Source of the DNA: a virus
Lineage: Duplodnaviria > Caudoviricetes
IMG/VR virus record: IMGVR_UViG_3300030372_003954
Location: 7,211-71,210 of that record
DNA length: 64,000 nucleotides
Reading direction: 5' to 3' (one strand)
Positions 1 to 64,000 of the stretch are shown here, piece by piece; position 1 is the first letter of the stretch, and every line of letters starts with the position of its first letter. A program made the position numbers and the translations under genes. Below the pieces are notes generated by a model. It did not search any database, had not been told where the DNA came from, and saw only the letters and a program-made list of their open reading frames with translations.

Positions 1-720
1 CCCCCGATTACCGAACAAAAGGTAGTCGAATCAGCACGCTTAGCGAGACGACAAGCAAATGAGCGAGACGCTGCCGAGATGTTTGACGTTACGCCAACAG
101 TGGAAGATTTTGAGCCGCCTGATGATTCTTCATTTGGCGGAGGCATGGAATACGATGCTGACTTTACGCCTGGTGGATTCGAGGACTTTGAGTTGCGACC
201 TGCTCCACTGGAAGACATTGTTGAGGAACCAGCGCCTGCCGATGAGGACTTTGAGTTTAAAGACACTCCACTGGAAGACATCGAAGAAGAAGCAGCGCCA
301 GTAGATCCGGTTTCTGTTGATGATGTTGTGTTCAAAGATGTTGCGCCAGCAGAGATTGTTGAAGAAGCAATCGCACCTCCAAAAGCACGAGGCGCAACCG
401 TGTTCAAGCCGCAGGACGAGGCTTTTTTGGCCAGCCAAAGTTTGGCTCCCATGCTGGAAGAAATCCCACAAGGATACAAAGATCACCCCTCGCTGGTTCT
501 TGAACCGCAAAGCAAACTATGGGATCCTCTCATCAAGAAATCATATTTCTATGATTTAGGAACTTTGCTTACAGATTTGGCGGGACCTGAAAACTACGAA
601 GGCGAACATGTTTTTCTTACTGGTGAGGTTCGCAGAAGGCTAGCAGAGGCGTACAGGTTACAGGAACAACTAGCAAACCGTGAGTTGACTCACAACAACA
701 CAGAAAACATGGTTCGTTGA
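1..720 (+). CDS. 5'-truncated acidic, Pro-rich protein, probably virion-internal
   Basis: Frame 1 is open from base 1 (PPITEQKVVESARLARRQ...) into the 79..720 ORF; D/E/P-rich; directly upstream of the giant gene. Confidence 0.7.
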   Translation, partial: PPITEQKVVESARLARRQANERDAAEMFDVTPTVEDFEPPDDSSFGGGMEYDADFTPGGFEDFELRPAPLEDIVEEPAPADEDFEFKDTPLEDIEEEAAPVDPVSVDDVVFKDVAPAEIVEEAIAPPKARGATVFKPQDEAFLASQSLAPMLEEIPQGYKDHPSLVLEPQSKLWDPLIKKSYFYDLGTLLTDLAGPENYEGEHVFLTGEVRRRLAEAYRLQEQLANRELTHNNTENMVR

Positions 721-735
721 TAGAGGTGATTTTTA

Positions 736-3700
736 ATGGCGACACCACCTGTAACAGGAGTTGTAAGAGGGGCGAATGAAGCTGCTGAAGGTCAGCCTTC
801 AGACATCGACAACTATCCCGCTGGTTACACCGTCCAACAATCCCCAACATTAGATGTTGAAGAAACTGAATCGCTGCGCCTCCAAATCACAGATGCCGCA
901 AGAGACTACCTGGGTAAGGTAGAGGGGATTAGTGGTGACGAGCTTGAGGACAGAACACAAGATTTTTTGCGAGACATGCAGGTCGATCCTGACTTAGGCA
1001 TGAAGGCCACCAAAGCGTGGGCTGCTGACGGGACCACTGAAGATTCTGATTTTAGTAAGTTTCTGAGAGTCTGGATTCCCAGAGATCGAGTTTTTCATGG
1101 AACATCGTACTCACCGGAGGCTGATTATCGTGGTCGATTAGAAACATTGCTAATCCACAACATCGCAGACTCCTTGTTGTCTGAGAGTGAGGACGCCAAC
1201 GGTAACCCGCAAAAGTCTGAGTTGGAGGCATACGCTGATGCTCAGGCAAGCAGTGACGCGCGTCAGACCAATGGCGACCAAGACTTTGTAAACCGATGGG
1301 AGGACCATGAAAGGGCGCTGATACCAAGCGTTACCGGCACCTACATCGACATTGTTTCCGAAAGTGGCGTGGGTCGCGCAATCCAGTCCGTCGTTGGTGG
1401 TGGCGTGGATCTTATCGACTTCTGGTCGGAGCCATACTCCGAAAACTACCCTGGGCAAAACAGAGGTGTCGACTGGTGGAGAAAACAAGACAGGCCGTTT
1501 CACATTCGCACTATTTACAAGGGCCACCCGGCTGCTGATGCACATGAAATCGCTGAAGATCCGGTGACCGGCCAGTTTGCTCCATGGTACGAAAGCGCTG
1601 AGGAGCGCAGTCACTTAGGCACCCTGAGTGCTGAGGAAGCCGCAACCTTCAATCAATATATTAATGAAAGAAACCAACTGGCTTCAGGTAATGGTGACTT
1701 TGTTGATTTGTTCGACCAGTATGTCAAGCAGCGAGACAATTGGTTGGAGATGTGGGACAAAACCAAAGGTTCCTATCCAAGTCAGTTTTCTGGGGAGTTG
1801 AGAAGAGACGGTTTTATTTTTAGGAGCAGGGAATGGTTTGATGCTTGGTCAAGCGGTGCTGAATACCCAAGTCAGTTTGATGAGGACTTTGACAAAAAAC
1901 GCAAAGTCTTTACCGAAATCGACTCGTACCCTCGACAAGATCAGATTGCAAAAGAAGTGCAGCATGCGATTGCGTTAGCACAACTTAGAGAAGAAAAACG
2001 AGGAGACGAAGAAAAGTTTAAGATTGTTACTGAGCGGCTCGACAGGGTTCTCGGAAACATTCCATCAGATTTGTTTCCTGACCGACGATTGAGGGAAACA
2101 CACAGAAACACATACGGCGAGTCTTCATTTGAGACGAGGGCTGGGCACATTAGGAACACCTCTCTTGGCGACATGTTTATGCTTGCCAGTCCTGTGGTTG
2201 AGCTTGTTGCAGAGGGTGGCTCGTGGGTTTTGCCTGGGGTTACACACGACTATGACCCGACTGGAAGCTTTGGAACTGGAGTAAAAGGCACTGCTAGAGC
2301 CGCGCTCCAAACTGCCGACACCATTTATTACGGACTCGACCAGTGGAACATTCCAGACATTCTCACACTTGGCCTCATGCCGGAAGATGTGGGTCGTCAA
2401 GCAGAGGCCCTTTGGGGGAATTCTTTTTTAGAAGACATCAAGAAGTTTGATGACAACAAAGAGTTGATGGGAACGTCTGATGACGAAAGAAAAGCCATGT
2501 TGTTTTCAATGGTTCTTCGTCGAAACAGAAGGCAGATTAAAGTCAACCGATTTATCTTAGATGTCCCTCGGTTTAGCACATACAAAGAAGAAATTTTAGC
2601 CGCTGCTGATAATCCGCAACTACCACAGGGCAGCGACGTAGCGTTTAATCAACAGGGCCAACGCTACAACAGCAGGGGCTTTCACGCGATTATTCAAGGT
2701 GCTAAAGATCGTGCCGAAGAACTGGACATGTCTTTATCTGATTACCTGGACTCTGATTCTGGTATGGCGACGGTTGAAAACAAGCTCAACGACTTGCCGC
2801 TGACACTGATGCCGCCGTCTGTTTCTTCAGCAATTATTAGAGACTTAGGTGGCTACGAAGGAATCCTTCAAGACTCTCGCAACTGGGTAAGTTCAAGAGA
2901 AGCTCGGTACGGTCGTGAAGATCGGCAGTTTGGAAACTTTCTTGAAGAGGGTCTTGGGAACCTTGTCACCAACACTTACGTCGCTGGCACTACGGTTCTG
3001 ACGAAACAGTCGAAAACTGGACGAGCGTTAGAGGTGGCTGGCACTGTAGCGTTTGATCCCCTTGCTGAAGTTGCTATGGACTTGATTGGAGATCCAATCA
3101 TGGCTGTTGGAGAGCAGTTTGGTGCATGGGATTGGGAAGGACGACCTAACGACCGGGGAGGCCTCGGTGACTGGTTTGTTGGATTAGAAAACCCAGAAGC
3201 TGCTGGCTTTATGGGCCGATTCCAAGATGTGGTTCTTGGTATGAAACTTTCCAGGGACAGCGAGGCTTGGAAAAGAGCGCAAGCAGCAGGTCTTGCGTTC
3301 GATGTTTTTGTCCCTGGCGAGTCTTGGCTGCTAAGAACAGCTTCGAGACCAGTAGTTGGGACAACCAGGCTTTGGAATATTCTTGAGGATGTTCCTGGTA
3401 TTTCAACAGACACAATCAGGGCTGCTTATCTCCCAGATGGTATTTTTGGTGTTGGAAGTCTTGAGAAAAAATACGCACCAGTAGAAGACATTTCCAACTT
3501 TGAGCGAGCGCTTGAGGAAGCAGAGGCCGCTGCTGCTGTGTCGCGAAGTGAGTTTGAAGCTGAGTACGGTCGAAGAGATTTAAGAGAGCGGTTGTTCGGT
3601 GATGCTGGAGTGAACCTGGCTAAGCGTCGACTAAAGAGATCGCGACGTCAAATGTATGGCCTGGGCGGGTGGAGGCGTGCGGTCCCTGGAATGGCTCCCC

Positions 3701-6700
3701 GAGAGCTTCGTCGTGAGATAGGCGGACTCCACGACCTCACTGCTTACATGGCCATGGAAATGATGGAGAAGAATCTTCTGCAAGGGCGAAACCCCTTAGA
3801 AGGTTTTGGGTCGAGCTTTCGAGAAAACATAGACGAAGTTTTGCGTGTAGCCGGTGTTGATCCTCAAGATGTGAAGAGGGTCACAAGGGACACATCAGCG
3901 ATGCGTACTGCTCGTTTCTTTTCAGAGGCGGCAGAGCGATTAGATGGCAGCGACGACCTTACTCGCAGCCTTCGCGGAACCTCAGAGTACAAGCAACTTA
4001 GAGACACGCTCGAAGCTCAGAATAAAGCCCTTGATGGCTTGTCTATCGACAAGATGCGTGGGGTCAATGTTGTTGATTCGTACATGGCTTTGATTGAGGC
4101 GAAGGCTGTAGCCTTTGCTCGTCGAGGCGGGCTTGAGTATGGCTTTGATAAGAGCCGTCTCTACATGCAACAGGTTCTACAATCAATCGAGTCTGGCAGA
4201 GCAAAGCCTGGTTCGTTGATTTCAGACTCCGATGTGAGCAATGTTGTTGATGCAGCCAGTCGTTCTGCCGACAACATTTCTCCAGAAAACAGAACTGTAA
4301 TCGACATCAATCTCTCTGATGAGACTCAACTCGAACGCCTCAAGGCATCCCGAGGGCAAGAGTTTGTCCGGTTGGTGGGCACTAAACAGAATCTAAGAAG
4401 ACTGGACATGGAGGAGCTTGTCAATCTGTTGGGTCGTTTTGACCCGGCTGGCATGCCACCAAGGGTAACCGATGACTTTTTAAATGAAATTTCTCATCGT
4501 TTAGCCAGAGCTTTTGCAGAGTCAACGGATGTGGGGGCCCAGAAGTTTGATGAGTTCATGGACATGCTCGTTAATTTGCAAGAGCGAATCACAAGCGATG
4601 TGAATCCCTCAGCATTTGATGGTCGCCGTTTCCTCATTGAAAAACACTTCAGCGAAATCATTCGTCATGTGGCTGGGCGTATTGACGAAGTAAAAAGAAC
4701 AATGGCTGATGAAGCCATTGACTCTGGGGCCCAAGCAGCAAGCATTGCTACTGGTCGAGCACAAATCGCCGCAGCCATTCGAGGCCATGTTGAAAATGGA
4801 TTTCTTGATGCTGACCAAGGTGTAATGCTTGAGGCTTTAGTAATGTCTTTACCAGAAAGGGTTCTGAGAGACATACGATTTGAAGAATCCTTTATGAGGC
4901 CAGAACCCCAGGCTAGAGGTCAGGCATACCAAGTTCTTTTGTCCGAAGGCGGCGGAGTAAATCGGCTCGTAACAGCTATTGAGTTGTTTGCTTACTCAGA
5001 TGAGGTGGGAACAATCAACAGAATGGAGTTTGCTGAGTTTGTTGGTGCCAGCATCGAGGACATTCTTGAGACTGTTCGCACATCGGATGTTTCTGTACCA
5101 ACCAATGCCTTCCAGTCTTTGTCTCTTAGGTTTTTCAACAACAAAATTAATCCAGACACCGGGGTTGCTTACACCGCCAAGCAGCTATCAGAGAAGTTTG
5201 TTGACGCTATTGTTCAACGAAGCAATCGACAAGGTGTCGAGATTTCTGATCAAAAGGTCGAGCAGCTTGTTGCACAGTATGAAGACCAGCTTTTGTCCAT
5301 AAAGCGGAACTCAGAAAAAATCGGCCCCAGGACCTACCACTTTTTGCATGAGCTTGGTCACGCAATCTCAACTTCATTTCTTGCGGACAGTGAGATAGAG
5401 ATTCTCTCCAGGGCGTTTAGAGAAGAGATTGACGACTTTGGATTGTTCCGAGACAGCCCCTACACCAGGAAGTACGAAACGCTTTCGGATGTCCAGTTCG
5501 CTGAGTGGTTTGCTGAAAGCTTTGCAGAGTTTGTAATCCATCATCGTTTGCCCAAGGTTCTGGAAAACCAACCAAACTCAAGCAACCTGATGCGTATCTT
5601 CCATCAACTGATGGTTCGCATTTCTAACTTCCTCGATGGTTGGTACCGTCGTGCCCCAAGAGCAAGAACAGACTTTCATCCAGCGTTTGTTAGCGTTGTT
5701 GAAAGAATGTTTGAAAACAAGGCCAAGCCGATGCTTTCGCGTCGAGAGGTGGCGTTGAGACGGGCATCCTTAATGGGCTTGCGCGTTTCAGACGAAGCAG
5801 TGTTTGGCCGACTTGCGGAAAATCGATCCGGCCTCAACGGACAATACATTCCTGAAATAGATGACATCTCGATAAGCGCAGATGATCTGAGGGCTGCTGA
5901 AGCTTCGGCTGATGTCGCTGCTGAGGTTGTAGAGGAGGTTGCCGCTACCGCTTCCATTGAAATGCAGATCCTTATGCAGCGTGCTGAAAGCGCGAGAGCG
6001 AAGCTTGCCAGGGCTAACACTCTGGGAACCCGCAGGATGTATCAAGCAATGCTTGGTGATGCCGAGCAACGCATTGCTCAACTACAAGATGTTGAAGCTC
6101 AACAAGCTGTACAGTCTCCTGATCTTACGGTGCCAAAGGTTCAAGGCGCTGGCGGTCTCCTTGATATTGAAGGGGCCCTTGACATTATTGGACCAGAAGT
6201 TCGTCGAGTCCTTCAAGAAAGAGACGTATTGGACTCTGGGCACCTGTCGGAGCAGTTGGCGAGAGATTTTGATGGCTCTGCTGAAAAGGTTGGGGGAAGA
6301 CCTCATTTGGTTGTTGACCAAGAAGTTGACCTTGGCTTGAAGCAAAGGATTTACCGATCTGAAATCACGCCAAACCAAGCCAAAGAAATAAAAAAACGAC
6401 TGGGCGATGCATCCCCACTCGAAGACGCATCTGTTGATGTTTCTTTCAACGTCGAACGTATCGTGGATGGGCCAGATGGCCCTGTGATTGAGCGTTCTGC
6501 TGTAACTATTCCTGTCTACCCTATTCTAAAGTCAGGCGACTTTGAGATGGGCATGGGTCGACAGGTGTTGATTCCAGGCGGCTTTGACGGGACATTTAGC
6601 TTTGCAGACGTTCAGTACTTAGCAAGACGGCCCATCGAAGCTATTGCAGATGATGCTGCCACAAAATGGTGGGAGGACATTGGCTCAGACTTGCTGGGGG

Positions 6701-9700
6701 ATTCCGATACGCTTGCAAACTTCCCCGATATTGTAGAGCAATACAAAGAAGCATATCGGAACATGATTAGCCAGTTGTATTCTAAAATGCATAAGGGCTA
6801 TGGAATCGAGCAAATCCGTCCGGCGCACAAAGATTACTTTGTGTCCAACAATCTTAAGTCTGGACCAGATGCTGTTGAATACGCACAGCGTATGGAAATC
6901 CACCTTATGGATGTGGCATCGCAGTACGTTTTCGCGTTTCTTTCCATGAACACGAACCTTATGGACAACATGCATTTTGGTGCGGTTGCTCGACCAAGAA
7001 GCATGTCAGACCTTGGTGACATGGTTCAACGGTATCGTCTTGCTCGAAAAAACAAAGGCGCTCCCCTTACTCGCGATGAGGCCAACTATATTCTTGGGTT
7101 TGCTCTTAGCGTGTCGGAAGGTCGTCTTAAAGACAGATTCGGTGCGAAAACAAAGTTTCTTGACGTTGAAACAGACGTGCTGCCAATGGTCCAAATTCAT
7201 GATTGGAGCAAGCCTGGTGCGCCACTCATCGAGGTCCAGGCCGTAGATGTTGCTGCTTTAAACGCAAACAAAATGGCTAGCTCGTTGCGGTCGGCCCTCA
7301 GCAGATATGACCGGGCTCGCAGAAGGGTAGCCAAGATTGAAGAACGGTTGCCAAAAATTAAACGAGCAGACCTTAAACGCCAACAGCGCTCCGCTCTTAG
7401 AAAAGCAAAGAAGGGAATGCACAGCGCTGAGTCGGACTATCAATCACTCCAGTCTGCTGTAAGTGCAAAAGATGCAGTGGCACTAACGGGTGACGTGGTG
7501 CTCTCCAGTCCTGCCGATACAACCAAGATTCTCGACATGTACGAGATGATGTATGAGGACTTCAAAAGAGTTCAATCTGGAGAGCTTGAGTACTCCTTTT
7601 TTGAAAGATACCCTGGAGAAGATTGGCGTAATTTCTCCGACCGTGTTGCCACAATGGTGCCTGGAATGGCTACCAAGATCAGCATGTTTGGTTTGTACTG
7701 GCAGAACCCTGTCTTGGCAAACATTGGAGCCCTCGACATTCATATGATCGGGTTGATGGGCACAGAGCTTTTCAAACAAGAAAAGTACTTGAACATGGCT
7801 CGTGATTTTTATGACGCTTGGCGTACCCTTAAGGGTGATGCAGCCAAGAATCAGCTAAAAGAAATTGCCGAGAACCAGTTGATTCGAGAATCTGATGGCA
7901 AGAGAACTCCATCAGCGACAGCCATTTCTCGTCGAACTAAACAAATTATTGCCACTGAGCTTCAAAAACGAGCCGCTCTTTCGTTTGAAGACTTTTTAAG
8001 CCCAGACGTTAGCAATCCAGCATACACATTTTGGAGAGATGAGCTTAGGCGGGTCATCACCACGCCAGACGATCTTTTGATCTACCCATCAAAAATCAAA
8101 GAGCTTGTCGAGGTTCTGCCTACCAGAATGATTGATTCTAAGAAGGTCAAGCAAGCCATCAACAAAGTGCGAGCGGATAAGACCAGGACAATCGAAAAAA
8201 GAAAAGCGGACGTAAGTAAGCTTCAAGATGCTTTCCGTGCTCACAAAATGATCGAAAACACCATCACTAAATATGGTGATACACATCCGATTGTTGTCGA
8301 TTTCATGGCTGACTACAAGTCAGGTCAGACACGAAACCTGTCTGTTATGTCTAAAGAATACGAGATGGCCTTAAATCGAGTTGAGGCTGACGTAAAAGAC
8401 CAAGAGTTTATTGAGTCAACCGCTTCCAGACAGCACCAAGTGTGGGACGAATGGCGTGGGTATGTTGACCCTCACGTTATTGTCCAGCCCGGTAGCGCGA
8501 TGTTGCCGTCTGTAAGACCTTCAGCGTTGAAGGCTATCGTAAAGGCTCTCGAAGACACTCTTCCAGAAATTAAAGATCCTGAGCTTCAAGCTGTTCTTAC
8601 TGCTCGTCACAACCGTATGCACACTGGTTTGTTTGGAGAAGGCTTCCGAGACGTGTACGAGTCGTTTAAGCAGGGAGGTTTTTCTGGATCTGCGCCCTTC
8701 AAAGAACGGCCACTACCAACAGAGCTTACACGGGGCGCGTTGTATATTGCAGACTCCGACCCTACCACCGCAACACTCAACACATTCTTAAGTGCAGGCG
8801 AAGACCTTTCAAAGTTTTTCAGCGACGGTGACGTGTCTGCACTGTTTAATGATGCGGCCTATGGCTTGATGTACCTGCTTGGAGACGAGTTTCCACAGGT
8901 AATGGACGAGTTTGCACACCGATTCGACCATGTGATTGCAGATGACGGCGAGCGAATGCTAACCCGTAGAGGGTTTGGTGAGGTTAGAGACGAGTTTGTT
9001 GAGTACTGGCACAACCGATACCATGACGATCCCGTCGTTCATCACGCATTCGAAACGATTCGAGACAAAATAGCGACGTACTGGAGAAGAATACGACCTC
9101 GCGCAGAAAAAATGGAGCCAGGAACTAGGCGGTTGTTTGATGAATGGACCGGCGTTTTAAACGATGCCAAGAAAGAAGCGATGTTCGATGTGAAAAACTC
9201 GCCGTCGTTCAAAGAAATTCCAACCATCAGAATTAAATCAATGGAGGATCTTTTTGAAGAGCGCGTCAGGAAGAAAGGACAGAAGAAGGAAGCAACGCGG
9301 ATTGACTTAGATGAAGGCAGAGTCCGAAGCGCTTTAGACCTCGGTGTTGATGCAACAGAAGTTGATGTGTTTGAAACAGTGAGAAAAGCTGTAGGCTATG
9401 TCGCTACAGAAATGGCTCGCAAAAGATATAGTAACCACTGGGTCGCGTTTTCAGAATCTGGCGGTACTATTGTTCCTCGTAGATTGTTGCCGTCTTATTT
9501 AGAAGCAAAGCAAATTCGAATCTACGGCGTGTTTGGTGACCCTCGTTTGTTCAAAGAACAATTTGTAAGTATAAAAAAACAACGCATCAAGCTGGATGAA
9601 AGAGGCGAGCCGGTTCTTAATCCTGACGGAACCCCCCAAAGAGAAATAGCTATGGAGGTGTTGCCGGATGGGTCTACAGTCCCTCAAACAATTGAGGCAA

Positions 9701-12700
9701 TCAATCTCACAAAAGGACAACAGCTTAACTTTAAGGATTTGATCCTTGAGCTTGGTGCTGACCCGAGAACACGACGAGGCGTGCAACAAGTTCTTGGCGA
9801 GTACTTGGTTCCTGGTGCAGATTTAAGTCAGATCACGGCAAGTCAATACAGGTATGTTGTAGATGAGCTTATTCCTACTCATGTTGCTGGAATGGGCACA
9901 GGTTCCACTAAAGAAATGCAACGAGTTCCAAGGTCTCTTGGTTTTGCAGCCGTACAAGCTTTGACCTTACCAATCCGGGCTACAGGCATTCACAAGCCGC
10001 TCGTCAAAGCATTCAAAACCAACAGGTCTTTAAGTCAAGCAAAAAAAGTTAAACAAACCAAGCAGGGAGAAACTGAAAAGAAAGGGGTTGTTGAGGAAGT
10101 TATCAGTCCTGTTGCAGTAGAGCTTTTTGAGCGCCGACTTCGAGAAATGGAAGACATTGGCAACTGGGTGAGAACCGCTCAACAGCTTTTGAAGGATGGC
10201 AATAAAGATGCCGGTGTGATGCATGTTATTGACGGACTTCGAGAAACATTGCACCAACCTTTAAGCACGCAATCTTATCGAAACTTAGACCGTATTGAGG
10301 CAATTTACAGAAACGAGCCAAGGATTAACAGGCGAGAGCTTGCCGCAGCGCTTGATGAAATTGTGATTGCGTTTGCTGAAAATCGCAAAATGACGCCTGA
10401 AGAGCGCATTGCAATCCGACATTTCCGGTCTATTCATGAGTTGATTGAAGAGGGTAAAATCCCTGAGCCTTTGCCTAAAAGCATTAGAGAGGCATACGGT
10501 GAGTTCGTGGATATTATTGGCCGTGGAATACACGAGCGTTTAGCCGCAGCAGACTCTGCTGCTGCCGACATTATGGCGGCAATGGGCGGCACCCCAGAAC
10601 AAATTCAAATGTTGCGTACTGGAGACGGCGAAACACGCCTTACTGCAAGAAGGGATGCACGCGAGTTTTATAGAGATTTCTATTTGGGCAACTGGGAAAA
10701 CATGCTGCTCACCATGTCCAGAGAAGGACTTGCAATTGGCACAGCTAGAAAATATCCAGGCAAATACAGCATCCCTCACGCTGCTTTAGAAGCAGTGATT
10801 CGTTTGCGGGCTCGCCACATTCAAAAAGCTTTGTTTGAAGACATGGCTAACTTTGGCATTCTTACTAAAATCGACGACGTTGCGCCCGCTGACATTGTTC
10901 GGATGGCAGATCGCCGTAGGTTTGTCGAGCGAGTAAAAGCGTACTTAGATGACGAGCTTGGATTTATGAAGCCAAGAAGGGTCGTAGATCAAGATGGCAA
11001 GGTTATCCAGGTTACTGAGGGTTTTGAAGCAGTAAAAATCGACCCGATTACTGGTCAGAAAAAACAAGGCGGTTCCGCTGGACCAAGCTTAAGAGCCGAT
11101 GAAATTAATCGTTTGGCAGGGGTTGGCGGGTATCGCCCTCTCGCTACAGACATGCCTGGTGAGGGCCTTGGGTACGATCAAATATACCGACACGATGTTG
11201 AGGCCTTCACCGTTGCCCATCAAATGATTGAAAAATGGGGCATGAAGTACGGCGCAAACATTGAGCATTGGAGGATCTTTCGAGATGTCGATGGCGTTGA
11301 ACGATTGGTTCCAAAGTTTTTCGCAGACGAAATGGAAAGGGCTGTAGATAATGTGGCTGGAGTTGCCTCTGGACGATCTGCTGGATTCCAAACAAGAGCT
11401 ACAAGATTTGATATTCCCTATGAGTTTTTGCCAAATCTGCGGAAACCCGGTTTGCTTGAGGTTTCTAAGGAGCGGGTCAAAGTTGCATCCACAGATGTTT
11501 TAAACTTTGTTTTAAACACATACCCAACAACATATCGCCTGATGAAGCAAGGACTTACAACAGGCTTGGGCATTATTAACCTACCGTATTTCTTTACAAA
11601 CTTTGTAGGCGCACAGGTTCAAATGTTTATGGCGGTAGGACCTAAAGGGTACTTCCTTAATAATCCTTTGATTACCATGAACGCATTAGAAGTGGCTGCT
11701 GCGGTTTGGGGCGGAACGCCTCAAATGAGGTTTGGTAAGATAAAACCTATTGTAGGACCTGACGGTACAGTCTACACCAAAGCTCAACTGATTAAAGCGA
11801 TTAGCGAGCACAATCTGACAGGTTCGTTTATTCGCCAGGAAACGGCAAGATCGCTTACTGAGGACTTGAAAAGAAACTCACCGTCGTTTTGGCAGGAAAT
11901 GACTAAGGAAAACCCTCTGTACAAAGACACGGCAGAGGGCGCTGCTGATTTTCCAATGGCGGCAGGCATTGACACGGCTAACATCCCAGGACCATTGAGG
12001 ATTATTGATTTCTATCAAACACAGTTGATGAACTTTGCAACCTACATCGACAACGTGCATCGAACATCTGTGTTTCTAAATGGTTTGGAACAAGGAATGA
12101 GCGCCGCTGAAGCGGCAAAGTTGGCCCGAGAAGCGTTGTTTGACTATTCAGACTTGACGTCTTTTGAAAAAACTTGGATGCGAAATGCGTTCATTTTCTA
12201 TTCGTTCCAGCGAAAGAACATTGATCTTTTCTACCGCACCTTACTGACTCATCCTGAAAGAGCGTTGGCTCAGATACGATTGGGTCGTGGTTTAAATCAA
12301 ATCTTCCTTGATGGAGATTCAGATCTTATTGAAAGCGATTTTAACAGCGCTCGATTTGGAATGTTTTACTTGGGCAGGACAGGTAAATCCATCGCTCAAG
12401 CCTTTCGTTACAACGCCCCTCCATTCCCTGCAATCGACGCAATCAAAACAATAATGACTATGCTTGGAGGGTTTAGTGCTTTGATGCCAGCAAAAGGAAT
12501 TGTTCAAAGACAACAGCAGATCAAGGAAAGCTTGAAGTCGCTTACCCTACTAAACCCTTGGTTGCAGTATCCATTTGCCATGTATTTTGATCAAAACCTC
12601 TTCAAAGGGAAAGACTTACAGTCGGAACGGATTCCGCTTTGGTTTGCTCAGTATGACATGCTCACCACTGGCGGCATGATCTTGCAAAGCGTAGACGCTA

Positions 12701-13404
12701 AACCAAGACCAAGAAAACGATGGGAGCCTGAAGAGTACCCAGGTCAAGTCATGGTTTATGAAGCAACAGACACTGTGAATTGGTATATTTTAAAAAATGG
12801 GTTCCATGGTGTTTTTCCGGTTGCACCCCTTAGAGATAGCGTTGTTCCAGGCGTGCCCCTCCCCTTACTCGACAAGTCCCCTGCTGGTCTTATTCTACGA
12901 ATGAACCCAGTTGAAGCTTTCGAAAGAGGCATGTCGACGGCAGGGCTGCCAATGGAAATGGGTTTTGCTGGTCGAGCCATTGACCAAATGACCCGGTTGA
13001 CTCGCATGAATTCATTTGTTCCGCAGATTTTAGAAATGGAAATGGAGCATTACAATGAAAACGTGCGAGCAGGGCGGAGAGAATCTATTTATCAAGAAGA
13101 CGATCCCAATGTTCTTCGTAAACTTCAGGCCCTTGGTTTTATGAAAGACCCTGCAACAGGAGAAGTCACTTTCGCTCAGGCCGCTGGCGAGCCTGTCATG
13201 GGAGAGCGCCCACGAGTTGGCGTAGAAGAGGGTATTCTAACTTGGATGCTTTCTGTTCAAGAGATTCCCACAGAACAACACGCATACCTTATGCATCATA
13301 TGAGACAACGACAGTATCTTTTGTCTATTTTGAACGAGTTGAAAACAAGATCGGAATCAAAGCCCCTTGACGTCGAAGACACATATCAAACTCCGGGTGA
13401 CTAA
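736..13404 (+). CDS. Giant (4222 aa) polyvalent-type virion/ejection protein
   Basis: Uninterrupted 12.7-kb ORF with RBS AGAGGTGAT; HELGH...EWFAE zincin motif; HhH-like motif; C-terminal FDYSDLTSFEK...FYSFQRKN motif typical of phage internal proteins. Confidence 0.85.
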   Translation: MATPPVTGVVRGANEAAEGQPSDIDNYPAGYTVQQSPTLDVEETESLRLQITDAARDYLGKVEGISGDELEDRTQDFLRDMQVDPDLGMKATKAWAADGTTEDSDFSKFLRVWIPRDRVFHGTSYSPEADYRGRLETLLIHNIADSLLSESEDANGNPQKSELEAYADAQASSDARQTNGDQDFVNRWEDHERALIPSVTGTYIDIVSESGVGRAIQSVVGGGVDLIDFWSEPYSENYPGQNRGVDWWRKQDRPFHIRTIYKGHPAADAHEIAEDPVTGQFAPWYESAEERSHLGTLSAEEAATFNQYINERNQLASGNGDFVDLFDQYVKQRDNWLEMWDKTKGSYPSQFSGELRRDGFIFRSREWFDAWSSGAEYPSQFDEDFDKKRKVFTEIDSYPRQDQIAKEVQHAIALAQLREEKRGDEEKFKIVTERLDRVLGNIPSDLFPDRRLRETHRNTYGESSFETRAGHIRNTSLGDMFMLASPVVELVAEGGSWVLPGVTHDYDPTGSFGTGVKGTARAALQTADTIYYGLDQWNIPDILTLGLMPEDVGRQAEALWGNSFLEDIKKFDDNKELMGTSDDERKAMLFSMVLRRNRRQIKVNRFILDVPRFSTYKEEILAAADNPQLPQGSDVAFNQQGQRYNSRGFHAIIQGAKDRAEELDMSLSDYLDSDSGMATVENKLNDLPLTLMPPSVSSAIIRDLGGYEGILQDSRNWVSSREARYGREDRQFGNFLEEGLGNLVTNTYVAGTTVLTKQSKTGRALEVAGTVAFDPLAEVAMDLIGDPIMAVGEQFGAWDWEGRPNDRGGLGDWFVGLENPEAAGFMGRFQDVVLGMKLSRDSEAWKRAQAAGLAFDVFVPGESWLLRTASRPVVGTTRLWNILEDVPGISTDTIRAAYLPDGIFGVGSLEKKYAPVEDISNFERALEEAEAAAAVSRSEFEAEYGRRDLRERLFGDAGVNLAKRRLKRSRRQMYGLGGWRRAVPGMAPRELRREIGGLHDLTAYMAMEMMEKNLLQGRNPLEGFGSSFRENIDEVLRVAGVDPQDVKRVTRDTSAMRTARFFSEAAERLDGSDDLTRSLRGTSEYKQLRDTLEAQNKALDGLSIDKMRGVNVVDSYMALIEAKAVAFARRGGLEYGFDKSRLYMQQVLQSIESGRAKPGSLISDSDVSNVVDAASRSADNISPENRTVIDINLSDETQLERLKASRGQEFVRLVGTKQNLRRLDMEELVNLLGRFDPAGMPPRVTDDFLNEISHRLARAFAESTDVGAQKFDEFMDMLVNLQERITSDVNPSAFDGRRFLIEKHFSEIIRHVAGRIDEVKRTMADEAIDSGAQAASIATGRAQIAAAIRGHVENGFLDADQGVMLEALVMSLPERVLRDIRFEESFMRPEPQARGQAYQVLLSEGGGVNRLVTAIELFAYSDEVGTINRMEFAEFVGASIEDILETVRTSDVSVPTNAFQSLSLRFFNNKINPDTGVAYTAKQLSEKFVDAIVQRSNRQGVEISDQKVEQLVAQYEDQLLSIKRNSEKIGPRTYHFLHELGHAISTSFLADSEIEILSRAFREEIDDFGLFRDSPYTRKYETLSDVQFAEWFAESFAEFVIHHRLPKVLENQPNSSNLMRIFHQLMVRISNFLDGWYRRAPRARTDFHPAFVSVVERMFENKAKPMLSRREVALRRASLMGLRVSDEAVFGRLAENRSGLNGQYIPEIDDISISADDLRAAEASADVAAEVVEEVAATASIEMQILMQRAESARAKLARANTLGTRRMYQAMLGDAEQRIAQLQDVEAQQAVQSPDLTVPKVQGAGGLLDIEGALDIIGPEVRRVLQERDVLDSGHLSEQLARDFDGSAEKVGGRPHLVVDQEVDLGLKQRIYRSEITPNQAKEIKKRLGDASPLEDASVDVSFNVERIVDGPDGPVIERSAVTIPVYPILKSGDFEMGMGRQVLIPGGFDGTFSFADVQYLARRPIEAIADDAATKWWEDIGSDLLGDSDTLANFPDIVEQYKEAYRNMISQLYSKMHKGYGIEQIRPAHKDYFVSNNLKSGPDAVEYAQRMEIHLMDVASQYVFAFLSMNTNLMDNMHFGAVARPRSMSDLGDMVQRYRLARKNKGAPLTRDEANYILGFALSVSEGRLKDRFGAKTKFLDVETDVLPMVQIHDWSKPGAPLIEVQAVDVAALNANKMASSLRSALSRYDRARRRVAKIEERLPKIKRADLKRQQRSALRKAKKGMHSAESDYQSLQSAVSAKDAVALTGDVVLSSPADTTKILDMYEMMYEDFKRVQSGELEYSFFERYPGEDWRNFSDRVATMVPGMATKISMFGLYWQNPVLANIGALDIHMIGLMGTELFKQEKYLNMARDFYDAWRTLKGDAAKNQLKEIAENQLIRESDGKRTPSATAISRRTKQIIATELQKRAALSFEDFLSPDVSNPAYTFWRDELRRVITTPDDLLIYPSKIKELVEVLPTRMIDSKKVKQAINKVRADKTRTIEKRKADVSKLQDAFRAHKMIENTITKYGDTHPIVVDFMADYKSGQTRNLSVMSKEYEMALNRVEADVKDQEFIESTASRQHQVWDEWRGYVDPHVIVQPGSAMLPSVRPSALKAIVKALEDTLPEIKDPELQAVLTARHNRMHTGLFGEGFRDVYESFKQGGFSGSAPFKERPLPTELTRGALYIADSDPTTATLNTFLSAGEDLSKFFSDGDVSALFNDAAYGLMYLLGDEFPQVMDEFAHRFDHVIADDGERMLTRRGFGEVRDEFVEYWHNRYHDDPVVHHAFETIRDKIATYWRRIRPRAEKMEPGTRRLFDEWTGVLNDAKKEAMFDVKNSPSFKEIPTIRIKSMEDLFEERVRKKGQKKEATRIDLDEGRVRSALDLGVDATEVDVFETVRKAVGYVATEMARKRYSNHWVAFSESGGTIVPRRLLPSYLEAKQIRIYGVFGDPRLFKEQFVSIKKQRIKLDERGEPVLNPDGTPQREIAMEVLPDGSTVPQTIEAINLTKGQQLNFKDLILELGADPRTRRGVQQVLGEYLVPGADLSQITASQYRYVVDELIPTHVAGMGTGSTKEMQRVPRSLGFAAVQALTLPIRATGIHKPLVKAFKTNRSLSQAKKVKQTKQGETEKKGVVEEVISPVAVELFERRLREMEDIGNWVRTAQQLLKDGNKDAGVMHVIDGLRETLHQPLSTQSYRNLDRIEAIYRNEPRINRRELAAALDEIVIAFAENRKMTPEERIAIRHFRSIHELIEEGKIPEPLPKSIREAYGEFVDIIGRGIHERLAAADSAAADIMAAMGGTPEQIQMLRTGDGETRLTARRDAREFYRDFYLGNWENMLLTMSREGLAIGTARKYPGKYSIPHAALEAVIRLRARHIQKALFEDMANFGILTKIDDVAPADIVRMADRRRFVERVKAYLDDELGFMKPRRVVDQDGKVIQVTEGFEAVKIDPITGQKKQGGSAGPSLRADEINRLAGVGGYRPLATDMPGEGLGYDQIYRHDVEAFTVAHQMIEKWGMKYGANIEHWRIFRDVDGVERLVPKFFADEMERAVDNVAGVASGRSAGFQTRATRFDIPYEFLPNLRKPGLLEVSKERVKVASTDVLNFVLNTYPTTYRLMKQGLTTGLGIINLPYFFTNFVGAQVQMFMAVGPKGYFLNNPLITMNALEVAAAVWGGTPQMRFGKIKPIVGPDGTVYTKAQLIKAISEHNLTGSFIRQETARSLTEDLKRNSPSFWQEMTKENPLYKDTAEGAADFPMAAGIDTANIPGPLRIIDFYQTQLMNFATYIDNVHRTSVFLNGLEQGMSAAEAAKLAREALFDYSDLTSFEKTWMRNAFIFYSFQRKNIDLFYRTLLTHPERALAQIRLGRGLNQIFLDGDSDLIESDFNSARFGMFYLGRTGKSIAQAFRYNAPPFPAIDAIKTIMTMLGGFSALMPAKGIVQRQQQIKESLKSLTLLNPWLQYPFAMYFDQNLFKGKDLQSERIPLWFAQYDMLTTGGMILQSVDAKPRPRKRWEPEEYPGQVMVYEATDTVNWYILKNGFHGVFPVAPLRDSVVPGVPLPLLDKSPAGLILRMNPVEAFERGMSTAGLPMEMGFAGRAIDQMTRLTRMNSFVPQILEMEMEHYNENVRAGRRESIYQEDDPNVLRKLQALGFMKDPATGEVTFAQAAGEPVMGERPRVGVEEGILTWMLSVQEIPTEQHAYLMHHMRQRQYLLSILNELKTRSESKPLDVEDTYQTPGD

Positions 13405-13464
13405 AATTTGCTTTCCGTGTTACCCTTTTTCCAACCCAACCCAGACTCTCTTTAGGAGAACCAA

Positions 13465-14073
13465 ATGTCCACACTTCCACAACTTGTAAACGGCAACGCT
13501 CTTGAGCACGGCATCACCATGTTTGTAGACCATGGCGGTGGCAGCGCATCTCAGATGCACGTTGGCGGTCAGGCCAATGCACAGGTCGCAGCAGGCACCT
13601 CCCACGAAAACACCACCGACGAGGGAACCCTGTCCGTTTTCACGATTCCAGCAAACACCTTGGTCGCTGGCTCTACGATTCGCTTCTGGGCCGCTGGCGT
13701 TGTTGAGGACAACAACGGATCCGATACCTTGACCACCCTTGTTCGCCTTGGCACAAGCACTACCGACCGTAGCAATACACAGGTGTTCGCCTCTCGTGCG
13801 ATTGATGTTGCTGATAGCGATGTCTACTGCTTCCACGGCTTGATTCAAATCCGTACCGCTGGTTCAGGCGGAACTGCTGTAGGCATGTCTTCGTTGCAAG
13901 ACCCAGACGCAAGCGGCACGACCAACGGCTCTTGGAACTACACGGCAAGCTTCTCAGTCAACACCACAGCCGCTCTTCGGTTGGCGATTACTGGAGACTG
14001 GAGTGCAGCTAACGCTGACAATGAGTGCAACTCGGAAATCTTTGTCGTAGACATCGTCAATCCGTCCACCTGA
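13465..14073 (+). CDS. Putative virion structural protein
   Basis: 202 aa, G/T/A/S-rich beta composition, AGGAG RBS, in the structural operon. Confidence 0.65.
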   Translation: MSTLPQLVNGNALEHGITMFVDHGGGSASQMHVGGQANAQVAAGTSHENTTDEGTLSVFTIPANTLVAGSTIRFWAAGVVEDNNGSDTLTTLVRLGTSTTDRSNTQVFASRAIDVADSDVYCFHGLIQIRTAGSGGTAVGMSSLQDPDASGTTNGSWNYTASFSVNTTAALRLAITGDWSAANADNECNSEIFVVDIVNPST

Positions 14074-14101
14074 TTCATCCACCTTCTAATAGGAGGCCGT
14101 G

Positions 14102-14530
14102 ATGGCTGATCAAGGCTTTGTTGTTAATGATGCAGAGCAGGCGAGCATTGGCACGTCTTACTCTGCTGGGCAGGCGATTCTTCTTCATGAGGATTTGACA
14201 GCAGATCCTTTGTCGAGAGCAATGCCACAGGCTTGTTATCTATCTCACCTTGAGCTTCAGCTTGACGTGACTTCTGGATCTCCAGCTACTGTGTCTTGTT
14301 TCTTGACATGGGATTCGTCAGGTGATGACCCGCTTTCTGCGGAGGCTCAACTTATCAATCTTCATGCTGGTATGACTGACACAAGCCTTAGAAACACCGC
14401 AGTTGCGACTGATGTCTATGTTCGTGCTCCGACAGGACAGACAACGGCAAACAAGTGCTATTTGTTTCTAAAGGTCAATGCTGGTGTTGTGACATTAAGA
14501 AAAGCTCGTCTTTTGTGGGCTGTGAGGTAG
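14102..14530 (+). CDS. Putative virion protein
   Basis: AGGAGG RBS; beta-rich composition; operon context. Confidence 0.6.
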   Translation: MADQGFVVNDAEQASIGTSYSAGQAILLHEDLTADPLSRAMPQACYLSHLELQLDVTSGSPATVSCFLTWDSSGDDPLSAEAQLINLHAGMTDTSLRNTAVATDVYVRAPTGQTTANKCYLFLKVNAGVVTLRKARLLWAVR

Positions 14531-14535
14531 GGTAA

Positions 14536-16572
14536 ATGGGGATTAGCACAGGGTTCTTCAACAGGTTTGGAAACCAACGAGTGGTTGGTACTGACCTTGA
14601 AATTGATCTTTTAGACGGCACTCTTTCGGTTGATGAAGAGAACAATAGGGTTGGCATCGGTGACACTGCACCTGGAACAAAGCTCCAGGTTACCGATACC
14701 GCCCCCTATGTGACTCTTAAAAACTCTACAGCGGAGAACTCGGATGGTGGTTGTGAGGCTCGGGTGATCTTTGAGGATCACGCCGACGCTACTCTCGCTC
14801 AAATCGAGGGTAGCCACAGCGGGTCTTCCGATGACACTAAAGGAAAGCTAATCCTTTCGACCCATACCGGGTCCTCGCTTACCACTGCTCTGACCATTGA
14901 TGACGAGCAGGCTACAACGCTCGCTGGGGACTTGACTGTTGGTGGCGGTAATCTTGTTGTGGACACCAATGTTACGGCCACAACAAACCACACAACTGTT
15001 GCCGCCCATATTGATTACGACGCTACCGGCATTATCGCATCTGGCCAAACAGGACAGAACATTGGTATTGATTTAGACATCAACTCAGATTCACCAACCA
15101 TGGTTGGAACGGTCCTGAACACAGGAATCGACGTTGATCTTACTGGCGGAACTTCTGGAGCGCAGACCAACATTGGTTTGGACATCTTTGCTTCAGGCGC
15201 TGACCAAAACTTTGGTGCAATTATTACGGGCACCACTGCGGATCTTATTTTAGGTGCGGCTGGCAATGCTGATCTTACGGTTCTTACTGCCCGAGATCAA
15301 ACAACCGGCACCACCGCAGGCAAGAACTTGTCTATTAGCGCTGGTAGCGCTGTTACTGGCGGAAGCAACAACATCAACGGTGGCGACTTGATTTTGTCTA
15401 CTGGCAAAGGCGATGGCACCGGCACCGCAAGCATGCAGTTTAGGACGAAAGTCAGCGGTACTGACGATGTTGGCGAGCGCATGCGAATCCACACTGATGG
15501 GAATGTTGGTATCGGGGATTCGGCTCCAGGCACCATGTTGCAGATTAAAGGTGCAAACGCATATCTGACCCTTCAAAATGAGACTGCTGAGAACAGTGAT
15601 GGCGGTTGTGAGACTCGATTAATCTTCGAGGATCACGGCAACAACGCCCTGGGTCAGATTGAAATCAGCCACGTTGGTTCGTCGGACGATGAAAAAGGTA
15701 AGATGGTCCTCTCGACCAACAACGACTCCGGCTTGCAAGCTGCTCTTACAATCAGCGAGACGCAGAATGTAGCGCTTGCTGGCGACCTTCAAGTTTCCGG
15801 CAACAACATTGTTGATAGTGCCGGATCGGCGGGCATTTCGTTTGACGGCTCTGGAAACACCCAGGTTGATGGTGACCTATCTGTAAACGGTGGCGACATT
15901 CAATACGGGAATGGTCAGAACGCTACTATGTCTATTGCTGCTGTATCTGGCACCAACACTGCTGGAAAAAACCTGACCATTAGTGGTGGCCAAAGCACAG
16001 GCAACGCCAATGGTGGAAACATTATTTTTCAAAGCTCCGCAGCGGGTGGTTCGGGAAGTAGCGCCAACAGTTTGGCTACCGTTTTTACTATTGAAAATGA
16101 TGGCGACATTTCGGTTCCTGGCGACATTGGAATGACGGACAGCAGTGCGATTAACGACGAGAACAACAACAAGCTTTTGAAGTTCTGTTCCGTTGGCAGC
16201 GCAGTGAACTACGTTGAGATTGAAAACGCAGCAGATGGTACTGCCCCCGCAATCAGCGTGTTGGGCGACTCAAGCAACATTACGATGTCCTTGAAGCCCA
16301 AGGGAACTGGTGGTGTACGGATCTTTGGGTCTACTGCCGCAGCAGCATCTCTTCTCCTCAACGAGGACTCAGACAACGGCACGAACTTTATGAAGTTTCA
16401 GGCCGCCGCTAACATCGCGTCTAATCACACCTATACCTTTCCAAGCGCGTTACCTGGGGCAGACCGGGTTCTCCAATCGGATAGCTCGGGACAACTTAGT
16501 TGGGTTGAGGCTTCCGGGGGCTCCGCCGCTAACGATGAAAACCTTATTCTTCACATGCAAGTTTTTACATAG
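14536..16572 (+). CDS. Tail fibre / receptor-binding protein with internal repeats
   Basis: Two RVGIG/NVGIG...APGT repeats typical of fibres; G/T/S-rich; A-B-A-B internal duplication. Confidence 0.8.
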   Translation: MGISTGFFNRFGNQRVVGTDLEIDLLDGTLSVDEENNRVGIGDTAPGTKLQVTDTAPYVTLKNSTAENSDGGCEARVIFEDHADATLAQIEGSHSGSSDDTKGKLILSTHTGSSLTTALTIDDEQATTLAGDLTVGGGNLVVDTNVTATTNHTTVAAHIDYDATGIIASGQTGQNIGIDLDINSDSPTMVGTVLNTGIDVDLTGGTSGAQTNIGLDIFASGADQNFGAIITGTTADLILGAAGNADLTVLTARDQTTGTTAGKNLSISAGSAVTGGSNNINGGDLILSTGKGDGTGTASMQFRTKVSGTDDVGERMRIHTDGNVGIGDSAPGTMLQIKGANAYLTLQNETAENSDGGCETRLIFEDHGNNALGQIEISHVGSSDDEKGKMVLSTNNDSGLQAALTISETQNVALAGDLQVSGNNIVDSAGSAGISFDGSGNTQVDGDLSVNGGDIQYGNGQNATMSIAAVSGTNTAGKNLTISGGQSTGNANGGNIIFQSSAAGGSGSSANSLATVFTIENDGDISVPGDIGMTDSSAINDENNNKLLKFCSVGSAVNYVEIENAADGTAPAISVLGDSSNITMSLKPKGTGGVRIFGSTAAAASLLLNEDSDNGTNFMKFQAAANIASNHTYTFPSALPGADRVLQSDSSGQLSWVEASGGSAANDENLILHMQVFT

Positions 16573-16581
16573 GAAACCAAC

Positions 16582-16947
16582 ATGGCTACTATTTCAAGAA
16601 TCCATTTGAGCGCTTCAACTGATGGTCGTCCTATTGAGGTTGCTGCGAGTTCAAGCGCTGGCACAACCATTCACACTGGGCCAAGTGTTACTGCTGACTA
16701 CGATGAGATTTGGTTGTGGGCTTGTAATCACAACACCTCAGCAGAGGTTCTTACTTTGGAGTGGGGAGGCACAACCGCGACAGACGACCACTTGAAAACA
16801 ACAATCCAACCAAACGAAACCGTTCTGGTTGCGCCTGGATGGATTCTCAAAGGAAACTCAAGTACTGCTCTAATCTGTAAGGCTTTTTCTACGACAGCAA
16901 ACAAAGTCTCGATTATTGGTCACGTCAACAGGATTGACGCAGCATGA
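16582..16947 (+). CDS. Fibre-associated small virion protein
   Basis: SASTDGRPIEV...DEIWLWA...LEWGGTT pattern that I recognise from aquatic phage tail regions. Confidence 0.65.
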   Translation: MATISRIHLSASTDGRPIEVAASSSAGTTIHTGPSVTADYDEIWLWACNHNTSAEVLTLEWGGTTATDDHLKTTIQPNETVLVAPGWILKGNSSTALICKAFSTTANKVSIIGHVNRIDAA

Positions 16948-17897
16948 GTCGTAGAAGTCGAAGCCCAGGGCCTATTAGAGATTCCGATGCCTCTCCAAAA
17001 GGAACTTTTCGGAACAGCTTTAAGAGTAATTGGATTTCAGTAAATCCATGTCCGGGCGGCGTGCTTCCTACAGATGTAGCTACCTTAGGAAGCAGTGACC
17101 CTGACAACGGCACCCCTGGCGTTTGGTATCATGCCGATCCAAACAGCGTATTTGACATTAGTGGTCACGCCAGCGACTGGGTTGCACGAGACGCGAATGG
17201 CGTTGAGTTTTATTGTGATCTTGCCGCAATGAAAGATCAAGAAATCGACAACGTCGAACAGACCAGCGGAAAGCTTGCTACGGCTCTTACGAAACCAGAC
17301 GGCACGGGCATTTTAGAGTTTAGCGACCTTGTTGGGTGTACCATAGAGTTTTTGGTAGAAGCTCACGAAAACTGCCCCAACAATGAAAACCATGATACCG
17401 GAATACTTGTTGGTCTTTCGAGCGAGAAATTTTTAACTGTTACGGGTGACGGTCACGGGTATTGTTTGGGTCTTTTTTATCAAGGCACCGCTGATGCTAA
17501 TCCACTTAAAATGGGCGTGCATGCGTACAATCCACATGGGCTAACCACTACACTCAACACTGTCTCAGATTGCAAGGTAGGTTGGGCTCAGTTTCATTTC
17601 GTACAAAAAAGCGCCACCGAGGTTGTTTGCGCTACTTCAGTAGCTCTTTCTTTGAAAGATGACTACACGATGACCCATCATAATAATCAGACCTATATGC
17701 AGCAAAAAGCTGGCGATCCAATGGCCATGGACGATAAAGCCTATTTGGTTATAGCGCCATTTGCGAGAGACAATTCTGGTGGGGGGTCTGCTGTGCGTAG
17801 AACAGGCAAGTTTAAATTGTGGTATAGGCTCCTTTTTTCGGAAGATGAGTTTGAGCCAACCTATGATCCAAACAGCAACAACCGGCAAGGAAGTTGA
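16944..17897 (+). CDS. Hypothetical protein (possible receptor-binding tip)
   Basis: 317-aa ORF, ATGA overlap with the upstream gene. Confidence 0.6.
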   Translation: MSRRSRSPGPIRDSDASPKGTFRNSFKSNWISVNPCPGGVLPTDVATLGSSDPDNGTPGVWYHADPNSVFDISGHASDWVARDANGVEFYCDLAAMKDQEIDNVEQTSGKLATALTKPDGTGILEFSDLVGCTIEFLVEAHENCPNNENHDTGILVGLSSEKFLTVTGDGHGYCLGLFYQGTADANPLKMGVHAYNPHGLTTTLNTVSDCKVGWAQFHFVQKSATEVVCATSVALSLKDDYTMTHHNNQTYMQQKAGDPMAMDDKAYLVIAPFARDNSGGGSAVRRTGKFKLWYRLLFSEDEFEPTYDPNSNNRQGS

Positions 17898-17900
17898 CAA

Positions 17901-18092
17901 ATGGAACAACGTGTTCGAAAGCTTGAAACGGATGTGGCTGTTCTCGGTCAGCGTGTCGATACAACGGAGGTAGAAGTGTCTGCTATCCGCCAAGACATTC
18001 AAGGAATCAAAGCGTCGATTCACAAAGCCCAAGGTTTGATCCTGGCTACCGTCGTCATCATGCAATGCATTGCGATCTTCATGGAGAGTTGA
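17901..18092 (+). CDS. XhlA/holin-like membrane protein
   Basis: Coiled coil followed by a C-terminal hydrophobic helix (GLILATVVIMQCIAIF). Confidence 0.55.
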   Translation: MEQRVRKLETDVAVLGQRVDTTEVEVSAIRQDIQGIKASIHKAQGLILATVVIMQCIAIFMES

Positions 18093-18093
18093 T

Positions 18094-18255
18094 GTGGAGG
18101 CGGATGTTGTAGCTCAGTATCTCGACTTGGGAATGACCTGCGGTTTTATTGCGTACCTTATCAATACCAATCGACGACAGGGCAAAGCGCTCACGATGAT
18201 GACTCGAAAGTATGAAGAGCTTTTCGAGCGAGTCTTGAAGAGAGAACGTGAGTAA
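18094..18255 (+). CDS. BhlA-like holin candidate
   Basis: GTG start after the upstream stop; N-terminal TM segment (LGMTCGFIAYLI) plus a charged tail. Confidence 0.5.
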   Translation: MEADVVAQYLDLGMTCGFIAYLINTNRRQGKALTMMTRKYEELFERVLKRERE

Positions 18256-18430
18256 TAGTAGCCAGATGAAGTGGAGATACCACAAGCCGTTTGTAAACTG
18301 GCTTTTGAAAATGCAATATGCGGAAATGAAGGACGACAAAATAAGCCCTTACATTAGCCCTGGTCTTGTTTTATACATGTACGAAGCTTACCAAGCTGGA
18401 ATGAAACAAGGAAAACGAGAAAATGGCTAA
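18248..18430 (+). CDS. Hypothetical protein
   Basis: 60-aa ORF tightly packed between neighbours. Confidence 0.5.
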   Translation: MSNSSQMKWRYHKPFVNWLLKMQYAEMKDDKISPYISPGLVLYMYEAYQAGMKQGKRENG

Positions 18431-18845
18431 TGGAAACTCCTGCCCTCTGGCTACTCGCGATTTGCAAGTAAACACTCGCAATCGAAACAACGCGATTCAA
18501 CAGCCATTTATTAAGTATGGGCCATTAAATCTTGAGGATGAACAGTATTGGGTAGATGCAGCGGAGCACTGGAACACTACCGTTGAGGTTGCAAAGGAAT
18601 CACGGTGTGGTAACTGCATTGCTTTCGACATCTCTCCCAAGATGAAAGAGTGCATGCCTGGTCCCGCGTCGGAGCCTATCGAAGATGAGGACGGCGAGCT
18701 TGGGTATTGCTGGATGCACGACTTTAAGTGCCATAGCGCTCGTGCTTGCTATACCTGGGCAGCGGGTGGACCGATTTCTGAGGACAAAGTATCTGAGGAA
18801 TGGCAAGAAAGATCCGAGCAGGAAACCTTGCAAAACAACATGTAG
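18423..18845 (+). CDS. Cys-rich hypothetical phage protein
   Basis: CP..T; CGNCIAF; GYCWMHDFKCHSARAC..W; likely metal-binding. Confidence 0.7.
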   Translation: MANGNSCPLATRDLQVNTRNRNNAIQQPFIKYGPLNLEDEQYWVDAAEHWNTTVEVAKESRCGNCIAFDISPKMKECMPGPASEPIEDEDGELGYCWMHDFKCHSARACYTWAAGGPISEDKVSEEWQERSEQETLQNNM

Positions 18846-18870
18846 GCACGCATGAACAGATGGAGGCAAC

Positions 18871-19359
18871 TTGGCTCAGTTTTCATTAGATGAGTTTGTA
18901 CAAGCCATACAAACAGCGGTCGTAAAGTCCACAGACATTGCAGAAACGCACGAACTAAACCACATTCGAGAGGAAGAGTGGTGGATTGATACGGGCGATA
19001 AAGATGGGGACGGTCAACCTGTCTACCGACCTCGTATGGTTACTGTCCGACTGCCGGTGTGGGAAGAAGGCAAGAAGGTTGAGAAAGACATACAGGTTCC
19101 GATGCAAACGCTGGTTACTGGCCAGTCTTTGGCTATCGACCAGATGACTGTAGAAATGGACGTGGAGCTTCAAGGCATGGAAGAAGGTGCGGACATTGGA
19201 TGCAAGCATCGAAAGTTACGGATCAACCCGACTGTTGGTGGCAATGGATGGTTTGCCAAAAAGCGTAATACTGCTAAGATTTCAATAACCTTCAAAGGTC
19301 AAGAGCCTCCTGAAGGCTACGCAAGGATCGACAATCAACTGATCAAGTTGCTTCCATAG
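18871..19359 (+). CDS. DUF2589-like protein (short type)
   Basis: LDEFVQAIQTAVV, VPMQTLV..SLAIDQMTVEMDVEL, PPEGYARI; TTG start after GGAGGCAAC. Confidence 0.7.
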   Translation: MAQFSLDEFVQAIQTAVVKSTDIAETHELNHIREEEWWIDTGDKDGDGQPVYRPRMVTVRLPVWEEGKKVEKDIQVPMQTLVTGQSLAIDQMTVEMDVELQGMEEGADIGCKHRKLRINPTVGGNGWFAKKRNTAKISITFKGQEPPEGYARIDNQLIKLLP

Positions 19360-19367
19360 GGTAAAAA

Positions 19368-19625
19368 ATGCCGAACAGAAAGCCAGCCAAAGGGAAAGCC
19401 AAAGTTAAAATTACAGGCTCTGGCAAGAAAGTTTCTTATGGACAAGCAGGCAAGGCAAAAGGTGGCGGACCTCGTGTTCGCCCCGGAACATCTAAGGGCG
19501 ATTCTTACTGCGCTCGAAGCCACGGCCAAATGAAGAAGCACCCGAAGGCAGCTAAAGACCCCAACAGCCCACTGCGTTTGAGTCGGAAACGATGGAAATG
19601 CAAAGGCACTAAGAGCACAAAGTAA
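19368..19625 (+). CDS. Small basic protein
   Basis: K/G-rich; YCARS.GQMKKHPKAAKDPNS.LR.SRKRWKC pattern common in aquatic phages. Confidence 0.75.
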   Translation: MPNRKPAKGKAKVKITGSGKKVSYGQAGKAKGGGPRVRPGTSKGDSYCARSHGQMKKHPKAAKDPNSPLRLSRKRWKCKGTKSTK

Positions 19626-19750
19626 TGCCCTACAAAAAATACAGCGCTAAGCAAAAAAAACTCGCCGCAGTTGCCCCTCCTCGGAAGAAAATTACCGGGG
19701 CTGATTTCAAAAAACTCAAGCAGTCTAAAAAAAGTCAAAAGAAACGATGA
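19625..19750 (+). CDS. 41-aa Lys-rich microprotein (MPYKKYSAKQKKLAAVAPPRKKITGADFKKLK...)
   Basis: Below the ORF-track cutoff; TAATG overlap upstream and ATGA overlap downstream. Confidence 0.7.
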   Translation: MPYKKYSAKQKKLAAVAPPRKKITGADFKKLKQSKKSQKKR

Positions 19751-19929
19751 GCAAAAAATCAAAATCAAGAGTCAACGAGGCTGGTAACTACACCAAACCA
19801 GGCATGCGTAAAAACTTGTTTGAAAAAATTAAACGCAGCAGCAAGGGCGGAAAGCCAGGTCAGTGGTCTGCTCGCAAAGCTCAAATGCTTGCAAAGCAGT
19901 ACAAAGAAAAAGGCGGAGGCTACAAATGA
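19747..19929 (+). CDS. Small basic protein (DUF5872-like)
   Basis: NYTKPGMRK.LF..IK..SKGGKPGQWSARKAQMLAKQYKEKGGGYK. Confidence 0.75.
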   Translation: MSKKSKSRVNEAGNYTKPGMRKNLFEKIKRSSKGGKPGQWSARKAQMLAKQYKEKGGGYK

Positions 19930-20081
19930 AAGCCTCAAAGAAGCTCGCGAAAGTCAGCAAGGAGCTTGCAAAGGCATCTAAGATGCACGCTCGTCAGTCC
20001 AAGACCATTAAAAAAATGTCTAAAACAATGGAAAAACAAGAGCGTTCTAAGCCCACATACACAAGCCGGAAGAAAAAGTAA
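19926..20081 (+). CDS. 51-aa Lys-rich microprotein
   Basis: ATGA overlap with the upstream stop; MKASKKLAKVSKELAKASKMH. Confidence 0.65.
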   Translation: MKASKKLAKVSKELAKASKMHARQSKTIKKMSKTMEKQERSKPTYTSRKKK

Positions 20082-20323
20082 TGGCGTTGAAGAAGAGCCA
20101 GAAGTCACTGAAGAAATGGGGAAAGCAAAAGTGGCGCACACCATCCGGCAAGCCAAGCGGCAAGACAGGCGAAGTTTATGCGCCCGAAAAGACCATCGCT
20201 AAGTTAAAGTCCACAACAGCGGGCCGGAGAAAACTGGCTGCTGCAAACAAAGCTAAAAGGGCTGCTACTAAAAAAGGTAAGCAGCATGCATCTCACGGCC
20301 TCCATAAAGGCAAAAAAAGGTAG
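20081..20323 (+). CDS. Small basic protein
   Basis: LKKSQKSLKKWGKQKWRT.SGKPS..TGE.Y.P pattern; TAATG coupling. Confidence 0.75.
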   Translation: MALKKSQKSLKKWGKQKWRTPSGKPSGKTGEVYAPEKTIAKLKSTTAGRRKLAAANKAKRAATKKGKQHASHGLHKGKKR

Positions 20324-20331
20324 AGTGAAAC

Positions 20332-20970
20332 ATGGCAGACGGCCTCGTTAAAATGTCCGACCAGTTTGGTGGTCTCCCAATGGATCAACTCATCGGTGGT
20401 CCACTGAAAGCAGCTTGTGATTCACAAGTGCAGCTTGCTAAAGCGACTGCTGATTTTATCCAAAACGTGGGGCTTGAAACTGATTCCAACGGGATTGTTA
20501 AGGCCCGCACGGTTGACTTTACCTATACTAAGCCCGTCAATGATGGCGCTGGTGGCTACACTGAGGTCACGAACCAACTTGATGTTCCTATCTTAGCAAT
20601 TCTCAACACTCCATCTCTTCAAGTAAAAGAGGTTGAAGTTGACTTTACTATGGAAGTGAAGTCCAGCACATCTGAGAAAAGCAGTCGGGACTATGAGGCT
20701 GCTATGGATACCCACGTTAAGGCAGGCTGGGGTCCAGTTAGCGTAGACGTGAAGATTCATGGTTCTATCTCCGCAAAAAGCGAGAACACTCGGACCTCGG
20801 ACAACTCTGCAAAGTACAACGTCAAAGTGATTGCTCGTGACGATGGTATGCCTGAAGGGTTGAAGCGCTGTCTTGACATTGTTCAGTCTGCGATTGCAGA
20901 AAAGCCAGCGGCTGCTCCCCCTGTCAACCAGCCTACCAACCCACCCACTCCTGCAACGAGGAACGGATAA
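20332..20970 (+). CDS. DUF2589 family protein (long type)
   Basis: FGGLPMDQLIGGPLKAACDSQVQLAKATADFI..VG; LDVPILAILNTPSLQVKEVEVDFTMEV; MPEGLKR.LD. Confidence 0.8.
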   Translation: MADGLVKMSDQFGGLPMDQLIGGPLKAACDSQVQLAKATADFIQNVGLETDSNGIVKARTVDFTYTKPVNDGAGGYTEVTNQLDVPILAILNTPSLQVKEVEVDFTMEVKSSTSEKSSRDYEAAMDTHVKAGWGPVSVDVKIHGSISAKSENTRTSDNSAKYNVKVIARDDGMPEGLKRCLDIVQSAIAEKPAAAPPVNQPTNPPTPATRNG

Positions 20971-21345
20971 ATGGCGATTACTTCTGGTAAGAACTCGATA
21001 ACTCAAGTCGACTTCATGTTTATTGACACGGCTGCTACGGCCACTGCCGTCACTGATGTGTTCGCCGGGGCTGCCACTATTCACAGCATTCACTTGATCA
21101 ACGGCCACTCTAACCCAGCATGGTTGAAGATTTACAACGCATCAACTGCGACTGTGGGCACAACCGACCCCGACATTATTATTAAATCAGAGGGTTCCGG
21201 GTCGAATGGTGGGCGAACTGTTTGGCAAATCATTGATGGGATTGCTCTTACCAATATGACTTATGCCTGTGAGGACTCCAATGGAACCGCTGGAACTTCT
21301 AACCCCGATGCTGGAAGTCTTACCGTCAGCATGGTTGTGAGGTAG
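20971..21345 (+). CDS. Small beta-rich virion protein
   Basis: T/A/G-rich; WLKIYN...TVGTTDPD; paralog-like to the next gene. Confidence 0.6.
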   Translation: MAITSGKNSITQVDFMFIDTAATATAVTDVFAGAATIHSIHLINGHSNPAWLKIYNASTATVGTTDPDIIIKSEGSGSNGGRTVWQIIDGIALTNMTYACEDSNGTAGTSNPDAGSLTVSMVVR

Positions 21346-21347
21346 AA

Positions 21348-21746
21348 ATGGCATCAGCACTTGTAAAAACATCCGTTATTTCAGACGTCGGCACGTTTCA
21401 CTGTGTGAATCTTGACGCTGACCACAATGTTGAAACTTTAGATGGAACTAGTGGTGTTCTGTATAAGGTGGAGATCGACAACACTCAAAATACAGTTCCA
21501 GTGTATGTGAAACTCTACGACAGCACTGGAACCGTGAATGTGGGTGGAGATGCTGCCACAGGTCCAGACTGGGCATTCATGTGTCCTGCCAGTGTGACTC
21601 GGGTTTACTCAAGCCCAACAGGCACAACATACGGAAATGGCCTTAAGGCTATTTGTGTTACTGCCGCCGGAACTGACTTGAACGGCACAGCCGCATCAAC
21701 AGCGCCTGCCAGCAGCGTCACCTATCGAATCCTTATCTCGACGTAG
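21348..21746 (+). CDS. Small beta-rich virion protein, paralog of 20971..21345
   Basis: YVKLYD...TVNVG...PD aligns with the upstream gene. Confidence 0.6.
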   Translation: MASALVKTSVISDVGTFHCVNLDADHNVETLDGTSGVLYKVEIDNTQNTVPVYVKLYDSTGTVNVGGDAATGPDWAFMCPASVTRVYSSPTGTTYGNGLKAICVTAAGTDLNGTAASTAPASSVTYRILIST

Positions 21747-21923
21747 ATATGAAGACGGTTACCCGGTCGTATAGGCATCGCTCCACTGAAAAGATGAAAA
21801 TTAGAAAGTCATCCGTGACAGTGGTTCGCGTTGGTTTTAAAGATCGCAAGCCTTCTGTTCAGGGTGCCAACAACAATACTGAGGACAAGACGTGTGGTCC
21901 TCAGCCTGGGCAGGAGGCATCCC

Positions 21924-22730
21924 ATGTTGATCAAGAAGGGAAGTAGAGGCGACGACGTTAAAGAAATCCAGAAGGCGTTGAACGACAAGGGCTATGGCCA
22001 AATCGGCGTCGATGGAATCTTTGGTAGTGGCACTGAGAAGGCCGTGAAGCGCTTCCAGAAAGCGTCAGGACTGGCCGCAGACGGAATCGTAGGGCCCAAC
22101 ACCCTCAATGCTTTACAGGCCGCTGAGGAGCCAAAGCAGCCTGAAGTGTCTGATGAGCCCCCTGCCATCATTGGTGTGCTTAAAGCTAAAGGCTACGAGG
22201 TCTACACCGATGGCCAGATCAACACGATTGGTGTGCGATCTAACAACCCGATCTCCAACAGCTTCGATGATGAGATGCACTTGGTGTGGGTGAACAACGC
22301 ATTGTGGCAACACAAGAAGTACAGAATAACCACGGATCCAGGGACTTTTTGCTTAGAGCATCCTGAGGTCTATGGAAGTTCCGCTGGTACAGCCATCATG
22401 GTTCCCGGCTCATACAGGGCGTATAAGTGGGATATGCACCGTGGAAAGTATGAAACTCTGTGCCAGAGGGCAGCGCCCATCCGCGTCTGGAGGGACAATG
22501 ATCGCAATAATATTTTGTCGTTTGGCCATGACGATGACCTCGGAATCGAGGGCTGGTACGGGGTGAATTTGCACCATGCTGGGATCAACTCTACGCGAGT
22601 AGATAAATGGTCGGCAGGCTGCCAGGTCTTTGCCCGAATCGCAGACTGGGAAGAAGCTGTTAAGATTTGGAAGGCATCGGAGGCTGAGGTCTTCACTTAT
22701 ACCCTCATCACCGAAGATGACCTGTCGTAG
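21924..22730 (+). CDS. Endolysin: peptidoglycan-binding domain plus YkuD/L,D-transpeptidase-like catalytic domain
   Basis: KKGSRGDDVKEIQ..L...VDGIFG..TEKAVKRFQ...L.ADGIVG..T (PG_binding_1); NLHHA...WSAGCQV; AGGAGG RBS at 21912 fixes the start at 21924. Confidence 0.8.
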   Translation: MLIKKGSRGDDVKEIQKALNDKGYGQIGVDGIFGSGTEKAVKRFQKASGLAADGIVGPNTLNALQAAEEPKQPEVSDEPPAIIGVLKAKGYEVYTDGQINTIGVRSNNPISNSFDDEMHLVWVNNALWQHKKYRITTDPGTFCLEHPEVYGSSAGTAIMVPGSYRAYKWDMHRGKYETLCQRAAPIRVWRDNDRNNILSFGHDDDLGIEGWYGVNLHHAGINSTRVDKWSAGCQVFARIADWEEAVKIWKASEAEVFTYTLITEDDLS

Positions 22731-22738
22731 GAGACGTA

Positions 22739-22966
22739 ATGGAAAAACTAAAAGAACTTTGGAAGAAGCTCAACCCTCGGGTTGCTTTGATCGGGGGAGT
22801 CGTGGTCATCTCGACTTCTTTCGGCACTTGTCATCTAATGGATTCAAGCGACGAGGAGGCGGCAGAAGAAGCCCCCGTCGAGGCTCCGGCTGAAGAGACG
22901 CCAGCCCCGGAGCCTGCTGCACCGGCTGAAGCTCCTGAAGAAGAGGGCGCTGAAGCAGACGCCTAA
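22739..22966 (+). CDS. Membrane-anchored acidic Ala/Glu/Pro protein (possible lysis accessory)
   Basis: Basic N-terminus, hydrophobic stretch, Cys, then EEAP repeats; follows the endolysin. Confidence 0.6.
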   Translation: MEKLKELWKKLNPRVALIGGVVVISTSFGTCHLMDSSDEEAAEEAPVEAPAEETPAPEPAAPAEAPEEEGAEADA

Positions 22967-23008
22967 GAAAAACCCCCGGAGACTTAGCGTTTCCGGGGGT
23001 TCTTTTTT
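22966..23008. terminator. Bidirectional intrinsic terminator
   Basis: AAGAAAAACCCCCGGA-gacttagcgtt-TCCGGGGGTTCTTTTTT between convergent operons. Confidence 0.85.
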
Positions 23009-23105
23009 GTCGGGATAGGTTCGCCTGAAAAGAACCCGCATTTTGGGCAACGCTCATCGCCCGTGTATCGGTGATCACATTCAAAGCAAATGCGCTTAAG
23101 CGGCT

Positions 23106-23894
23106 TCATGCCAGAGCCGCGCCAAGGTCGCTCATTCCATTTAGCTCCTTGGGTTCATCCTCGCCAACGATTGGCGTGATGTCGATAGGAGGCATCTTTG
23201 CGTGCGGATCATCGCCATCCGCAGAAACAGCCGTTGCAAGCTCGAACGACATTGGAACGGTTCCGCCGTTAAACAGAGCACGAATAGCACTCTTACGAGC
23301 CATTCGAGAGTAGTCGTCTACCCAGGGGCCACTTCGACCAGCCTTGGAGCGGCGGCGAACCTTGTCGATGTCCACCTTCCAAAGCACTTCAAAGTAAGAT
23401 GATCCGTCCTTAAGAACAGCAACAGCGTATGCCGCAACGATCTTGTCGTCTGACCTATCCACGTCTCCACGAACACTGTGCTCGATGTTCGGGTGCAAGC
23501 CAGCGGTCACCTCAAACTTTTCGCCCTCATAAACGACACGAGCATCAAGGCGTGCCACCTGACCACTGCGACGAGCAAGCTCCAGGTATCCTTTGTAGCC
23601 AATGATAGGAGTACACTTGTTTCCGTATGGGATGAAGTAGATGTGGCCCAGTGTGCCTCCCGGCTCCAGCCCGAGTTGAGCGGACAACATAATAGACTCC
23701 GCCACGGAAATGGTGCTGCACTCCAATAGCTTAGGAGTTCTGCTGGCCTCAACGATCATCACCTTACACAGGCGCTCAGGAGTGAGGTGCTTAGGCAAGA
23801 TAGCTGCCACCTGATCCTTCATTTTACCGTTGATAAGGTCCTTGAATTTGTCCATTTTAGTTACTGGTTTCTGAGCGATTTCGTTCTTCGACAT
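23106..23894 (-). CDS. recT: RecT-family single-strand annealing protein
   Basis: AQLGLEPG..LGHIYFIPYG..C..IIGYKGYLELARRSGQ; W..DYSRMARKSAIR. Confidence 0.92.
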   Translation of the reverse strand: MSKNEIAQKPVTKMDKFKDLINGKMKDQVAAILPKHLTPERLCKVMIVEASRTPKLLECSTISVAESIMLSAQLGLEPGGTLGHIYFIPYGNKCTPIIGYKGYLELARRSGQVARLDARVVYEGEKFEVTAGLHPNIEHSVRGDVDRSDDKIVAAYAVAVLKDGSSYFEVLWKVDIDKVRRRSKAGRSGPWVDDYSRMARKSAIRALFNGGTVPMSFELATAVSADGDDPHAKMPPIDITPIVGEDEPKELNGMSDLGAALA

Positions 23895-24871
23895 TAGTTG
23901 CCTCTCTTGTGTTGAATGTTCATTCGAAAGATTCGCGATGGTTCGCTGGTCTTAGTAAATTGTTTTGCGATTTCAGGATGTTCTTTACGAAGAGACTTGG
24001 AGTCAAGCGATGACCTGCCCTTGTTCATCTTCCAAGACACAGTTCCAAACACGCCGTTTAGACCGGCATTGTCTGCGATTCGCTCTTTGATTTGATTTTT
24101 AAGCAAGGCTTCTCTTTCCTTCATGGATTTGATTTCCGTCTGGAGATCATGAAGGTCGAAGATAAGCTCTTCTTCTACTGGGTCAGCGGTCCTGTACTCT
24201 TGGCCTGGATCGCCAAACTTGTCTTGTAAAAACTTGTCAGCAGCAGGCGAGCCATCAATGGGTGGTGGCTCTCCACCCACGACGTGCTTCTGCCACCAGT
24301 CGCCGCACTTATTTACAAGCTTCTTCTCAGTCTTCTTGTTTCTTACAAGGGTGTACCGACGAAACTCATCGTTGACCAAGAACAAAACTGCAAAGTCCCA
24401 TCGGTCAATGTTGGTGCAAGCCATGTACCAAGCAGCTTGTGTGGCATAGTAAACAGGTACGCCAGAACCGAGGTCCTCTCCCCAGCCGTCGACGCTACGC
24501 GCCGTTTTTATTTCCAACCCGAACCGGCTCTTTCCGGCGCTGACGTACCTGTCGGGGGAGGCAAGCATAAAAGGCTTTGGTCCGACGATGGGCATTTCCT
24601 CGCCGTCTACGACCTCGTATCCTGTCTCCTCCTGATACCATGTGGCAATTGCAGATTCTAATAGGCGGCCCCTCCGCATTGCGTTTGTTTCTGGAATCTC
24701 TTCTGAGAGCCCTCTTTTAGCTGCCCATACGTCCATGGGCGAAGACCACTTGGATAACCCAAGGACTGCGGCAATATCTGAGCCGCCGAGCCCTTTCATT
24801 CTAGCTTCAAACCATCCATCAGGTTTAGGCAAAACACCCTCCATGCGATATGCTGTTTCTATGAAAGACAA
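23894..24871 (-). CDS. YqaJ / lambda-type exonuclease
   Basis: W..AR.KGLGGSDIAAVLG.SKW; MLASPDR; LEIKT; YY.TQ..WYM; true start may be the ATG at 24844. Confidence 0.9.
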   Translation of the reverse strand: MSFIETAYRMEGVLPKPDGWFEARMKGLGGSDIAAVLGLSKWSSPMDVWAAKRGLSEEIPETNAMRRGRLLESAIATWYQEETGYEVVDGEEMPIVGPKPFMLASPDRYVSAGKSRFGLEIKTARSVDGWGEDLGSGVPVYYATQAAWYMACTNIDRWDFAVLFLVNDEFRRYTLVRNKKTEKKLVNKCGDWWQKHVVGGEPPPIDGSPAADKFLQDKFGDPGQEYRTADPVEEELIFDLHDLQTEIKSMKEREALLKNQIKERIADNAGLNGVFGTVSWKMNKGRSSLDSKSLRKEHPEIAKQFTKTSEPSRIFRMNIQHKRGN

Positions 24872-25061
24872 AATCAGTCATCAAGGAATCGCAAGAGCGG
24901 CCAAGTATGCACAGAAAGCAATGGACTCTGGAGATGCTCCAGAGCGTGCCCTGGCGCGAGGCCGAAGCCTCGAACGCCAAGGGCTGCTTCGTCATGATGG
25001 GTCGGTCCAACAGATTCATCCTGACGAAAGACGTTCAAGCCGAAGGCGACTTGCGGACTAA
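24861..25061 (+). CDS. Possible 66-aa helical protein on the opposite strand
   Basis: MKDKISHQGIARAAKYAQKAMDSGDAPERALARGRSLERQG fills the gap between two minus-strand genes; no clear RBS. Confidence 0.35.
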   Translation: MKDKISHQGIARAAKYAQKAMDSGDAPERALARGRSLERQGLLRHDGSVQQIHPDERRSSRRRLAD

Positions 25062-25748
25062 TCGGCGTTTGCCAGTCCGTGGGTTGCTTTTCTTCTTGGG
25101 TGTTTCTACTGCCGCTTTGATTTCCACATCGTCGGCAATCTCGGCTTGCTCTGGATCAGACGTAATTTTTCCTTCGAGTTTAGCGATAGCTTCGTTTGCG
25201 CTTAGCTGACCAGCAGCAAGCATCTTCAGCAAGGCCAGTGTAGCTTCGTTGTTTTGCGGATCACTCTTTGCCGTGACGTTGACATTCACTGAGGGTGCGC
25301 CATTGTGGTACTGCACATCTTCCTCACCACGTTCATCTGTCCAGCGAATACCAAGCAGAAGTACGGCTTCGTCGTCCACCTCTCGAATCTCTACTTCATA
25401 TTCTGTTGGTTGCCAGTCTCCATTTGGCTGCATGTTCAGCAGTGTCTTGCGCTGTCCGTCAAGCGCAGCAGACACCATGTTGTGCCAGGTTGCCTCGTCA
25501 ATCGCACTAAGGAGATTACTCACGCGCCATCTTGCAATCAGTTGTTTGGAGCGATGCTCGGGGTTTTCGTCAACCGTAACTTTGTTGACCATTCGATTTG
25601 CAATGGTAATCAGCACCGTTGGGTCGGTGACCTTCTTAGTGTTGCGCTTGTCGTCCAAAAGGGACTCGGGTTGTTCTGGAAGAATCGACACGACCTGTCT
25701 CCTGTTTTTATTGTAAGTCGTTGCCGGTTCAAAAACTGTCCGGCCCAA
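25035..25748 (-). CDS. Hypothetical protein
   Basis: 237-aa ORF divergent from the XRE gene; basic C-terminus. Confidence 0.7.
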   Translation of the reverse strand: MGRTVFEPATTYNKNRRQVVSILPEQPESLLDDKRNTKKVTDPTVLITIANRMVNKVTVDENPEHRSKQLIARWRVSNLLSAIDEATWHNMVSAALDGQRKTLLNMQPNGDWQPTEYEVEIREVDDEAVLLLGIRWTDERGEEDVQYHNGAPSVNVNVTAKSDPQNNEATLALLKMLAAGQLSANEAIAKLEGKITSDPEQAEIADDVEIKAAVETPKKKSNPRTGKRRLVRKSPSA

Positions 25749-25824
25749 TGAACTTGGCGCATTTCATGCACCCTGTCAAGGGTGGGTGTGCAAAATGCAC
25801 CCGATCTGATATAACCTTTTTACA

Positions 25825-26082
25825 ATGAGTGAATCCTACAGAATCTTTGGGCAAAACTTGCACTACCTTATTCGAGCTAAAGGCCTTGGCATGCGGGCTT
25901 TTGCTCGGGAAGCTGGCATCGACTACTCGTTGTTGAAACGGTACATGTCGGGTCAGGTTGCTCCGCGACAACAAAGGCTTGTAGCGCTTGCAGATTTGTT
26001 GGGCGTCAGTCCAGGCTCGTTGATGTTTGATGACTTAGTACCGGAAATAGTGGAGAGCAGTGATGTTGTTCGTGGGAATTGA
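25825..26082 (+). CDS. XRE-family HTH regulator
   Basis: LGMRAFAREAGIDYSLLKRYMSGQVAP...L..LADLLGVS..L. Confidence 0.85.
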   Translation: MSESYRIFGQNLHYLIRAKGLGMRAFAREAGIDYSLLKRYMSGQVAPRQQRLVALADLLGVSPGSLMFDDLVPEIVESSDVVRGN

Positions 26083-26578
26083 TCCTGGCAAGGATGGAGC
26101 CGTCGTAGCGATTGATGAGAAAGGAATCGTTCGAGACGTAGCGCTTACAAAAGAACGCTTCACTATCCCAATCGGCAAGGGCTCAAGGAGAGAGTACGAC
26201 GCGACTGCTATGGGCGACTACCTTACAAAGCTTCATGCCAATCAGGGTGTGAGGGTTGTTGCTATTGAAAAACAGCAAGCTCGCCCTGGTCAGGGCCGGA
26301 CTTCAATGTTTTCAATCGGGCTTGGCTATGGCCTGTGGCTCGGAGCGGTGGGCACCCTTCAGATTCCTTTCTACGTTGTTCACCCTATGACCTGGCAAAA
26401 GGATGTCCTTCGAGATGTTCCTGGCGTAGGCAAAGGCAGGGCGATTTTACTTTGCAAGCAACGGCTTCCTGATTTAGACCTTGCACCAGGCCGAAAGAAG
26501 AAATCTCACGATGGAATCGCGGACGCAGCTTGTCTTGCTATGTGGGCTTTCAAGTCTATGCTTGGGGAGATGTCATGA
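26063..26578 (+). CDS. ruvC: RuvC-like Holliday junction resolvase
   Basis: FVGIDPGKDGAV; IEKQQARPGQG..SMFS.G.GYG; P..WQK; HDGIADA. Confidence 0.88.
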   Translation: MLFVGIDPGKDGAVVAIDEKGIVRDVALTKERFTIPIGKGSRREYDATAMGDYLTKLHANQGVRVVAIEKQQARPGQGRTSMFSIGLGYGLWLGAVGTLQIPFYVVHPMTWQKDVLRDVPGVGKGRAILLCKQRLPDLDLAPGRKKKSHDGIADAACLAMWAFKSMLGEMS

Positions 26579-26597
26579 TTTGTCACAGTCATTGACA
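26571..26597 (+). promoter_or_regulatory. TGTCAY-N4-TGTCAC box directly upstream of a TTGACA hexamer
   Basis: TGTCAT 26571, TGTCAC 26581, TTGACA 26592; upstream of the initiator gene. Confidence 0.55.
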
Positions 26598-26647
26598 TGA
26601 AAACAGTTTTCGCTATGGATTAGAGACAGAGAAGGACCGATGGAAAA

Positions 26648-27589
26648 ATGAGCGACGAGGCAGGACCGACAGGCGTACTGATTGATGTAGATGAGTGGGA
26701 AGCTGTTAGAGACGCCATGGAAGGACCCTGGCCTACACGCTTAGCTGAAATCGACTTAGCGTTTATTGAACTCGAAACAGGGGCTGTACCGCCACGGCGA
26801 AAGCTGATGAAAAGGTGGGGGATTACTGAAAGAAAAGCCCGTACCATTGTGCAGCGCTATAAAGCAAAACGTCCCAAGCTTACTAGTAAACCGTCCCAAA
26901 AGCACACCGCTGAAGACACCCAAGTTATTGAAATCACTACTGTGGACAAGTCAACGCCGTCCCAGGCTACCGTGGTAAGCGTCCCAAAAATATCAGATGT
27001 ATTTGCTGACAACATCCGAGTTGTCTTTGATGCTTGGGAGGTCGCACAGTTCCAACGAACAAGACGGCGCAACAAGCTCACTGCTGGTAGAAGAAAGATT
27101 ATTAGGGCTGCTCTAAAGGGCGGACACGCGGTGGACGATCTTGTCCTCGTGGTACGCATGGCGTTTGAGTACCCAGCAGGTGACTACCTTGTCGATGGTT
27201 GGAGGAGCGGTGGCTACATGGACATTGCCAACCTGCTCAATCGAGACAAGGTGGACAGGAATGTTACTGTCGCCAGCGAGCGATGGAATGGAAATGAATG
27301 GGTATTCAGTGGCAAGAAACAACACAGCTTTGAGCCCAAGTACCACAAGCTTTGGGAGAAGATTGTTTTCCTGGTAGGAGCGTACCCAACTAAGCCCGAC
27401 AACCTTCATCGTATTGAAAGCGTTGATGCTGCAATGCACAAGGCATTGGATGTCGTAGGCGGTTGGCGCTACCTTGGATCTCTTCGTCCTGGCAAGCAGC
27501 AAGAACAAATCAAGAACGATTTTCTATCTGAGGTTCGCGCTGAACTTCAACTTCAACGACCGACATTACAGAGAGGCAACCACCAATGA
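26648..27589 (+). CDS. Phage replication initiator (lambda O-like position)
   Basis: N-terminal HTH-like segment, internal iterons, VFDAW...LTAGRRK.IRAAL helical domain, C-terminal ..VGGW..L...F domain; precedes dnaB. Confidence 0.7.
   Translation: MSDEAGPTGVLIDVDEWEAVRDAMEGPWPTRLAEIDLAFIELETGAVPPRRKLMKRWGITERKARTIVQRYKAKRPKLTSKPSQKHTAEDTQVIEITTVDKSTPSQATVVSVPKISDVFADNIRVVFDAWEVAQFQRTRRRNKLTAGRRKIIRAALKGGHAVDDLVLVVRMAFEYPAGDYLVDGWRSGGYMDIANLLNRDKVDRNVTVASERWNGNEWVFSGKKQHSFEPKYHKLWEKIVFLVGAYPTKPDNLHRIESVDAAMHKALDVVGGWRYLGSLRPGKQQEQIKNDFLSEVRAELQLQRPTLQRGNHQ
26870..26986 (+). repeat. Iteron array inside the initiator gene (CGTCCCA x4)
   Basis: Copies at 26870, 26892, 26958, 26980 (spacings 22, 66, 22). 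Confidence 0.75.
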
Positions 27590-28980
27590 AAGCATTTCCA
27601 AAGAGCATACCAAGCGAAAGATTTATCCTTGGTGCTCTTCTGTTAGACAACAGTTTGATTCATGAGGTCCAGGGCGAGGTTGAGCCTGAAGATTTCTACA
27701 TGTCATCACACAAAGAGATTTACCTTTTGATTCGATCTTGGATCCACAAAGGCAAAAACATGGATGTGATGCTGCTTGTCGACAACTTGATGACAGTCAA
27801 TCAACCCCAAAAGTATGGAGATATTCTTGAGGTAATGTCTTTGCCGGAGGCGGTTGGTTCGACCATGCTGACGGAGCATCATGCAAAGAACGTGCGTGAG
27901 AAAGCTATACGACGTCGTATGATCATGGCCTCAGAAAAACTCAAGGGCAATGCAACAGATGGTTCTTTAGATATTGATGAGCTTATTGAGCAAGGCCAAA
28001 GGGACTTGCTTGAAATTGCTGGTAGGCAGCGCGGAGACGATTGGTTTGTCGGGCCACAGTTAGTGGAGCGTGCTCAGGAACGGTGGGAAAAACTTGCAGA
28101 GCTTAAAGCAAACAACTGCGTGACGGCTTTGTCTACCGGCTTGGTGGCTCTCGACAACGTGTTGAGTGGGCTGCACCCAGGACTGACGCTTTTGGCTGCA
28201 CGTCCATCCATGGGCAAGACGGCAATGGCTCTCAACCTGACAGTGTCTGCATTAGAAAAGCAGGTTCCTGTAGCTTTCTTTTCTCTTGAGATGAGTGCTG
28301 ACCAACTGACAGATCGCATGGCGTCTTCCTTGGCCAAGGTCAATGCCTGGAACATCAAGACTGGTGACCTCGGATCAAAAGACTGGGACAAACTGGAAGC
28401 GGGTGCTTTGGATTTTTTGCACGACTCACCACTGTTCGTCTCCGACAAAGCTGGTGTTAGCATTTCAAAAATTACTGCTCAGGCACGCAGGCTAAAGTCT
28501 AAGGAGCCCAAGCTTGGTTTAATTGTCATTGACTACCTTCAACTCATTCGTCAGCCCAAAGCGGAAAGCATGGAGCAGGGTGTGTCCCAGGTGTCGAGCG
28601 CCCTGAAGGTTTTGTCTCGGGACTTGGACGTGCCTGTTCTTTGTCTCGCTCAACTCAATCGTGGTTGCGAGCAACGCACAAACAAGCGCCCAATGTTGTC
28701 TGACCTTCGAGGCTCCGGCTCGTTGGAGCAGGACGCTGACGTGGTCATGTTTCTTTACAGGCACCACTACTACGATGAGCGAGCCGACCCATCAGATGCA
28801 GAGATTCTTGTGGCTAAGCACCGAAGCGGGCCGACCGGAACGGTTCATGTAGAATGGAACGCAACGAACCAGAAGTTCGAAGACAAGACACGACATGCTC
28901 CGAGGCCAGTTGATTTTTCACAGGTTAAGAGAATCAGGCGCGACATCGACGACGATGACAGCGAGCCAACCTGGCTGTGA
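27586..28980 (+). CDS. dnaB: Replicative DNA helicase
   Basis: AARPSMGKT, FFSLEMS, IVIDYLQL, LAQLNR, RPMLSDLRGSGSLEQDAD, AEILVAKHRSGPTG. Confidence 0.95.
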   Translation: MKAFPKSIPSERFILGALLLDNSLIHEVQGEVEPEDFYMSSHKEIYLLIRSWIHKGKNMDVMLLVDNLMTVNQPQKYGDILEVMSLPEAVGSTMLTEHHAKNVREKAIRRRMIMASEKLKGNATDGSLDIDELIEQGQRDLLEIAGRQRGDDWFVGPQLVERAQERWEKLAELKANNCVTALSTGLVALDNVLSGLHPGLTLLAARPSMGKTAMALNLTVSALEKQVPVAFFSLEMSADQLTDRMASSLAKVNAWNIKTGDLGSKDWDKLEAGALDFLHDSPLFVSDKAGVSISKITAQARRLKSKEPKLGLIVIDYLQLIRQPKAESMEQGVSQVSSALKVLSRDLDVPVLCLAQLNRGCEQRTNKRPMLSDLRGSGSLEQDADVVMFLYRHHYYDERADPSDAEILVAKHRSGPTGTVHVEWNATNQKFEDKTRHAPRPVDFSQVKRIRRDIDDDDSEPTWL

Positions 28981-29056
28981 TGGGGTGTGGTCCAATTGGA
29001 AGGACGCCCGACTGTTACTCGGGAAGGTGGTGGTTCGAGTCCACCCACCCCAGCCA
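28981..29056 (+). tRNA. tRNA-Asn(GTT)
   Basis: Acceptor TGGGGTG/CACCCCA, D stem GTCC/GGAC, anticodon stem CCCGA/TCGGG with GTT, T arm GGTGG-TTCGAGT-CCACC, G73 and encoded CCA. Confidence 0.95.
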
Positions 29057-29061
29057 GACGT

Positions 29062-29096
29062 AAAACGGCCCCGGTGGACCGACTCTACCGGGGCCG
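29062..29096 (-). terminator. Intrinsic terminator for the leftward early transcript
   Basis: 10-bp stem CGGCCCCGGT/ACCGGGGCCG with TTTT on the minus strand. Confidence 0.65.
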
Positions 29097-29160
29097 CAAC
29101 TGTCAAAGTTGGAGGCAACCAACGACTGACTTGTTTATTTTAACCAAGTTTAGATTTGGT

Positions 29161-29469
29161 TCAATGCTTTTCAATTAAATAAGGGTTTGTTTCGAGTGGC
29201 TCATCAGGTCTGCCTGGTATCCAACCGCGCCGCATGCCACCGTTTTTCGTAGGCCACCTACCGTAAACCATTCCCGACTGATTTGCTTTGTTTCTCAAGC
29301 CTCTCCTGGGAGAAACAATCTCCATAATCGGAGCACCTGTATTCGTAAAGGCTACAACAGAAAGCCTGTCGCCTATAAAGATTTCATAGGAAGCGACGAT
29401 ACTGGAGAGCTTAGGATCCTCTCTCCAGTTTGCCCAATACTTATGCCTCTTCCTTCTCTTCAACCTCAA
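29161..29469 (-). CDS. Hypothetical protein, start uncertain
   Basis: Last ORF before the terminator; basic; no clear RBS. Confidence 0.35.
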   Translation of the reverse strand: MRLKRRKRHKYWANWREDPKLSSIVASYEIFIGDRLSVVAFTNTGAPIMEIVSPRRGLRNKANQSGMVYGRWPTKNGGMRRGWIPGRPDEPLETNPYLIEKH

Positions 29470-29725
29470 AGGTCACCTCCCCATCTGGCCACAAACCGAT
29501 AGCAATTGATGGGCCTCCGCTCAGCTTGATGCTTTGTGCCCACTGGTGCAGGGCAGGGATTGGAGCAGACCTCCAGCTTTTCCTGTCTGAGGGCAGGAGA
29601 TAGGTGCGAATCGTAACCGGATGGAAGTCTGTCTTCCTTGCAAACTCGGCCATTGACTTGCATTCGGAAAGTCTATAAAACTTTTGAGCGGGTGTTTCTC
29701 TTGGTTTAGGTGTAGGTCTTGACAT
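29441..29725 (-). CDS. Putative HTH DNA-binding protein
   Basis: SMAEFARKTDFHPVTIRTYL; start trimmed to the ATG at 29725. Confidence 0.6.
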   Translation of the reverse strand: MSRPTPKPRETPAQKFYRLSECKSMAEFARKTDFHPVTIRTYLLPSDRKSWRSAPIPALHQWAQSIKLSGGPSIAIGLWPDGEVTFEVEEKEEA

Positions 29726-29969
29726 GGTAGTTTCTCTTTTCCCTCGGGTAGATAATGGTGATGTCCCAGAGGATTTAAATGTTGGTGATCGTGTCGTTAT
29801 TGGGGACCGCGTTGCCAAAGTTATTGACCGCGTATGCCCTCACTGCTATCGGTTTGGCCCGCCTTTCCCCGTTCTTTTCGAGATTGCTGGCGGTGATTTC
29901 GAGGGTGTTCGCTGGTGCCCTAAGCATCAGTACCTCACTCCTCGAAGATTTATGTGCGTCAATGATTGA
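29724..29969 (+). CDS. Hypothetical protein with CxxC
   Basis: LNVGDRVVIGDRVAKV..CPHC looks protein-like; start uncertain. Confidence 0.35.
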   Translation: MVVSLFPRVDNGDVPEDLNVGDRVVIGDRVAKVIDRVCPHCYRFGPPFPVLFEIAGGDFEGVRWCPKHQYLTPRRFMCVND

Positions 29970-29992
29970 TTGCCTCCTCGTGTATGCATACA

Positions 29993-30376
29993 CTATACAG
30001 TTTGTCCTTTGTCGCCAAGTGTTGATTTAGCTTTTGCTCCAATGGTTCCGTCTGGTCTGGCGAGTAACCACATCTCATACGGCACTCCTCTCTCTTTCCA
30101 AGACGCAGAAATCTCAATGCACCACTTGTGTACGGCATCGAACGAACCAGAACCTTTGTTCAAGCCAGACAGCAAAGCAACCACACGCACCATTGTGCTG
30201 CTACAATCTGCCGCAAAGTCTTTGAGGACAATGCTATCGCCCACCTCTTGTTGAACCTTGCGCCAGGACAGCCACGTCTGGACTGCGCCATAATGCCAGG
30301 GTGCTGCTGGCACATCTGTTCCGTCAGCGACATTGATCGCTCGGGACTCTGCATTTCTAATAGTGGATCGTCTCAT
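29993..30376 (-). CDS. Hypothetical protein
   Basis: 127-aa ORF with globular-like composition. Confidence 0.5.
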   Translation of the reverse strand: MRRSTIRNAESRAINVADGTDVPAAPWHYGAVQTWLSWRKVQQEVGDSIVLKDFAADCSSTMVRVVALLSGLNKGSGSFDAVHKWCIEISASWKERGVPYEMWLLARPDGTIGAKAKSTLGDKGQTV

Positions 30377-30908
30377 GGGTCGTCGTCTCTGGAAGGGTGA
30401 GCATCAGGATATTGTTAGAGAGATGAAGCTCGACGGCTTCTCTCGTGCGGAAATTACCAGGGCATTGAGAGAGTTCTGTGGGCTGACACAAAAGTCTGCG
30501 ATTGGTTGTTACCTCTCCGTTGTTCCTCGAAGACCATGGCCAATCAAGACTGGTTGGCGCAGGGCATCCGCATCATTCATTGACCAAGCTCTTGACTGGG
30601 ATGACTTTGATGACGAGGTCTTGGAAGACTTGCAGGTCTTGCCGGATGACATCCGTTCATTGTCAGACATGCTCTACAATCAAGATGGACCGTTGTTCCG
30701 TGTTCTTCTTTCGTCATCAGACGCTGCGCTTGCCTATCGTATTTGCAGAAAGACAAGGCGACAGAAGTCGTCTGACTTTGCCAACGTAAGAACGATTGAG
30801 AGAAGAGACACAAAGAAGTCCAGGTCCAGGGCCGTCAAGATTCTTGAGCGATATGCAAAGGCACGAACACAAGAGTCAAGAGGGACCGGCTGGGCACGCA
30901 ACCGTTAG
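30375..30908 (+). CDS. Hypothetical protein, possibly DNA-binding
   Basis: Basic and acidic blocks; GFSRAEITRALREFCGLT; convergent with 30905 gene. Confidence 0.5.
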   Translation: MGRRLWKGEHQDIVREMKLDGFSRAEITRALREFCGLTQKSAIGCYLSVVPRRPWPIKTGWRRASASFIDQALDWDDFDDEVLEDLQVLPDDIRSLSDMLYNQDGPLFRVLLSSSDAALAYRICRKTRRQKSSDFANVRTIERRDTKKSRSRAVKILERYAKARTQESRGTGWARNR

Positions 30909-31303
30909 TTGATAGACATGGGCTTGGGTGGTGAGCATATGCCTGATTCAATCAGGTTCATAGCTGTTCGCCCAAACGATCCTTGCAGTTGCCAAGCAAG
31001 CCCAGTGTCAATCAAGTGTTGCCAAGCACGGATGCGCTCCTCATCACTCCCCTCTACAAAGCCCTCAGCTAAGCCGATGGCATCATGATTTGATAGTCCC
31101 ACAGTTGCCTCCTCTTGGAAACCAGGAATGTTGTTCCCGGTAAGTGTTCGATATGTTTTGTTTTTTTCTATCTCTGCAATCCGAGCAGCCTCTGGTCCAC
31201 TCGACCCGTTAGCCTTTGCTTTCTTCAAAGCACGCATGCCTTCAGCATGCGCCGCCTCCAATGCTTGGCTGTCAATCTGCTGGCGCTCGAACGTCGGGAA
31301 CAT
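30905..31303 (-). CDS. Hypothetical phage protein
   Basis: GAGGAGG RBS; C-terminal AWQHLIDTGLAWQLQGSFGRTA..LIESG motif common in phage early proteins. Confidence 0.7.
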   Translation of the reverse strand: MFPTFERQQIDSQALEAAHAEGMRALKKAKANGSSGPEAARIAEIEKNKTYRTLTGNNIPGFQEEATVGLSNHDAIGLAEGFVEGSDEERIRAWQHLIDTGLAWQLQGSFGRTAMNLIESGICSPPKPMSIN

Positions 31304-31499
31304 CTTTGAGTTCCTCCTCGGTAAAGATGGTTGCACGGATTGCCCAGATAATATCAAGGTTCCGCTGGATGTCTTCATCCAATCGGCTCTTTCCTCTTAG
31401 GAAAGCCACCTGTCTTTGTAGGCCAGTCATTACAGCCAGCCATTGCAAGTTGGTTAGCTCGATGCTGTTCATGTCCTCAAGCTTAAACTCTGTCTTCAT
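31272..31499 (-). CDS. Hypothetical protein
   Basis: GGAGGCGACA-ATG; 75 aa. Confidence 0.65.
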   Translation of the reverse strand: MKTEFKLEDMNSIELTNLQWLAVMTGLQRQVAFLRGKSRLDEDIQRNLDIIWAIRATIFTEEELKDVPDVRAPAD

Positions 31500-31848
31500 T
31501 GTCGCCTCCTTCTGATTCGTACTCTTTTTGCCACTGCTCAAAGATTTTGAAGCAATCAACGCAGCACTGACCGTAGGATGAATCCAAGCCCAGGGAGTGG
31601 ACTTTCTGCACCCCGTACTCACCTACACTCCAGCCTATCCAGTGCGCCCAACTGTATCGGTCGTTCATCGCTGGCAGCCTGCCCGTCTTGCTCATTACCG
31701 CCTCACAGTGCTCACACAAATACGGTTTTACTTTGGGCTCACCCAACAGCAACCTGGCTACCCCTGGGTTTCGGATCGGCCCCATTGAACTCGTCACCTG
31801 TTGAATGACGTAGTCCTGTTGTTCTGGTGTCCTCTTGCGTCGTGGCAT
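31483..31848 (-). CDS. Zinc-finger-like protein
   Basis: CEHC ... CCVDC; GGAGGTGAG RBS. Confidence 0.65.
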   Translation of the reverse strand: MPRRKRTPEQQDYVIQQVTSSMGPIRNPGVARLLLGEPKVKPYLCEHCEAVMSKTGRLPAMNDRYSWAHWIGWSVGEYGVQKVHSLGLDSSYGQCCVDCFKIFEQWQKEYESEGGDNEDRV

Positions 31849-31851
31849 CAC

Positions 31852-32538
31852 TCACCTCCCTGCGGTCAATAGGTCACAGATGTCGCGAAGGGTTTGACGG
31901 ATGTCATCTACCGATGCAACGACTGATTCCCTGAACTCACGAATGCCTGCCATTTCGGTGAGGATCTCGGAGATGTCATCTCGCATATCCTGCACCTCAT
32001 GGCCAATCTGGCTGTAGTTCTCTGCCAACGGCCCACCGGGCTTGGTATCGCTTTCCCGCTGCTCCCGTTGTCTTTTGTTGTACCAAGACTTAAGCGCCCC
32101 TGCCTCTCGATGGTAATCTGAATCGTGCCACAGAATAGTGGCCACCTCCTCCCAAAACTTCATGTTCTTTGGGTTAGTCTTTACGCCAGGGCCAGGGCTC
32201 TTTTCAACTCTGTCCACAGCCCGAAGAATAGCCAGGACCTCATCGTTTGTGTAAGCCTTGTTTGGGCTGCTCTTTTTATCTTTCTTTGCCATGATTGCCT
32301 CCAATCTTTTGTTGTACATAAATTCAACCTCTGACATCTTTTGCTTCATGTCGATGCAATCAATCAAGAAGTCTTCACTCGGTTCGGTCTGTCTTTCCTT
32401 TCTTTGTTTTCGTATATGCTTTTGGTAGTGACTTGAGCACAGGCCCTTCGATCGGTGCGGCTTATTACAGCCCCTCACGCTGCACGTTAGGTGCCTCATG
32501 CTCGGCCTGCCTCGGCCTCGCTTGACTGTCTGTTTCAC
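31852..32538 (-). CDS. Multidomain DNA-binding protein (AT-hook, C3H finger, Myb-like, coiled coil)
   Basis: RGRGRP; CSVRGC...KGLCSSHY; YTNDEVLAIL...WEEVA...L..W; C-terminal heptads. Confidence 0.65.
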   Translation of the reverse strand: MKQTVKRGRGRPSMRHLTCSVRGCNKPHRSKGLCSSHYQKHIRKQRKERQTEPSEDFLIDCIDMKQKMSEVEFMYNKRLEAIMAKKDKKSSPNKAYTNDEVLAILRAVDRVEKSPGPGVKTNPKNMKFWEEVATILWHDSDYHREAGALKSWYNKRQREQRESDTKPGGPLAENYSQIGHEVQDMRDDISEILTEMAGIREFRESVVASVDDIRQTLRDICDLLTAGR

Positions 32539-32759
32539 TACTCCTCCTCACACTGAGTGACCAGACCCCCGTCGCAGGTTCCGCCGTGGTACACCTCGAC
32601 AACCATGGATGGTTCGTCAGCCTCGAACTCGATTGATGAAATCATTTCCTGGGGAGCGCTGTGTAGATGAGCCAGTTCGATAGCCTCCTTCTCCGAGTCG
32701 GCCTGAACCTCCATCACCACAAACACCGTGTGCTCCAGTTCAATATGATAGGTCTTCAT
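32538..32759 (-). CDS. Small acidic early protein
   Basis: V.V.ADSEKEAIELA motif; GAGGTGAG RBS. Confidence 0.7.
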   Translation of the reverse strand: MKTYHIELEHTVFVVMEVQADSEKEAIELAHLHSAPQEMISSIEFEADEPSMVVEVYHGGTCDGGLVTQCEEE

Positions 32760-33079
32760 TACTCACCTCTTTGTTTGTTGTGTTTTGTCCACTTCTGTTG
32801 TGGGTTCCATTCTTCAACGACTTGCTCTTCCATCGACAGTTCATCTTTGTTGAGCAGCGTGACAATCGTTTGCTTGTCAGCCTTAGCAACAGTGCATGCC
32901 TTGATCTGAATGGAGAGGTCATACGCAACCTCTGCCAGCCGAAAGCTCTTGTTGTACTTGCGCTCCTCTTGGACAAAGTCTCGAATCCTCTGGACCGCTC
33001 TTTTTCTGGCTTCAACGTGTGACCTGAAGTACTGGACGTAAGGGTCACAGATGTTCGTCTCAACGCAATAGACTCTCAT
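32759..33079 (-). CDS. Hypothetical protein
   Basis: GGAGGTGAAG RBS; stop/start coupled. Confidence 0.7.
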   Translation of the reverse strand: MRVYCVETNICDPYVQYFRSHVEARKRAVQRIRDFVQEERKYNKSFRLAEVAYDLSIQIKACTVAKADKQTIVTLLNKDELSMEEQVVEEWNPQQKWTKHNKQRGE

Positions 33080-33459
33080 TCTTCACCTCCCTTGTGAGCT
33101 TCTGCCCACCAACATTTTCTTCTCGCCGTTTCCAGCGAGACGGTCTTTAAGGTTTCAAGCTTATAGATTCGCCCGTGGATGTACTGAAAATCCCGGTCCC
33201 AATGCGTCATAAATCCCAAGCCAGGGTCCAAGATTATTCGGTTGTTTACGACGTTCTGAAGGCGGGACCGCATCCGGTTGCGGTCTTTCAAAACACAGGG
33301 GATTTTTACATGCCCGAACTTATACAGGGCAATGAAGATTCCTTGGGAATACCAGCTAACGCGCTTCCAGTGCTCGAATCCAGGCTGCTCGTGCAGCCTG
33401 AACCTCGTAGGTTTGTGCATATCAATCACTGGACAAACACCAACTCGATGGGCTGCCAT
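33076..33459 (-). CDS. Hypothetical protein
   Basis: GGAGGTGAG-TGATG coupling. Confidence 0.7.
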   Translation of the reverse strand: MAAHRVGVCPVIDMHKPTRFRLHEQPGFEHWKRVSWYSQGIFIALYKFGHVKIPCVLKDRNRMRSRLQNVVNNRIILDPGLGFMTHWDRDFQYIHGRIYKLETLKTVSLETARRKCWWAEAHKGGEE

Positions 33460-33998
33460 CACTCACCTCCTTCTTTGCGTGGTTGGAGCTTACGCTCGGG
33501 TGGCGCAGGGGGAGTAGGAAACAAGGCCGCAGCCTCGGATCGAGTCAACTCACGTTGCTCGACTACCAAGCCCTCGCTCTGAACCTTGACCACACCCTTG
33601 GCGTGGATGGGTGGAAGCGAATCTGCCACAAGCTTCTGCACCGTGGTGACTGCCTCAGTCAGTCCACACTCCTGCATGAGGAGCTTGGCTGCATCCTTCT
33701 CCATCTCGTGAGCCTCACGAAACAGCTTGGTAAGGGTACGCACCGAGGACTGCTTGGTGTAGCCTGCATGCTTGAGCAGCAAGGCAATGACCACGGTGTA
33801 GGGGATACGGCTCGTACCCCTGCGGCTGTAGTCCTCAGCCACGTCAACCTGAAGGTTGCCATGGATAAGCACTGGCACGTCATAGCTACCAGGCTCCAGC
33901 TTGGAGCGAGCAGCCTTGAACGTCTTGTCGTTGATAAGTTTACCGAGCGCCACAATAAGCGCATCAGTCATGTCTTCAGGGGAAATAGTTTGTCCCAT
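33459..33998 (-). CDS. Hypothetical protein
   Basis: Start trimmed to MGQTIS after GGAGGCAAC. Confidence 0.7.
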   Translation of the reverse strand: MGQTISPEDMTDALIVALGKLINDKTFKAARSKLEPGSYDVPVLIHGNLQVDVAEDYSRRGTSRIPYTVVIALLLKHAGYTKQSSVRTLTKLFREAHEMEKDAAKLLMQECGLTEAVTTVQKLVADSLPPIHAKGVVKVQSEGLVVEQRELTRSEAAALFPTPPAPPERKLQPRKEGGE

Positions 33999-34046
33999 GT
34001 TTGTTGCCTCCATGGCTACATGGTAACCATATTGTTTATGTTCAGT

Positions 34047-34072
34047 TGTCATCAAATGTCACAGCATGTCAC
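34047..34072. promoter_or_regulatory. Triple TGTCAY box with 10-bp period
   Basis: TGTCAT 34047, TGTCAC 34057, TGTCAC 34067. Confidence 0.7.
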
Positions 34073-34533
34073 ACCATGCTGTCTTCTACGATCATCGGTT
34101 CTGTTTTCTCCTCCATCATGAGTTGTCGGTACATGATAAATGGTTGAAGTTGTATGGTTTTATTCTTTCCTCCGTTGTGATTTATCTGGGTGCATCGAAC
34201 GTCCGGCAGGTTGGTAAGCGGCCCCAGGTTGTCGCAGTTCACATCGAACACATAGTCTGCAAACACATACCGTTCGTTTGAGACTACACCAATGTTGTCT
34301 ACGCTCAACGGTCGCATTCGATCCTGTTGTTGGCAGGACCACACAACCCACCGACTGGCAAGGATTGTTGGACTGGTGAAGCGTGGCTTGATGGATGATT
34401 GGTACAGGTCCACCATGAACCTGAGCAGCATGTCAGCCAAGCTCCTCTCGTCTCCTCCCTGCGGTAGCCAATGGCACACCTTCGCATAGGTTTCTGAACC
34501 CACGTTGAACTGTACCAAGTACACTTTAGTCAT
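34069..34533 (-). CDS. Hypothetical protein
   Basis: 154-aa ORF coupled to the upstream gene. Confidence 0.7.
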   Translation of the reverse strand: MTKVYLVQFNVGSETYAKVCHWLPQGGDERSLADMLLRFMVDLYQSSIKPRFTSPTILASRWVVWSCQQQDRMRPLSVDNIGVVSNERYVFADYVFDVNCDNLGPLTNLPDVRCTQINHNGGKNKTIQLQPFIMYRQLMMEEKTEPMIVEDSMV

Positions 34534-34702
34534 CGCCTTTCGCCTCCCTCATCTCCCGCTGCTTCCGTCGAACAATGGCTTCGATCACTGGCTCGTAAAG
34601 ACTCCTTGCTTTCTCACCAGGCTCCAGCACTTCCTTGGCACACCTCCACTCAATCTTGAATGGTTGGTCCCATGCTGTTGAGTACTTGTTGTCATGGTTC
34701 AT
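34526..34702 (-). CDS. Hypothetical protein (58 aa)
   Basis: ATGA overlap; MNHDNKYSTAWDQ... Confidence 0.6.
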   Translation of the reverse strand: MNHDNKYSTAWDQPFKIEWRCAKEVLEPGEKARSLYEPVIEAIVRRKQREMREAKGDD

Positions 34703-34860
34703 TTGAAACCCCCGTCGTTCATTGATGGGGCCTCTTGCATGGTCTGACTCAACCAATCCATGTAGTCGTTGGTCCGTTCGTAGTTGTCCTGTTGTTCCTT
34801 TGCTTCCTCCCATAGGTCAAGCAATATGCGGAAGGCCTGTCTCATTTGATCGTCAGTCAT
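34699..34860 (-). CDS. Hypothetical protein (53 aa, MTDDQMRQAFRILLDLWEE...)
   Basis: GGAGGTGAG RBS; missed by the ORF track. Confidence 0.65.
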   Translation of the reverse strand: MTDDQMRQAFRILLDLWEEAKEQQDNYERTNDYMDWLSQTMQEAPSMNDGGFK

Positions 34861-35071
34861 CACTCACCTCCCAACGCTCGGCGCTACAGTTCCCGGCGTA
34901 CACCTCCAACAAGTCGGCAGTGTACCCAACCTCAACACAAAGGCTTTCGTGGCGCCCCTCAACCGTGACCAGTTCCTGAGCGCGGTCCATGGCTTCCTCT
35001 GGGGTGTCGGCTTCTACCCTCACCCGGATGTACATTTCAGCCTCAAACTCAACGACGTACTTCGTTCCCAT
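34853..35071 (-). CDS. Small acidic early protein
   Basis: V.VEADTPEEAMDRA motif, similar to 32538..32759. Confidence 0.7.
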   Translation of the reverse strand: MGTKYVVEFEAEMYIRVRVEADTPEEAMDRAQELVTVEGRHESLCVEVGYTADLLEVYAGNCSAERWEVSDD

Positions 35072-35370
35072 CACTCACCCCCTTTGGCTTCGGCCACTGC
35101 TTCGTTTGCAGCCTGAATAATCTCCGAGAGATTGGGTGCCTGGTGTACGTTGTTGGCTTGGAGATCATCGAACCAGTCGGATGTCTTTGACTCCGCCCAC
35201 TCCTGAAGTCTCTCGACCACAGCCAAGAGATTCGGTGCTGATGCAATGAGCCGTGCCTCTGCGTCCGTGCCGTACACGTCAGCTATCATGGGTAGGTAGT
35301 CCCTGGAACGCTTTATGACATGGTGGTTCTCTTGCCTCTTTTCGAGACTCCATGGGTATTTGCCTTTCAT
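35071..35370 (-). CDS. Hypothetical phage protein
   Basis: AEARLIASAPNLL motif; GGAGGCAACC RBS. Confidence 0.75.
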   Translation of the reverse strand: MKGKYPWSLEKRQENHHVIKRSRDYLPMIADVYGTDAEARLIASAPNLLAVVERLQEWAESKTSDWFDDLQANNVHQAPNLSEIIQAANEAVAEAKGGE

Positions 35371-35393
35371 TGGTTGCCTCCTTGGCGTGTTGG

Positions 35394-36149
35394 TTAGATG
35401 TCTAAGTCTTCGATTGAAGCCCGCTTCAGTTCAACGGACCTCCATCCTGATTTCTTCTTGCTCTTGATTGGTTGCCGCAAGTGTCGGTGCTTGGGTCCGT
35501 GGTTGGGGAATCCAATCACTGGCCCAGGTCGAGAGCCGTCACACAACAGACAGTCATTGCAGGTCAAGCTTTTGCCCATGTCCTTTGCCACCATGGCAGG
35601 ACAGACAATCCCCTTGGCCCCTCCTGGCGTTGTGAACTCGCGCTCGGTGTGGGTGGGGGGTAGCACTACCGTTGCCCTGAACCCTGCCTCCAGCGCCTCG
35701 TCAACCTCGCTGATGTCATCGCAAGACGCCATGAACACACCGGCCCACTGCTTGTTCTCTCGCCACATGTGAATGTAGCCGACTGGTGCAAGACCAAAGG
35801 CCTTCACGGCCTTGAGTGCTTTCTGCATGTACTTATCGGTCATTGCAGTCAGGTCACCCGTGCCTGTAAACCGAGCCATCTTTGCAACGCGCTTGCTCTC
35901 CTTCAGTGCTCGCTTCAGGCTGTAGTCCTTGCCTCTCTTGGATGCATTCATGATTGACGAGTGGCCGATTGCTGGCGTGCCGAACTGAGCATAGCAAGTC
36001 TTGTCCTCCAGTTGCTTGCATCCGATGCAGCTTGACAGACTCTCCTCTCGGGTCCGTCCGACGTACATGGTGGGCACTGGCCCGGTCTTCTCGTTGGATG
36101 TGGTCGGTGTCCACATCGCTGCTTTATCAGGTAGTTTCTCTCTATTCAT
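35394..36149 (-). CDS. GP88/DUF7227-like Cys-cluster protein
   Basis: SNEKTG...SCIGC...CYA; RFTGTGD; GYIH.W; VCPA...TCNDCLLC...IGFPNHG; start after GGAGGCAACC. Confidence 0.65.
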   Translation of the reverse strand: MNREKLPDKAAMWTPTTSNEKTGPVPTMYVGRTREESLSSCIGCKQLEDKTCYAQFGTPAIGHSSIMNASKRGKDYSLKRALKESKRVAKMARFTGTGDLTAMTDKYMQKALKAVKAFGLAPVGYIHMWRENKQWAGVFMASCDDISEVDEALEAGFRATVVLPPTHTEREFTTPGGAKGIVCPAMVAKDMGKSLTCNDCLLCDGSRPGPVIGFPNHGPKHRHLRQPIKSKKKSGWRSVELKRASIEDLDI

Positions 36150-36169
36150 TGGTTGCCTCCGTTGAATGG

Positions 36170-36601
36170 TTAGGATTTTTTGTTGGGTCGGTCGAGGTTG
36201 TTGTAGATTACAAACAGGTACACACAAGTCGAATGCCAAGGGGCACGAGGGTCATTGCACTCTGTCCACTTCTCGTAGTACGAACCCCAACGGCTGATGT
36301 CCATGGGCAGGCGCTCCTCGTCACTAAGGGCAGTCCACTCCGGTATGCTGTATCCAACGTCGCCACTCGGAGTTTCAACCCACGTCGTGTGAGCTTTGAA
36401 CTCAAACCCACAAGCCTTGAGTTCTTCGTGCAGTTCTCCGACCACATCCAATTGGGTCTTGTCGTTGAATGAATACCCCTGGTCGCGAACACCAAGTGTA
36501 ATCGTGACGCTTCCGTTGGGGTGAACCATGAGTGAGTAGACCTCAGTCCCAGGGTTCAATAAGCTCGCAATCACTTGCTCAGGTTTCTTCTCAGCTTCCA
36601 T
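36170..36601 (-). CDS. Hypothetical protein
   Basis: Start after GGAGGCAACT; 143 aa. Confidence 0.7.
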   Translation of the reverse strand: MEAEKKPEQVIASLLNPGTEVYSLMVHPNGSVTITLGVRDQGYSFNDKTQLDVVGELHEELKACGFEFKAHTTWVETPSGDVGYSIPEWTALSDEERLPMDISRWGSYYEKWTECNDPRAPWHSTCVYLFVIYNNLDRPNKKS

Positions 36602-36648
36602 AGTTGCCTCCAATGTTATTGTATGTAGCACGGCTACACTTATTGAGT

Positions 36649-36664
36649 TGTCACGATATGTCAC
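36649..36664. promoter_or_regulatory. TGTCAC-N4-TGTCAC box
   Basis: TGTCACgataTGTCAC in a short intergenic gap. Confidence 0.7.
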
Positions 36665-36666
36665 AG

Positions 36667-36912
36667 CTAATCTGTTCGAGTGACTAAGACCGTTCCGTTG
36701 GGGTCAATCACCGTTGTGATTGTCCACCCTGGTGACGGTCTCAGTGTGTCACTGCCTTGCTCTTTTACCCACTTGAGGATCATCACAAGGCACACGTTGC
36801 CGCTGTCATCAGGGACAGGGATAGTCCAGTTGATGACCTCCCTGCCAATGATGACCTCGTTGGCTTTCACAAGACTCTTTCGGACTGCTTCCTGAACTTG
36901 GTTCTCACCCAT
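36667..36912 (-). CDS. Hypothetical protein
   Basis: GAGGTGA RBS; overlaps the upstream stop. Confidence 0.65.
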   Translation of the reverse strand: MGENQVQEAVRKSLVKANEVIIGREVINWTIPVPDDSGNVCLVMILKWVKEQGSDTLRPSPGWTITTVIDPNGTVLVTRTD

Positions 36913-37252
36913 AGATCACCTCACCAAAGCAAGCCTGTTGGATGATAGCGTCCGCAATGTCGGAGCCAACATCGCTTGACTCACCTTTGAGCACCAACTG
37001 ATCGATGGCGCTCATGTAGTAGCCGTTCAATGGTCGCTTCAAGAACAACTCACCGATTGCTCGCTCGACGTCTGAGGGTGTGATGAAGAAGTCTGTAGAC
37101 TCTCTTTCGTCACCGTACTCAGGGTCCGTGAAGTGGCAGCCATCATCCTCTGAGCACATGTAGGATGCCCAGTATTTGATGCCGTAGCCAGCCATCTCAA
37201 TGATGCCGTCGTAGTCATCGCGTTGAAGAATAAAATCAATCTCAAGTCTCAT
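36905..37252 (-). CDS. Acidic hypothetical phage protein
   Basis: C-terminal D.ADAIIQQACFGEVIYG motif; GAGGCAACT RBS. Confidence 0.75.
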   Translation of the reverse strand: MRLEIDFILQRDDYDGIIEMAGYGIKYWASYMCSEDDGCHFTDPEYGDERESTDFFITPSDVERAIGELFLKRPLNGYYMSAIDQLVLKGESSDVGSDIADAIIQQACFGEVIYG

Positions 37253-37261
37253 AGTTGCCTC

Positions 37262-37615
37262 TTAGTTGTTGAGTTGGTTGGGGATTGGTTGAACAAAGAC
37301 AAGGTCGGGGAACTTGATTGCCCAGAAGTCCTCGTCATAGAATCCATAGGGATCAAGCTGCTCGTACTCACGGGCCAGGAAGATTGCTCGTTCCAGGTCC
37401 TTCCTCAAGCAAGCGGTGTATGCCTCACGGAGTAGGGCGATTTCTTCCCTGGTTGCAGGCACCCCGCCGCAGGTTTTCATTAGGTCGTTGGGGTCCAGCT
37501 TCTGCTTGAGCTTCCCTTCGATCCAATACTCAAGCCTTGCAAGTGGTTCGACTTGATACTCTCCGTATGGATCTTGTTCGTCAGATAGCGGATGAAGGTT
37601 GATTACTTCCATCAT
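37262..37615 (-). CDS. Hypothetical protein
   Basis: GAGAGGCAACC RBS. Confidence 0.7.
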   Translation of the reverse strand: MMEVINLHPLSDEQDPYGEYQVEPLARLEYWIEGKLKQKLDPNDLMKTCGGVPATREEIALLREAYTACLRKDLERAIFLAREYEQLDPYGFYDEDFWAIKFPDLVFVQPIPNQLNN

Positions 37616-37789
37616 GGTGGTTGCCTCTCGGTGTTGTTGTTGTGTCGGTAGCTTTGTGCTTCCTGTTTTAGAAGACGCCGCCAGTCGGTCTTGGCGGACA
37701 GAAAAAGTTTATTTTATTTTCGGCAGGCTCTCAGTCCCTCATTGACAGCACCGTTGTTAGCAGTGCGACAGCAATGAAAGCATAGGCCA

Positions 37790-38155
37790 TCACGTCCCAA
37801 ACCGGGTGGGCTTGGCTTTCCAAGGGGGTCTCTATCATTTGGTATTGGATCTTATTCATTGACCATTGGATCTTTATATTATAATTATAATTTAATTATC
37901 TACTAATAGCTTTTGAGAGTAGAGGGGGGTCTGGGGGGAGAAGAGAACTTTAGATTTCGTTCCGCCTCTCCCTTTGGACGTTGACCAAACAGGAACCGAA
38001 TGATTCCAGCCGGTTGGCCGCCGACCTTGGGACGCTTGGTTTGTTGATGGGACGCTGACCGCATCACGTTGGGACGTTTTGTTTTCAACATCATAAGGAT
38101 TCCAACTGTTTGCGTTTGTCTTTTGGGACGCTCTCACCTTTACGTTGGGACGCTT
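37790..38155. repeat. Putative replication origin: iterons plus AT-rich unwinding tract
   Basis: TGGGACG at 38028, 38048, 38070, 38124, 38146; variant at 37974; inverted copy at 37793; 27 consecutive A/T at 37873-37899. Confidence 0.7.
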
Positions 38156-38222
38156 TGTTTTCCTTCAGCCAGTGAGCCAGTGCCCTGGCTACGATTTGCT
38201 CAAGTGGTGATGGCTTAGTCAT
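38091..38222 (-). CDS. Possible 43-aa protein running into the iteron array
   Basis: GGAGGTGAG RBS; ATGA overlap. Confidence 0.45.
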   Translation of the reverse strand: MTKPSPLEQIVARALAHWLKENKASQRKGESVPKDKRKQLESL

Positions 38223-38389
38223 TCCTCACCTCCAACCTGCATGTCGTGGATGTCGATGATTTCTGTTTCGGTAATCTGCTCGTGAGCAAACGAATAGTCT
38301 GCCTCACTGACGATTTCCTGCACAGAATCCTCACTCTGTCCTGGCTTCAGGTTTAGTTTGACCAGGACGTAAACGTAGTTGTCTTTCAT
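38219..38389 (-). CDS. Small acidic protein (56 aa)
   Basis: GGAGGTGAGG RBS; MKDNYVYVLVKLNL...; missed by the ORF track. Confidence 0.65.
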   Translation of the reverse strand: MKDNYVYVLVKLNLKPGQSEDSVQEIVSEADYSFAHEQITETEIIDIHDMQVGGEE

Positions 38390-38730
38390 TCCTCACCTCC
38401 TTCGGCTGACAAGAAGTGCGGCAGTCGGTATGAATGAGTGACGAACCAGGCTGTGTCGTGGTTGGTCCATCCTTTGAGGAAGGCCTTACCCCACAGCATG
38501 AGGGCGGCCTGGTCTGAGTCCACGTTGTGGACCACTTCAAACCTGGCCACGGGGCTTGGCTCTCCATCGACAGGCCACGTCGTGTAGCATTGTTGCAGTT
38601 GCTCGCACCCGATTTGGTCGGGCAGGTTCTCAAGCTCTGCGATGTAAAGGTAGGACACCTTGTCTACCCACTCGCTTGGCGCGTTCTCTTGTCGCAGTCC
38701 AACGCCGCCGGTTCCTTTGTATCTTGTCAT
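38386..38730 (-). CDS. Hypothetical protein
   Basis: GAGGCAACC RBS. Confidence 0.7.
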   Translation of the reverse strand: MTRYKGTGGVGLRQENAPSEWVDKVSYLYIAELENLPDQIGCEQLQQCYTTWPVDGEPSPVARFEVVHNVDSDQAALMLWGKAFLKGWTNHDTAWFVTHSYRLPHFLSAEGGEE

Positions 38731-38754
38731 GGTTGCCTCGTTGTTGTTGTTAGT

Positions 38755-38928
38755 GGTGGGGGTAGTGAGAGTTAGCTTTCACCGGCTTTCGCCTCCGGCA
38801 TGCCCTCTTACGACGCTACCCGCGCCGACCTCTCACGAGGTCCGGGGTTGTATTTTGCCGCAGCTACTCGGCTTCTTCATCAGGGCACCACCCTGATTAG
38901 CCGGGGCGCTATCCCGGCGCGGATTGTT
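38755..38928 (-). ncRNA. Structured intergenic RNA with hammerhead-like core nucleotides
   Basis: CCGCGCCG/CGGCGCGG helix, AUCAGGG/CCCUGAU hairpin, GACCUC-GUGA-GAGGUC, GGC-GAAA-GCC, CUGAUGA. Confidence 0.5.
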
Positions 38929-39471
38929 TCAGTCAAGCCGACATGGCATGACCACTGCACTCACGAGCCTCTCCATGTTCTCGACAAGGATTGGTCCGAG
39001 TGGATCGGTTGGCTTCTGCTTGATGGTGATGGGTCCGGTGCCCACCCACTTGAGTGCAGCGTTGAGCAGTACAGCGTTCACGCCACACTTCTCATGGTCC
39101 AGCACATGAAGATCCCAGCAGTGTTGTTTGATGGTTTCAGGGTTGATGCCTACTGTCTGCTTTTCCCATGAGGGTCCAGCAGCCGAGTGGACATCGGCTG
39201 TGGTGTCAAGCCATTCATCGTGGCGCTCGCTTCCAATCACGTCGAGTGCAATCTGACCGTTGGTCACTGCAATGCGAGGTGCATTGAATCCTTTGGCAAG
39301 CATCAGTCCTCCGATGGCTGTGCCGTTGAAGGTGAATCGCTTCAGGCCCAGGTCCCTGGGTTCCCAAATCTTTCCGCTTTCCCGCTGAACGATAAGCTCC
39401 TCGGCTGCTTGTCGGAATGCTCGGGCCATTGCGGTCCCGGCTCGGTTGATTTTTTGATTGTGGTTGAACAT
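38929..39471 (-). CDS. Early protein with a beta-clamp-like C-terminal motif
   Basis: NAVLLNAAL...ITI...DPLGPI...AVVMPCR; start after GAGAGGCAACC. Confidence 0.55.
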   Translation of the reverse strand: MFNHNQKINRAGTAMARAFRQAAEELIVQRESGKIWEPRDLGLKRFTFNGTAIGGLMLAKGFNAPRIAVTNGQIALDVIGSERHDEWLDTTADVHSAAGPSWEKQTVGINPETIKQHCWDLHVLDHEKCGVNAVLLNAALKWVGTGPITIKQKPTDPLGPILVENMERLVSAVVMPCRLD

Positions 39472-39522
39472 GGTTGCCTCTCTTGTTGGGGGTTGAATGC
39501 CCATTGCTGGGCGTGGTCTCGT

Positions 39523-39587
39523 GTCTAAGCCAGGGTTGGAGTGAGAGCAGGGTCAAGCCCTACCCTCACCCCTGGCCGCCGTTAGAC
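39523..39587 (-). other. Rod-like hairpin, RNase III-site candidate
   Basis: GUCUAA/UUAGAC, GCCAGGG/CCCUGGC, GUGAG/CUCAC, GUAGGG/CCCUGC; 5-nt loop. Confidence 0.55.
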
Positions 39588-39980
39588 GGCCTTCTCCGCG
39601 CTTTCCCTGACAGCCGACACGGGATGTCGGTATGCTTTGAGTTCTTCTATCTCTTCATCGTCAAGCTCCGTGATGCATTCATCACAGATGCAGGTCACTT
39701 GCTCGTTGGGTCGTCCACGTCTGACATTTTCCACAGACAGGGCGACGTACTCGAACCACACTTTGGTGCCGCATGAGTCGCAGACTACGCCGCAGTCGTC
39801 GCAGATGTATGACCAGTCGGCACCTGGAGTGTACGTTGAGGGCTTGCTGTCGCTGATTTCCTCCTCGGTTAGGTGCTTGTCACACTCCTCGCACCGGGGG
39901 TGATCCTCGGGCCAGGGTCGTTCGTATGCGTCAGCGAATCGAGCCCAGGTGTATTCGTCGCAGTAGTCTCGCTCCATCAT
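39582..39980 (-). CDS. Zinc-finger protein
   Basis: CEEC, ICDDC..VCDSC, CICDEC; GGAGGCAACC RBS. Confidence 0.7.
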   Translation of the reverse strand: MMERDYCDEYTWARFADAYERPWPEDHPRCEECDKHLTEEEISDSKPSTYTPGADWSYICDDCGVVCDSCGTKVWFEYVALSVENVRRGRPNEQVTCICDECITELDDEEIEELKAYRHPVSAVRESAEKAV

Positions 39981-40033
39981 GGTTGCCTCCAGTGTTGGCT
40001 GTTTGTTTATACTGTCGCAGTGTGACTATGTCT

Positions 40034-40049
40034 TGTCACGAAATGTCAC
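40034..40049. promoter_or_regulatory. TGTCAC-N4-TGTCAC box
   Basis: TGTCACgaaaTGTCAC in the intergenic gap. Confidence 0.7.
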
Positions 40050-40052
40050 GGG

Positions 40053-40466
40053 TCAGTAGCCCATGGCTTGAGCATACTGGTCGTAGTGCTCGCGGGATTC
40101 CTCCTCCCACTCCGGCCAGCCTGGGTCGTCTTCAAACTGCTGTTCACAGTATGCGACTTTTCTGACGTTGCCTTTCCAGTCAACCTCCTCGTCTTCCACC
40201 CAGGTCTCACCGACGAGACGTCGGCAGGTCCTCGCTTTTATCTTGGACCAGGGGCAGAACTGCACACTCTGCGAACCAATGTCGCCGTCGCAGTCCCTTC
40301 CCCAGGTAGACCAGGTCCGGGTGATGCCTTGCTCGCATGCTTCCCATGACACATGCTGCGCGTCGTATCCCTCCTCGCTTGGCTCCCATTTACGGTGTTC
40401 GAGGATTTCCCCCGGCTCGATGTCGAGGACAACGTCTCCCCCGTTGATGTATTCTCTGAATCTCAT
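40053..40466 (-). CDS. Acidic hypothetical protein
   Basis: Start trimmed to MRFREYING via ATGA overlap. Confidence 0.65.
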   Translation of the reverse strand: MRFREYINGGDVVLDIEPGEILEHRKWEPSEEGYDAQHVSWEACEQGITRTWSTWGRDCDGDIGSQSVQFCPWSKIKARTCRRLVGETWVEDEEVDWKGNVRKVAYCEQQFEDDPGWPEWEEESREHYDQYAQAMGY

Positions 40467-40573
40467 TGGTTCCTTCTTGTGGTTGGGCATTGCTTGCATG
40501 CTTTGCCGTTGTCGAGGTGGCCCCAGTCGCCGCAGTGTTTGCACCGGGGTTTGTTTAGTGGTTGGCGTTTCAT
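40463..40573 (-). CDS. 36-aa zinc-ribbon microprotein (CKHC...CKQC)
   Basis: GAGGGGTGA RBS; stop overlaps the next start. Confidence 0.6.
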   Translation of the reverse strand: MKRQPLNKPRCKHCGDWGHLDNGKACKQCPTTRRNQ

Positions 40574-40578
40574 TGGTT

Positions 40579-40689
40579 TCACCCCTCTTCTTCTTCGTCT
40601 TCACATGAGGGACACGGGCTATCGTGTGCATCTTTGAAATACTCACCATGCTTTTCGCACTGTCCAATGCCGATGCCTTTGTCTGCCAT
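40579..40689 (-). CDS. 36-aa zinc-ribbon microprotein (CEKH...CPSC)
   Basis: GGAGGTGAG-TGATG coupling. Confidence 0.65.
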   Translation of the reverse strand: MADKGIGIGQCEKHGEYFKDAHDSPCPSCEDEEEEG

Positions 40690-40958
40690 CACTCACCTCC
40701 TTCAATGATTCGAGGATCGGGATCTGACCTAACCGCCATCTCCAATCGCGAGGTCGTTGCCTCTGCCACCCGAACCTCAACCGCTTCCCCCTCCATCATC
40801 TGGACGTAAAGGTCTGCCATCTTGGCAGCGTGGATGATATGGCGACGTGCATCCTCTACCCCCTCTCGGGTCAGGTGTGGGAGAAGGTTCAGTAGCTCGC
40901 GCACTGAGTCCTCCCAGGTCATGGATACGTCGATGTAGCGTGTGTTTTCTTCACTCAT
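40689..40958 (-). CDS. Hypothetical protein
   Basis: GAGGCAACC RBS. Confidence 0.7.
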   Translation of the reverse strand: MSEENTRYIDVSMTWEDSVRELLNLLPHLTREGVEDARRHIIHAAKMADLYVQMMEGEAVEVRVAEATTSRLEMAVRSDPDPRIIEGGE

Positions 40959-40974
40959 GGTTGCCTCGCTTAGG

Positions 40975-41283
40975 TTAGCCAGCGTTGAAGCTGGCAAGGA
41001 TTACAGGGTCTTCGGGTGTGGAGTCAGCGACTCCGATCTTGGTCACCTCAAGTTGTTCCGGGTCGTCAACCCAGCACCGGCTCGGGCCGCATGGTTCAGT
41101 GCTCCCGTCGTGGTAGACAAACACCCAAGTGGTGTGGCCCAAGCGGTCATCCCACCTGTGGTAGGGGCCGGGGTAGGTGTAGCGGGCTTCGAGTTCATCG
41201 GTCGCAATGACGACGAACGAATCGTATGAATCGTAGCCACCGGGGTCGGTCCTTTTCACGAGGTAGATATTCTTGCTGCTCAT
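40975..41283 (-). CDS. Hypothetical phage protein
   Basis: YDSYDSFVVIATDELEAR...; KIGVA...VILASFNAG; GAGGCAACC RBS. Confidence 0.75.
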   Translation of the reverse strand: MSSKNIYLVKRTDPGGYDSYDSFVVIATDELEARYTYPGPYHRWDDRLGHTTWVFVYHDGSTEPCGPSRCWVDDPEQLEVTKIGVADSTPEDPVILASFNAG

Positions 41284-41298
41284 GGTTGCCTCGGGTTG

Positions 41299-41382
41299 CG
41301 GATCCTATTAGATCCTATTTACTCTCTACTCAATAAAGGATCTATATGGTGTTTGTGTACGTACATATAGATCCTTGGATCA
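41299..41382. other. GATC-dense AT-rich spacer
   Basis: GATC at 41301, 41311, 41339, 41370, 41378; GATCCTATT direct repeat. Confidence 0.5.
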
Positions 41383-41395
41383 ATAGAGACTAAGC

Positions 41396-41452
41396 TCAGG
41401 TAAGGGTTAGGGGTAGCGTCAGTGCATAGAGCACACTTAGTGCGATTGCCAT
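41396..41452 (-). CDS. 18-aa hydrophobic peptide MAIALSVLYALTLPLTLT
   Basis: Preceded by the consensus GGAGGCAACCT RBS. Confidence 0.45.
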   Translation of the reverse strand: MAIALSVLYALTLPLTLT

Positions 41453-41470
41453 AGGTTGCCTCCGATGGGG

Positions 41471-41683
41471 TTAGTGGTTGTCGGTTGTGTTGAGTCGATA
41501 TGCGGCATAGGCTGACAGTGCAGCCCAGCAGGCAAAGGCCAGGTCACAGCGTGGACCCCAGTTTTTTGCCCATGGCATGCCGGGGTCAATCCAGACATTG
41601 ATGGACATGATCACGATGACGGGGAAAAACGCCATGCCGACGTAGAATGCGCTAAACCTTGCACAGGTCAAGAGTTTGTTCAC
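41471..41683 (-). CDS. Small membrane protein with two hydrophobic segments
   Basis: GTG start after GAGGCAACC; FYVGMAFFPVIVIMSINVWI and LAFACWAALSAYAAY. Confidence 0.65.
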   Translation of the reverse strand: MNKLLTCARFSAFYVGMAFFPVIVIMSINVWIDPGMPWAKNWGPRCDLAFACWAALSAYAAYRLNTTDNH

Positions 41684-41757
41684 GGTTGCCTCACTTGTAT
41701 TCGGGAACCCCACCACCCCTGCGGGCAGTGGACGCACAGGGCCTAATCCCACCCTGC

Positions 41758-41943
41758 CTACTGGTTGCGTGCGATGTAAGCCTCCTTCACGCGGGTGAAC
41801 ACACCCTTGGTTCGGTCGCTCGTGAACCACTCCGGGCCGTAGACCTCGCGCATTGCTGCACGCACGTCTTTCTTGACCTGCTTGGGGCTGGAAGCTACGG
41901 GGAGGGCTTTGACGATCTTACGGACTTGTTCTGCTTTAGACAT
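41758..41943 (-). CDS. Small basic helical protein
   Basis: AGGAG RBS; 61 aa. Confidence 0.7.
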   Translation of the reverse strand: MSKAEQVRKIVKALPVASSPKQVKKDVRAAMREVYGPEWFTSDRTKGVFTRVKEAYIARNQ

Positions 41944-41953
41944 GGATGTCTCC

Positions 41954-41986
41954 TATGGATAACTATATGGATTGTTTATGGATAAC
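41954..41986. repeat. TATGGAT(AAC) x3, DnaA-box-like (TTATCCATA)
   Basis: Copies at 41954, 41966, 41977. Confidence 0.4.
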
Positions 41987-42002
41987 TTGGGCGGGTTGTG
42001 TA

Positions 42003-42182
42003 TTAGCTGCGGATGAAGAGGTTGGTTGCGGGGTCATGCGTGAAGCCCTCGTCTACCAGGAAAGACTCCGCTTGCGTGCCTGTGTCGAATGACTCGCCCA
42101 CGCCGTGATGCGTGTCGGCATTGATAATGTGGAACAGGCCCTCGGTTTCGAGGATGTCAACGATTTTGATGAAAGTTGCCAT
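42003..42182 (-). CDS. Hypothetical protein (59 aa, MATFIKIVDILETEG...)
   Basis: AAGGA RBS; first ORF after the structured leader; missed by the ORF track. Confidence 0.65.
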   Translation of the reverse strand: MATFIKIVDILETEGLFHIINADTHHGVGESFDTGTQAESFLVDEGFTHDPATNLFIRS

Positions 42183-42258
42183 GATTGTCGGTCCTTTGTC
42201 AGGGGTTGTTGGCTGTCAGGCCGGAACAATCCACGCGCGGAATGCCCGTGCATTGATT

Positions 42259-42900
42259 AGGCCCGTCAGAACCCCCCACGAATGGGGGGCCTGATGGTTT
42301 GCCTCCTTTGTTAGGTTGTCCCCCCCACGGTCTCTCAGGGTGCCAGACCGGCGCGTGGCCTACTCGGACTTGGCGCGGGTCGCCCGTCATCGGGGCGTGG
42401 GGGTCGTTCACTGCTACACGTCCAGGCTATTCGGGGGTCTTGGCAAGATCGCTCGCCCCACGGATCGGTCTCTTGCTTGCGGTTCCTTGGCGCGGGGTCC
42501 CCTTGCAGGCACCCACCCTCGCTACTTGGCAAGCTCAACTTCAGTCCACCTACGTCCCCCCGCTAAGGGGGCTCCCCTGTTGATCCAGGGGGTGGGCTTT
42601 CACTCCTAACTCAGTCCGGTCTCCCCGCTCGAAAGCGGCACCCGGCTTGACGTGTCCAGATTCTATGTGGTGATGTCAAAGATCGTTCCTATCCTCCCCC
42701 GGTGGGGGCCTGGTTTGCCGCGTTTGAATGCGATCCCCCCAGGTCTGGGGCCCTATCCCAAGCACTGAACCTATAGAAAGGGGTGCCGCCTGGTAGGCTA
42801 CCTGTCCTGCGCCTCTCATTAGAGGTGGGGAACCGGCTGGGGTGTGGGTCATGTAGATAGTTGAAAGAGCGTTTGCCGTTGGGGTGTTTCCCTCCTGGCC
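42259..42900 (-). ncRNA. Candidate large (~640 nt) highly structured ncRNA
   Basis: No credible ORF; nested long-range helices and many hairpins; upstream sigma70-like promoter; terminal UUCG hairpin. Confidence 0.6.
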
Positions 42901-42905
42901 CTGAC

Positions 42906-42934
42906 AATGTAAACCAGGTGATTACACTTGCAAA
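42906..42934 (-). promoter_or_regulatory. Sigma70-like promoter
   Basis: TTTGCA-17 bp-TACATT (or TTGCAA-16 bp-TACATT) on the minus strand. Confidence 0.55.
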
Positions 42935-43230
42935 CCGATGGACGGGAAGCCTGTTTGAATGAAACCTCAATAAAAACAAGGGTTTACAGCTATTCGATAG
43001 ACTGCGGGCATGGGGTGTTTCTAAATGGTTGGAATCATTGAATAAACAAAAGCAAAATAAAATGCATTTTTATTTGATGTTTTTGGGGGGTCAGGCTCCC
43101 TGTCCATCGTTTTTTATTTTTCTTGCTGTATTCGTGTTGCTTACATTGGTGGGGCTTGTTACTTGATATTCAAGACAACCGATTGACCACCAACCCCAAC
43201 CCAGGACCGACCGAATGGAGCAGCAAAAAT

Positions 43231-43420
43231 GAAGGGCCCCCGATAGAGGGGGGGGACCTGTAGAGATAGAGAGCCCCCAATAGAGGAGGGGGGCCATTGA
43301 CGGGGACCGACCCCGATCGCTTTCCCGCGCACCGCCGCCCCGGTGGGGGGGGTGGGGTGGTCTGTCTGGGCCCCATGGGGGGGGAGGGGTAGCCAGAAAT
43401 GTGAAGGCCGAGTGGTGGGG
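43231..43420. other. G-run-rich non-coding segment, possible genome terminus or packaging signal
   Basis: Several G4-G8 runs; GCCCCC(G/A)ATAGAGG direct repeat at 43236 and 43273. Confidence 0.4.
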
Positions 43421-43475
43421 GGGGTAACCCAAAATGATGAAGGATATAGAGGAGTAGCAGAGAGAGAAGAGAGAG

Positions 43476-44348
43476 TTATGAGCGGTGACGCATCGCACTC
43501 ATCAGTTCAAGCCACTCAGGCATCTTCACCAGCTTCAAACCACCATCGAGTATCGGCAAAGGCTCTGGAGAGTAATGAGCGTGCGTAATCGTCGACACCC
43601 AAGCAATAGGACCATTGCTTCTACGCTTAGGCTTCTGTAGACGCCTTCTGAGCGAGAAGTTTAGCGGACCCCAAGCAGGACAGTTTGTATGCCAAGGATG
43701 AGCCATTCTGCCGATTGTTCCACCATGCTTTACCAGCCAGTCGCGACCAATTGCATTGCGGACGCTGTCTCTGCTTACACACCAAGCTCCTGTGTGCCTT
43801 TTGTTGGACTTATCCATAAGGTTATCCATACCTCTCCAATATCTACAAGTAGAGCAGTTCTTGCCTTGCAGACGGTTGGAGTCGAGCGTGTCTAACGGGT
43901 CATTGGACGAGATTTGCCACCATACGACACCAATAGAGCGCCAACGACACTTCTTAGCTTGCCTTGGACGCAAACCAGCAGCCCATCGACGAACGTCGTA
44001 GGCACGCTCTTTGTCGCCAAGCTTGACCATGACACGCACCAAAGGTCCGACAATCTTCTCAACGTAGCGCTCTTTAGACAAAGTCATCGGTGGTGCAGTG
44101 ATGATTCTGCGTGCATTGACGACCTCATAGACCTCAAGGCCAAACTGTTGAGCGAGTTTAGCGTCAGGCCACATACCAAGAACAGAGACGAAGTCCTTCG
44201 TCCCTGCTTTGGTCTCAAGCTCATCTAAGAACTTGTGAATGACATCGTGGTGGTCAGCACAGACCCAGTCAACATAAGGTCTGTCGTGTCGAGTCCTTTG
44301 GTTAGCGAACTCTTTTGCCCACTTACGAATCTTCAGGCGCTTCTTCAT
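43476..44348 (-). CDS. Hypothetical basic protein with CxxC
   Basis: 290-aa ORF; CSTCRYW...WC...CPAW. Confidence 0.65.
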   Translation of the reverse strand: MKKRLKIRKWAKEFANQRTRHDRPYVDWVCADHHDVIHKFLDELETKAGTKDFVSVLGMWPDAKLAQQFGLEVYEVVNARRIITAPPMTLSKERYVEKIVGPLVRVMVKLGDKERAYDVRRWAAGLRPRQAKKCRWRSIGVVWWQISSNDPLDTLDSNRLQGKNCSTCRYWRGMDNLMDKSNKRHTGAWCVSRDSVRNAIGRDWLVKHGGTIGRMAHPWHTNCPAWGPLNFSLRRRLQKPKRRSNGPIAWVSTITHAHYSPEPLPILDGGLKLVKMPEWLELMSAMRHRS

Positions 44349-44502
44349 CGAAGACCTGCTTTACTCTCACCTCAACAACAACTCTGTTTGCTTGAGGGTG
44401 ATCGATAAGAACAAGAGAATCACGAAGTCTAACGAGTAGCTCATCTGAGATGTCGGTCATATGCTTGACCGTTTTCGCCGCTGTTCGAACAATCGTAGCC
44501 AT
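44323..44502 (-). CDS. Hypothetical protein (59 aa)
   Basis: TGATG coupling to the upstream gene. Confidence 0.55.
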   Translation of the reverse strand: MATIVRTAAKTVKHMTDISDELLVRLRDSLVLIDHPQANRVVVEVRVKQVFDEEAPEDS

Positions 44503-44729
44503 CAGACTTGGTATCCCTCTTCTGGAACACTTGCTTGGAGCCAAGACATCGTTGCCTGGACCATGCGAAGCTCAAGACTGACTTCCAGCGCTTCCAGTGC
44601 CTCAAGCACGGTTTCGCCTTCAGCGACCACTTCATTGTCCTCAAGGAGTGCAAACGTACCGTCGTCACGCTCTTGCAGGAAAAAACCTTCAGCGAGATGC
44701 ACCATCTCGTTAGTTACTTCTTCTTTCAT
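44502..44729 (-). CDS. Small acidic protein
   Basis: V.AEGETVLEALEAL; ATGA coupling. Confidence 0.65.
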   Translation of the reverse strand: MKEEVTNEMVHLAEGFFLQERDDGTFALLEDNEVVAEGETVLEALEALEVSLELRMVQATMSWLQASVPEEGYQV

Positions 44730-44821
44730 TTCTTCTTACCTTTTTTCTTCTTACCAGTTCCGTAGCTGGTCTTTTTCATTGGGGTTTTCTTTCCGCCTTT
44801 GCTTCCGTATGAACCGTACAT
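44726..44821 (-). CDS. 31-aa Lys-rich microprotein MYGSYGSKGGKKTPMKKTSYGTGKKKKGKKK
   Basis: AGGAGCAACC RBS; stop overlaps the next ATG. Confidence 0.65.
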   Translation of the reverse strand: MYGSYGSKGGKKTPMKKTSYGTGKKKKGKKK

Positions 44822-44836
44822 GGTTGCTCCTATTGC

Positions 44837-45103
44837 TTAGTCTTCTGCGGTTTCCAGAGTCCAAATGACCTCTGAGTCTTCGTTCAGTCCAAGCTTGTCC
44901 ATATAGAATGGATCGAAGTTTGGTCCTGGTTCGGTGACATCGTAGACGACATCGTCGAGCACACTTGCAGGGTTGTGTTGTAGCTCTTCAATCACACAAG
45001 CGAATGCGTCTTCGACGTCATAAGACTCGACAGCCAGTCGGATTGTGAATGTATAGAGCTTGGGTGTTTTCTCGCGCATCGTCTTGTAGGAATGATAACG
45101 CAT
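44837..45103 (-). CDS. Small acidic protein
   Basis: 88-aa ORF in a packed operon. Confidence 0.65.
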   Translation of the reverse strand: MRYHSYKTMREKTPKLYTFTIRLAVESYDVEDAFACVIEELQHNPASVLDDVVYDVTEPGPNFDPFYMDKLGLNEDSEVIWTLETAED

Positions 45104-45286
45104 TTACCCTTCTTGCTTTGAGCCAAACAAGGTTGTGTTTACCTCAAAGTCATCTTTGAGCTTCCAGTGCTTTGGAGCGTTGTGATAGACACACACAGCT
45201 TTCCATTGCCCTTGTCGATTGACAACGACTGCGGACTGCCTTTTGCATCCTTCGATTTCACATTCGCCAGGTGGCTTTTCACTCAT
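45104..45286 (-). CDS. Cys/His small protein (60 aa)
   Basis: CEIEGC...CVYH; overlaps the methylase stop. Confidence 0.6.
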   Translation of the reverse strand: MSEKPPGECEIEGCKRQSAVVVNRQGQWKAVCVYHNAPKHWKLKDDFEVNTTLFGSKQEG

Positions 45287-45902
45287 CGTACTTGTCAAAC
45301 ACCCAAGAGATGTACTTCTTGTGGTTCTTCCCATCGCCTTGTCTAAAGACCAAGATTGCCGAACCTTTCGGAGCGCTTGATGCTTTCGACCCATCTTCAC
45401 GACGGAAAGGCACACGACCCTTCATCAGACGAATCTGGTCAGCCTTCCAAGCCCAGTTGTGCCACCAAATGGTATCGGTACAAGCCATAACAAGCATGAC
45501 AACCGTCTTGCCCTTGAGTGACTCTTGCCAACCTTTCTTGACCCAGTCACCGACTTTGCGACCGTAAGGAGGATTGCAGTAGACGACATCAGCGTCCCAA
45601 TCGACCGAAAGAGCATCTTGCCGTGACGAATCTTCGTGATCTGGTCCGAAGTACTTATCGACAAGAGCGGTGTGCTTGAGAGCAGCAGAATCGAGTCCGA
45701 ATCCAAACTCACGGTCGAGACGGTCGAACAAAGGCTTTGGTGTGCGCCAAGTGTCATTCTCTGACGAGTGAATTGCCTTCCAGGCTGGAGACTTTTCGAC
45801 TTTCTTAGGAGCAGCCTTGGCCTTTGGCTTAGCAGGAGCCTTTGCTTTTGCCTTGGTAGCTGGTTTCTTAGCTGGCGCTTTTGGTTTCTTAGCAGTTGGC
45901 AT
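45279..45902 (-). CDS. dam: Phage DNA N6-adenine methyltransferase (Dam family) with a Lys/Ala/Pro N-terminal tail
   Basis: WRTP..LFD.LD.EFGF.LD.AA; DAL..DW; YCNPPYG; VMLV.ACTDT.WW; IRLMKGR..F. Confidence 0.88.
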   Translation of the reverse strand: MPTAKKPKAPAKKPATKAKAKAPAKPKAKAAPKKVEKSPAWKAIHSSENDTWRTPKPLFDRLDREFGFGLDSAALKHTALVDKYFGPDHEDSSRQDALSVDWDADVVYCNPPYGRKVGDWVKKGWQESLKGKTVVMLVMACTDTIWWHNWAWKADQIRLMKGRVPFRREDGSKASSAPKGSAILVFRQGDGKNHKKYISWVFDKYDE

Positions 45903-45911
45903 TGTATCTCC

Positions 45912-46328
45912 TTAGAAGGGAACTTCTTCGTCCCAGTCGTCATCTACATTAACAGATTCGGGTGTGTACGAAGCTTGTGGTTTCTTATAGGAGTTGCCTT
46001 GAGAAGCGCCTTGCTTGGCGTTTTTAGCCAAGAACTGGACGGTGAACGCAACAATCATAGTGTTGGAGCGCTCTTGACCATTCTTGTCTGTGTACTTCTG
46101 GGTTTCGATACGACCTTCAACGAAGACCGTTTGACCTTTAGTACAGTATTTGGCGAGAGCTTCGCCGGTTTTACCGAAAGCAGTGCAGCGATGCCACTCT
46201 GTTTTCTTTTCCCCACGCGAAACAGACGTGGTTGCTACGGAAAAGCGACAGTAGGACGAGCCGCTTTTACCAGTTTTGAGTTCAGGGTCGGCACCGAGGT
46301 TACCGAGAAGAAATACTTTGTTTACCAT
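45912..46328 (-). CDS. ssb: Single-stranded DNA-binding protein
   Basis: NKVFLLGNLGADPELK; TEWHRC..FGK; VFVEGRIET; acidic tail ending EVPF. Confidence 0.95.
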   Translation of the reverse strand: MVNKVFLLGNLGADPELKTGKSGSSYCRFSVATTSVSRGEKKTEWHRCTAFGKTGEALAKYCTKGQTVFVEGRIETQKYTDKNGQERSNTMIVAFTVQFLAKNAKQGASQGNSYKKPQASYTPESVNVDDDWDEEVPF

Positions 46329-46360
46329 TTTGGTTTACCTCCACCGGAAGGCTATCACAT

Positions 46361-46399
46361 GGTGCAAACTATGCACCCACTCCGTGACAAATCGTGACA
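46361..46399. promoter_or_regulatory. Divergent control region: GGTGCA-N5-TGCACC palindrome plus GTGACA-N4-GTGACA box
   Basis: Palindrome 46361-46377; GTGACA at 46384 and 46394; between ssb and the terminase operon. Confidence 0.6.
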
Positions 46400-46418
46400 T
46401 TTCCGGTAGTTTGGGAAC

Positions 46419-46973
46419 ATGGAAGATGTAAAAGAGAAGCCTCTTGTTTTTGATGGCGAGCCTGTGTCTGCTTTATTGAACGGACAGCTTGTAAAATCGG
46501 AGCCGAGCGAGGTCATAAAACGTGAGGCAGAAGAGCTTGTAGGATTCAAGCCTACAGATCGAATGGAAGTGATGCAAGCCATTGCTATTACATGTGAAGA
46601 GCAGGGTCTTGGGTACTTAAGAGATTGGATCAAGTCGGCCAGAACCCATGATTTCTTCCGAAAAGAGGCCTTTTCCATGAAAGAATGGAACGAATGGGTC
46701 GAAATTAAGGGGTTCAATGGGTGGTTTTACGGTGGATTTCCGCTTCCCAGAACGATGTCAAAAGAGGATATTGAGGGCTTAGATGCGCTATTTTGGGACC
46801 AAATGAGGACAATGATGCGCGAAGGGGACACGAAGATCATGGATCTGTACGCGAAGATCACAGGTAAGACTTTGCAACCCGAGGATAAGGAAGAAACAAG
46901 CACGGCTATCGTCGAGTGGCTGCAAGTGAATGCTGGTTCAGCCGGTTGGAAGTCTGTTCGGAAGTTGAAATGA
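46419..46973 (+). CDS. Putative terminase small subunit
   Basis: Directly upstream of terL with ATGA overlap; helical; GD.KIM.LY.K..G. Confidence 0.55.
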   Translation: MEDVKEKPLVFDGEPVSALLNGQLVKSEPSEVIKREAEELVGFKPTDRMEVMQAIAITCEEQGLGYLRDWIKSARTHDFFRKEAFSMKEWNEWVEIKGFNGWFYGGFPLPRTMSKEDIEGLDALFWDQMRTMMREGDTKIMDLYAKITGKTLQPEDKEETSTAIVEWLQVNAGSAGWKSVRKLK

Positions 46974-48511
46974 AAGGTGTGTCCACCGCGATGGTGAATC
47001 GCCTGATGGCTTTGGGCAACGACCCTGTTGAGTTTATCAGTCGACTGAAGATTATTGACAACAAGGGTATGGAGCGTTTCTTCAACGAGCCATTCTTAGA
47101 GCAGCAGATTGCTCTGTCTGACTTTATCAAGGGTCACCAGACAATTGTTCACTGCAAGCCACGTCAGATTGGCGACACGACAGTGGGTTGTGCCTGGAAC
47201 TTTACTTATGGGTACTGGGCATCCGATCCTGTACGGACATTGATTGTTGCGAACGACCACGATGCGACGGATTCCATCTTCCGAAGGCTGAAGTATTTCC
47301 ACGACAGTCTTCCGAGTGTGATGAAGAGACCGATGGCGAGGTCGAACCGAAAGGAGATGGAGTTCTCCGACACGGGTGTGATGTTCCGATGCCTGACTGC
47401 TGGTGGTCGAGGGCACGGTCGTTCATTTACCTTTCAGCGGCTGCACGCGGACGAGGTAGCCTTCTGGCCGAATGCCGACGACGTGTGGGCCTCAGTGACC
47501 TCTACGCTCCATGACGGGCCACACAAAAGTATTTTTGTCACGTCTACACCAAACGGACCCGGTAATCTATTTCACAGGAAGGTACTCGATGCACAGAATG
47601 ATCCAAATGCTTGCTTTCGGTTCTTTCGTTGGGCTGATCATCATGCGTACAGCCTTCAGCCGCCAAGAGACTGGGAGCCCACGCAAGAAGAGTGGGACCT
47701 CAAGCAGTTGCACGACCTTAGTATCAACCAGTTGTACTGGCGGAATCAGAAGATCCGTGGCGCGGACGGTATTGGTGCGGACAGGTTTCGGAAGGAGTAC
47801 CCCCTTACCGTTGAAGAAGGCTTCATGGAGGTCAGCGGTTCGTGGTTTGATGTCGCGTACCTGAACGAAGTTGTCTGCACTTTGCGACCACCGGACCTTT
47901 CTAAGGAACTTCGAATCCATCAACAGCCAAAGTCTGGAATGGCTTATGCGATTGGAGCCGACCCGAGTTGGGGAACAGGCAATGATTACGCAGTTGCACA
48001 GGTTTTGAGTGAGGATGGAGAGCTTGTAGCGACGTTTACTACGAACAAGAGAACCCCCGAGGACTTTGCCATGAGACTCGGAGAGCTTTCCTACTACTAC
48101 AACAAGGCCAGGGTGCTGTGTGAATACAACACAGGCGGTGGCGGACCCGTTGTAATCCAGAAGATTCGAGAGATGGGTGTGCCTTTGTGGTTCGATCCGC
48201 AGACCGGAGACCACTTCAAGATGACAGGAGGTCGCTCCTCAGTAGGCAAGAAGACTCAAGTTTATAGTCATCTTAGGTATTTAGTGGACGGTGACGGACT
48301 GACTTTGACAGATTTGCCAACCGTTCAGCAGTTGATGCACATCCGAGAAGAAGACGGAAAGATTGAAGGCCGAGACGGATACCATGACGACTTGGCAGAT
48401 GCGCTAGCCTTGGCTGCGTGGAACGCCAAGAATCTTCCGCGTCCTGTAGGAGTGGGAGCGTTTCCGTTTAGAAGACGCAGAAAGGCGCTCCCTCATCCTT
48501 TTGGAGTGTGA
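46970..48511 (+). CDS. terL: Terminase large subunit
   Basis: KPRQIG.TT, LHADEVAFW (Walker B), STPNG.GN.F, AIGAD...G..NDY, HDDLADALALA. Confidence 0.92.
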   Translation: MKGVSTAMVNRLMALGNDPVEFISRLKIIDNKGMERFFNEPFLEQQIALSDFIKGHQTIVHCKPRQIGDTTVGCAWNFTYGYWASDPVRTLIVANDHDATDSIFRRLKYFHDSLPSVMKRPMARSNRKEMEFSDTGVMFRCLTAGGRGHGRSFTFQRLHADEVAFWPNADDVWASVTSTLHDGPHKSIFVTSTPNGPGNLFHRKVLDAQNDPNACFRFFRWADHHAYSLQPPRDWEPTQEEWDLKQLHDLSINQLYWRNQKIRGADGIGADRFRKEYPLTVEEGFMEVSGSWFDVAYLNEVVCTLRPPDLSKELRIHQQPKSGMAYAIGADPSWGTGNDYAVAQVLSEDGELVATFTTNKRTPEDFAMRLGELSYYYNKARVLCEYNTGGGGPVVIQKIREMGVPLWFDPQTGDHFKMTGGRSSVGKKTQVYSHLRYLVDGDGLTLTDLPTVQQLMHIREEDGKIEGRDGYHDDLADALALAAWNAKNLPRPVGVGAFPFRRRRKALPHPFGV

Positions 48512-48517
48512 TACTTT
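48491..48517 (+). promoter_or_regulatory. Candidate late promoter, copy 1
   Basis: CCTCATCC-tttt-GGAGTGTGA-TACTTT, 21 bp before the ATG. Confidence 0.55.
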
Positions 48518-48537
48518 TTCGAAGTTCAGGAGCAATC

Positions 48538-49089
48538 ATGGCCGGTAGACCCTACGATCCTAAAAATCCTTACGTTCAACAAACCCCTCGGTTTGGCGGT
48601 TCGGCAGACCTTGTGCCTCCAGGCGGTCAAAGCTCTACTGAAATGGCATTAGAAATGGCGATGCCAACTCACCACAACAGACCATCTACTGTTTCGGGGC
48701 CGTCTGTCAGGGCGGCGACAGCAGGACAAGCTCGGGGAACGGAAGTGTCGAGGGTCGGTAGCCAAGCGTCCTCCAGACCGCCCGGTATTGGGATTACCCC
48801 CGAGATAATTGACGAGGTTATGGAACGATACAGAGAGTATGATCGAAATCGCTTCAAAGGGATTTACGACAACAACCGAGTTGAGCAGGTTGCTGTAGGG
48901 CGGAAATGGGACAGAGACACCACCAACATCGTCCATGGAGGGCTGGACAGACTGAGGCAGTCAGACCCTGGTGCTTGGCAGTTAGTCAATGATTACGAGG
49001 ATCACGTCGACTACATGGATTTGGAAACCGGCCAAGTGGTAAAAATGGATAAGCAAACTGGCGAGCTTGATTTTAGTGAGGGCAACTAA
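48538..49089 (+). CDS. Hypothetical protein
   Basis: AGGAGCAATC RBS; start trimmed to MAGRPY. Confidence 0.7.
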   Translation: MAGRPYDPKNPYVQQTPRFGGSADLVPPGGQSSTEMALEMAMPTHHNRPSTVSGPSVRAATAGQARGTEVSRVGSQASSRPPGIGITPEIIDEVMERYREYDRNRFKGIYDNNRVEQVAVGRKWDRDTTNIVHGGLDRLRQSDPGAWQLVNDYEDHVDYMDLETGQVVKMDKQTGELDFSEGN

Positions 49090-49108
49090 GCCTTATAGAA
49101 AAGCACTG

Positions 49109-49135
49109 CCTCATCCGTTCGGAGTGTGATAGCTT
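49109..49135 (+). promoter_or_regulatory. Candidate late promoter, copy 2
   Basis: CCTCATCC-gttc-GGAGTGTGA-TAGCTT, 21 bp before the ATG. Confidence 0.55.
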
Positions 49136-49155
49136 CTTTTACATAGGAGTTTCAA

Positions 49156-49800
49156 ATGGCAGACACACCAAAAACAGGCCTTAGTCGTTCTAACCGTGCT
49201 GAGCGGGAACCTTCGCAGCAAGAGATGCAACGGAGGCGACAGATGCAGGAGCAAATGGAGCAAAGGCTCGGTGCCAGCGAGTATTTTCAAGGCTTGGAGA
49301 ACCCAGAGACGGCAGGATTCATGGGGCGGTCAATCCCAAATTTTCAGGAACAGAACCGCCGCAACGAAATGCGACAGATGCAGCCTCCACAACTGTCAGC
49401 GGCGCAGATGGATGAGGCTCGCAGGAGCGGTTTGCTTGGTCCAGCAATGGGAATCGAAGAGTCGATGCAAAGGCAGCGAGACGCTGAGGAACAAAATCGC
49501 CTCAACGCAGTTCGGGCAGGTGTTGGCAGAGAGTTTCCTGACATGGACCCAAGAGCACTGATGGGCATGAGCATGGAAGAGATAGATCAAATGCGCCAAC
49601 GCCGAGAACGCGAGCGGATGATGCAAATCTCGCAAGCCATCGAGCGAGGCACCCGGATGCTTCAAATGGACCCAAACAACATTCAGCTTCGACGTGACTT
49701 GCAAACCCTTCAAAGGCAACAGCAAGAGCTTCCAAGCCAGGGAATGAACCAGACTCTCCAGAGCGCTATGCCAGTTGGTCCCAACACCGTGATTCGATAG
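49156..49800 (+). CDS. M/Q/R-rich coiled-coil protein, probably virion-internal
   Basis: Low complexity; shares GLENPE.AGFMGR with the giant protein. Confidence 0.7.
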   Translation: MADTPKTGLSRSNRAEREPSQQEMQRRRQMQEQMEQRLGASEYFQGLENPETAGFMGRSIPNFQEQNRRNEMRQMQPPQLSAAQMDEARRSGLLGPAMGIEESMQRQRDAEEQNRLNAVRAGVGREFPDMDPRALMGMSMEEIDQMRQRRERERMMQISQAIERGTRMLQMDPNNIQLRRDLQTLQRQQQELPSQGMNQTLQSAMPVGPNTVIR

Positions 49801-49812
49801 AAGGCTTAGCTC

Positions 49813-51822
49813 ATGGCAGACCCGAGATTCCCTCACATCAGATTAAAGAAAAACCTGACTCCGAGTGAGCAGCGTTTCTTTTTTGAAATGACAGAAAATG
49901 AGGCGAATAGAAAAGAGCTTCACGACGCTGGTATGCGGTTGAGTCGAAACGGCAAAACCGTTTACATGGAAGATTTCGACAGAGCAATTGAGTACATAGA
50001 CGAAACTTATATGCTGGAGTCTCGTCCAAGCGGTCCTGGGACAAGAGGTCTTCCACCCAGTTTTCGTATGGCTGGACGGGGCGCATTTGCAAACGGTATC
50101 GTCGATGTCGCTCCTGATGAGTATGTAGAACTTGCTGTGCCAGAAACACTGCGAGACATGCAAATATCAGTAGAAGAAGAGCAGCTTAGGACAGCAAGGA
50201 GAGCACCTCAAATGGCCGAAAACTACACTCATTTTGTTTACGACAAAAACACCGGAACCGTTTTGTCTGGATGGGAGTTTGCTGAGGACGCCCAGGATGC
50301 TCTTCGGGAACTGGAGGATCTTTCTCAAGGTAGGGCTCGTGTCGGCACAGCGCGGGCTTACCAAAATCAGTTTGGTCGCCGTCCCTCACCAGACGACTTT
50401 CTCGGTGGATCCGTTGTAGATTATTTTAAGAAGCCGAGTAGTTTGCCTGACGAAGATGTCCTTTCGCGACAAATGAGACCACGAGGCATGTCTCAACGTG
50501 AGTACGATAGAATCGTTAATGCAGAATTGTTAGAAGGTTCAACACTTGCAATGGACCCAGAAACTGGGAACTTTCGTCCTGTTACACCATCAGGTGAGCG
50601 GCAGGTGATTGTTTCTGGTAGGAACCTTGACGCTGGAAGTGGGCCTGTTTTCCGGGCTATCGAGGGGCCACCAGATCTTCCGAGGATGGAATCAGGTCAA
50701 CGCCAAATGGTCATTGACACTCGTTTTCGGGGGGGAAGAAGGGGATATGATCGGATCTCTGATGATCTCGGCTATTCAGAACCTGAACTTGCTGAAGTTC
50801 GTGACCGTGCCAGAAGGCAACAAAACATTGTCGAGCCTTTGTCGGAACGAGGCCCGTATGTCTCTCCTGAAGAGCGCACCGGCATGGTTCGTCGTGAAGA
50901 TCCACGGCGCACTGCGATGACGAGGCGTCCATCCCCGCCTCCACCACCAGATGTTTCTGATGAACTGAAAGCACTGGCGGCCCAAGCTTCTGAGGCCCAG
51001 AAAAGAAACTTGAGAATGCAGGGACAACGCTTAAAAGATGCGCTTGCTATGATGGAACAAACGTATCCCAGAAGTTATCCCGTTCCATTAGCACCCCAAG
51101 CAATTGAACTACGGAATGCAGCAGCCAAGATTGCGCCGTTTCTCGTAGCAATTGGCGACGTCACTCTTGCCGCTGAACTTGGATATAACATTGGTCAGCA
51201 GCGAAGCCTTCTGGGCGGTGCCATGGAGACGGGTGCCGACATCGTTGAGGGCACAGGTACGATGATGCAACTGCCCCAGATGGCCGCGTCTGCATTGCCC
51301 ACAGGGTATGAAGAGCGTGCTGCCCAAGGCATGCTGACTCAGCCAGAACTTGCGGCAGAAGGGCTTGCAGCGGTCGGTCGTGAGGTCTCCAGTGCAATGG
51401 CTCCCTACCGTCGCGAACAACAGCGAGAATCACGCAGAGATTTTATTGATCGTAATACCCGAGCCAACATGGAAATGAATCCTGCTTTGACTCCAAGCGA
51501 GGCAAGAGATTCTGCAATACAGCTTTTGCGTCAAGTCGAAGCTGCTCCAGAGGGAGGGTATGAAGGCTCTCCGCTACCAGATGCAGACTTACCACTTGGC
51601 ATGTCGGCAGCCATGAGCGCGAATCAACCGTTAGGTCAATCGTTACGAAGTGATCGAGAGCTTCAAAAAGAGGAGTACATGAACTTCTTGGTTCAAGAAG
51701 GCTACCTCAAGCGCGATGACCAAGGCCGACTGATTCAAGCCGCACGAACCCGTCAAGAGGGTGGCTATCCCACCATGAGCGAGTTTGAAGACGACAGGAT
51801 GCTTGCTGGCGGCATCCGATGA
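49813..51822 (+). CDS. Large low-complexity protein, possible ejection protein
   Basis: 669 aa; one hydrophobic stretch (IAPFLVAIGDVTLAAELG). Confidence 0.7.
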   Translation: MADPRFPHIRLKKNLTPSEQRFFFEMTENEANRKELHDAGMRLSRNGKTVYMEDFDRAIEYIDETYMLESRPSGPGTRGLPPSFRMAGRGAFANGIVDVAPDEYVELAVPETLRDMQISVEEEQLRTARRAPQMAENYTHFVYDKNTGTVLSGWEFAEDAQDALRELEDLSQGRARVGTARAYQNQFGRRPSPDDFLGGSVVDYFKKPSSLPDEDVLSRQMRPRGMSQREYDRIVNAELLEGSTLAMDPETGNFRPVTPSGERQVIVSGRNLDAGSGPVFRAIEGPPDLPRMESGQRQMVIDTRFRGGRRGYDRISDDLGYSEPELAEVRDRARRQQNIVEPLSERGPYVSPEERTGMVRREDPRRTAMTRRPSPPPPPDVSDELKALAAQASEAQKRNLRMQGQRLKDALAMMEQTYPRSYPVPLAPQAIELRNAAAKIAPFLVAIGDVTLAAELGYNIGQQRSLLGGAMETGADIVEGTGTMMQLPQMAASALPTGYEERAAQGMLTQPELAAEGLAAVGREVSSAMAPYRREQQRESRRDFIDRNTRANMEMNPALTPSEARDSAIQLLRQVEAAPEGGYEGSPLPDADLPLGMSAAMSANQPLGQSLRSDRELQKEEYMNFLVQEGYLKRDDQGRLIQAARTRQEGGYPTMSEFEDDRMLAGGIR

Positions 51823-52550
51823 ACGGAATCGATCCAAACACGGGTCAACAAAGGGCTCCATTCCCAGGCGAAAGCCTTATGGGAGGCCCTCCAGAGACAA
51901 GCCCCCGCAAACCGCAGCCACCTCAACGGACCAAACCAAAAGGCTTGTTCCATCAGTTTACTGAAGAGGAAAGGGACAACCTTCTTCGCGAGGTTGGTCG
52001 AGCGTGGAGCGGGCCGATGCCTGAAGAAGAACAGGAACCGTTGTCTGAAGAAGAGCAACGAGATCAGATAGCTCAAGACGAAATGAGAAGTTTGATTCGA
52101 GAAGCTCTTTTAAGAGAGGGCGGATTCTCCACGGGGTTGCATCGCAACGCGATTCAAATGGATGCCGTATCCAAACAATATGGTTGGGACAAGCAGCAAG
52201 ACCTGGATGCAATGATGGCCTTGGAGGCTTTGGCTGAAGACGGCGATTTGATGTACGAGGATATGGCTTTTGCCGCCTACATTGATGAAGAGGACCGTCC
52301 TTTAGCTATCGCTTTCGATGTGAATGCTGCCGGTGCTTTTGATGAAAACGAGTTTGGTTTTTACTACCCAGAAACAGGCGAGACAGAGTACTTCACATCC
52401 GAAGAGTTTGATCAATACATGGGTTATGACGATCAGCCCAGCCAGCCGACCGACCCAGATGACTTGGGTCAACTTTATGATTACGACGCTATGCAAGAAC
52501 TCCAAGAGAAGGTCTTAAACATGCCAGAAATAAAAAGGCTGGGTGAGTAA
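51819..52550 (+). CDS. Acidic hypothetical protein
   Basis: ATGA coupling; D/E-rich C-terminal half. Confidence 0.7.
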   Translation: MNGIDPNTGQQRAPFPGESLMGGPPETSPRKPQPPQRTKPKGLFHQFTEEERDNLLREVGRAWSGPMPEEEQEPLSEEEQRDQIAQDEMRSLIREALLREGGFSTGLHRNAIQMDAVSKQYGWDKQQDLDAMMALEALAEDGDLMYEDMAFAAYIDEEDRPLAIAFDVNAAGAFDENEFGFYYPETGETEYFTSEEFDQYMGYDDQPSQPTDPDDLGQLYDYDAMQELQEKVLNMPEIKRLGE

Positions 52551-52948
52551 TGCCTGAGAACAAAATCAGAAGAGAAGCAAGAAAGCGTCGTGCCGTCATG
52601 GATCGTTTATCAAAAGGCGACACTTACGAGGATGCTGTAAAAAGCGCCGAGAAAAGTTTGGAAGACCTTGCGTTCGAAGCAAATGAAAACTTCATGCCGA
52701 GATTCAATAAACTGCCGCAAGAGCAACGTGCGAGAGCAAGCGAACTTGAAGGTCTGGTTATGAAGATGCTTGCTGACAACGGTGTCGACGAAATAGAATC
52801 CGGGCTCCTCATGGATGACATTATGGACCGTTATTCCGACAAAGCTTTAGTTCTTATGGAAGGAATGATGAGCGGTGATTTGCGGTATGTGACCAAAAAT
52901 GACTATGAGGCAATCAAGGCAGACTATCCTTTGGTCGACACCGAATAG
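52550..52948 (+). CDS. Hypothetical protein
   Basis: TAATG coupling; upstream of the portal. Confidence 0.7.
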   Translation: MPENKIRREARKRRAVMDRLSKGDTYEDAVKSAEKSLEDLAFEANENFMPRFNKLPQEQRARASELEGLVMKMLADNGVDEIESGLLMDDIMDRYSDKALVLMEGMMSGDLRYVTKNDYEAIKADYPLVDTE

Positions 52949-52955
52949 GTAAATC

Positions 52956-55229
52956 ATGGCTGAAAACGACATCCTCAACCCCAAAGTCTTGAGAGCGCAC
53001 TTAGACGCGCACGACAAGAACTCACGAGAACAGGCCAAAGATTGGCGTCTGTACAAAGAGACGTATCTGACAAGATTTTGGGAGACGTATCAGGGCGGCA
53101 ACGCCCGCACGATGCAGGACCTGCCCAGTCAGATTCAAATCGAAGTCAACCGTCTTTATGGGATTATTGAGTCGTATGTAGCGGCTTTGTACCCCAAGGC
53201 GGCTCGCGTGGTTGTAGGCCCTGGCCCTACTCTTGGCGGCGATGCTACCAAGGTAGAGATGGTTGCAAACAAATGGTTGAACCAAAATAGAACACACCTC
53301 CGTGTGTTGAAGGCTATCCGACAGGGTTTGTTGTACCCCGGCTCAGGCATCAAGGTGGGTGTTGACGATGGGCCTGGTGATGTTTTGGACCGGGTTTGGT
53401 TCCGAGTCATCCCGTATTGGGAGATGGTTCTCGACTCAGACGTCTATGATGAAGAAGATGCCCGCTTTGTAGGTCATGTTTACTATCGACCACTACGCGA
53501 AGTTGAAGACCAATATGGTTTGTCAGGTTTGGTTGGTCAGCCCCGAGAAGACTTTCTCGATGGAAACGCCCACACCTCGTACAACAACAACAAGCGAAAA
53601 GGTAAAAAGAACAAGCAAGAGTACGACCCAGCAGAGGATCTTTTTGTGCGGGTGTATGAGGTCTGCAATCTGATTGACACCTATCAATCAGAAGAAGGAG
53701 CGATGCGTGGGAAGTTCGAAGTCTTCTTGCTTGATCAGGGAGAGGAGTTTGAGGAGCCTATTTTTAGTGGCCCTATGCCCTATTCTACTCGTGCAGGGGA
53801 TCCTCTTCCGCACATTGTGCCGTTGATTTTTAATCAAGAACCAGAGTTTCCATTGCGAGGCATTAGTCACGCATCGAGATTGTTTCCTCAGATTCAAGAA
53901 ATCAACGTGTTTCGCTCATTCCGGGCAAACGCTGCACGACGTGATTCTCGTCAATACCTTGCCTTAGATGGAGTGCTTACCGCAGATCAGATGAGTTTGA
54001 TTACTGCGGGTGTTGATGGTTTGGTCATTCCTGTTGAAGACGGTCGACTCAACGGTCGAGCGCTGAACAACGTGATTGTTCCGATTCAGAACGCACAGAT
54101 TTCCCCGAACATCATGAACTACGAGATGCAGGCGGAGTCCGACTTGGAGCGTGCTGCTGGAACTAGTCCAAATGCTTACGGGGGTGTGACTAAAGCAACT
54201 GCAACAGAAGTGATGAACCTACGAGACTACACAGAGTCTGAGTATGGCCGTCACGCAATGATTAAGGACAACTGGGTAGCCCAAGTTGTTCATGTGTTCT
54301 TAAGAGCTATCGTTGCCTCGATGGAGGCCCCCCTTCGCGACTTTGGCATGGAGTACAAGCGCGAAATCATTGACGTCGATGATGTTGAGCAGAAGGAGGA
54401 GCAGGCAGAGAGCGCGATGGGTGAGGCCGAAGACCAGATTGAAGAGGTCGAGGAAACGGTTCAAGAAGTTGCGGAAGATGCTGCGGAAGAAGCTGAAGAT
54501 GGGGAGGCTGTAGTTGTTCAAGCCACTGCCGAAATTGATGTTGAAATGCCTCCCGAGCCCGACGTCATCCGCATCAAGTCTGGTCCCGACATTATTGAGA
54601 TTACCGTTGAGGACCTGGAAGGTGATTTCCAAATCGAGGTTGTAGACTCTCGACGCACGCCGTTTTCGGACCAGGCTGTTCGTGACGCTGTACTTCAGTT
54701 GCTCCAGCCTTTGCAACAGCTTTGGGCGCTTATCCAAAAAGGTGGGCCCGAGGCGGTTCTTGCAAAAGCGCAAATGGAAGCAATCGTTGAGAAGTTTGAC
54801 TTGCCGAAAGATATGCATCCAGAGGCTTTGGATATAGCATTGCAAGAAATGACGGCAGAGCAAGCCCAGAAAGAAGCAGAGATGGGTGCTCCACCACCAC
54901 AGGCTCCACCAGGACCACAGGGACCACAGGGACCACCGACGGGACCGCCTCCCCAAGGCCCGCCACAAGCGGGTCCGCCTCCCACGCCGCAGGCAGCCCC
55001 GCCACAAGGCCCTCCGCCCCCTCCACAGGGCGGGGGGCTACCCCCTGAAGCAATCCAGCAGCTTCTTGCGATGCCCCCCGGCCAAGCAATCCAGCAGCTT
55101 ATTGAACTGTTTACTCAGAGCGGAGCCCCGCCAGAAATTATTCAACAGTTGCAACAAGCATTACAAATGCCCGAAGATCAACAAAGACAGTTACTTGAAG
55201 GTCTTCTACAGCAGCTTGGTGGTCAATAA
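52956..55229 (+). CDS. Portal protein with acidic insert and Pro/Gln tail
   Basis: IEVNRLYGIIESYVAALYPK; KVGVD; VFNQEP..LRGIS; G.TKATATEV; between terminase and scaffold. Confidence 0.82.
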   Translation: MAENDILNPKVLRAHLDAHDKNSREQAKDWRLYKETYLTRFWETYQGGNARTMQDLPSQIQIEVNRLYGIIESYVAALYPKAARVVVGPGPTLGGDATKVEMVANKWLNQNRTHLRVLKAIRQGLLYPGSGIKVGVDDGPGDVLDRVWFRVIPYWEMVLDSDVYDEEDARFVGHVYYRPLREVEDQYGLSGLVGQPREDFLDGNAHTSYNNNKRKGKKNKQEYDPAEDLFVRVYEVCNLIDTYQSEEGAMRGKFEVFLLDQGEEFEEPIFSGPMPYSTRAGDPLPHIVPLIFNQEPEFPLRGISHASRLFPQIQEINVFRSFRANAARRDSRQYLALDGVLTADQMSLITAGVDGLVIPVEDGRLNGRALNNVIVPIQNAQISPNIMNYEMQAESDLERAAGTSPNAYGGVTKATATEVMNLRDYTESEYGRHAMIKDNWVAQVVHVFLRAIVASMEAPLRDFGMEYKREIIDVDDVEQKEEQAESAMGEAEDQIEEVEETVQEVAEDAAEEAEDGEAVVVQATAEIDVEMPPEPDVIRIKSGPDIIEITVEDLEGDFQIEVVDSRRTPFSDQAVRDAVLQLLQPLQQLWALIQKGGPEAVLAKAQMEAIVEKFDLPKDMHPEALDIALQEMTAEQAQKEAEMGAPPPQAPPGPQGPQGPPTGPPPQGPPQAGPPPTPQAAPPQGPPPPPQGGGLPPEAIQQLLAMPPGQAIQQLIELFTQSGAPPEIIQQLQQALQMPEDQQRQLLEGLLQQLGGQ

Positions 55230-55852
55230 TGCCTATTTACAGTTTTGATTGTGTTGAGTGTAAACACGAGACAGAGATTTTTTGCGGCATAGAGTCTCGA
55301 CCTGATGTGATTGAGTGCGAGAAATGTAATGCCGAGGCCATTTGGAGAAGCATCAACTGGCAGCCGCCTCCACAACCAAAAAACCAACATGTTGTTTATG
55401 GGGTTGGAAAAAGCGCCGACGAGTACCTAAAAAAAGAAAGGCTTGTTCAATACAAGTGCGACAAATGTGGGCATGGAAACTTCGAGTGGTTTGCGGGCAC
55501 TCCACCTAAACAAATTGATTGTGAGCAAGAAAATTGTTCTGGTAAATGCTCGCGGGTTTACAAAGTAAAACTCGATATGCACTGGGCTCGCTTCCCCTAT
55601 TACGACCGTGGTCTTGGGGTTATTTTGAAGTCGGAACAGCACCGGCAAGAGATTTGTCGTCAGAGAGGACTCACGCCAGTAGATGGTGATTGGGACCTGG
55701 CTGGCGAGATTAGTAAGAATGAAGCAAAGGTTGAAGAGGAAAAAGAAACCTATAGGGATTACTATGACAGGGTTCATAATGATCCTGCGTACAAGGATTT
55801 CCGAAAAGCCCAAGATCAAGGTCAAATCGACCAGCTACTACCGCCAGATTGA
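55229..55852 (+). CDS. FmdB-like double zinc-ribbon protein
   Basis: MPIYSFDCVEC...CEKC and YKCDKC...CEQENC. Confidence 0.75.
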   Translation: MPIYSFDCVECKHETEIFCGIESRPDVIECEKCNAEAIWRSINWQPPPQPKNQHVVYGVGKSADEYLKKERLVQYKCDKCGHGNFEWFAGTPPKQIDCEQENCSGKCSRVYKVKLDMHWARFPYYDRGLGVILKSEQHRQEICRQRGLTPVDGDWDLAGEISKNEAKVEEEKETYRDYYDRVHNDPAYKDFRKAQDQGQIDQLLPPD

Positions 55853-55865
55853 ATAGGAGTTCAAG

Positions 55866-56489
55866 ATGCCGTCGCACTACAACGAAGCCCAAGGTCAAAT
55901 GGGACCAGGAATGGATCCAGGGATGGGACCAGGAATGGCACCACCCCAAGGAGGCATGGGCCCAAGCCCTGAAGAGATCGAACAGCTTCGAGCGCAAGAA
56001 GCCGATCTTCAGATGCAAGAGCTTGCAATGGGAGCCCCGCCCCCTGAGAAGCCCTACACGCTAAAGACTATTTCGATGTTTTCAGACCAGCTTGATAAGA
56101 CGCTTGATGCGCTTGCTGGCACTGATGTTGAGATTCCTGCTTGGGAGCCTGACGAGAGCTTGGTCGAAAAGGGCAACCGTTGGCCTGAGCCGCTTCCCCC
56201 AGAGGTCTTTGCTCCTGCGGTGGCGCTTGTAGAAGCAATTCGGTTTATTGACGAGGAAGGAAAGTTCGAAAAGTTTATGTTTGACCCAGACGGCTTGACC
56301 TCAGACAATGCACTGAAGGCTGCTGCTGGCAAACTTAAAATGATGGAGAAGGACAAGAATCTTGCCCAAGAACTCCAGAATCCCCCAGGCGAAGAAGCAA
56401 TGGCTGAAGGCGCTGAGCCTCCACCTATGCCCGAAGGTGAGGACGCTCCGATGTCCCCCGACGAAGAGCTTCTTGCAGAAAACATGTAG
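55866..56489 (+). CDS. Acidic Pro/Met-rich head-region protein
   Basis: GMDPGMGPGMAPP N-terminus; between portal and scaffold. Confidence 0.7.
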   Translation: MPSHYNEAQGQMGPGMDPGMGPGMAPPQGGMGPSPEEIEQLRAQEADLQMQELAMGAPPPEKPYTLKTISMFSDQLDKTLDALAGTDVEIPAWEPDESLVEKGNRWPEPLPPEVFAPAVALVEAIRFIDEEGKFEKFMFDPDGLTSDNALKAAAGKLKMMEKDKNLAQELQNPPGEEAMAEGAEPPPMPEGEDAPMSPDEELLAENM

Positions 56490-56500
56490 CTTACACTCTT

Positions 56501-56556
56501 GCTCTACATGGTGTAGAGCTTTACAATCGTTTTGTACGGGATCCCTTGACCGTACA
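56501..56556 (+). promoter_or_regulatory. Two hairpins ahead of the scaffold RBS
   Basis: GCTCTACA/TGTAGAGC at 56501-56519 and TGTACGG/CCGTACA at 56533-56556. Confidence 0.45.
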
Positions 56557-56568
56557 TAAGGAGACAAA

Positions 56569-57564
56569 ATGGCAGATACGGAACTGAGCAACTCTACCGC
56601 TGATGGTGGAGCCGTTGCATCTAACGGTGTCTCAGCCCAACCTGTAGCCGATGTGGCTACCAATGATGCAGCCTCGGGCAACATCATCGAGCAGGTTAAT
56701 GCGGCTGGAACTCGCGATAGCGCGGCAACATCTGAAAGTGAGTCAGGGACTCGGGGCACCAATGATGCTGATGCTGGTGCTCAACCAGATCGTGCATTCG
56801 ATCTATTGACATCAGTATTACCGGAAGACGAGACTTTCTCGTTGGATGGTTTCTACAAGGGAATCAAACCGGAGCATCTGGAGAAGTTGGACCCGCTTTC
56901 GAAGCAGGTCATCCACAATCTTCGTCGTGACTATCACAACAAGCGTCAACGAGATTCATCTAAGGCTCGTGATCTTGAGGCCAGCTATCAGACGAGACTG
57001 GACGAGTTGAGTGAAAAAGAGCGTGCTCTTACCACTCGGCAAAGTGCCTTTGCTCAAATGATTGAAGACCCCAAGCTCAAGGAGATTCTTTCGAAGCCCG
57101 AGTCAGAGCTTCCTGATCTTCTGAGTCCTGAAGGAATCGAGGCACGCATTGAGCGTGCTGCTGCTGAGAAGCTCAACCAGTTGGTACAACCAATTGCTGA
57201 GCATTCTGAGCGTGAAACTCGACGCATGGCTCTCAAAGACTTTACGCAAGCACATCCTGAAATGAATGATGCAAGCTTTCGTGGAGATGTTGCAGAGCTT
57301 ATTCGTCAACGACGCGCATCGGGGTTCGATATTAGCACCCCTGATGCATTCGAACTGGTAAGAGCACAACGTGCAGTAGATGAGCGTCAGCGAGTCGAAG
57401 CACGTCAGCGTCAGGTTCGAGCGGCTAGTGCGCGACAGATTGGGAAGTCCAAAGCGAATGCGGCAAAGTCTTCAGGTCCTCCAAAAGGAGCCAGAGCCCA
57501 AGAGATTTATGCTTGGGTAAAGGCAAATCAAGAAGAGGCTAAGCGTCTTGCTGGTCTCAAATAA
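56569..57564 (+). CDS. Capsid scaffolding protein
   Basis: Disordered N-terminus, long coiled coil, DY..K.Q motif; directly before the MCP. Confidence 0.8.
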   Translation: MADTELSNSTADGGAVASNGVSAQPVADVATNDAASGNIIEQVNAAGTRDSAATSESESGTRGTNDADAGAQPDRAFDLLTSVLPEDETFSLDGFYKGIKPEHLEKLDPLSKQVIHNLRRDYHNKRQRDSSKARDLEASYQTRLDELSEKERALTTRQSAFAQMIEDPKLKEILSKPESELPDLLSPEGIEARIERAAAEKLNQLVQPIAEHSERETRRMALKDFTQAHPEMNDASFRGDVAELIRQRRASGFDISTPDAFELVRAQRAVDERQRVEARQRQVRAASARQIGKSKANAAKSSGPPKGARAQEIYAWVKANQEEAKRLAGLK

Positions 57565-57583
57565 CTAAGCCCCGAGGACTAAA

Positions 57584-58642
57584 ATGGCTGTTACACAGGC
57601 TACTGGCCTAAACATTACCGACGAGCTTCTCTCGTCGACTTTGTATCTGCTCGCGGAAGACTTCCGTGACAACCTTGCCCGCACGACGGCGCTGATTGAC
57701 GTTCATGAAGATGTTCATGGAAAAGGTCAGCCCCAGGTTGAGGGTGGAACCCGCTACATCGAGCCCCTTGGCTTTGGTGAGCACAGCAACGCAACTCGTA
57801 TGCAGACTGGATACGAGAAGCTTAACTTGACCGTGGCCGATGTTCTTCTGCCAGCGGTGTACACTCCCGCACACACCACGATGCCGATTGCCATCTCTAA
57901 GGATGAGGAAATCAAGAACCGTGGTGAAGCTGCTGTGATTAGCATCCTTGATGCTCGCACTAAGGCTGTGATGGGTGCTATGCGCCGTAACCTCCTCCGT
58001 AAGACGGTTGAGGGTGTGGACGCTGGTGGTTTCGCTGACTGGAACACCTTGAATGGAGCAACTGCTGCTACATTCACTGGTTTTCTTGAGGAGAACGCTA
58101 TTGGCGCTCAGGCTAACGTCGTTGGTGGTGTCTCCAAGGCTACCTACTCTGGTATTCCTGGCTGGCAGAACCAAGTGGCAAACATCAACAACAGCTTCAA
58201 TGCTAATGGACTTCAGGGTCTTGTTGACTTGCGTGTTGAAACTTCTGCTGTGTCCCCTGGTGGTGAGCCTCACATTTGGCTTGCATCCCGCCAAGGAGCG
58301 AAGAACCTCAAGCGTTCGTTGCGTGCATTTGAGCGCTACGTCGATGAGTCCAAGCTCGATGGTGGCCGCATGATTCAGATGTGGGACGGTATCCGCATGG
58401 AGACCGAGTACTACATGCCCACCAACACCGCGACTCACACCACGGCTGTCATCAGCTTCTACTTGCTGAACCTCGATGACATCCACTACGTCTTCGATAG
58501 CGAAGGATACTTCGATGTGTCCCCGTTCGAGAAGATTAGCGGTGAGTACGATGTTCGTTCAGCAAATGTCCGTCTCTACGGCCAGCTTGTTGCTAAGCAC
58601 CTCGGATCGTCAGGCATTGCCTATGACGGTGAAACCTTCTAA
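57584..58642 (+). CDS. Major capsid protein
   Basis: LLSSTL...F.DNL; GG..I.EPL.FG; I.ISKDEEIKNRG..AVI.IL.A....V...M; GG.S.ATY..WQNQ. Confidence 0.88.
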   Translation: MAVTQATGLNITDELLSSTLYLLAEDFRDNLARTTALIDVHEDVHGKGQPQVEGGTRYIEPLGFGEHSNATRMQTGYEKLNLTVADVLLPAVYTPAHTTMPIAISKDEEIKNRGEAAVISILDARTKAVMGAMRRNLLRKTVEGVDAGGFADWNTLNGATAATFTGFLEENAIGAQANVVGGVSKATYSGIPGWQNQVANINNSFNANGLQGLVDLRVETSAVSPGGEPHIWLASRQGAKNLKRSLRAFERYVDESKLDGGRMIQMWDGIRMETEYYMPTNTATHTTAVISFYLLNLDDIHYVFDSEGYFDVSPFEKISGEYDVRSANVRLYGQLVAKHLGSSGIAYDGETF

Positions 58643-58665
58643 TAAAAGTTTAAAGGAGCTTTAAA

Positions 58666-59121
58666 ATGAGTATTTTGAAACGAGATGGCGGCAACGGCGT
58701 CATTGCCTACCCCAAAAAGATTGTGAGCGCACTGGCCAATGGAACCATTGCAGTTGGCAATGTTGTGAAAGTCGAAACTGACGTTAGCGCGGATCCAGAT
58801 CCCGACACCTATGGTGCCGCTGGTTTTGTCGTGACAGTTACGGCTGAAAACAACTCGCCTCTTGCATGCGGAGTCGCTGTGACTGCTGCTGCTGATGGTG
58901 AGGTGGTGCAAATCCAGGTTTCTGGATTTAACAGCACCTGCACACCAATCAGCGAAGCGATTGCTATCGGATCCACGGTTGGATCCGCTGCCAGCGGAGA
59001 AATCCGTGAGGGAGACACCCACAGCAATACAGCACAACCGTTTGCGGTTTGTGTGAACGACTTCACAAGCGCTACTGCTGACGGTGCAATTCTTATCATT
59101 GATAAGGGCTGGTTCTATTGA
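58666..59121 (+). CDS. Capsid cement/decoration protein
   Basis: AN.TIAVG.VV...GVAVTAAADGE.V.IQ..G; follows the MCP. Confidence 0.7.
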   Translation: MSILKRDGGNGVIAYPKKIVSALANGTIAVGNVVKVETDVSADPDPDTYGAAGFVVTVTAENNSPLACGVAVTAAADGEVVQIQVSGFNSTCTPISEAIAIGSTVGSAASGEIREGDTHSNTAQPFAVCVNDFTSATADGAILIIDKGWFY

Positions 59122-59145
59122 TCACAGCTTTGTTGTGACTTTGAG

Positions 59146-59182
59146 GCCCCTCGGGAGATATACTTTCGAGGGGCTTTCTTTT
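59146..59182 (+). terminator. Intrinsic terminator after the capsid genes
   Basis: GCCCCTCG...CGAGGGGC followed by TTTCTTTT. Confidence 0.75.
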
Positions 59183-59192
59183 AGGAAGGAAC

Positions 59193-60482
59193 ATGATTCT
59201 CAAAGACATCATTGAAGAAGTGAATGGTCTTCTTGACCACAATCCAAATGTCAGCACTCATGAGAACCATGTAGTGCGACTTATCAACAGGCATTACGAG
59301 GAGCTTTGTAGCTCTCATCCTTGGCGTTTTTTGCAGGAGCGTGCTGAGCAGCAGCTTTATCAAGACGTTCAGGGTGCTGCGGGAACAACCCTGACGTTGG
59401 CTAACAACAGCAAGTTAGTCACGGCAGCAGCCGGTGCTTGGCTCCATACGGGCATGGAGGGTGCGGTAATCGAAGATACGACCAACAGCATTGAGTATCG
59501 GATCGATTCTGTTGTGAGTACCACCACGGCATTCTTGGCGGCTCCGACAGGAGCGTCGGGTGCGCTTACTGCAACCGCAGATTTCAAAGTGAAGTGGGAC
59601 AAAATTAAACTGCCCAGGGACATGGTAGACTTTTTGGGGATTACCATTCGAGATGAAATCTTTGGACAAGCAGCTAACTCGCGTGACCGTAGGCTTGTGT
59701 ATGTAGACTCCAGAACTGAAGAGGACCTACTTTTAGACCACACATCTTCTGGAGACACAATCATCATCACGGATGATGACTCCGACCGCACCTTAAACAA
59801 CGACCTTACTCTCACCGCAACAGTAGGGGCGGGGGGCACTCTGACACATGGCACTAAGTTTGAGTACTGCGCTACTCTTGAAAGAGAGGGTATTGAGTCT
59901 GCGCCAAGCCCAGTAGTGAGCGGTACGATTGCGGCCTCTGGTTCGAATCGTACAATCACTATTGGTGGTTTGCCGGACGACAGCGGCGTTGACGTTTATA
60001 GAAAACGAATCTATCGAAGAAACGCAACCGCTAAAACTGGTTGGTTTCAAGTTTTCGAGGTCATTCCAGCTACTTCACCCTCCTCATTTTTTAATGACGA
60101 TGGGTCATTCCCGTTGGATTATGAGCGCCCTCTTTACTACGAGGGGCCTCGTGACACTATGCGCCTTTATCGTCGACCCGACGTCGACATTAAGTGTGAG
60201 ATTCGGTACATGCGCCGTCCACCTCGGCTCGTAGGGAACAACGATGAGCCACAGATTCCGCCGCAGTACCACGTCATTTTGGTTTACAAAACAGTCGCGG
60301 ATCTTTACCTGCAATACGGACAAGGCAGCATTTCAAACATCTATGAAGTCAAAGCACAAGAGCGCATTCAAAACATGAAAAAGCGCTACCTTGATCGAAC
60401 TGATAGACTGTACAGGAAAGGACAATTTCAAGAAATGCCGAGTGGTTATGCCTACCTATACGGCGATCCGGTGAAGACCTGA
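59193..60482 (+). CDS. Head-tail adaptor / tail tubular-like protein with insertion
   Basis: LINRHYEEL...PW.FL; DDEPQIPPQYH.ILVY...A..Y; Ig/FN3-like middle region. Confidence 0.7.
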   Translation: MILKDIIEEVNGLLDHNPNVSTHENHVVRLINRHYEELCSSHPWRFLQERAEQQLYQDVQGAAGTTLTLANNSKLVTAAAGAWLHTGMEGAVIEDTTNSIEYRIDSVVSTTTAFLAAPTGASGALTATADFKVKWDKIKLPRDMVDFLGITIRDEIFGQAANSRDRRLVYVDSRTEEDLLLDHTSSGDTIIITDDDSDRTLNNDLTLTATVGAGGTLTHGTKFEYCATLEREGIESAPSPVVSGTIAASGSNRTITIGGLPDDSGVDVYRKRIYRRNATAKTGWFQVFEVIPATSPSSFFNDDGSFPLDYERPLYYEGPRDTMRLYRRPDVDIKCEIRYMRRPPRLVGNNDEPQIPPQYHVILVYKTVADLYLQYGQGSISNIYEVKAQERIQNMKKRYLDRTDRLYRKGQFQEMPSGYAYLYGDPVKT

Positions 60483-60766
60483 TGGGACGATTTTACGAAA
60501 CACAGATGAGAAGGTTCAAGCTTCTTGGTGCCTCAAAGAAGGCAAAAGAAGACGAGCCTATGGTTGATCCAATGCCTGAGCCCTCAGAAGAGGAAAAGAA
60601 ACAGGCACAGGCTCAAAAACGAAAGATGCAAAAGATGGAGGAGTATTCTAACATTTTTGCCAAAATGGGTAACCCTTACCCAGAGCTTGACGACCCAGAC
60701 GAGCGACTCGTAGAAACAGACGACGACGTTTTGTTGGCTGGTCTTCGGGCATTCGAAACTTACTAA
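60482..60766 (+). CDS. Hypothetical protein
   Basis: TGATG coupling. Confidence 0.6.
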   Translation: MGRFYETQMRRFKLLGASKKAKEDEPMVDPMPEPSEEEKKQAQAQKRKMQKMEEYSNIFAKMGNPYPELDDPDERLVETDDDVLLAGLRAFETY

Positions 60767-60779
60767 CAAAGAGGGTCTT

Positions 60780-61196
60780 GTGAAAAACTTCCCGCTTAAG
60801 AACGCTAATCAAGCTGGGCAAAAAGCATTTCAAACTGCCACAGCCAACAACGGTCAGTTGCCTGGGAACTCGTTTATCACCACGGCTCGTGGACAAAAAA
60901 GATTTCCTGGTCGAAAGTCGGTAGGTGTTGAGCCCACCCAAAAGTCTACACAAGCACCTGAGCTTGCTAACAGAATCAACGCTCAAGAGCTTAGCAAGGC
61001 TCGCATACAAGGGTATCGAAACAGGATTCAGAACTTGGCGAGTCAAGCAAACGATCAACAGGTTGTTGAGGAGTACGAACAAATTCTTAAAGAAGCGCGA
61101 GCGTATCAAGACTCATTGGCTGAAGAGACCATGAGGAACGATATGGAGGTTTTTGAGCGCGACAAGAAACTTCTTCAAAACGGAATGATGCGGTAG
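60780..61196 (+). CDS. Coiled-coil protein
   Basis: GTG start after AGAGGG. Confidence 0.6.
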   Translation: MKNFPLKNANQAGQKAFQTATANNGQLPGNSFITTARGQKRFPGRKSVGVEPTQKSTQAPELANRINAQELSKARIQGYRNRIQNLASQANDQQVVEEYEQILKEARAYQDSLAEETMRNDMEVFERDKKLLQNGMMR

Positions 61197-61198
61197 AT

Positions 61199-61852
61199 AT
61201 GGCCGGAACAAAGTCAATGGAGCAGCGACTCGATGAGTGGTGGGAGAAACACTACGGGGACACCTACGGTCAAGAGATAGCCGAGGACGCCCCACAAGAG
61301 GTTGAGGAGGAACCGCCACGCTTTGTTAGCTTTGGAGAGGGTCCTGAGACCTTGGTGCAGCTTACTCCAAACCTGGATGACCCTGATGTCGTCGGACGCA
61401 GCGACAACGCATACCAAGGCAGTCTAAAGGCTATGGCTCAGTACGGCGATTCCTTTATTAAGTTTGGTCAGCAGTATGATGTCGATCCCTACTTGTTAGC
61501 CAGCATCGCTGGTTTAGAGTCAGGCGGAAATGCTGATGCAGTTGGGCCAACCAACGACCTTGGTCTGATGCAGTTTACACCAGGCGCATGGCAAGACATG
61601 ATGCCGGGGCGCTCTTTAGACGAAAGGCTTGACCCGCACCTTTCCATTGAAGCGGCGGCGAAACTAATCGTCGACAACAGAAACTCTTTAAAAAGCGAAG
61701 ACCTGGCTGTGCTTGCTTACAATGTTGGCCGCTCAAAGGTCAGGCAAATCATCAGTGGAGACTCTGAATTTCCTGGTAAGTCACGATACTATTGGCCAGT
61801 TGTTACTCTGACATACGAGCGACTTAGGCAAACAATGAACAAGCAGGAGTAA
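61199..61852 (+). CDS. Virion-associated lytic transglycosylase (SLT)
   Basis: IAGLESGGN..A....D.GLMQF; D...SIEAAAK; A.LAYN.G. Confidence 0.88.
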   Translation: MAGTKSMEQRLDEWWEKHYGDTYGQEIAEDAPQEVEEEPPRFVSFGEGPETLVQLTPNLDDPDVVGRSDNAYQGSLKAMAQYGDSFIKFGQQYDVDPYLLASIAGLESGGNADAVGPTNDLGLMQFTPGAWQDMMPGRSLDERLDPHLSIEAAAKLIVDNRNSLKSEDLAVLAYNVGRSKVRQIISGDSEFPGKSRYYWPVVTLTYERLRQTMNKQE

Positions 61853-61855
61853 GAA

Positions 61856-63958
61856 ATGAAAACTCAAAAGATTTTGTTTGCTCCGCTTCGAGGCATCGAC
61901 GACTCCTATCGCCCCAGTCAGAATCCTCCCAAGGCTCTTAGGATTCGCGACATGCGATACAACCAAAAGGACGCCTGGGAAAACTCGGGGGGGTACAAAG
62001 TATTGGTGCCGGACGACATTGAGGGCGTACCAGCCTGGAACTCGTTCAGTGAGATTGAGAGTGTGCATTGGTTTTCGCAGCACTCAGGAAACAGGCAGCA
62101 CCTTGTGTTTGAAGCATTCGATGGTACTGACATGAGGCTTTACGTTTTCGATGGTTCTTTATCGACCACAGTAAAGTGGCGGCCCCTTGTTAAGGCTGAC
62201 GGAACAAATTCAGATGCCCGAACAAGAGTAGAAGCCCCTCATCTTCGCACTATGTCTTTTGCGTTTGGTGGACGCCTGTATCTTTTCAACGGCAAAGATC
62301 CGCCCTTGGTTTTCAATGGTCGATACGTTGAGCAGGCGGGTTTCGATGGAAGACCCGCAGCCCCCATGGGAGAGTCTCTACGGAAAGGAGTGACAGGAAT
62401 CAAAACGATGGGCTTGGGTAGAAGACCAGCCGTCAGTAGCTCCCCCGGCGCAGACGATCCGATTAGAGACTTTGGTTATCGGTATAAGGTGACTTTTATA
62501 AACGAAAGAGGACAGGAAGGCCCTCCGTCTGATGCCTCATCATTAGTCGTGGGGGAAAACGATCAAAACGGCAAACGAAAGTTCGCAATCGTTAGTATCC
62601 CCAGAGGTGGAGAAGGCATTGTTGCTCGTAGAATCTACAGGACCCGTCAGTGTTTAGACACAAGTGGGGACATGCTCAGCCGAGCTATTGGAACGAGCTT
62701 TTACTTTCTCACAGAAATATCCAACAACGTGCAGACATCTTTCGAAGACGGAGTACAAGACGCATTTCTGGGACCATTGCTTGATGAGGATGATTTTGGA
62801 ACGTGGCCAGCAGCAGCGACCATGGGTGCCGTATTCAAAAATCGAGTGTTCTTGGCAGGAAACCAAAGCACCGACGTTAGGTTTTCCGCAGTTCTTAGGC
62901 CAGAGGTGTATCCCGTTGCTAACATCTTGAGTTTCGGACAAGATGAGTGCGGTCAAGTCACGGGCCTGTACACATCACAAAACGCTCTTGTCGTCTTCAA
63001 ACAGCGTGGTGTTTTCTTAGTAAAGAGCGAAGACACAAATGACGGCAGTTTTTTCTCTGCTCAAAACATTTCGAGAGATGTTGGCTGTATCGCTGCAAAC
63101 TCTATTGCCGAAGTGCCTGGAGTAGGAGTCTTCTTTTTAGGTCAAGATGGCGTTTATGCAATCGAAGGCAGTCTCGAAAGTGGGCAAGGAAACTTGCGTA
63201 TCATTCGATACTCCTCTCCGATTACAAACCTTGTCAAACGAATCAACGGGGCGGCAGCGGTACAGGCTTGTGGCACATACTATCCAGAGGACAAAGAGTA
63301 CTGGCTCTCTGTGCCTGTCGATGGAAGCGACAAGAACAACTTTGTTTTGGTTTACCATGGCAACATTGGTTCTTGGTCTTTCCGAGAGAACTACCCTATT
63401 GCCGATGCCATCATTACCCAAGACCATCGCGGTTATTACATTTTCGGATCGAATGACTCGAACAACAAAGGGCTCCATCTTTACTGCCGGGGTGCCTCCT
63501 CGAAAGGAACAAATGCGGCTACTCAAAGCATTGAGCCTCTATGGGAAACAACTGACTTAGACTTCAATGGACCCTTTGCAGCATTCAATCCTAAGTATGT
63601 AGTTTGTGACATCATTGGCTACGGAGACAATGATTTTGAAATGAACTACCGAGTCAACCGAAACATTACAACCGTGCAGACTGCCAAGTCTGTAGATCAA
63701 CAAGACCTGACGAATGTCTATTCTGTGTACGACACGGCAACTTGGTCATCGGACAGCCAATGGTATGAGCACAGACCTATACCGATTCGGTTTGACATTA
63801 CTACTTCGGGACAGCCCGCGTGTCGTGAGTTGCGATTAACCTTCGAATCTGCTGGCAGAAGAATGCAGGTTCTAAGTTTTCAGATTGGTGTGGTTGCTGG
63901 GGCCCCTTACGAAAAGGTCATTCCGGTTAGCTCGGTTGTTGAGGAGCAAAGAGGCTGA
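61856..63958 (+). CDS. Tail nozzle / stabilisation protein (P22 gp10-like)
   Basis: 700-aa beta-propeller-like protein; F.NRVFLAG; SRDVGCIA.NSI; VFFLGQDGVY; LVYH...GSWS. Confidence 0.75.
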   Translation: MKTQKILFAPLRGIDDSYRPSQNPPKALRIRDMRYNQKDAWENSGGYKVLVPDDIEGVPAWNSFSEIESVHWFSQHSGNRQHLVFEAFDGTDMRLYVFDGSLSTTVKWRPLVKADGTNSDARTRVEAPHLRTMSFAFGGRLYLFNGKDPPLVFNGRYVEQAGFDGRPAAPMGESLRKGVTGIKTMGLGRRPAVSSSPGADDPIRDFGYRYKVTFINERGQEGPPSDASSLVVGENDQNGKRKFAIVSIPRGGEGIVARRIYRTRQCLDTSGDMLSRAIGTSFYFLTEISNNVQTSFEDGVQDAFLGPLLDEDDFGTWPAAATMGAVFKNRVFLAGNQSTDVRFSAVLRPEVYPVANILSFGQDECGQVTGLYTSQNALVVFKQRGVFLVKSEDTNDGSFFSAQNISRDVGCIAANSIAEVPGVGVFFLGQDGVYAIEGSLESGQGNLRIIRYSSPITNLVKRINGAAAVQACGTYYPEDKEYWLSVPVDGSDKNNFVLVYHGNIGSWSFRENYPIADAIITQDHRGYYIFGSNDSNNKGLHLYCRGASSKGTNAATQSIEPLWETTDLDFNGPFAAFNPKYVVCDIIGYGDNDFEMNYRVNRNITTVQTAKSVDQQDLTNVYSVYDTATWSSDSQWYEHRPIPIRFDITTSGQPACRELRLTFESAGRRMQVLSFQIGVVAGAPYEKVIPVSSVVEEQRG

Positions 63959-64000
63959 TGGCTTGGAAATATGTAAAACGAGACTTTCAAGCTGGAGACA
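63958..64000 (+). CDS. 3'-truncated next virion gene (MAWKYVKRDFQAGD...)
   Basis: TGATG coupling with the nozzle stop; AGAGG RBS. Confidence 0.6.
   Translation, partial: MAWKYVKRDFQAGD

Follow-up and report, generated by a model that had tools for sequence, protein, structure and literature searches.

The giant gene and its genomic setting

The window, i.e. the whole stretch of 64,000 nucleotides that was analysed, belongs to a virus record with a genome of 71,210 bp in which terminal repeats are present. The domain discussed here is carried by a giant open reading frame (ORF list, translation), which shares the window with the following genes:

736-13404, plus strand: giant ORF (4222 aa, cysteine-free) within the block of late structural genes
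46916-48511: terminase gene
57584-58642: major head protein gene
61856-63958: internal virion protein/amidase gene

The genes directly upstream of the giant ORF (genome positions 1-7300) are weakly tape-measure-like. A Dam-like methylase is also encoded by the phage. Relatives of the phage were found neither by DNA nor by protein in the GenBank phage collection (50,697 records). When the entire giant protein, the domain alone and at least 38 relatives were scanned with Pfam and PHROG, neither a glycosylase nor any other family was detected; the Pfam polyvalent, MPTase and LPD models matched nowhere in the 4222 residues, and no RNA polymerase, methylase or helicase is recognisable in the protein. 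A zincin-type HELGH motif is present at aa 1538-1542, in a block that is conserved across the lineage (L1540, G1541, H1542).

Two other readings of this region were dropped. A T7/N4-like virion RNA polymerase does not fit the motifs, and the fold search described below shows glycosylases only. A nested gene was considered for a +1-frame ORF at 8633-8791 (52 aa), which is 35% identical to a +1-frame ORF at the equivalent site in the relative L002 (86 aa), both being rich in Cys, Arg and Ser and not acidic. Since the overlapping frame is conserved, such identity is to be expected, and a nested gene is thus unsupported here.

A conserved domain with compact relatives

The domain opens at about aa 1940 (nt 6553) with the motif PGGFDGTFSFAD and closes at about aa 2620 (nt 8595). 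Its parts are given below; P0034 is a compact relative to which the giant protein was aligned with hhalign.

6553-8595, plus strand: HhH-GPD-like domain in its full extent, aa ~1940-2620, with two helical insertions specific to the lineage
6568-6642, plus strand: N-terminal conserved motif LIPGGFDGTFSFADVQYLARRPIEA, aa 1945-1969, corresponding to P0034 residues ~33-57 (hhalign)
6925-6969, plus strand: piece 1, YVFAFLSMNTNLMDN, aa 2064-2078, a helix end and Ser/Asn loop
7036-7485, plus strand: insertion 1, aa ~2101-2250, a long antiparallel coiled-coil hairpin absent from the compact family
7618-7755, plus strand: helix-hairpin-helix, Pro loop and Asp, aa 2295-2340
7675-7677, plus strand: Lys2314 codon, predicted Schiff-base nucleophile at the start of the second HhH helix (P0034 model)
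7735-7737, plus strand: Asp2334 codon, predicted catalytic aspartate, with the invariant His2336 close by
7783-8355, plus strand: insertion 2, aa ~2350-2540, a helical subdomain
8431-8478, plus strand: piece 3, QHQVWDEWRGYVDPHV, aa 2566-2581 (QHQVWDEW...), last conserved helix and loop of the fold

The segment aa 2295-2340 reads EDWRNFSDRVATM-VPGMAT-K2314-ISMFGLYWQNPVLANIGAL-D2334-IHMIGL and contains piece 2 (MVPGMATK...ALDIHM, aa 2307-2337, nt 7654-7746). A preliminary description of this DNA had placed an HhH-GPD glycosylase-like domain at 6900-8460. Its location holds but its limits do not, as the conserved domain extends over 6553-8595 according to hhalign. That description had built on three motif pieces in a fixed order, on helical sequence between them and on a putative Lys and Asp 20 residues apart. 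The pieces were located in the translation in this order and at these positions, and the sequence between them is helical in a model of aa 2040-2615. Lys2314 and Asp2334 are indeed separated by 20 residues, compared with 18 for K120 and D138 of E.coli endonuclease III, as read from the genome.

To assess conservation within the lineage, the window's protein was aligned with five giants that are 46-51% identical to it and with one that is 25% identical (5371 aa). Invariant residues concentrate in the three pieces, which are the best-conserved parts of the region: S2070, T2073, N2074 and N2078 in piece 1 (with H2056 and D2059 nearby), G2310, M2311, T2313, K2314, F2318, P2325, A2332, D2334 and H2336 at piece 2, and W2570, D2571, R2574, Y2576 and P2579 in piece 3. 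The LIPGGFDGTFSFADVQYLARRPIEA motif has a further set (P1947, G1948, G1949, G1952, F1954, S1955, F1956, D1958, Y1961).

Beyond the giants, an exhaustive phmmer search of 1.84 billion representatives returned 104 matches, of which about 90 are distant and have the same pieces in the same order. This and the invariant cluster in the giants show that the pieces are more than a chance constellation. The compact relatives match in three collinear segments with E values down to 7e-11. They form a family of proteins of ~500-700 aa, with about 100 clusters at 50% identity and 252 IMG/VR loci. When the giant family (aa 1900-2660) was compared with the compact family by hhalign, the match had a probability of 100% and an E value of 6.6e-45 over 468 columns and spanned P0034 residues 1-488.

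The compact family shows the same elements. The counterpart of LIPGGFDGTFSFADVQYLARRPIEA is a beta-hairpin (strands 22-27 and 30-35 in the P0034 model) and the first helix before the HhH-GPD core. Piece 1 has the consensus SPNxPLxPN, with S100, P101, N102 and N108 in at least 118 of 127 sequences, and piece 3 the consensus QWxxWDRxRxRLEPHE, with W388, W391, D392, R395 and H401 in 123-124 of 127. The HhH/Asp segment follows the consensus PGLSxKTGSFGxVWQDPxxAxISAxDRHM. Here the catalytic-type Lys and Asp are each conserved in 126/126 aligned relatives and the adjacent His in 125/126, and the spacing from Lys to Asp is 20 in all 178 motif-bearing proteins. Non-conservation of this pair among homologues, one of the two results by which the preliminary description would have been refuted, was thus not observed. 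The hairpin glycine (G210 in P0034 numbering) is likewise found in 126/126; the hairpin, of the type hydrophobic-x-G-hydrophobic-G/A-x-x, reads VPGMATK in the window, while relatives have PGLSxK or GLGTK. The second Gly of the classic GxG hairpin is Ala in the giant lineage and Ala or Ser in many members, and the loop proline (P2325 in the window) is present in 117 of 127 sequences.

The two insertions differ in their relation to the compact family. Insertion 1 is a gap in the hhalign alignment to P0034 131-160; in the model it forms two helices (local 138-168 and 172-204, pLDDT 80-90), and its fold matches are generic helical hairpins only. Insertion 2 enlarges a helical hairpin that the compact family already has after the Asp helix (P0034 244-324, hhalign). 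It is modelled with pLDDT 82-98 over local 300-510 in the window's own model, and the P0034 hairpin itself matches only unrelated helical hairpins (Z <=5.6).

The family is large and unannotated and was found only in uncultured phages. Its members are either stand-alone proteins of ~500-700 aa or, as it seems, single modules within virion proteins of a 'polyvalent', multi-enzyme type. Fusions to ART-PolyVal, GNAT or ParB-C modules were seen among relatives of the domain. Upstream neighbours of the IMG/VR relatives are portal proteins in at least 7 of 25 cases, and one of the 25 falls into a PHROG with the description 'released from the phage upon host infection'. On the downstream side, scaffold, terminase and internal virion proteins are among the neighbours. 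A published description of such a domain was not found in the literature searched, the coverage of which is incomplete.

Fold and family assignment

The AlphaFold2 model of P0034, based on the 127-sequence alignment, has a pLDDT of 94 and a pTM of 0.90. The helix-hairpin-helix that the preliminary description had asked for is present in it: a helix (197-207) and a hairpin (208-212) are followed by a second helix (213-223) that opens at the Lys; then comes a Pro-containing loop, and the next helix (235-245) has the Asp at its N-terminus. In a VIA-align search of this model against 48,161 chains, the top 24 matches all belonged to the HhH-GPD superfamily. The best was the Thermotoga Ogg Tm1821 (Z 12.9, rmsd 3.3, 198/209 residues); hOGG1 (9.0), MagIII (8.7), NTHL1 (8.3), endonuclease III (7.9), AlkA (7.6) and ROS1 (7.6) had lower Z values. 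For helical proteins, a Z below ~13, as all of these are, can in VIA-align reflect a common arrangement. MutY and others were among the HhH-GPD matches too. Below this block there were only unrelated hairpins with Z <=5.6, which covered the insertion alone. A second search gave SsOgg (Z 13.4, rmsd 3.1, 195/207) and MjOgg (Z 13.1); its top 43 rows were all HhH-GPD, and the next Z was 4.8. The alignments cover 94-95% of the Ogg2 chains at 8-11% identity. With Foldseek, a probability of at least 0.3 was reached only for MjOgg, Deinococcus EndoIII and MagIII.

P0034 is ~20-25% identical to the window's domain, and the fold was transferred via hhalign. The window's own model (aa 2040-2615, 38 sequences) was built from an alignment in which piece 1 is misaligned. 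Its pLDDT is 69 overall and ~61-68 in the surroundings of the motif, where the second HhH helix is barely formed. Foldseek of this model against the PDB matched nothing, and VIA-align found no glycosylase but coiled-coil hairpins on insertion 1 only. Being weak at the core, this model is uninformative on the fold, and we infer the fold of the window's copy through homology. Hence the modelling proposed in the preliminary description succeeded with the homologue P0034, which matched HhH-GPD proteins, and not with the window's own sequence. The glycosylase-like identity as such is supported by the P0034 model, which matches HhH-GPD glycosylases only.

Sequence searches did not lead to known families. 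Pfam PF00730 (HhH-GPD) gave no match in the giant, in the domain alone or in 38 relatives at E values up to 5-10, whereas it does recognise Nth, MutY and AlkA of E.coli. Searches of PDB sequences by phmmer and hmmsearch with the domain, a 61-aa motif and a 38-sequence profile yielded nothing credible, the best match being an ADP-ribosyltransferase (E 0.11) within the insertion. The only hhalign match to E.coli endonuclease III lacks significance (P 0.015-0.034, probability 1.5-3%); in it the Lys is aligned with K120 and the Asp with D138, with a 2-residue gap between them. The 120 endonuclease III homologues fetched for this comparison are 86-99% identical and added no power. In a protein-language-model search, P0034 fell close to viral clusters with DUF7178 in 13-58% of their members. 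HMMER did not confirm this lead: DUF7178 (PF23802) was matched neither by P0034 and three relatives nor by the window's domain or anything else in the phage genome. As PF00730 does not match, the domain is best described as a member of the HhH-GPD superfamily by fold and motif that lies outside the Pfam family as defined.

Taken as a whole, the data are best explained if aa ~1940-2620 are a divergent, insertion-bearing HhH-GPD member with a fold closest to Ogg2, and judging from the model of the homologue we consider this likely. It is highly improbable that a helical spacer of a giant structural protein merely happens to contain short HhH-GPD-looking motifs. Such a chance resemblance would fit the absence of Pfam and PDB sequence matches and the generic coiled coils that are all the window's own model matches. 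Yet a family of about 100 clusters has these motifs as its invariant core, the family model with pLDDT 94 matches only HhH-GPD among 48,161 chains and covers 94-95% of the Ogg2 chains, and both the hhalign match between giant and compact families and the two VIA-align searches contradict it.

Two further explanations accept the fold and differ in what the domain does. It could be an N-glycosidase for a nucleoside, a nucleotide or a small molecule rather than DNA, like the queuosine-salvage protein QNG1/DUF2419, and could act at an early stage of infection by destroying a modified nucleotide or a nucleotide signal of the host. QNG1/DUF2419 is among the fold matches (7ugk, Z 8.2; 7u07, Z 8.0), relatives are fused to NAD-using ART-PolyVal domains, and the residues of the presumed pocket (WQDP, WDRxRxRLEPHE) differ from those of the characterised DNA glycosylase families compared. 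However, the Ogg2-type match is better (Z 12.9-13.4 vs 8.2) and extends over almost the whole length. Moreover, a Lys opening the second HhH helix with a downstream Asp is the signature of bifunctional DNA glycosylase/lyases (endonuclease III, Ogg), and the phage domain has this signature with an invariant Lys and an Asp 20 residues later, so that we regard a substrate other than DNA as improbable. The same low probability applies to a non-catalytic module in which the HhH would serve to hold or steer the end of the phage DNA as it is ejected and no chemistry would occur. HhH motifs bind DNA without sequence preference and the domain is part of a protein that probably travels with the DNA, but Lys and Asp (126/126), His (125/126) and the spacing of 20 (178/178) are maintained among relatives with less than 25% identity, and a dozen more invariant polar or aromatic residues line the presumed pocket. 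This is the pattern of an enzyme rather than a clamp.

Predicted activity, possible role and known systems

If the domain works like other members of the superfamily, the helix-hairpin-helix (aa 2295-2323) would hold the DNA backbone while the Ser/Asn loop (aa 2069-2078) probes the duplex. Piece 1 would then be the functional equivalent of the LLSAQATD segment of endonuclease III, its apparent counterpart and the DNA-reading loop of that enzyme. A base would be flipped into a pocket lined by residues of WQNP and WDEWR...PH; piece 3 is probably part of the base-binding pocket. Assisted by Asp2334, Lys2314 would attack C1' and the base would be removed, and the strand could then be cut by beta-elimination, as by a bifunctional glycosylase/AP lyase. 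The substrate need not be 8-oxoguanine.

Because the gene lies in the late structural module, the protein contains no cysteine and relatives often adjoin portal genes, we infer that the protein is delivered with the DNA. Further circumstantial support comes from the HELGH motif, which resembles that of phage polyvalent proteins, and from the fusions of relatives to ART-PolyVal, GNAT and ParB-C. The giant cysteine-free protein would be packed in the particle and enter the cell together with the phage DNA, so that the enzyme would act in the first minutes of infection. Probably, then, the phage delivers a predicted DNA base-excision or nicking enzyme into its host.

For what purpose this might happen can be stated only tentatively. 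Quite possibly the enzyme serves in conflict, by nicking host DNA or by removing a defence-marked base; we hold this to be more likely than repair of lesions that the phage DNA itself has accumulated, which is rather doubtful. As a tentative generalisation, it is conceivable that tailed phages widely pack and eject a distinct, undescribed HhH-GPD family of base-excision or strand-nicking enzymes as an early conflict effector and not for housekeeping repair; such an effector would damage host DNA or strip base marks imposed by defence. Known injected phage effectors are RNA polymerases, methylases, ADP-ribosyltransferases and nucleases, and an 'ejected DNA glycosylase' would join them. HhH-GPD glycosylases are textbook cellular repair enzymes; a phage-restricted branch that is invisible to Pfam and PHROGs and resides in probably ejected proteins would be a new tool of early infection. 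Such a tool could be the means by which some phages disable the DNA of the host, remove base modifications made by defence, or repair sunlight or oxidative damage of their genome before transcription starts. As the family is large (about 100 clusters, 252 loci), one assay would annotate thousands of 'hypothetical' phage proteins, and among its members there might be glycosylases whose new base specificities are of use in DNA-modification mapping.

Among known systems, the Ogg2 family of 8-oxoguanine DNA glycosylase/AP lyases (SsOgg, 3fhg; MjOgg, 3fhf and 3knt; Thermotoga Tm1821, 3n0u) is the best structural match, with Z 12.9-13.4, rmsd 3.1-3.3 A and 195-198 of ~207 residues aligned to P0034. 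Both Ogg2 and the phage domain consist of two helical lobes with an HhH, a Lys that opens its second helix and an Asp at the N-terminus of the next helix. As it has no cysteine, the window's protein, like Ogg2, has no iron-sulfur cluster. The two share only 8-11% identity and are not linked by any sequence method. The spacing from Lys to Asp is about 18 in Ogg2 and 20 in the phage domain, which unlike Ogg2 is extended by a beta-hairpin region at the N-terminus and, behind the Asp helix, by a long helical insertion; a second insertion, a coiled coil of 150 residues, is present in the window's copy. Ogg2 uses a C-terminal lysine for recognition of the 8-oxoG lesion. The structural alignments end at P0034 residue 401, where the invariant EPHE motif lies, and at residue 207 of the Ogg2 chain; past this point P0034 continues for 87 residues and the giant for ~1640. 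As the phage chain runs well beyond the end of Ogg2, the recognition lysine cannot be the same. For this end point and the low identity the domain was not filed as Ogg2, and specificity for 8-oxoG is not implied. Ogg2 is also a free repair enzyme of ~207 aa, whereas the window's domain sits in a putative virion protein of 4222 aa.

The likeness to endonuclease III (Nth of E.coli, 2abk; PF00730) is seen best in the motifs: LPGVGRK(120)...AVD(138)THI corresponds to VPGMATK(2314)...ALD(2334)IHM and LLSAQATD to FLSMNTNL, with a fold match of Z 7.9 for P0034. The endonuclease III/MutY subgroup has a C-terminal loop with four cysteines that bind a [4Fe-4S] cluster. This loop is absent here, as neither the giant nor P0034 contains a single cysteine, and the window's domain also differs by a GPD loop that is 2 residues longer and by large insertions. 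In the plant 5-methylcytosine glycosylases DEMETER/ROS1 (7yho), the HhH-GPD domain of a very large protein is likewise split by long non-conserved insertions. These are eukaryotic enzymes that, unlike the phage domain, have an Fe-S cluster and a different pocket, and the ROS1 fold match (Z 7.6) does not imply a specific relationship.

With regard to its setting, the giant can be compared with the phage-type polyvalent proteins, e.g. N4 gp50 and P1 DarB (Iyer, Burroughs, Anand, de Souza, Aravind 2017, PMC5512222). In that survey 131 domains are listed and the word 'glycosylase' does not occur, which, together with the lack of Pfam and PHROG matches, agrees with the earlier remark that such a domain is not a standard module of ejection proteins, as far as checked. 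Polyvalent proteins combine many unrelated effector domains in one chain, often together with a zincin MPTase. The window's giant has no match to any Pfam LPD or polyvalent model, and a fold was assigned to one of its modules, the HhH-GPD-like domain. The giant resembles them in its size, in its position among virion genes and in its putative zincin-like HExxH module; relatives of its domain are fused to ART-PolyVal, ParB-C and GNAT, and its expected role lies in the first minutes of infection.

Conservation and limits of the domain

The preliminary description had proposed a DNA glycosylase-like domain of the HhH-GPD type in the giant protein from three sequence pieces, which were located at nt 6925-6969, 7654-7746 and 8431-8478, i. 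e. aa 2064-2078, 2307-2337 and 2566-2581. Its putative catalytic residues, Lys2314 and Asp2334, are indeed 20 residues apart; the K-12 genome sequence of E. coli gives 18 for the distance from K120 to D138 in endonuclease III. A model of the window's segment is helical between the pieces, as had been described. Six relatives of the giant were found, five at 46-51% identity and one of 5371 aa at 25%. In the alignment with these, the invariant residues of the domain region concentrate in the three pieces: S2070, T2073, N2074 and N2078 in piece 1, G2310, M2311, T2313, K2314, F2318, P2325, A2332, D2334 and H2336 in piece 2, and W2570, D2571, R2574, Y2576 and P2579 in piece 3. Thus the pieces are not chance look-alikes.

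When 1.84 billion representatives were searched exhaustively with aa 1950-2650 by phmmer, 104 matches were obtained, about 90 of them distant proteins of 250-5000 aa. These share the segments of the giant and their order, at shorter distances, with the near-constant motif PGLSxKTGSFGxVWQDPxxAxISAxDRHM. Four matches (P0046, P0083, P0101 and P0104) were excluded from the family: they match only aa 2281-2311 of the giant, four to five times in tandem, and are repeat proteins with a short FFERYP-like segment and not the domain.

For P0034, a compact family member of 488 aa, 106 relatives were found (270-850 aa). They bear no label beyond 'hypothetical protein', and apart from ART-PolyVal, which is occasionally fused to them, they have no Pfam domain. 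The family consensus is SPNxPLxPN at piece 1 (FLSMNTNLMDN in the giant) and QWxxWDRxRxRLEPHE at piece 3. In a profile-profile comparison the giant lineage (aa 1900-2660) matched the compact family with a probability of 100% (E 6.6e-45) over 468 columns, spanning the whole of P0034. Therefore the domain extends from aa ~1940, where it starts with the PGGFDGTFSFAD motif, to aa ~2620, with two insertions in the window copy; the domain proposed at 6900-8460 exists, but that interval was too narrow. Insertion 1 (~150 residues, aa ~2101-2250) is a coiled-coil hairpin, and insertion 2 (aa ~2350-2540) enlarges a helical element already present in the compact family.

Within insertion 1, aa 2173-2248 (window 7252-7479) are confidently predicted as an antiparallel coiled-coil hairpin. 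This Arg- and Lys-rich segment (RRRVAKIEERLPKIKRADLKRQQRSALRKAKK) matches generic hairpins only (Z 9-10) and may serve as an additional arm for binding DNA or a partner. Directly behind the domain a +1 frame is open both in the window (8633-8791) and in L002, a 56%-identical relative (11982-12242). The two products share 35% identity, have no acidic character and resemble junk sequence, and the frame is probably not a gene.

Predicted fold and active site

Pfam, PHROGs and PDB sequence and profile searches for the domain were all negative; among E. coli proteins the Pfam HhH-GPD model readily detected Nth, MutY and AlkA. A protein-language-model atlas placed the compact family beside viral clusters partly carrying Pfam DUF7178, to which HMMER gave no link and which was mentioned in no paper found in our literature search.

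A model of the window's segment built from 38 sequences reached a pLDDT of 69 (~61-68 in the core around the motif), and this weak model gave no informative match to known structures. P0034, modelled with 127 sequences, reached pLDDT 94 and pTM 0.90. When this model was aligned to each of 48,161 representative PDB chains, ranks 1-24 were all HhH-GPD enzymes, the best being the Thermotoga Ogg Tm1821 (Z 12.9, rmsd 3.3 A, 198/209 residues). It was followed by human OGG1 (9.0), MagIII (8.7), NTHL1 (8.3), QNG1/DUF2419 (8.2), Clostridium Ogg (8.0), endonuclease III (7.9), AlkA (7.6) and ROS1 (7.6); MutY, Mag1, AGOG, MIG, MBD4 and TAG were also among the top matches. Next came unrelated helical hairpins (Z <=5.6) covering the insertion only. 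Foldseek's own E-values were not significant, and its probability was at least 0.3 only for MjOgg, Deinococcus EndoIII and MagIII. Re-alignment of its list gave the Ogg2 enzymes SsOgg (Z 13.4, rmsd 3.1, 195/207) and MjOgg (13.1) among 43 HhH-GPD rows, followed by a fall to Z 4.8. Middling Z values occur often with helical proteins; here one superfamily fills the list, nearly the whole target is covered and a clear gap lies below, which argues that the match is real.

The P0034 model contains the helix-hairpin-helix (helix 197-207, hairpin 208-212, helix 213-223). Lys214 stands at the start of its second helix; after this helix come a loop with a Pro and then helix 235-245, capped by Asp234. 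This is the classic HhH-GPD arrangement. When the family profile was compared with E. coli endonuclease III by hhalign, the sole alignment placed Lys214 on K120 and, beyond a gap of two residues, Asp234 on D138, in the correct register and with a score that is not significant (P 0.015-0.034). Among the 127 aligned sequences Lys and Asp are conserved in 126 of 126 relatives and His236 in 125; these residues correspond to Lys2314, Asp2334 and His2336 of the window. Lys and Asp are spaced by 20 in every one of the 178 motif-bearing proteins. Judged by position, piece 1 corresponds to LLSAQATD of endonuclease III, and piece 3, which forms the final helix and loop of the fold, to the point where Ogg2 chains end. 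As far as fold and catalytic residues go, the glycosylase reading is supported, and the domain very probably belongs to the HhH-GPD superfamily.

Genomic setting and probable delivery

The virus record (71,210 bp, of which the window is bases 7211-71210) has direct terminal repeats. Relevant features are, in window positions:

736-13404, + strand: giant gene, a single ORF of 4222 residues, late gene block
5341-5370 (aa 1536-1545 of the giant): zincin-type HExxH motif FLHELGHAIS
21831-22730: peptidoglycan-binding protein, near the following pair
23106-24871, - strand: recombination pair RecT (PF03837) and YqaJ exonuclease (PF09588)
45279-45902, - strand: Dam-like N6-adenine DNA methyltransferase (PF05869, E 1.3e-28)
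46916-48511: terminase, late block
57584-58642: major head protein, late block
61856-63958: internal virion protein/amidase, late block

A few genes lie between the genome end and the giant gene; their lysin-like or tape-measure-like matches are weak. A DnaB helicase is encoded by the phage as well.

Circumstantial evidence points to delivery of the giant into the host: its location among virion genes, its lack of cysteine, the HELGH motif, and the fusions and neighbours of its relatives. The 4222 residues include no cysteine and relatives of 4450-5371 aa have 0-2, which looks like strong selection against Cys and suggests that selection acts on a protein which crosses the envelope in an unfolded state. 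In the HELGH block, P1531, T1533, Y1534, F1536, L1537, L1540, G1541 and H1542 are invariant even in the 25%-identical relative; Pfam peptidase models did not match it. Phage polyvalent proteins also contain a zincin motif (PMC5512222).

Relatives of the domain are fused to ART-PolyVal, GNAT and ParB-C modules. In IMG/VR, 252 loci encode such relatives; 40 of 80 retained loci were examined, and the domain-bearing genes there encode 466-3208 aa. At least 7 of 25 upstream neighbours scanned are portal proteins, and for one the matching PHROG bears the description 'released from the phage upon host infection'. Among the downstream neighbours are scaffold, terminase, tail-fibre and internal virion proteins, besides integrases and DNA polymerases. 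Ejected proteins that are packaged in the head usually have their genes in the slot behind the portal gene, as is established for SPP1 gp7/MuF-type proteins.

Over the whole giant, invariant residues are packed most densely elsewhere, at aa ~3590-3860 (window ~11500-12300), in a run that includes DYSDLTxFEK...FYSFxRKNxDLF and NLPYxxxNxxGAQxQ. Family searches gave no match there; it is probably a further enzymatic or channel-forming module.

Predicted activity and comparison with known enzymes

Together, the fold and the invariant pair of Lys and Asp suggest a bifunctional DNA N-glycosylase/AP lyase, and we consider it likely that the domain would act catalytically on DNA in this way. Its presumed pocket residues differ from those of Ogg, Nth and AlkA, and its chain runs on past the position of the C-terminal residue that Ogg2 employs; thus 8-oxoG specificity is not implied. 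Since the domain has no cysteine, it has no iron-sulfur cluster. Repair of oxidised phage DNA and attack on modified host DNA had both been suggested. An offensive or counter-defence role would be somewhat more likely than self-repair because the domain is associated with conflict-type modules. The Dam-like methylase may matter if the domain distinguishes methylated from unmethylated DNA.

No paper linking a DNA glycosylase with an ejection protein was found in the literature search, and the survey of polyvalent proteins does not mention a glycosylase (PMC5512222). None of the cultured phages in GenBank carries the family, and the single relative in BFVD is uncharacterised and comes from an uncultured phage. 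The domain family is new to the literature that was searched. A survey of jumbo phages names T4 endonuclease V only, whose fold differs from that of the present domain. The family is classed here as a phage-only branch of the HhH-GPD enzymes, of which the window copy would be the most insertion-laden form, placed inside a giant virion protein.

Follow-up and report, generated by a model that had tools for sequence, protein, structure and literature searches.

Few natural RNAs exceed 600 nt and have an elaborate, conserved fold; the known ones are the ribosomal RNAs, the large ribozymes, OLE, ROOL and GOLLD. ROOL and GOLLD are phage-encoded, multi-domain, non-coding RNAs of 600–900 nt. ROOL is found in phages and prophages, often beside tRNA islands, and its linker, as well as the less conserved 5' region of GOLLD, varies in length (PMC12286853). 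Here, we analysed 64,000 nt of DNA (the window, to which all coordinates refer) from a 71,210-bp IMG/VR virus record with terminal repeats. At 42211–42900, the minus strand of the window very probably encodes a non-coding RNA that is conserved and folded and belongs to a new family. The best explanation of the observations, with a probability of about 0.6, is a gene for an uncatalogued large structured RNA that acts as a folded particle rather than as a message.

The window was compared with known RNA families using Rfam 15. At gathering thresholds the only match in the window was one tRNA. A search of 42000–43200 at E≤10 returned nothing relevant, only chance-level fragments of eukaryotic lncRNAs (E≥1.4), and eight homologous loci gave no match at E≤1. 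The covariance models of ROOL (RF03087) and GOLLD (RF01998) matched neither the window nor the eight homologous loci, and no match was obtained with the Rfam models of OLE, raiA, HEARO/omega RNAs, group I/II introns, RNase P, tmRNA and 6S RNA. Insofar as covariance models can show, ROOL, GOLLD, OLE, raiA, introns, RNase P and similar RNAs can thus be ruled out. An earlier note on this DNA had proposed a ROOL-like or new structural RNA and had suggested a likeness to ROOL segments. The suggested likeness found no support in Rfam; the RNA is new, and it is ROOL-like only in belonging to the same loose category. A self-splicing intron was likewise rejected, given the AT-rich intergenic tract and promoter-like site upstream and the separate 59-aa ORF downstream.

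The marine RNA can be placed in the loose category of large ornate phage RNAs, outside both the ROOL and the GOLLD family (PMC12286853). It shares with them its phage origin, its size, its multi-domain and non-coding character, and a region of very variable length among homologues (here an insertion termed V1, there the ROOL linker and the GOLLD 5' region). It differs from both in that neither model matches its sequence or structure, and in that it lies inside an early operon, lacks a terminator of its own and occurs in a narrow marine phage clade. It is not located beside tRNA genes; the only tRNA (Asn, 28981–29056) lies 13 kb away, no tRNA gene was found in the eight homologous loci, and neither the RNA nor its V1 insertion contains tRNA-like modules. 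ROOL self-assembles into an RNA-only nanocage.

The source phage encodes a terminase, SSB, Dam, a DnaB-type helicase and RecE/RecT. A close cultured relative was not found, as the terminase and the helicase showed at most 25% and 39% identity, respectively, to those of cultured phages. The genes for SSB, Dam and an orphan protein of 290 aa (43476–44348) are located upstream of the RNA, on the same minus strand. The 290-aa protein carries a conserved C-x2-C...W-C motif, and Pfam and PHROG offered no informative family for it or for 25 early ORFs. A protein atlas search for partner proteins gave weak matches only. The 290-aa protein was rejected as a dedicated partner of the RNA, since it is also encoded by a lineage without the RNA. 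On the plus strand, a 4222-aa ORF without any PHROG match (736–13404) is probably a giant virion or injected protein; the idea of an N4-like phage, which this ORF had prompted, was unsupported for the same lack of a PHROG match.

The homologue search started from the 290-aa protein, which led to four related viral contigs whose stretch downstream of that gene was 65–80% identical to the window. A two-motif pattern retrieved nine more copies from marine metagenomes, and the members of the 290-aa protein cluster yielded three more. The total came to 13 full-length copies from about nine lineages, with identities of 51–99%, always in the same slot and all marine where the source was named. A sensitive blastn search of the GenBank phage collection gave no match. 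Scanning one genome per prokaryote species with the pattern produced 21 matches, all of them chance and none with an nhmmer match, so that there was no sign of a bacterial or prophage copy. A second, independent pattern applied to viral contigs returned the known records and chance matches that were rejected by the covariance model R2. Both R2 and a second model, R1 (domain F, described below), detected a single copy in the genome of the window. All carriers identified to date belong to one small set of marine phages that have not been cultivated.

A sister lineage (G001/G002), whose terminase and 290-aa homologue show 79% and 34% identity, respectively, has no copy of the RNA by BLAST or by models R1 and R2. 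The RNA is therefore dispensable for this type of phage and an accessory of a narrow clade. The corresponding slot in the sister lineage (L132, ∼3840–4560, minus strand of the locus) is occupied by ∼700 nt of unrelated sequence that is poor in ORFs and contains a CGTCTAACAG tandem repeat and GCGTAACGTTACGC-type palindromes; this sequence may be a different non-coding element. Among the carriers, L087 encodes a 290-aa protein identical to that of the L004 lineage, while its RNA is 67% identical to that of L004 and 74% to that of the window. Given this mismatch in kinship, the RNA locus seems to have been exchanged among lineages by recombination.

The coding potential of the element was assessed in all homologues. 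Each of the six frames contained 3–18 stops in 13/13 copies, and no ORF was common to different lineages. In the window itself, the GC-rich stretch holds no ORF of more than 96 codons in any frame of the ORF list. The earlier description of an ORF-free, GC-rich region was thus confirmed, with a GC content of 0.60–0.67 in the RNA region compared to ∼0.40 in the AT-rich tract just upstream. Insertions and deletions of one or two bases are common among the copies, and whole hairpin domains have been gained or lost between lineages. Gene callers did place an 81-aa ORF in the L087 copy and a 93-aa ORF on the opposite strand of the L106 copy, which would suit a locus encoding one or more small proteins on either strand. 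With stops in every frame of every copy, frequent small and hairpin-sized indels, and a ribosome-binding-site-like word, GAGGCAACC, that no start codon follows, this reading is hardly credible.

Covariation is the main evidence for the fold. With ten sequences, RNAalifold proposed 146 pairs, 49 of which showed compensatory changes. Two parts were then aligned separately, namely A4 (window 42662–42205, the 3' two-thirds) and A5 (window 42902–42668, the 5' domain). In A4, 90.5% of the cells of the 125 pairs were paired, compared to 35–45% when the partners were slid by one to three columns, and both sides had changed at 41/125 pairs compared to 6–12 when slid. In A5, with 63 pairs, 87.4% of cells were paired compared to 40–51% when slid, with changes on both sides at 19/63 pairs compared to 3–10. 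The observed values were reached in 0/500 shuffles for either alignment.

As a negative control, the adjacent coding gene, that of the 290-aa protein, was put through the same procedure, using its copies at the same ten loci. In this gene, RNAalifold 'paired' 92% of the cells, so the percentage of paired cells means little on its own. Double changes occurred at 21/222 pairs in the control and at 62/189 pairs in the RNA. Helices with at least two covarying pairs and no more than 5% mismatches numbered seven in the RNA and none in the coding control. The earlier note had proposed a collection of homologues and a covariation check; this yielded 13 copies with compensatory pairs above the slide, shuffle and coding-gene controls. 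Compensatory pairing above controls and the lack of a conserved ORF, the generic marks of a structured non-coding RNA, were both observed.

The controls also bear on whether the region has any functional structure at all, or is conserved non-coding spacer DNA or the remains of a degenerate gene, its apparent helices arising from C- and G-runs and from fitting by RNAalifold. The minimum free energy of the single sequence (-250.8 kcal/mol) was no better than that of dinucleotide shuffles (z = +0.31), which the earlier note had named among the outcomes that would refute the RNA. We consider this test uninformative and did not accept it as a refutation, because a sequence rich in C-runs and G-runs folds equally strongly after shuffling. 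The structure conservation index reached only 0.51 in the 3' part; in the 5' domain, at 0.34, it was no better than in the coding control (0.36). These low values are partly due to the misalignment of the divergent clade by MAFFT. Many helices are indeed pairs of C-runs and G-runs with alternative partners, and only about nine lineages are represented. An exhaustive covariation scan for pseudoknots was swamped by such pairings and gave nothing convincing. Together with the 'paired' cells and double changes of the coding gene, these points favour a region without structure. Against it, the best helices are free of homopolymer runs (B-P1, B-P2, GCUUGC/GCAAGC, the inner F helix and the 3' hairpin, all described below) and show 4–8 compensatory pairs with almost no mismatches, a level that no helix of the coding control reached, and the signal collapsed when partners were slid. 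A structureless region is accordingly a very improbable account.

The functional strand was identified from non-canonical pairs. When read as the minus strand, the predicted pairs comprise 232 G-U and 82 A-C combinations, and the best-supported helices have ratios of 18:0, 19:1, 16:0 and 11:0. This excess shows that the functional strand is the minus strand, as had been claimed. Pairing could instead serve the DNA, as single-stranded hairpins at a replication origin, a packaging site or a promoter; the AT-rich tract just upstream and the position near the SSB gene and the switch between divergent gene blocks would fit such a role. G-U pairs are frequent on one strand only, however, long-range nested helices span 240 nt, and the promoter points into the element, which makes a function at the DNA level highly improbable.

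The structured body measures ∼690 nt in the window and up to ∼880 nt in lineages with V1, as derived from covariation among the 13 homologues. Near its 5' end, a near-invariant single-stranded word, ACGCUCUUUCA (42862–42872), was seen in alignments A3 and A5. RNAalifold offered GAGGC at 42305, AGGAGUG at 42606 and GAGCG at ∼42455 as candidate partners for it, and none of these pairings covaries because both sides are invariant. The first 5' domain, A (42757–42841), is multi-branched with six helices, A-P1 (42841–38/42760–57), A-P2 (42837–33/42804–00), A-P3, A-P5 and the hairpins A-P4 (42825–21/42816–12) and A-P6 (42787–79/42772–61). A-P1, A-P2 and A-P4 each have three pairs changed on both sides. 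Domain B (42696–42743) follows, with B-P1 (42743–39/42713–09) and the hairpins B-P2 (42735–30/42721–17) and B-P3 (42707–05/42698–96). The 5 bp of B-P1 were paired in 100% of cells and 4/5 were compensatory (e.g. CG:5 UA:5 AU:3), while B-P2 was paired in 98.5% of cells, also with 4/5 compensatory.

Downstream of domain B, the alignments place a near-invariant GAUCUUUGACAU together with the insertion point of V1 at 42662–42684. V1 adds 130–190 nt after GAUCUUUGACAU in eight copies (L087, L106, L054, L004, L064, L003, L067 and L098) and is absent in the window. Its first hairpin (GGCU-loop-AGCC) contains 11 G-U and 0 A-C pairs.

The central domain (42412–42658) is closed by a long-range helix, 42658–49/42422–12. 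Within it are located the helices CCGG/CCGG (42647–42/42619–13), GGAGUG/CGAUCC (42606–01/42467–62), GGGGC/GACCCC (42460–55/42439–32) and GCUUGC/GCAAGC (42534–29/42480–75), the last with 97% of cells paired and 5/6 compensatory, as well as a GCCUGCAAGG hairpin (42518–42489). The GCCGC-UUUCGA-GCGGC hairpin (42638–42625) and the CCACC/GGUGG junction holding two hairpins (42598–42543), both of which had been folded by hand previously, are conserved among the homologues. The junction helix has four compensatory pairs and the central closing helix has two. The most divergent clade (L003, L067 and L098) lacks the CCACC/GGUGG junction and has ∼70 extra nucleotides elsewhere, and it has kept the closing helix.

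Several other elements of the hand-made fold did not hold across the homologues. The long-range helix CCGGUUCCCC/GGGGAGACCGG is paired in only 70% of cells, and a local alternative covaries in its place: where the 5' strand changes (UCGA, CAGG), the local partner changes along with it. The actual long-range closure of the central domain is the helix 42658–49/42422–12 given above. The GGCACCC/GGGUGCC pairing showed no covariation and has a C-A mismatch at one position in 7/13 copies; a local hairpin is at least equal to it. Of the four minus-strand occurrences of the recurring word GCCAAG, which were confirmed, only the last is invariant, and only as CCAAG. GGCAAAC is only partly conserved across the copies.

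Domain F (42322–42403) forms the 3' domain. Its outer helix, CCCCCACG/CGUGGGGG (42403–396/42329–322), is conserved as proposed and has three compensatory pairs. The inner helix of 11–13 bp (42385–73/42354–39) was paired in 94.9% of cells, with 5/11 pairs compensatory, and the domain also contains a small hairpin (42369–57) and the invariant CCAAG. The equally conserved C6-UUCG-G6 hairpin (42288–42273) is extended by UCAGGC/GUUCUGA to 42266–42294; it was paired in 92–96% of cells with four compensatory pairs, and its core has 18 G-U and 0 A-C pairs. The element had previously been taken to end at 42259. It extends ∼50 nt further, to ∼42211, and ends in a covarying hairpin of 18–20 bp with a small internal loop (42217–42265; 18 pairs, 8 compensatory, 94.3% paired).

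T7-type phages carry RNase III processing hairpins between their early genes. The last hairpin of the marine RNA resembles these in its length of ∼20 bp, its small internal loop and its position where the RNA borders on an ORF; it has no sequence similarity to them. By this analogy, it may be an RNase III-type processing site; it may instead be an operator.

A sigma70-type promoter-like site was located just upstream of the RNA at 42906–42933 on the minus strand. The TTGCAA-N16-TACATT arrangement that the earlier note had reported is present, with the -35 hexamer at 42933–42928, a 16-nt spacer, the -10 hexamer at 42911–42906 and a predicted start near 42900. The window copy scores 8/12, which is under the threshold of the scan tool. 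The hexamers keep their position in the homologues (TAGACA/TTCGAC for -35 and TACAAT/TACTTA for -10), and those of relatives are nearer to consensus, for example TAGACA-N16-TACAAT. The proposal of a new large structured non-coding RNA behind a sigma70-like promoter is thus backed by comparative evidence, namely covariation, conserved hexamers and the coding-gene control.

Further upstream, an AT-rich hairpin, AAAUAAAA-AUGCA-UUUUAUUU, followed by a U-rich tract, was read from the minus strand at 43041–43075. This stretch is conserved in L003, L004 and L005, and the consensus terminator scan did not call it; the hairpin and tract may weakly terminate transcripts of the SSB-Dam-290aa operon upstream. 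On the plus strand, 43085–43121 reads as an intrinsic terminator (a G+C hairpin, then a T run) pointing away from the RNA; it was noticed through a chance alignment with an L20 leader, and there is no evident plus-strand gene for it to end. The adjoining stretch, 43091–43498, is GC-rich (0.68) and G-skewed, and its sole long ORF (135 codons, minus strand) translates into Pro/Gly-rich nonsense. In related phages, this slot holds an opposite-strand gene of 126–135 aa (M[ND]L[IL]LAFA...SPRQRARCA...) that is missing in the window. A further non-coding element, or else a gene that has decayed, may lie here.

The first downstream ORF (59 aa, 42003–42182, minus strand) was recognised from the ORF list, the sequence and gene calls in relatives. 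It begins ∼30 nt past the end of the RNA with its own start codon. The terminator scan called nothing between the RNA and this ORF; its single call was upstream, at 43254–43237. Since no terminator intervenes, the RNA has, formally at least, the position of a leader in an early operon, and its description as heading the early transcript would hold in a positional sense.

Toward its 3' end the RNA carries a ribosome-binding-site look-alike, GAGGCAAACC (42296–42305, minus strand), that is followed by AUC instead of a start codon. The word GAGGCAAC occurs 22 times in the window where 2.7 occurrences are expected, and it stands 1–4 nt ahead of ATG or GTG at ≥17 minus-strand genes. These early and middle genes (23894–41692, e.g. 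41292, 39989, 38739 and 37261) have a uniform translation-start region of the form GAGGCAAC(C)-ATG. In the RNA, GAGGC.AACC is invariant in 13/13 copies; the next triplet is AUC, UUC, AAU, GAC, AGC or UAU, never a start codon, and a very stable hairpin follows. No other feature of the RNA hints at a partner; the resemblance of this look-alike to the start sites suggests, as candidates, the 30S subunit or a factor recognising the uniform start sites of the phage. Alternatively, the look-alike would pair with the invariant 5' word ACGCUCUUU, a pairing that RNAalifold proposed and that cannot covary.

Shine-Dalgarno-like words without a start codon are also known from leaders, where they act as STAB-SD or ribosome standby elements (B. 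subtilis cryIIIA, E. coli tisB). The marine RNA resembles these in that its invariant Shine-Dalgarno-plus-spacer word equals the start consensus of the phage, lacks a start codon and lies upstream of stable hairpins and a real ORF. It differs in scale, as those elements measure tens of nucleotides and the word is here a small part of a 690-nt conserved fold. The RNA could be a 5' leader that acts purely in cis on the early operon downstream, with no separate existence, modulating stability, translation (e.g. as a standby site via GAGGCAACC) or terminator read-through. Such a leader is favoured by the location of the look-alike ∼120 nt upstream of the real start, and by the ORF that follows the last hairpin after ∼30 nt, in the window and in relatives, without an intervening terminator; the missing terminator suits a leader as well as it suits a particle. 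A conserved multi-domain structure of ∼690 nt, however, far exceeds known bacterial and phage leaders, and lineages have retained the RNA while differing in the gene downstream of it (L004/L064 and L005/L106/L054 compared to the window). We regard a leader acting only in cis as possible, if rather unlikely, and prefer a particle acting in trans.

For the folded particle, the following course of events is proposed. Host RNA polymerase would initiate at the conserved sigma70-type promoter near 42900, and the RNA would be made as the first part of a transcript continuing into the small early ORFs, because no terminator follows it. The RNA would fold into largely independent domains: two 5' domains, the central domain with its long-range closure, the 3' domain and two terminal hairpins. 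The long 3' hairpin would then probably release or stabilise the RNA, which we infer acts as a folded particle, alone or with a partner, and not as a message. The invariant start-less look-alike suggests, as a possible partner, the 30S subunit or a factor recognising the translation-start regions of the phage.

A bolder proposal, which we consider a speculative long shot, is that the RNA represents a new ornate phage RNA class, a free particle of early infection that docks to the 30S subunit or to a start-site factor (serving the GAGGCAACC-AUG sites) through its start-less copy and possibly self-assembles like ROOL and GOLLD. If this were true, the docking RNA would redirect or protect translation of the early messages of the phage. 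The narrow distribution of the RNA is a weakness. Its modular fold with lineage-variable domains, the look-alike that points to a testable partner and its location at the start of an early transcription unit provide useful handles. Each of the few known natural RNAs of this size and complexity has revealed new biology or RNA architecture, and a further, unrelated class in marine phages would add to the growing sign that phages commonly carry large structured RNAs.
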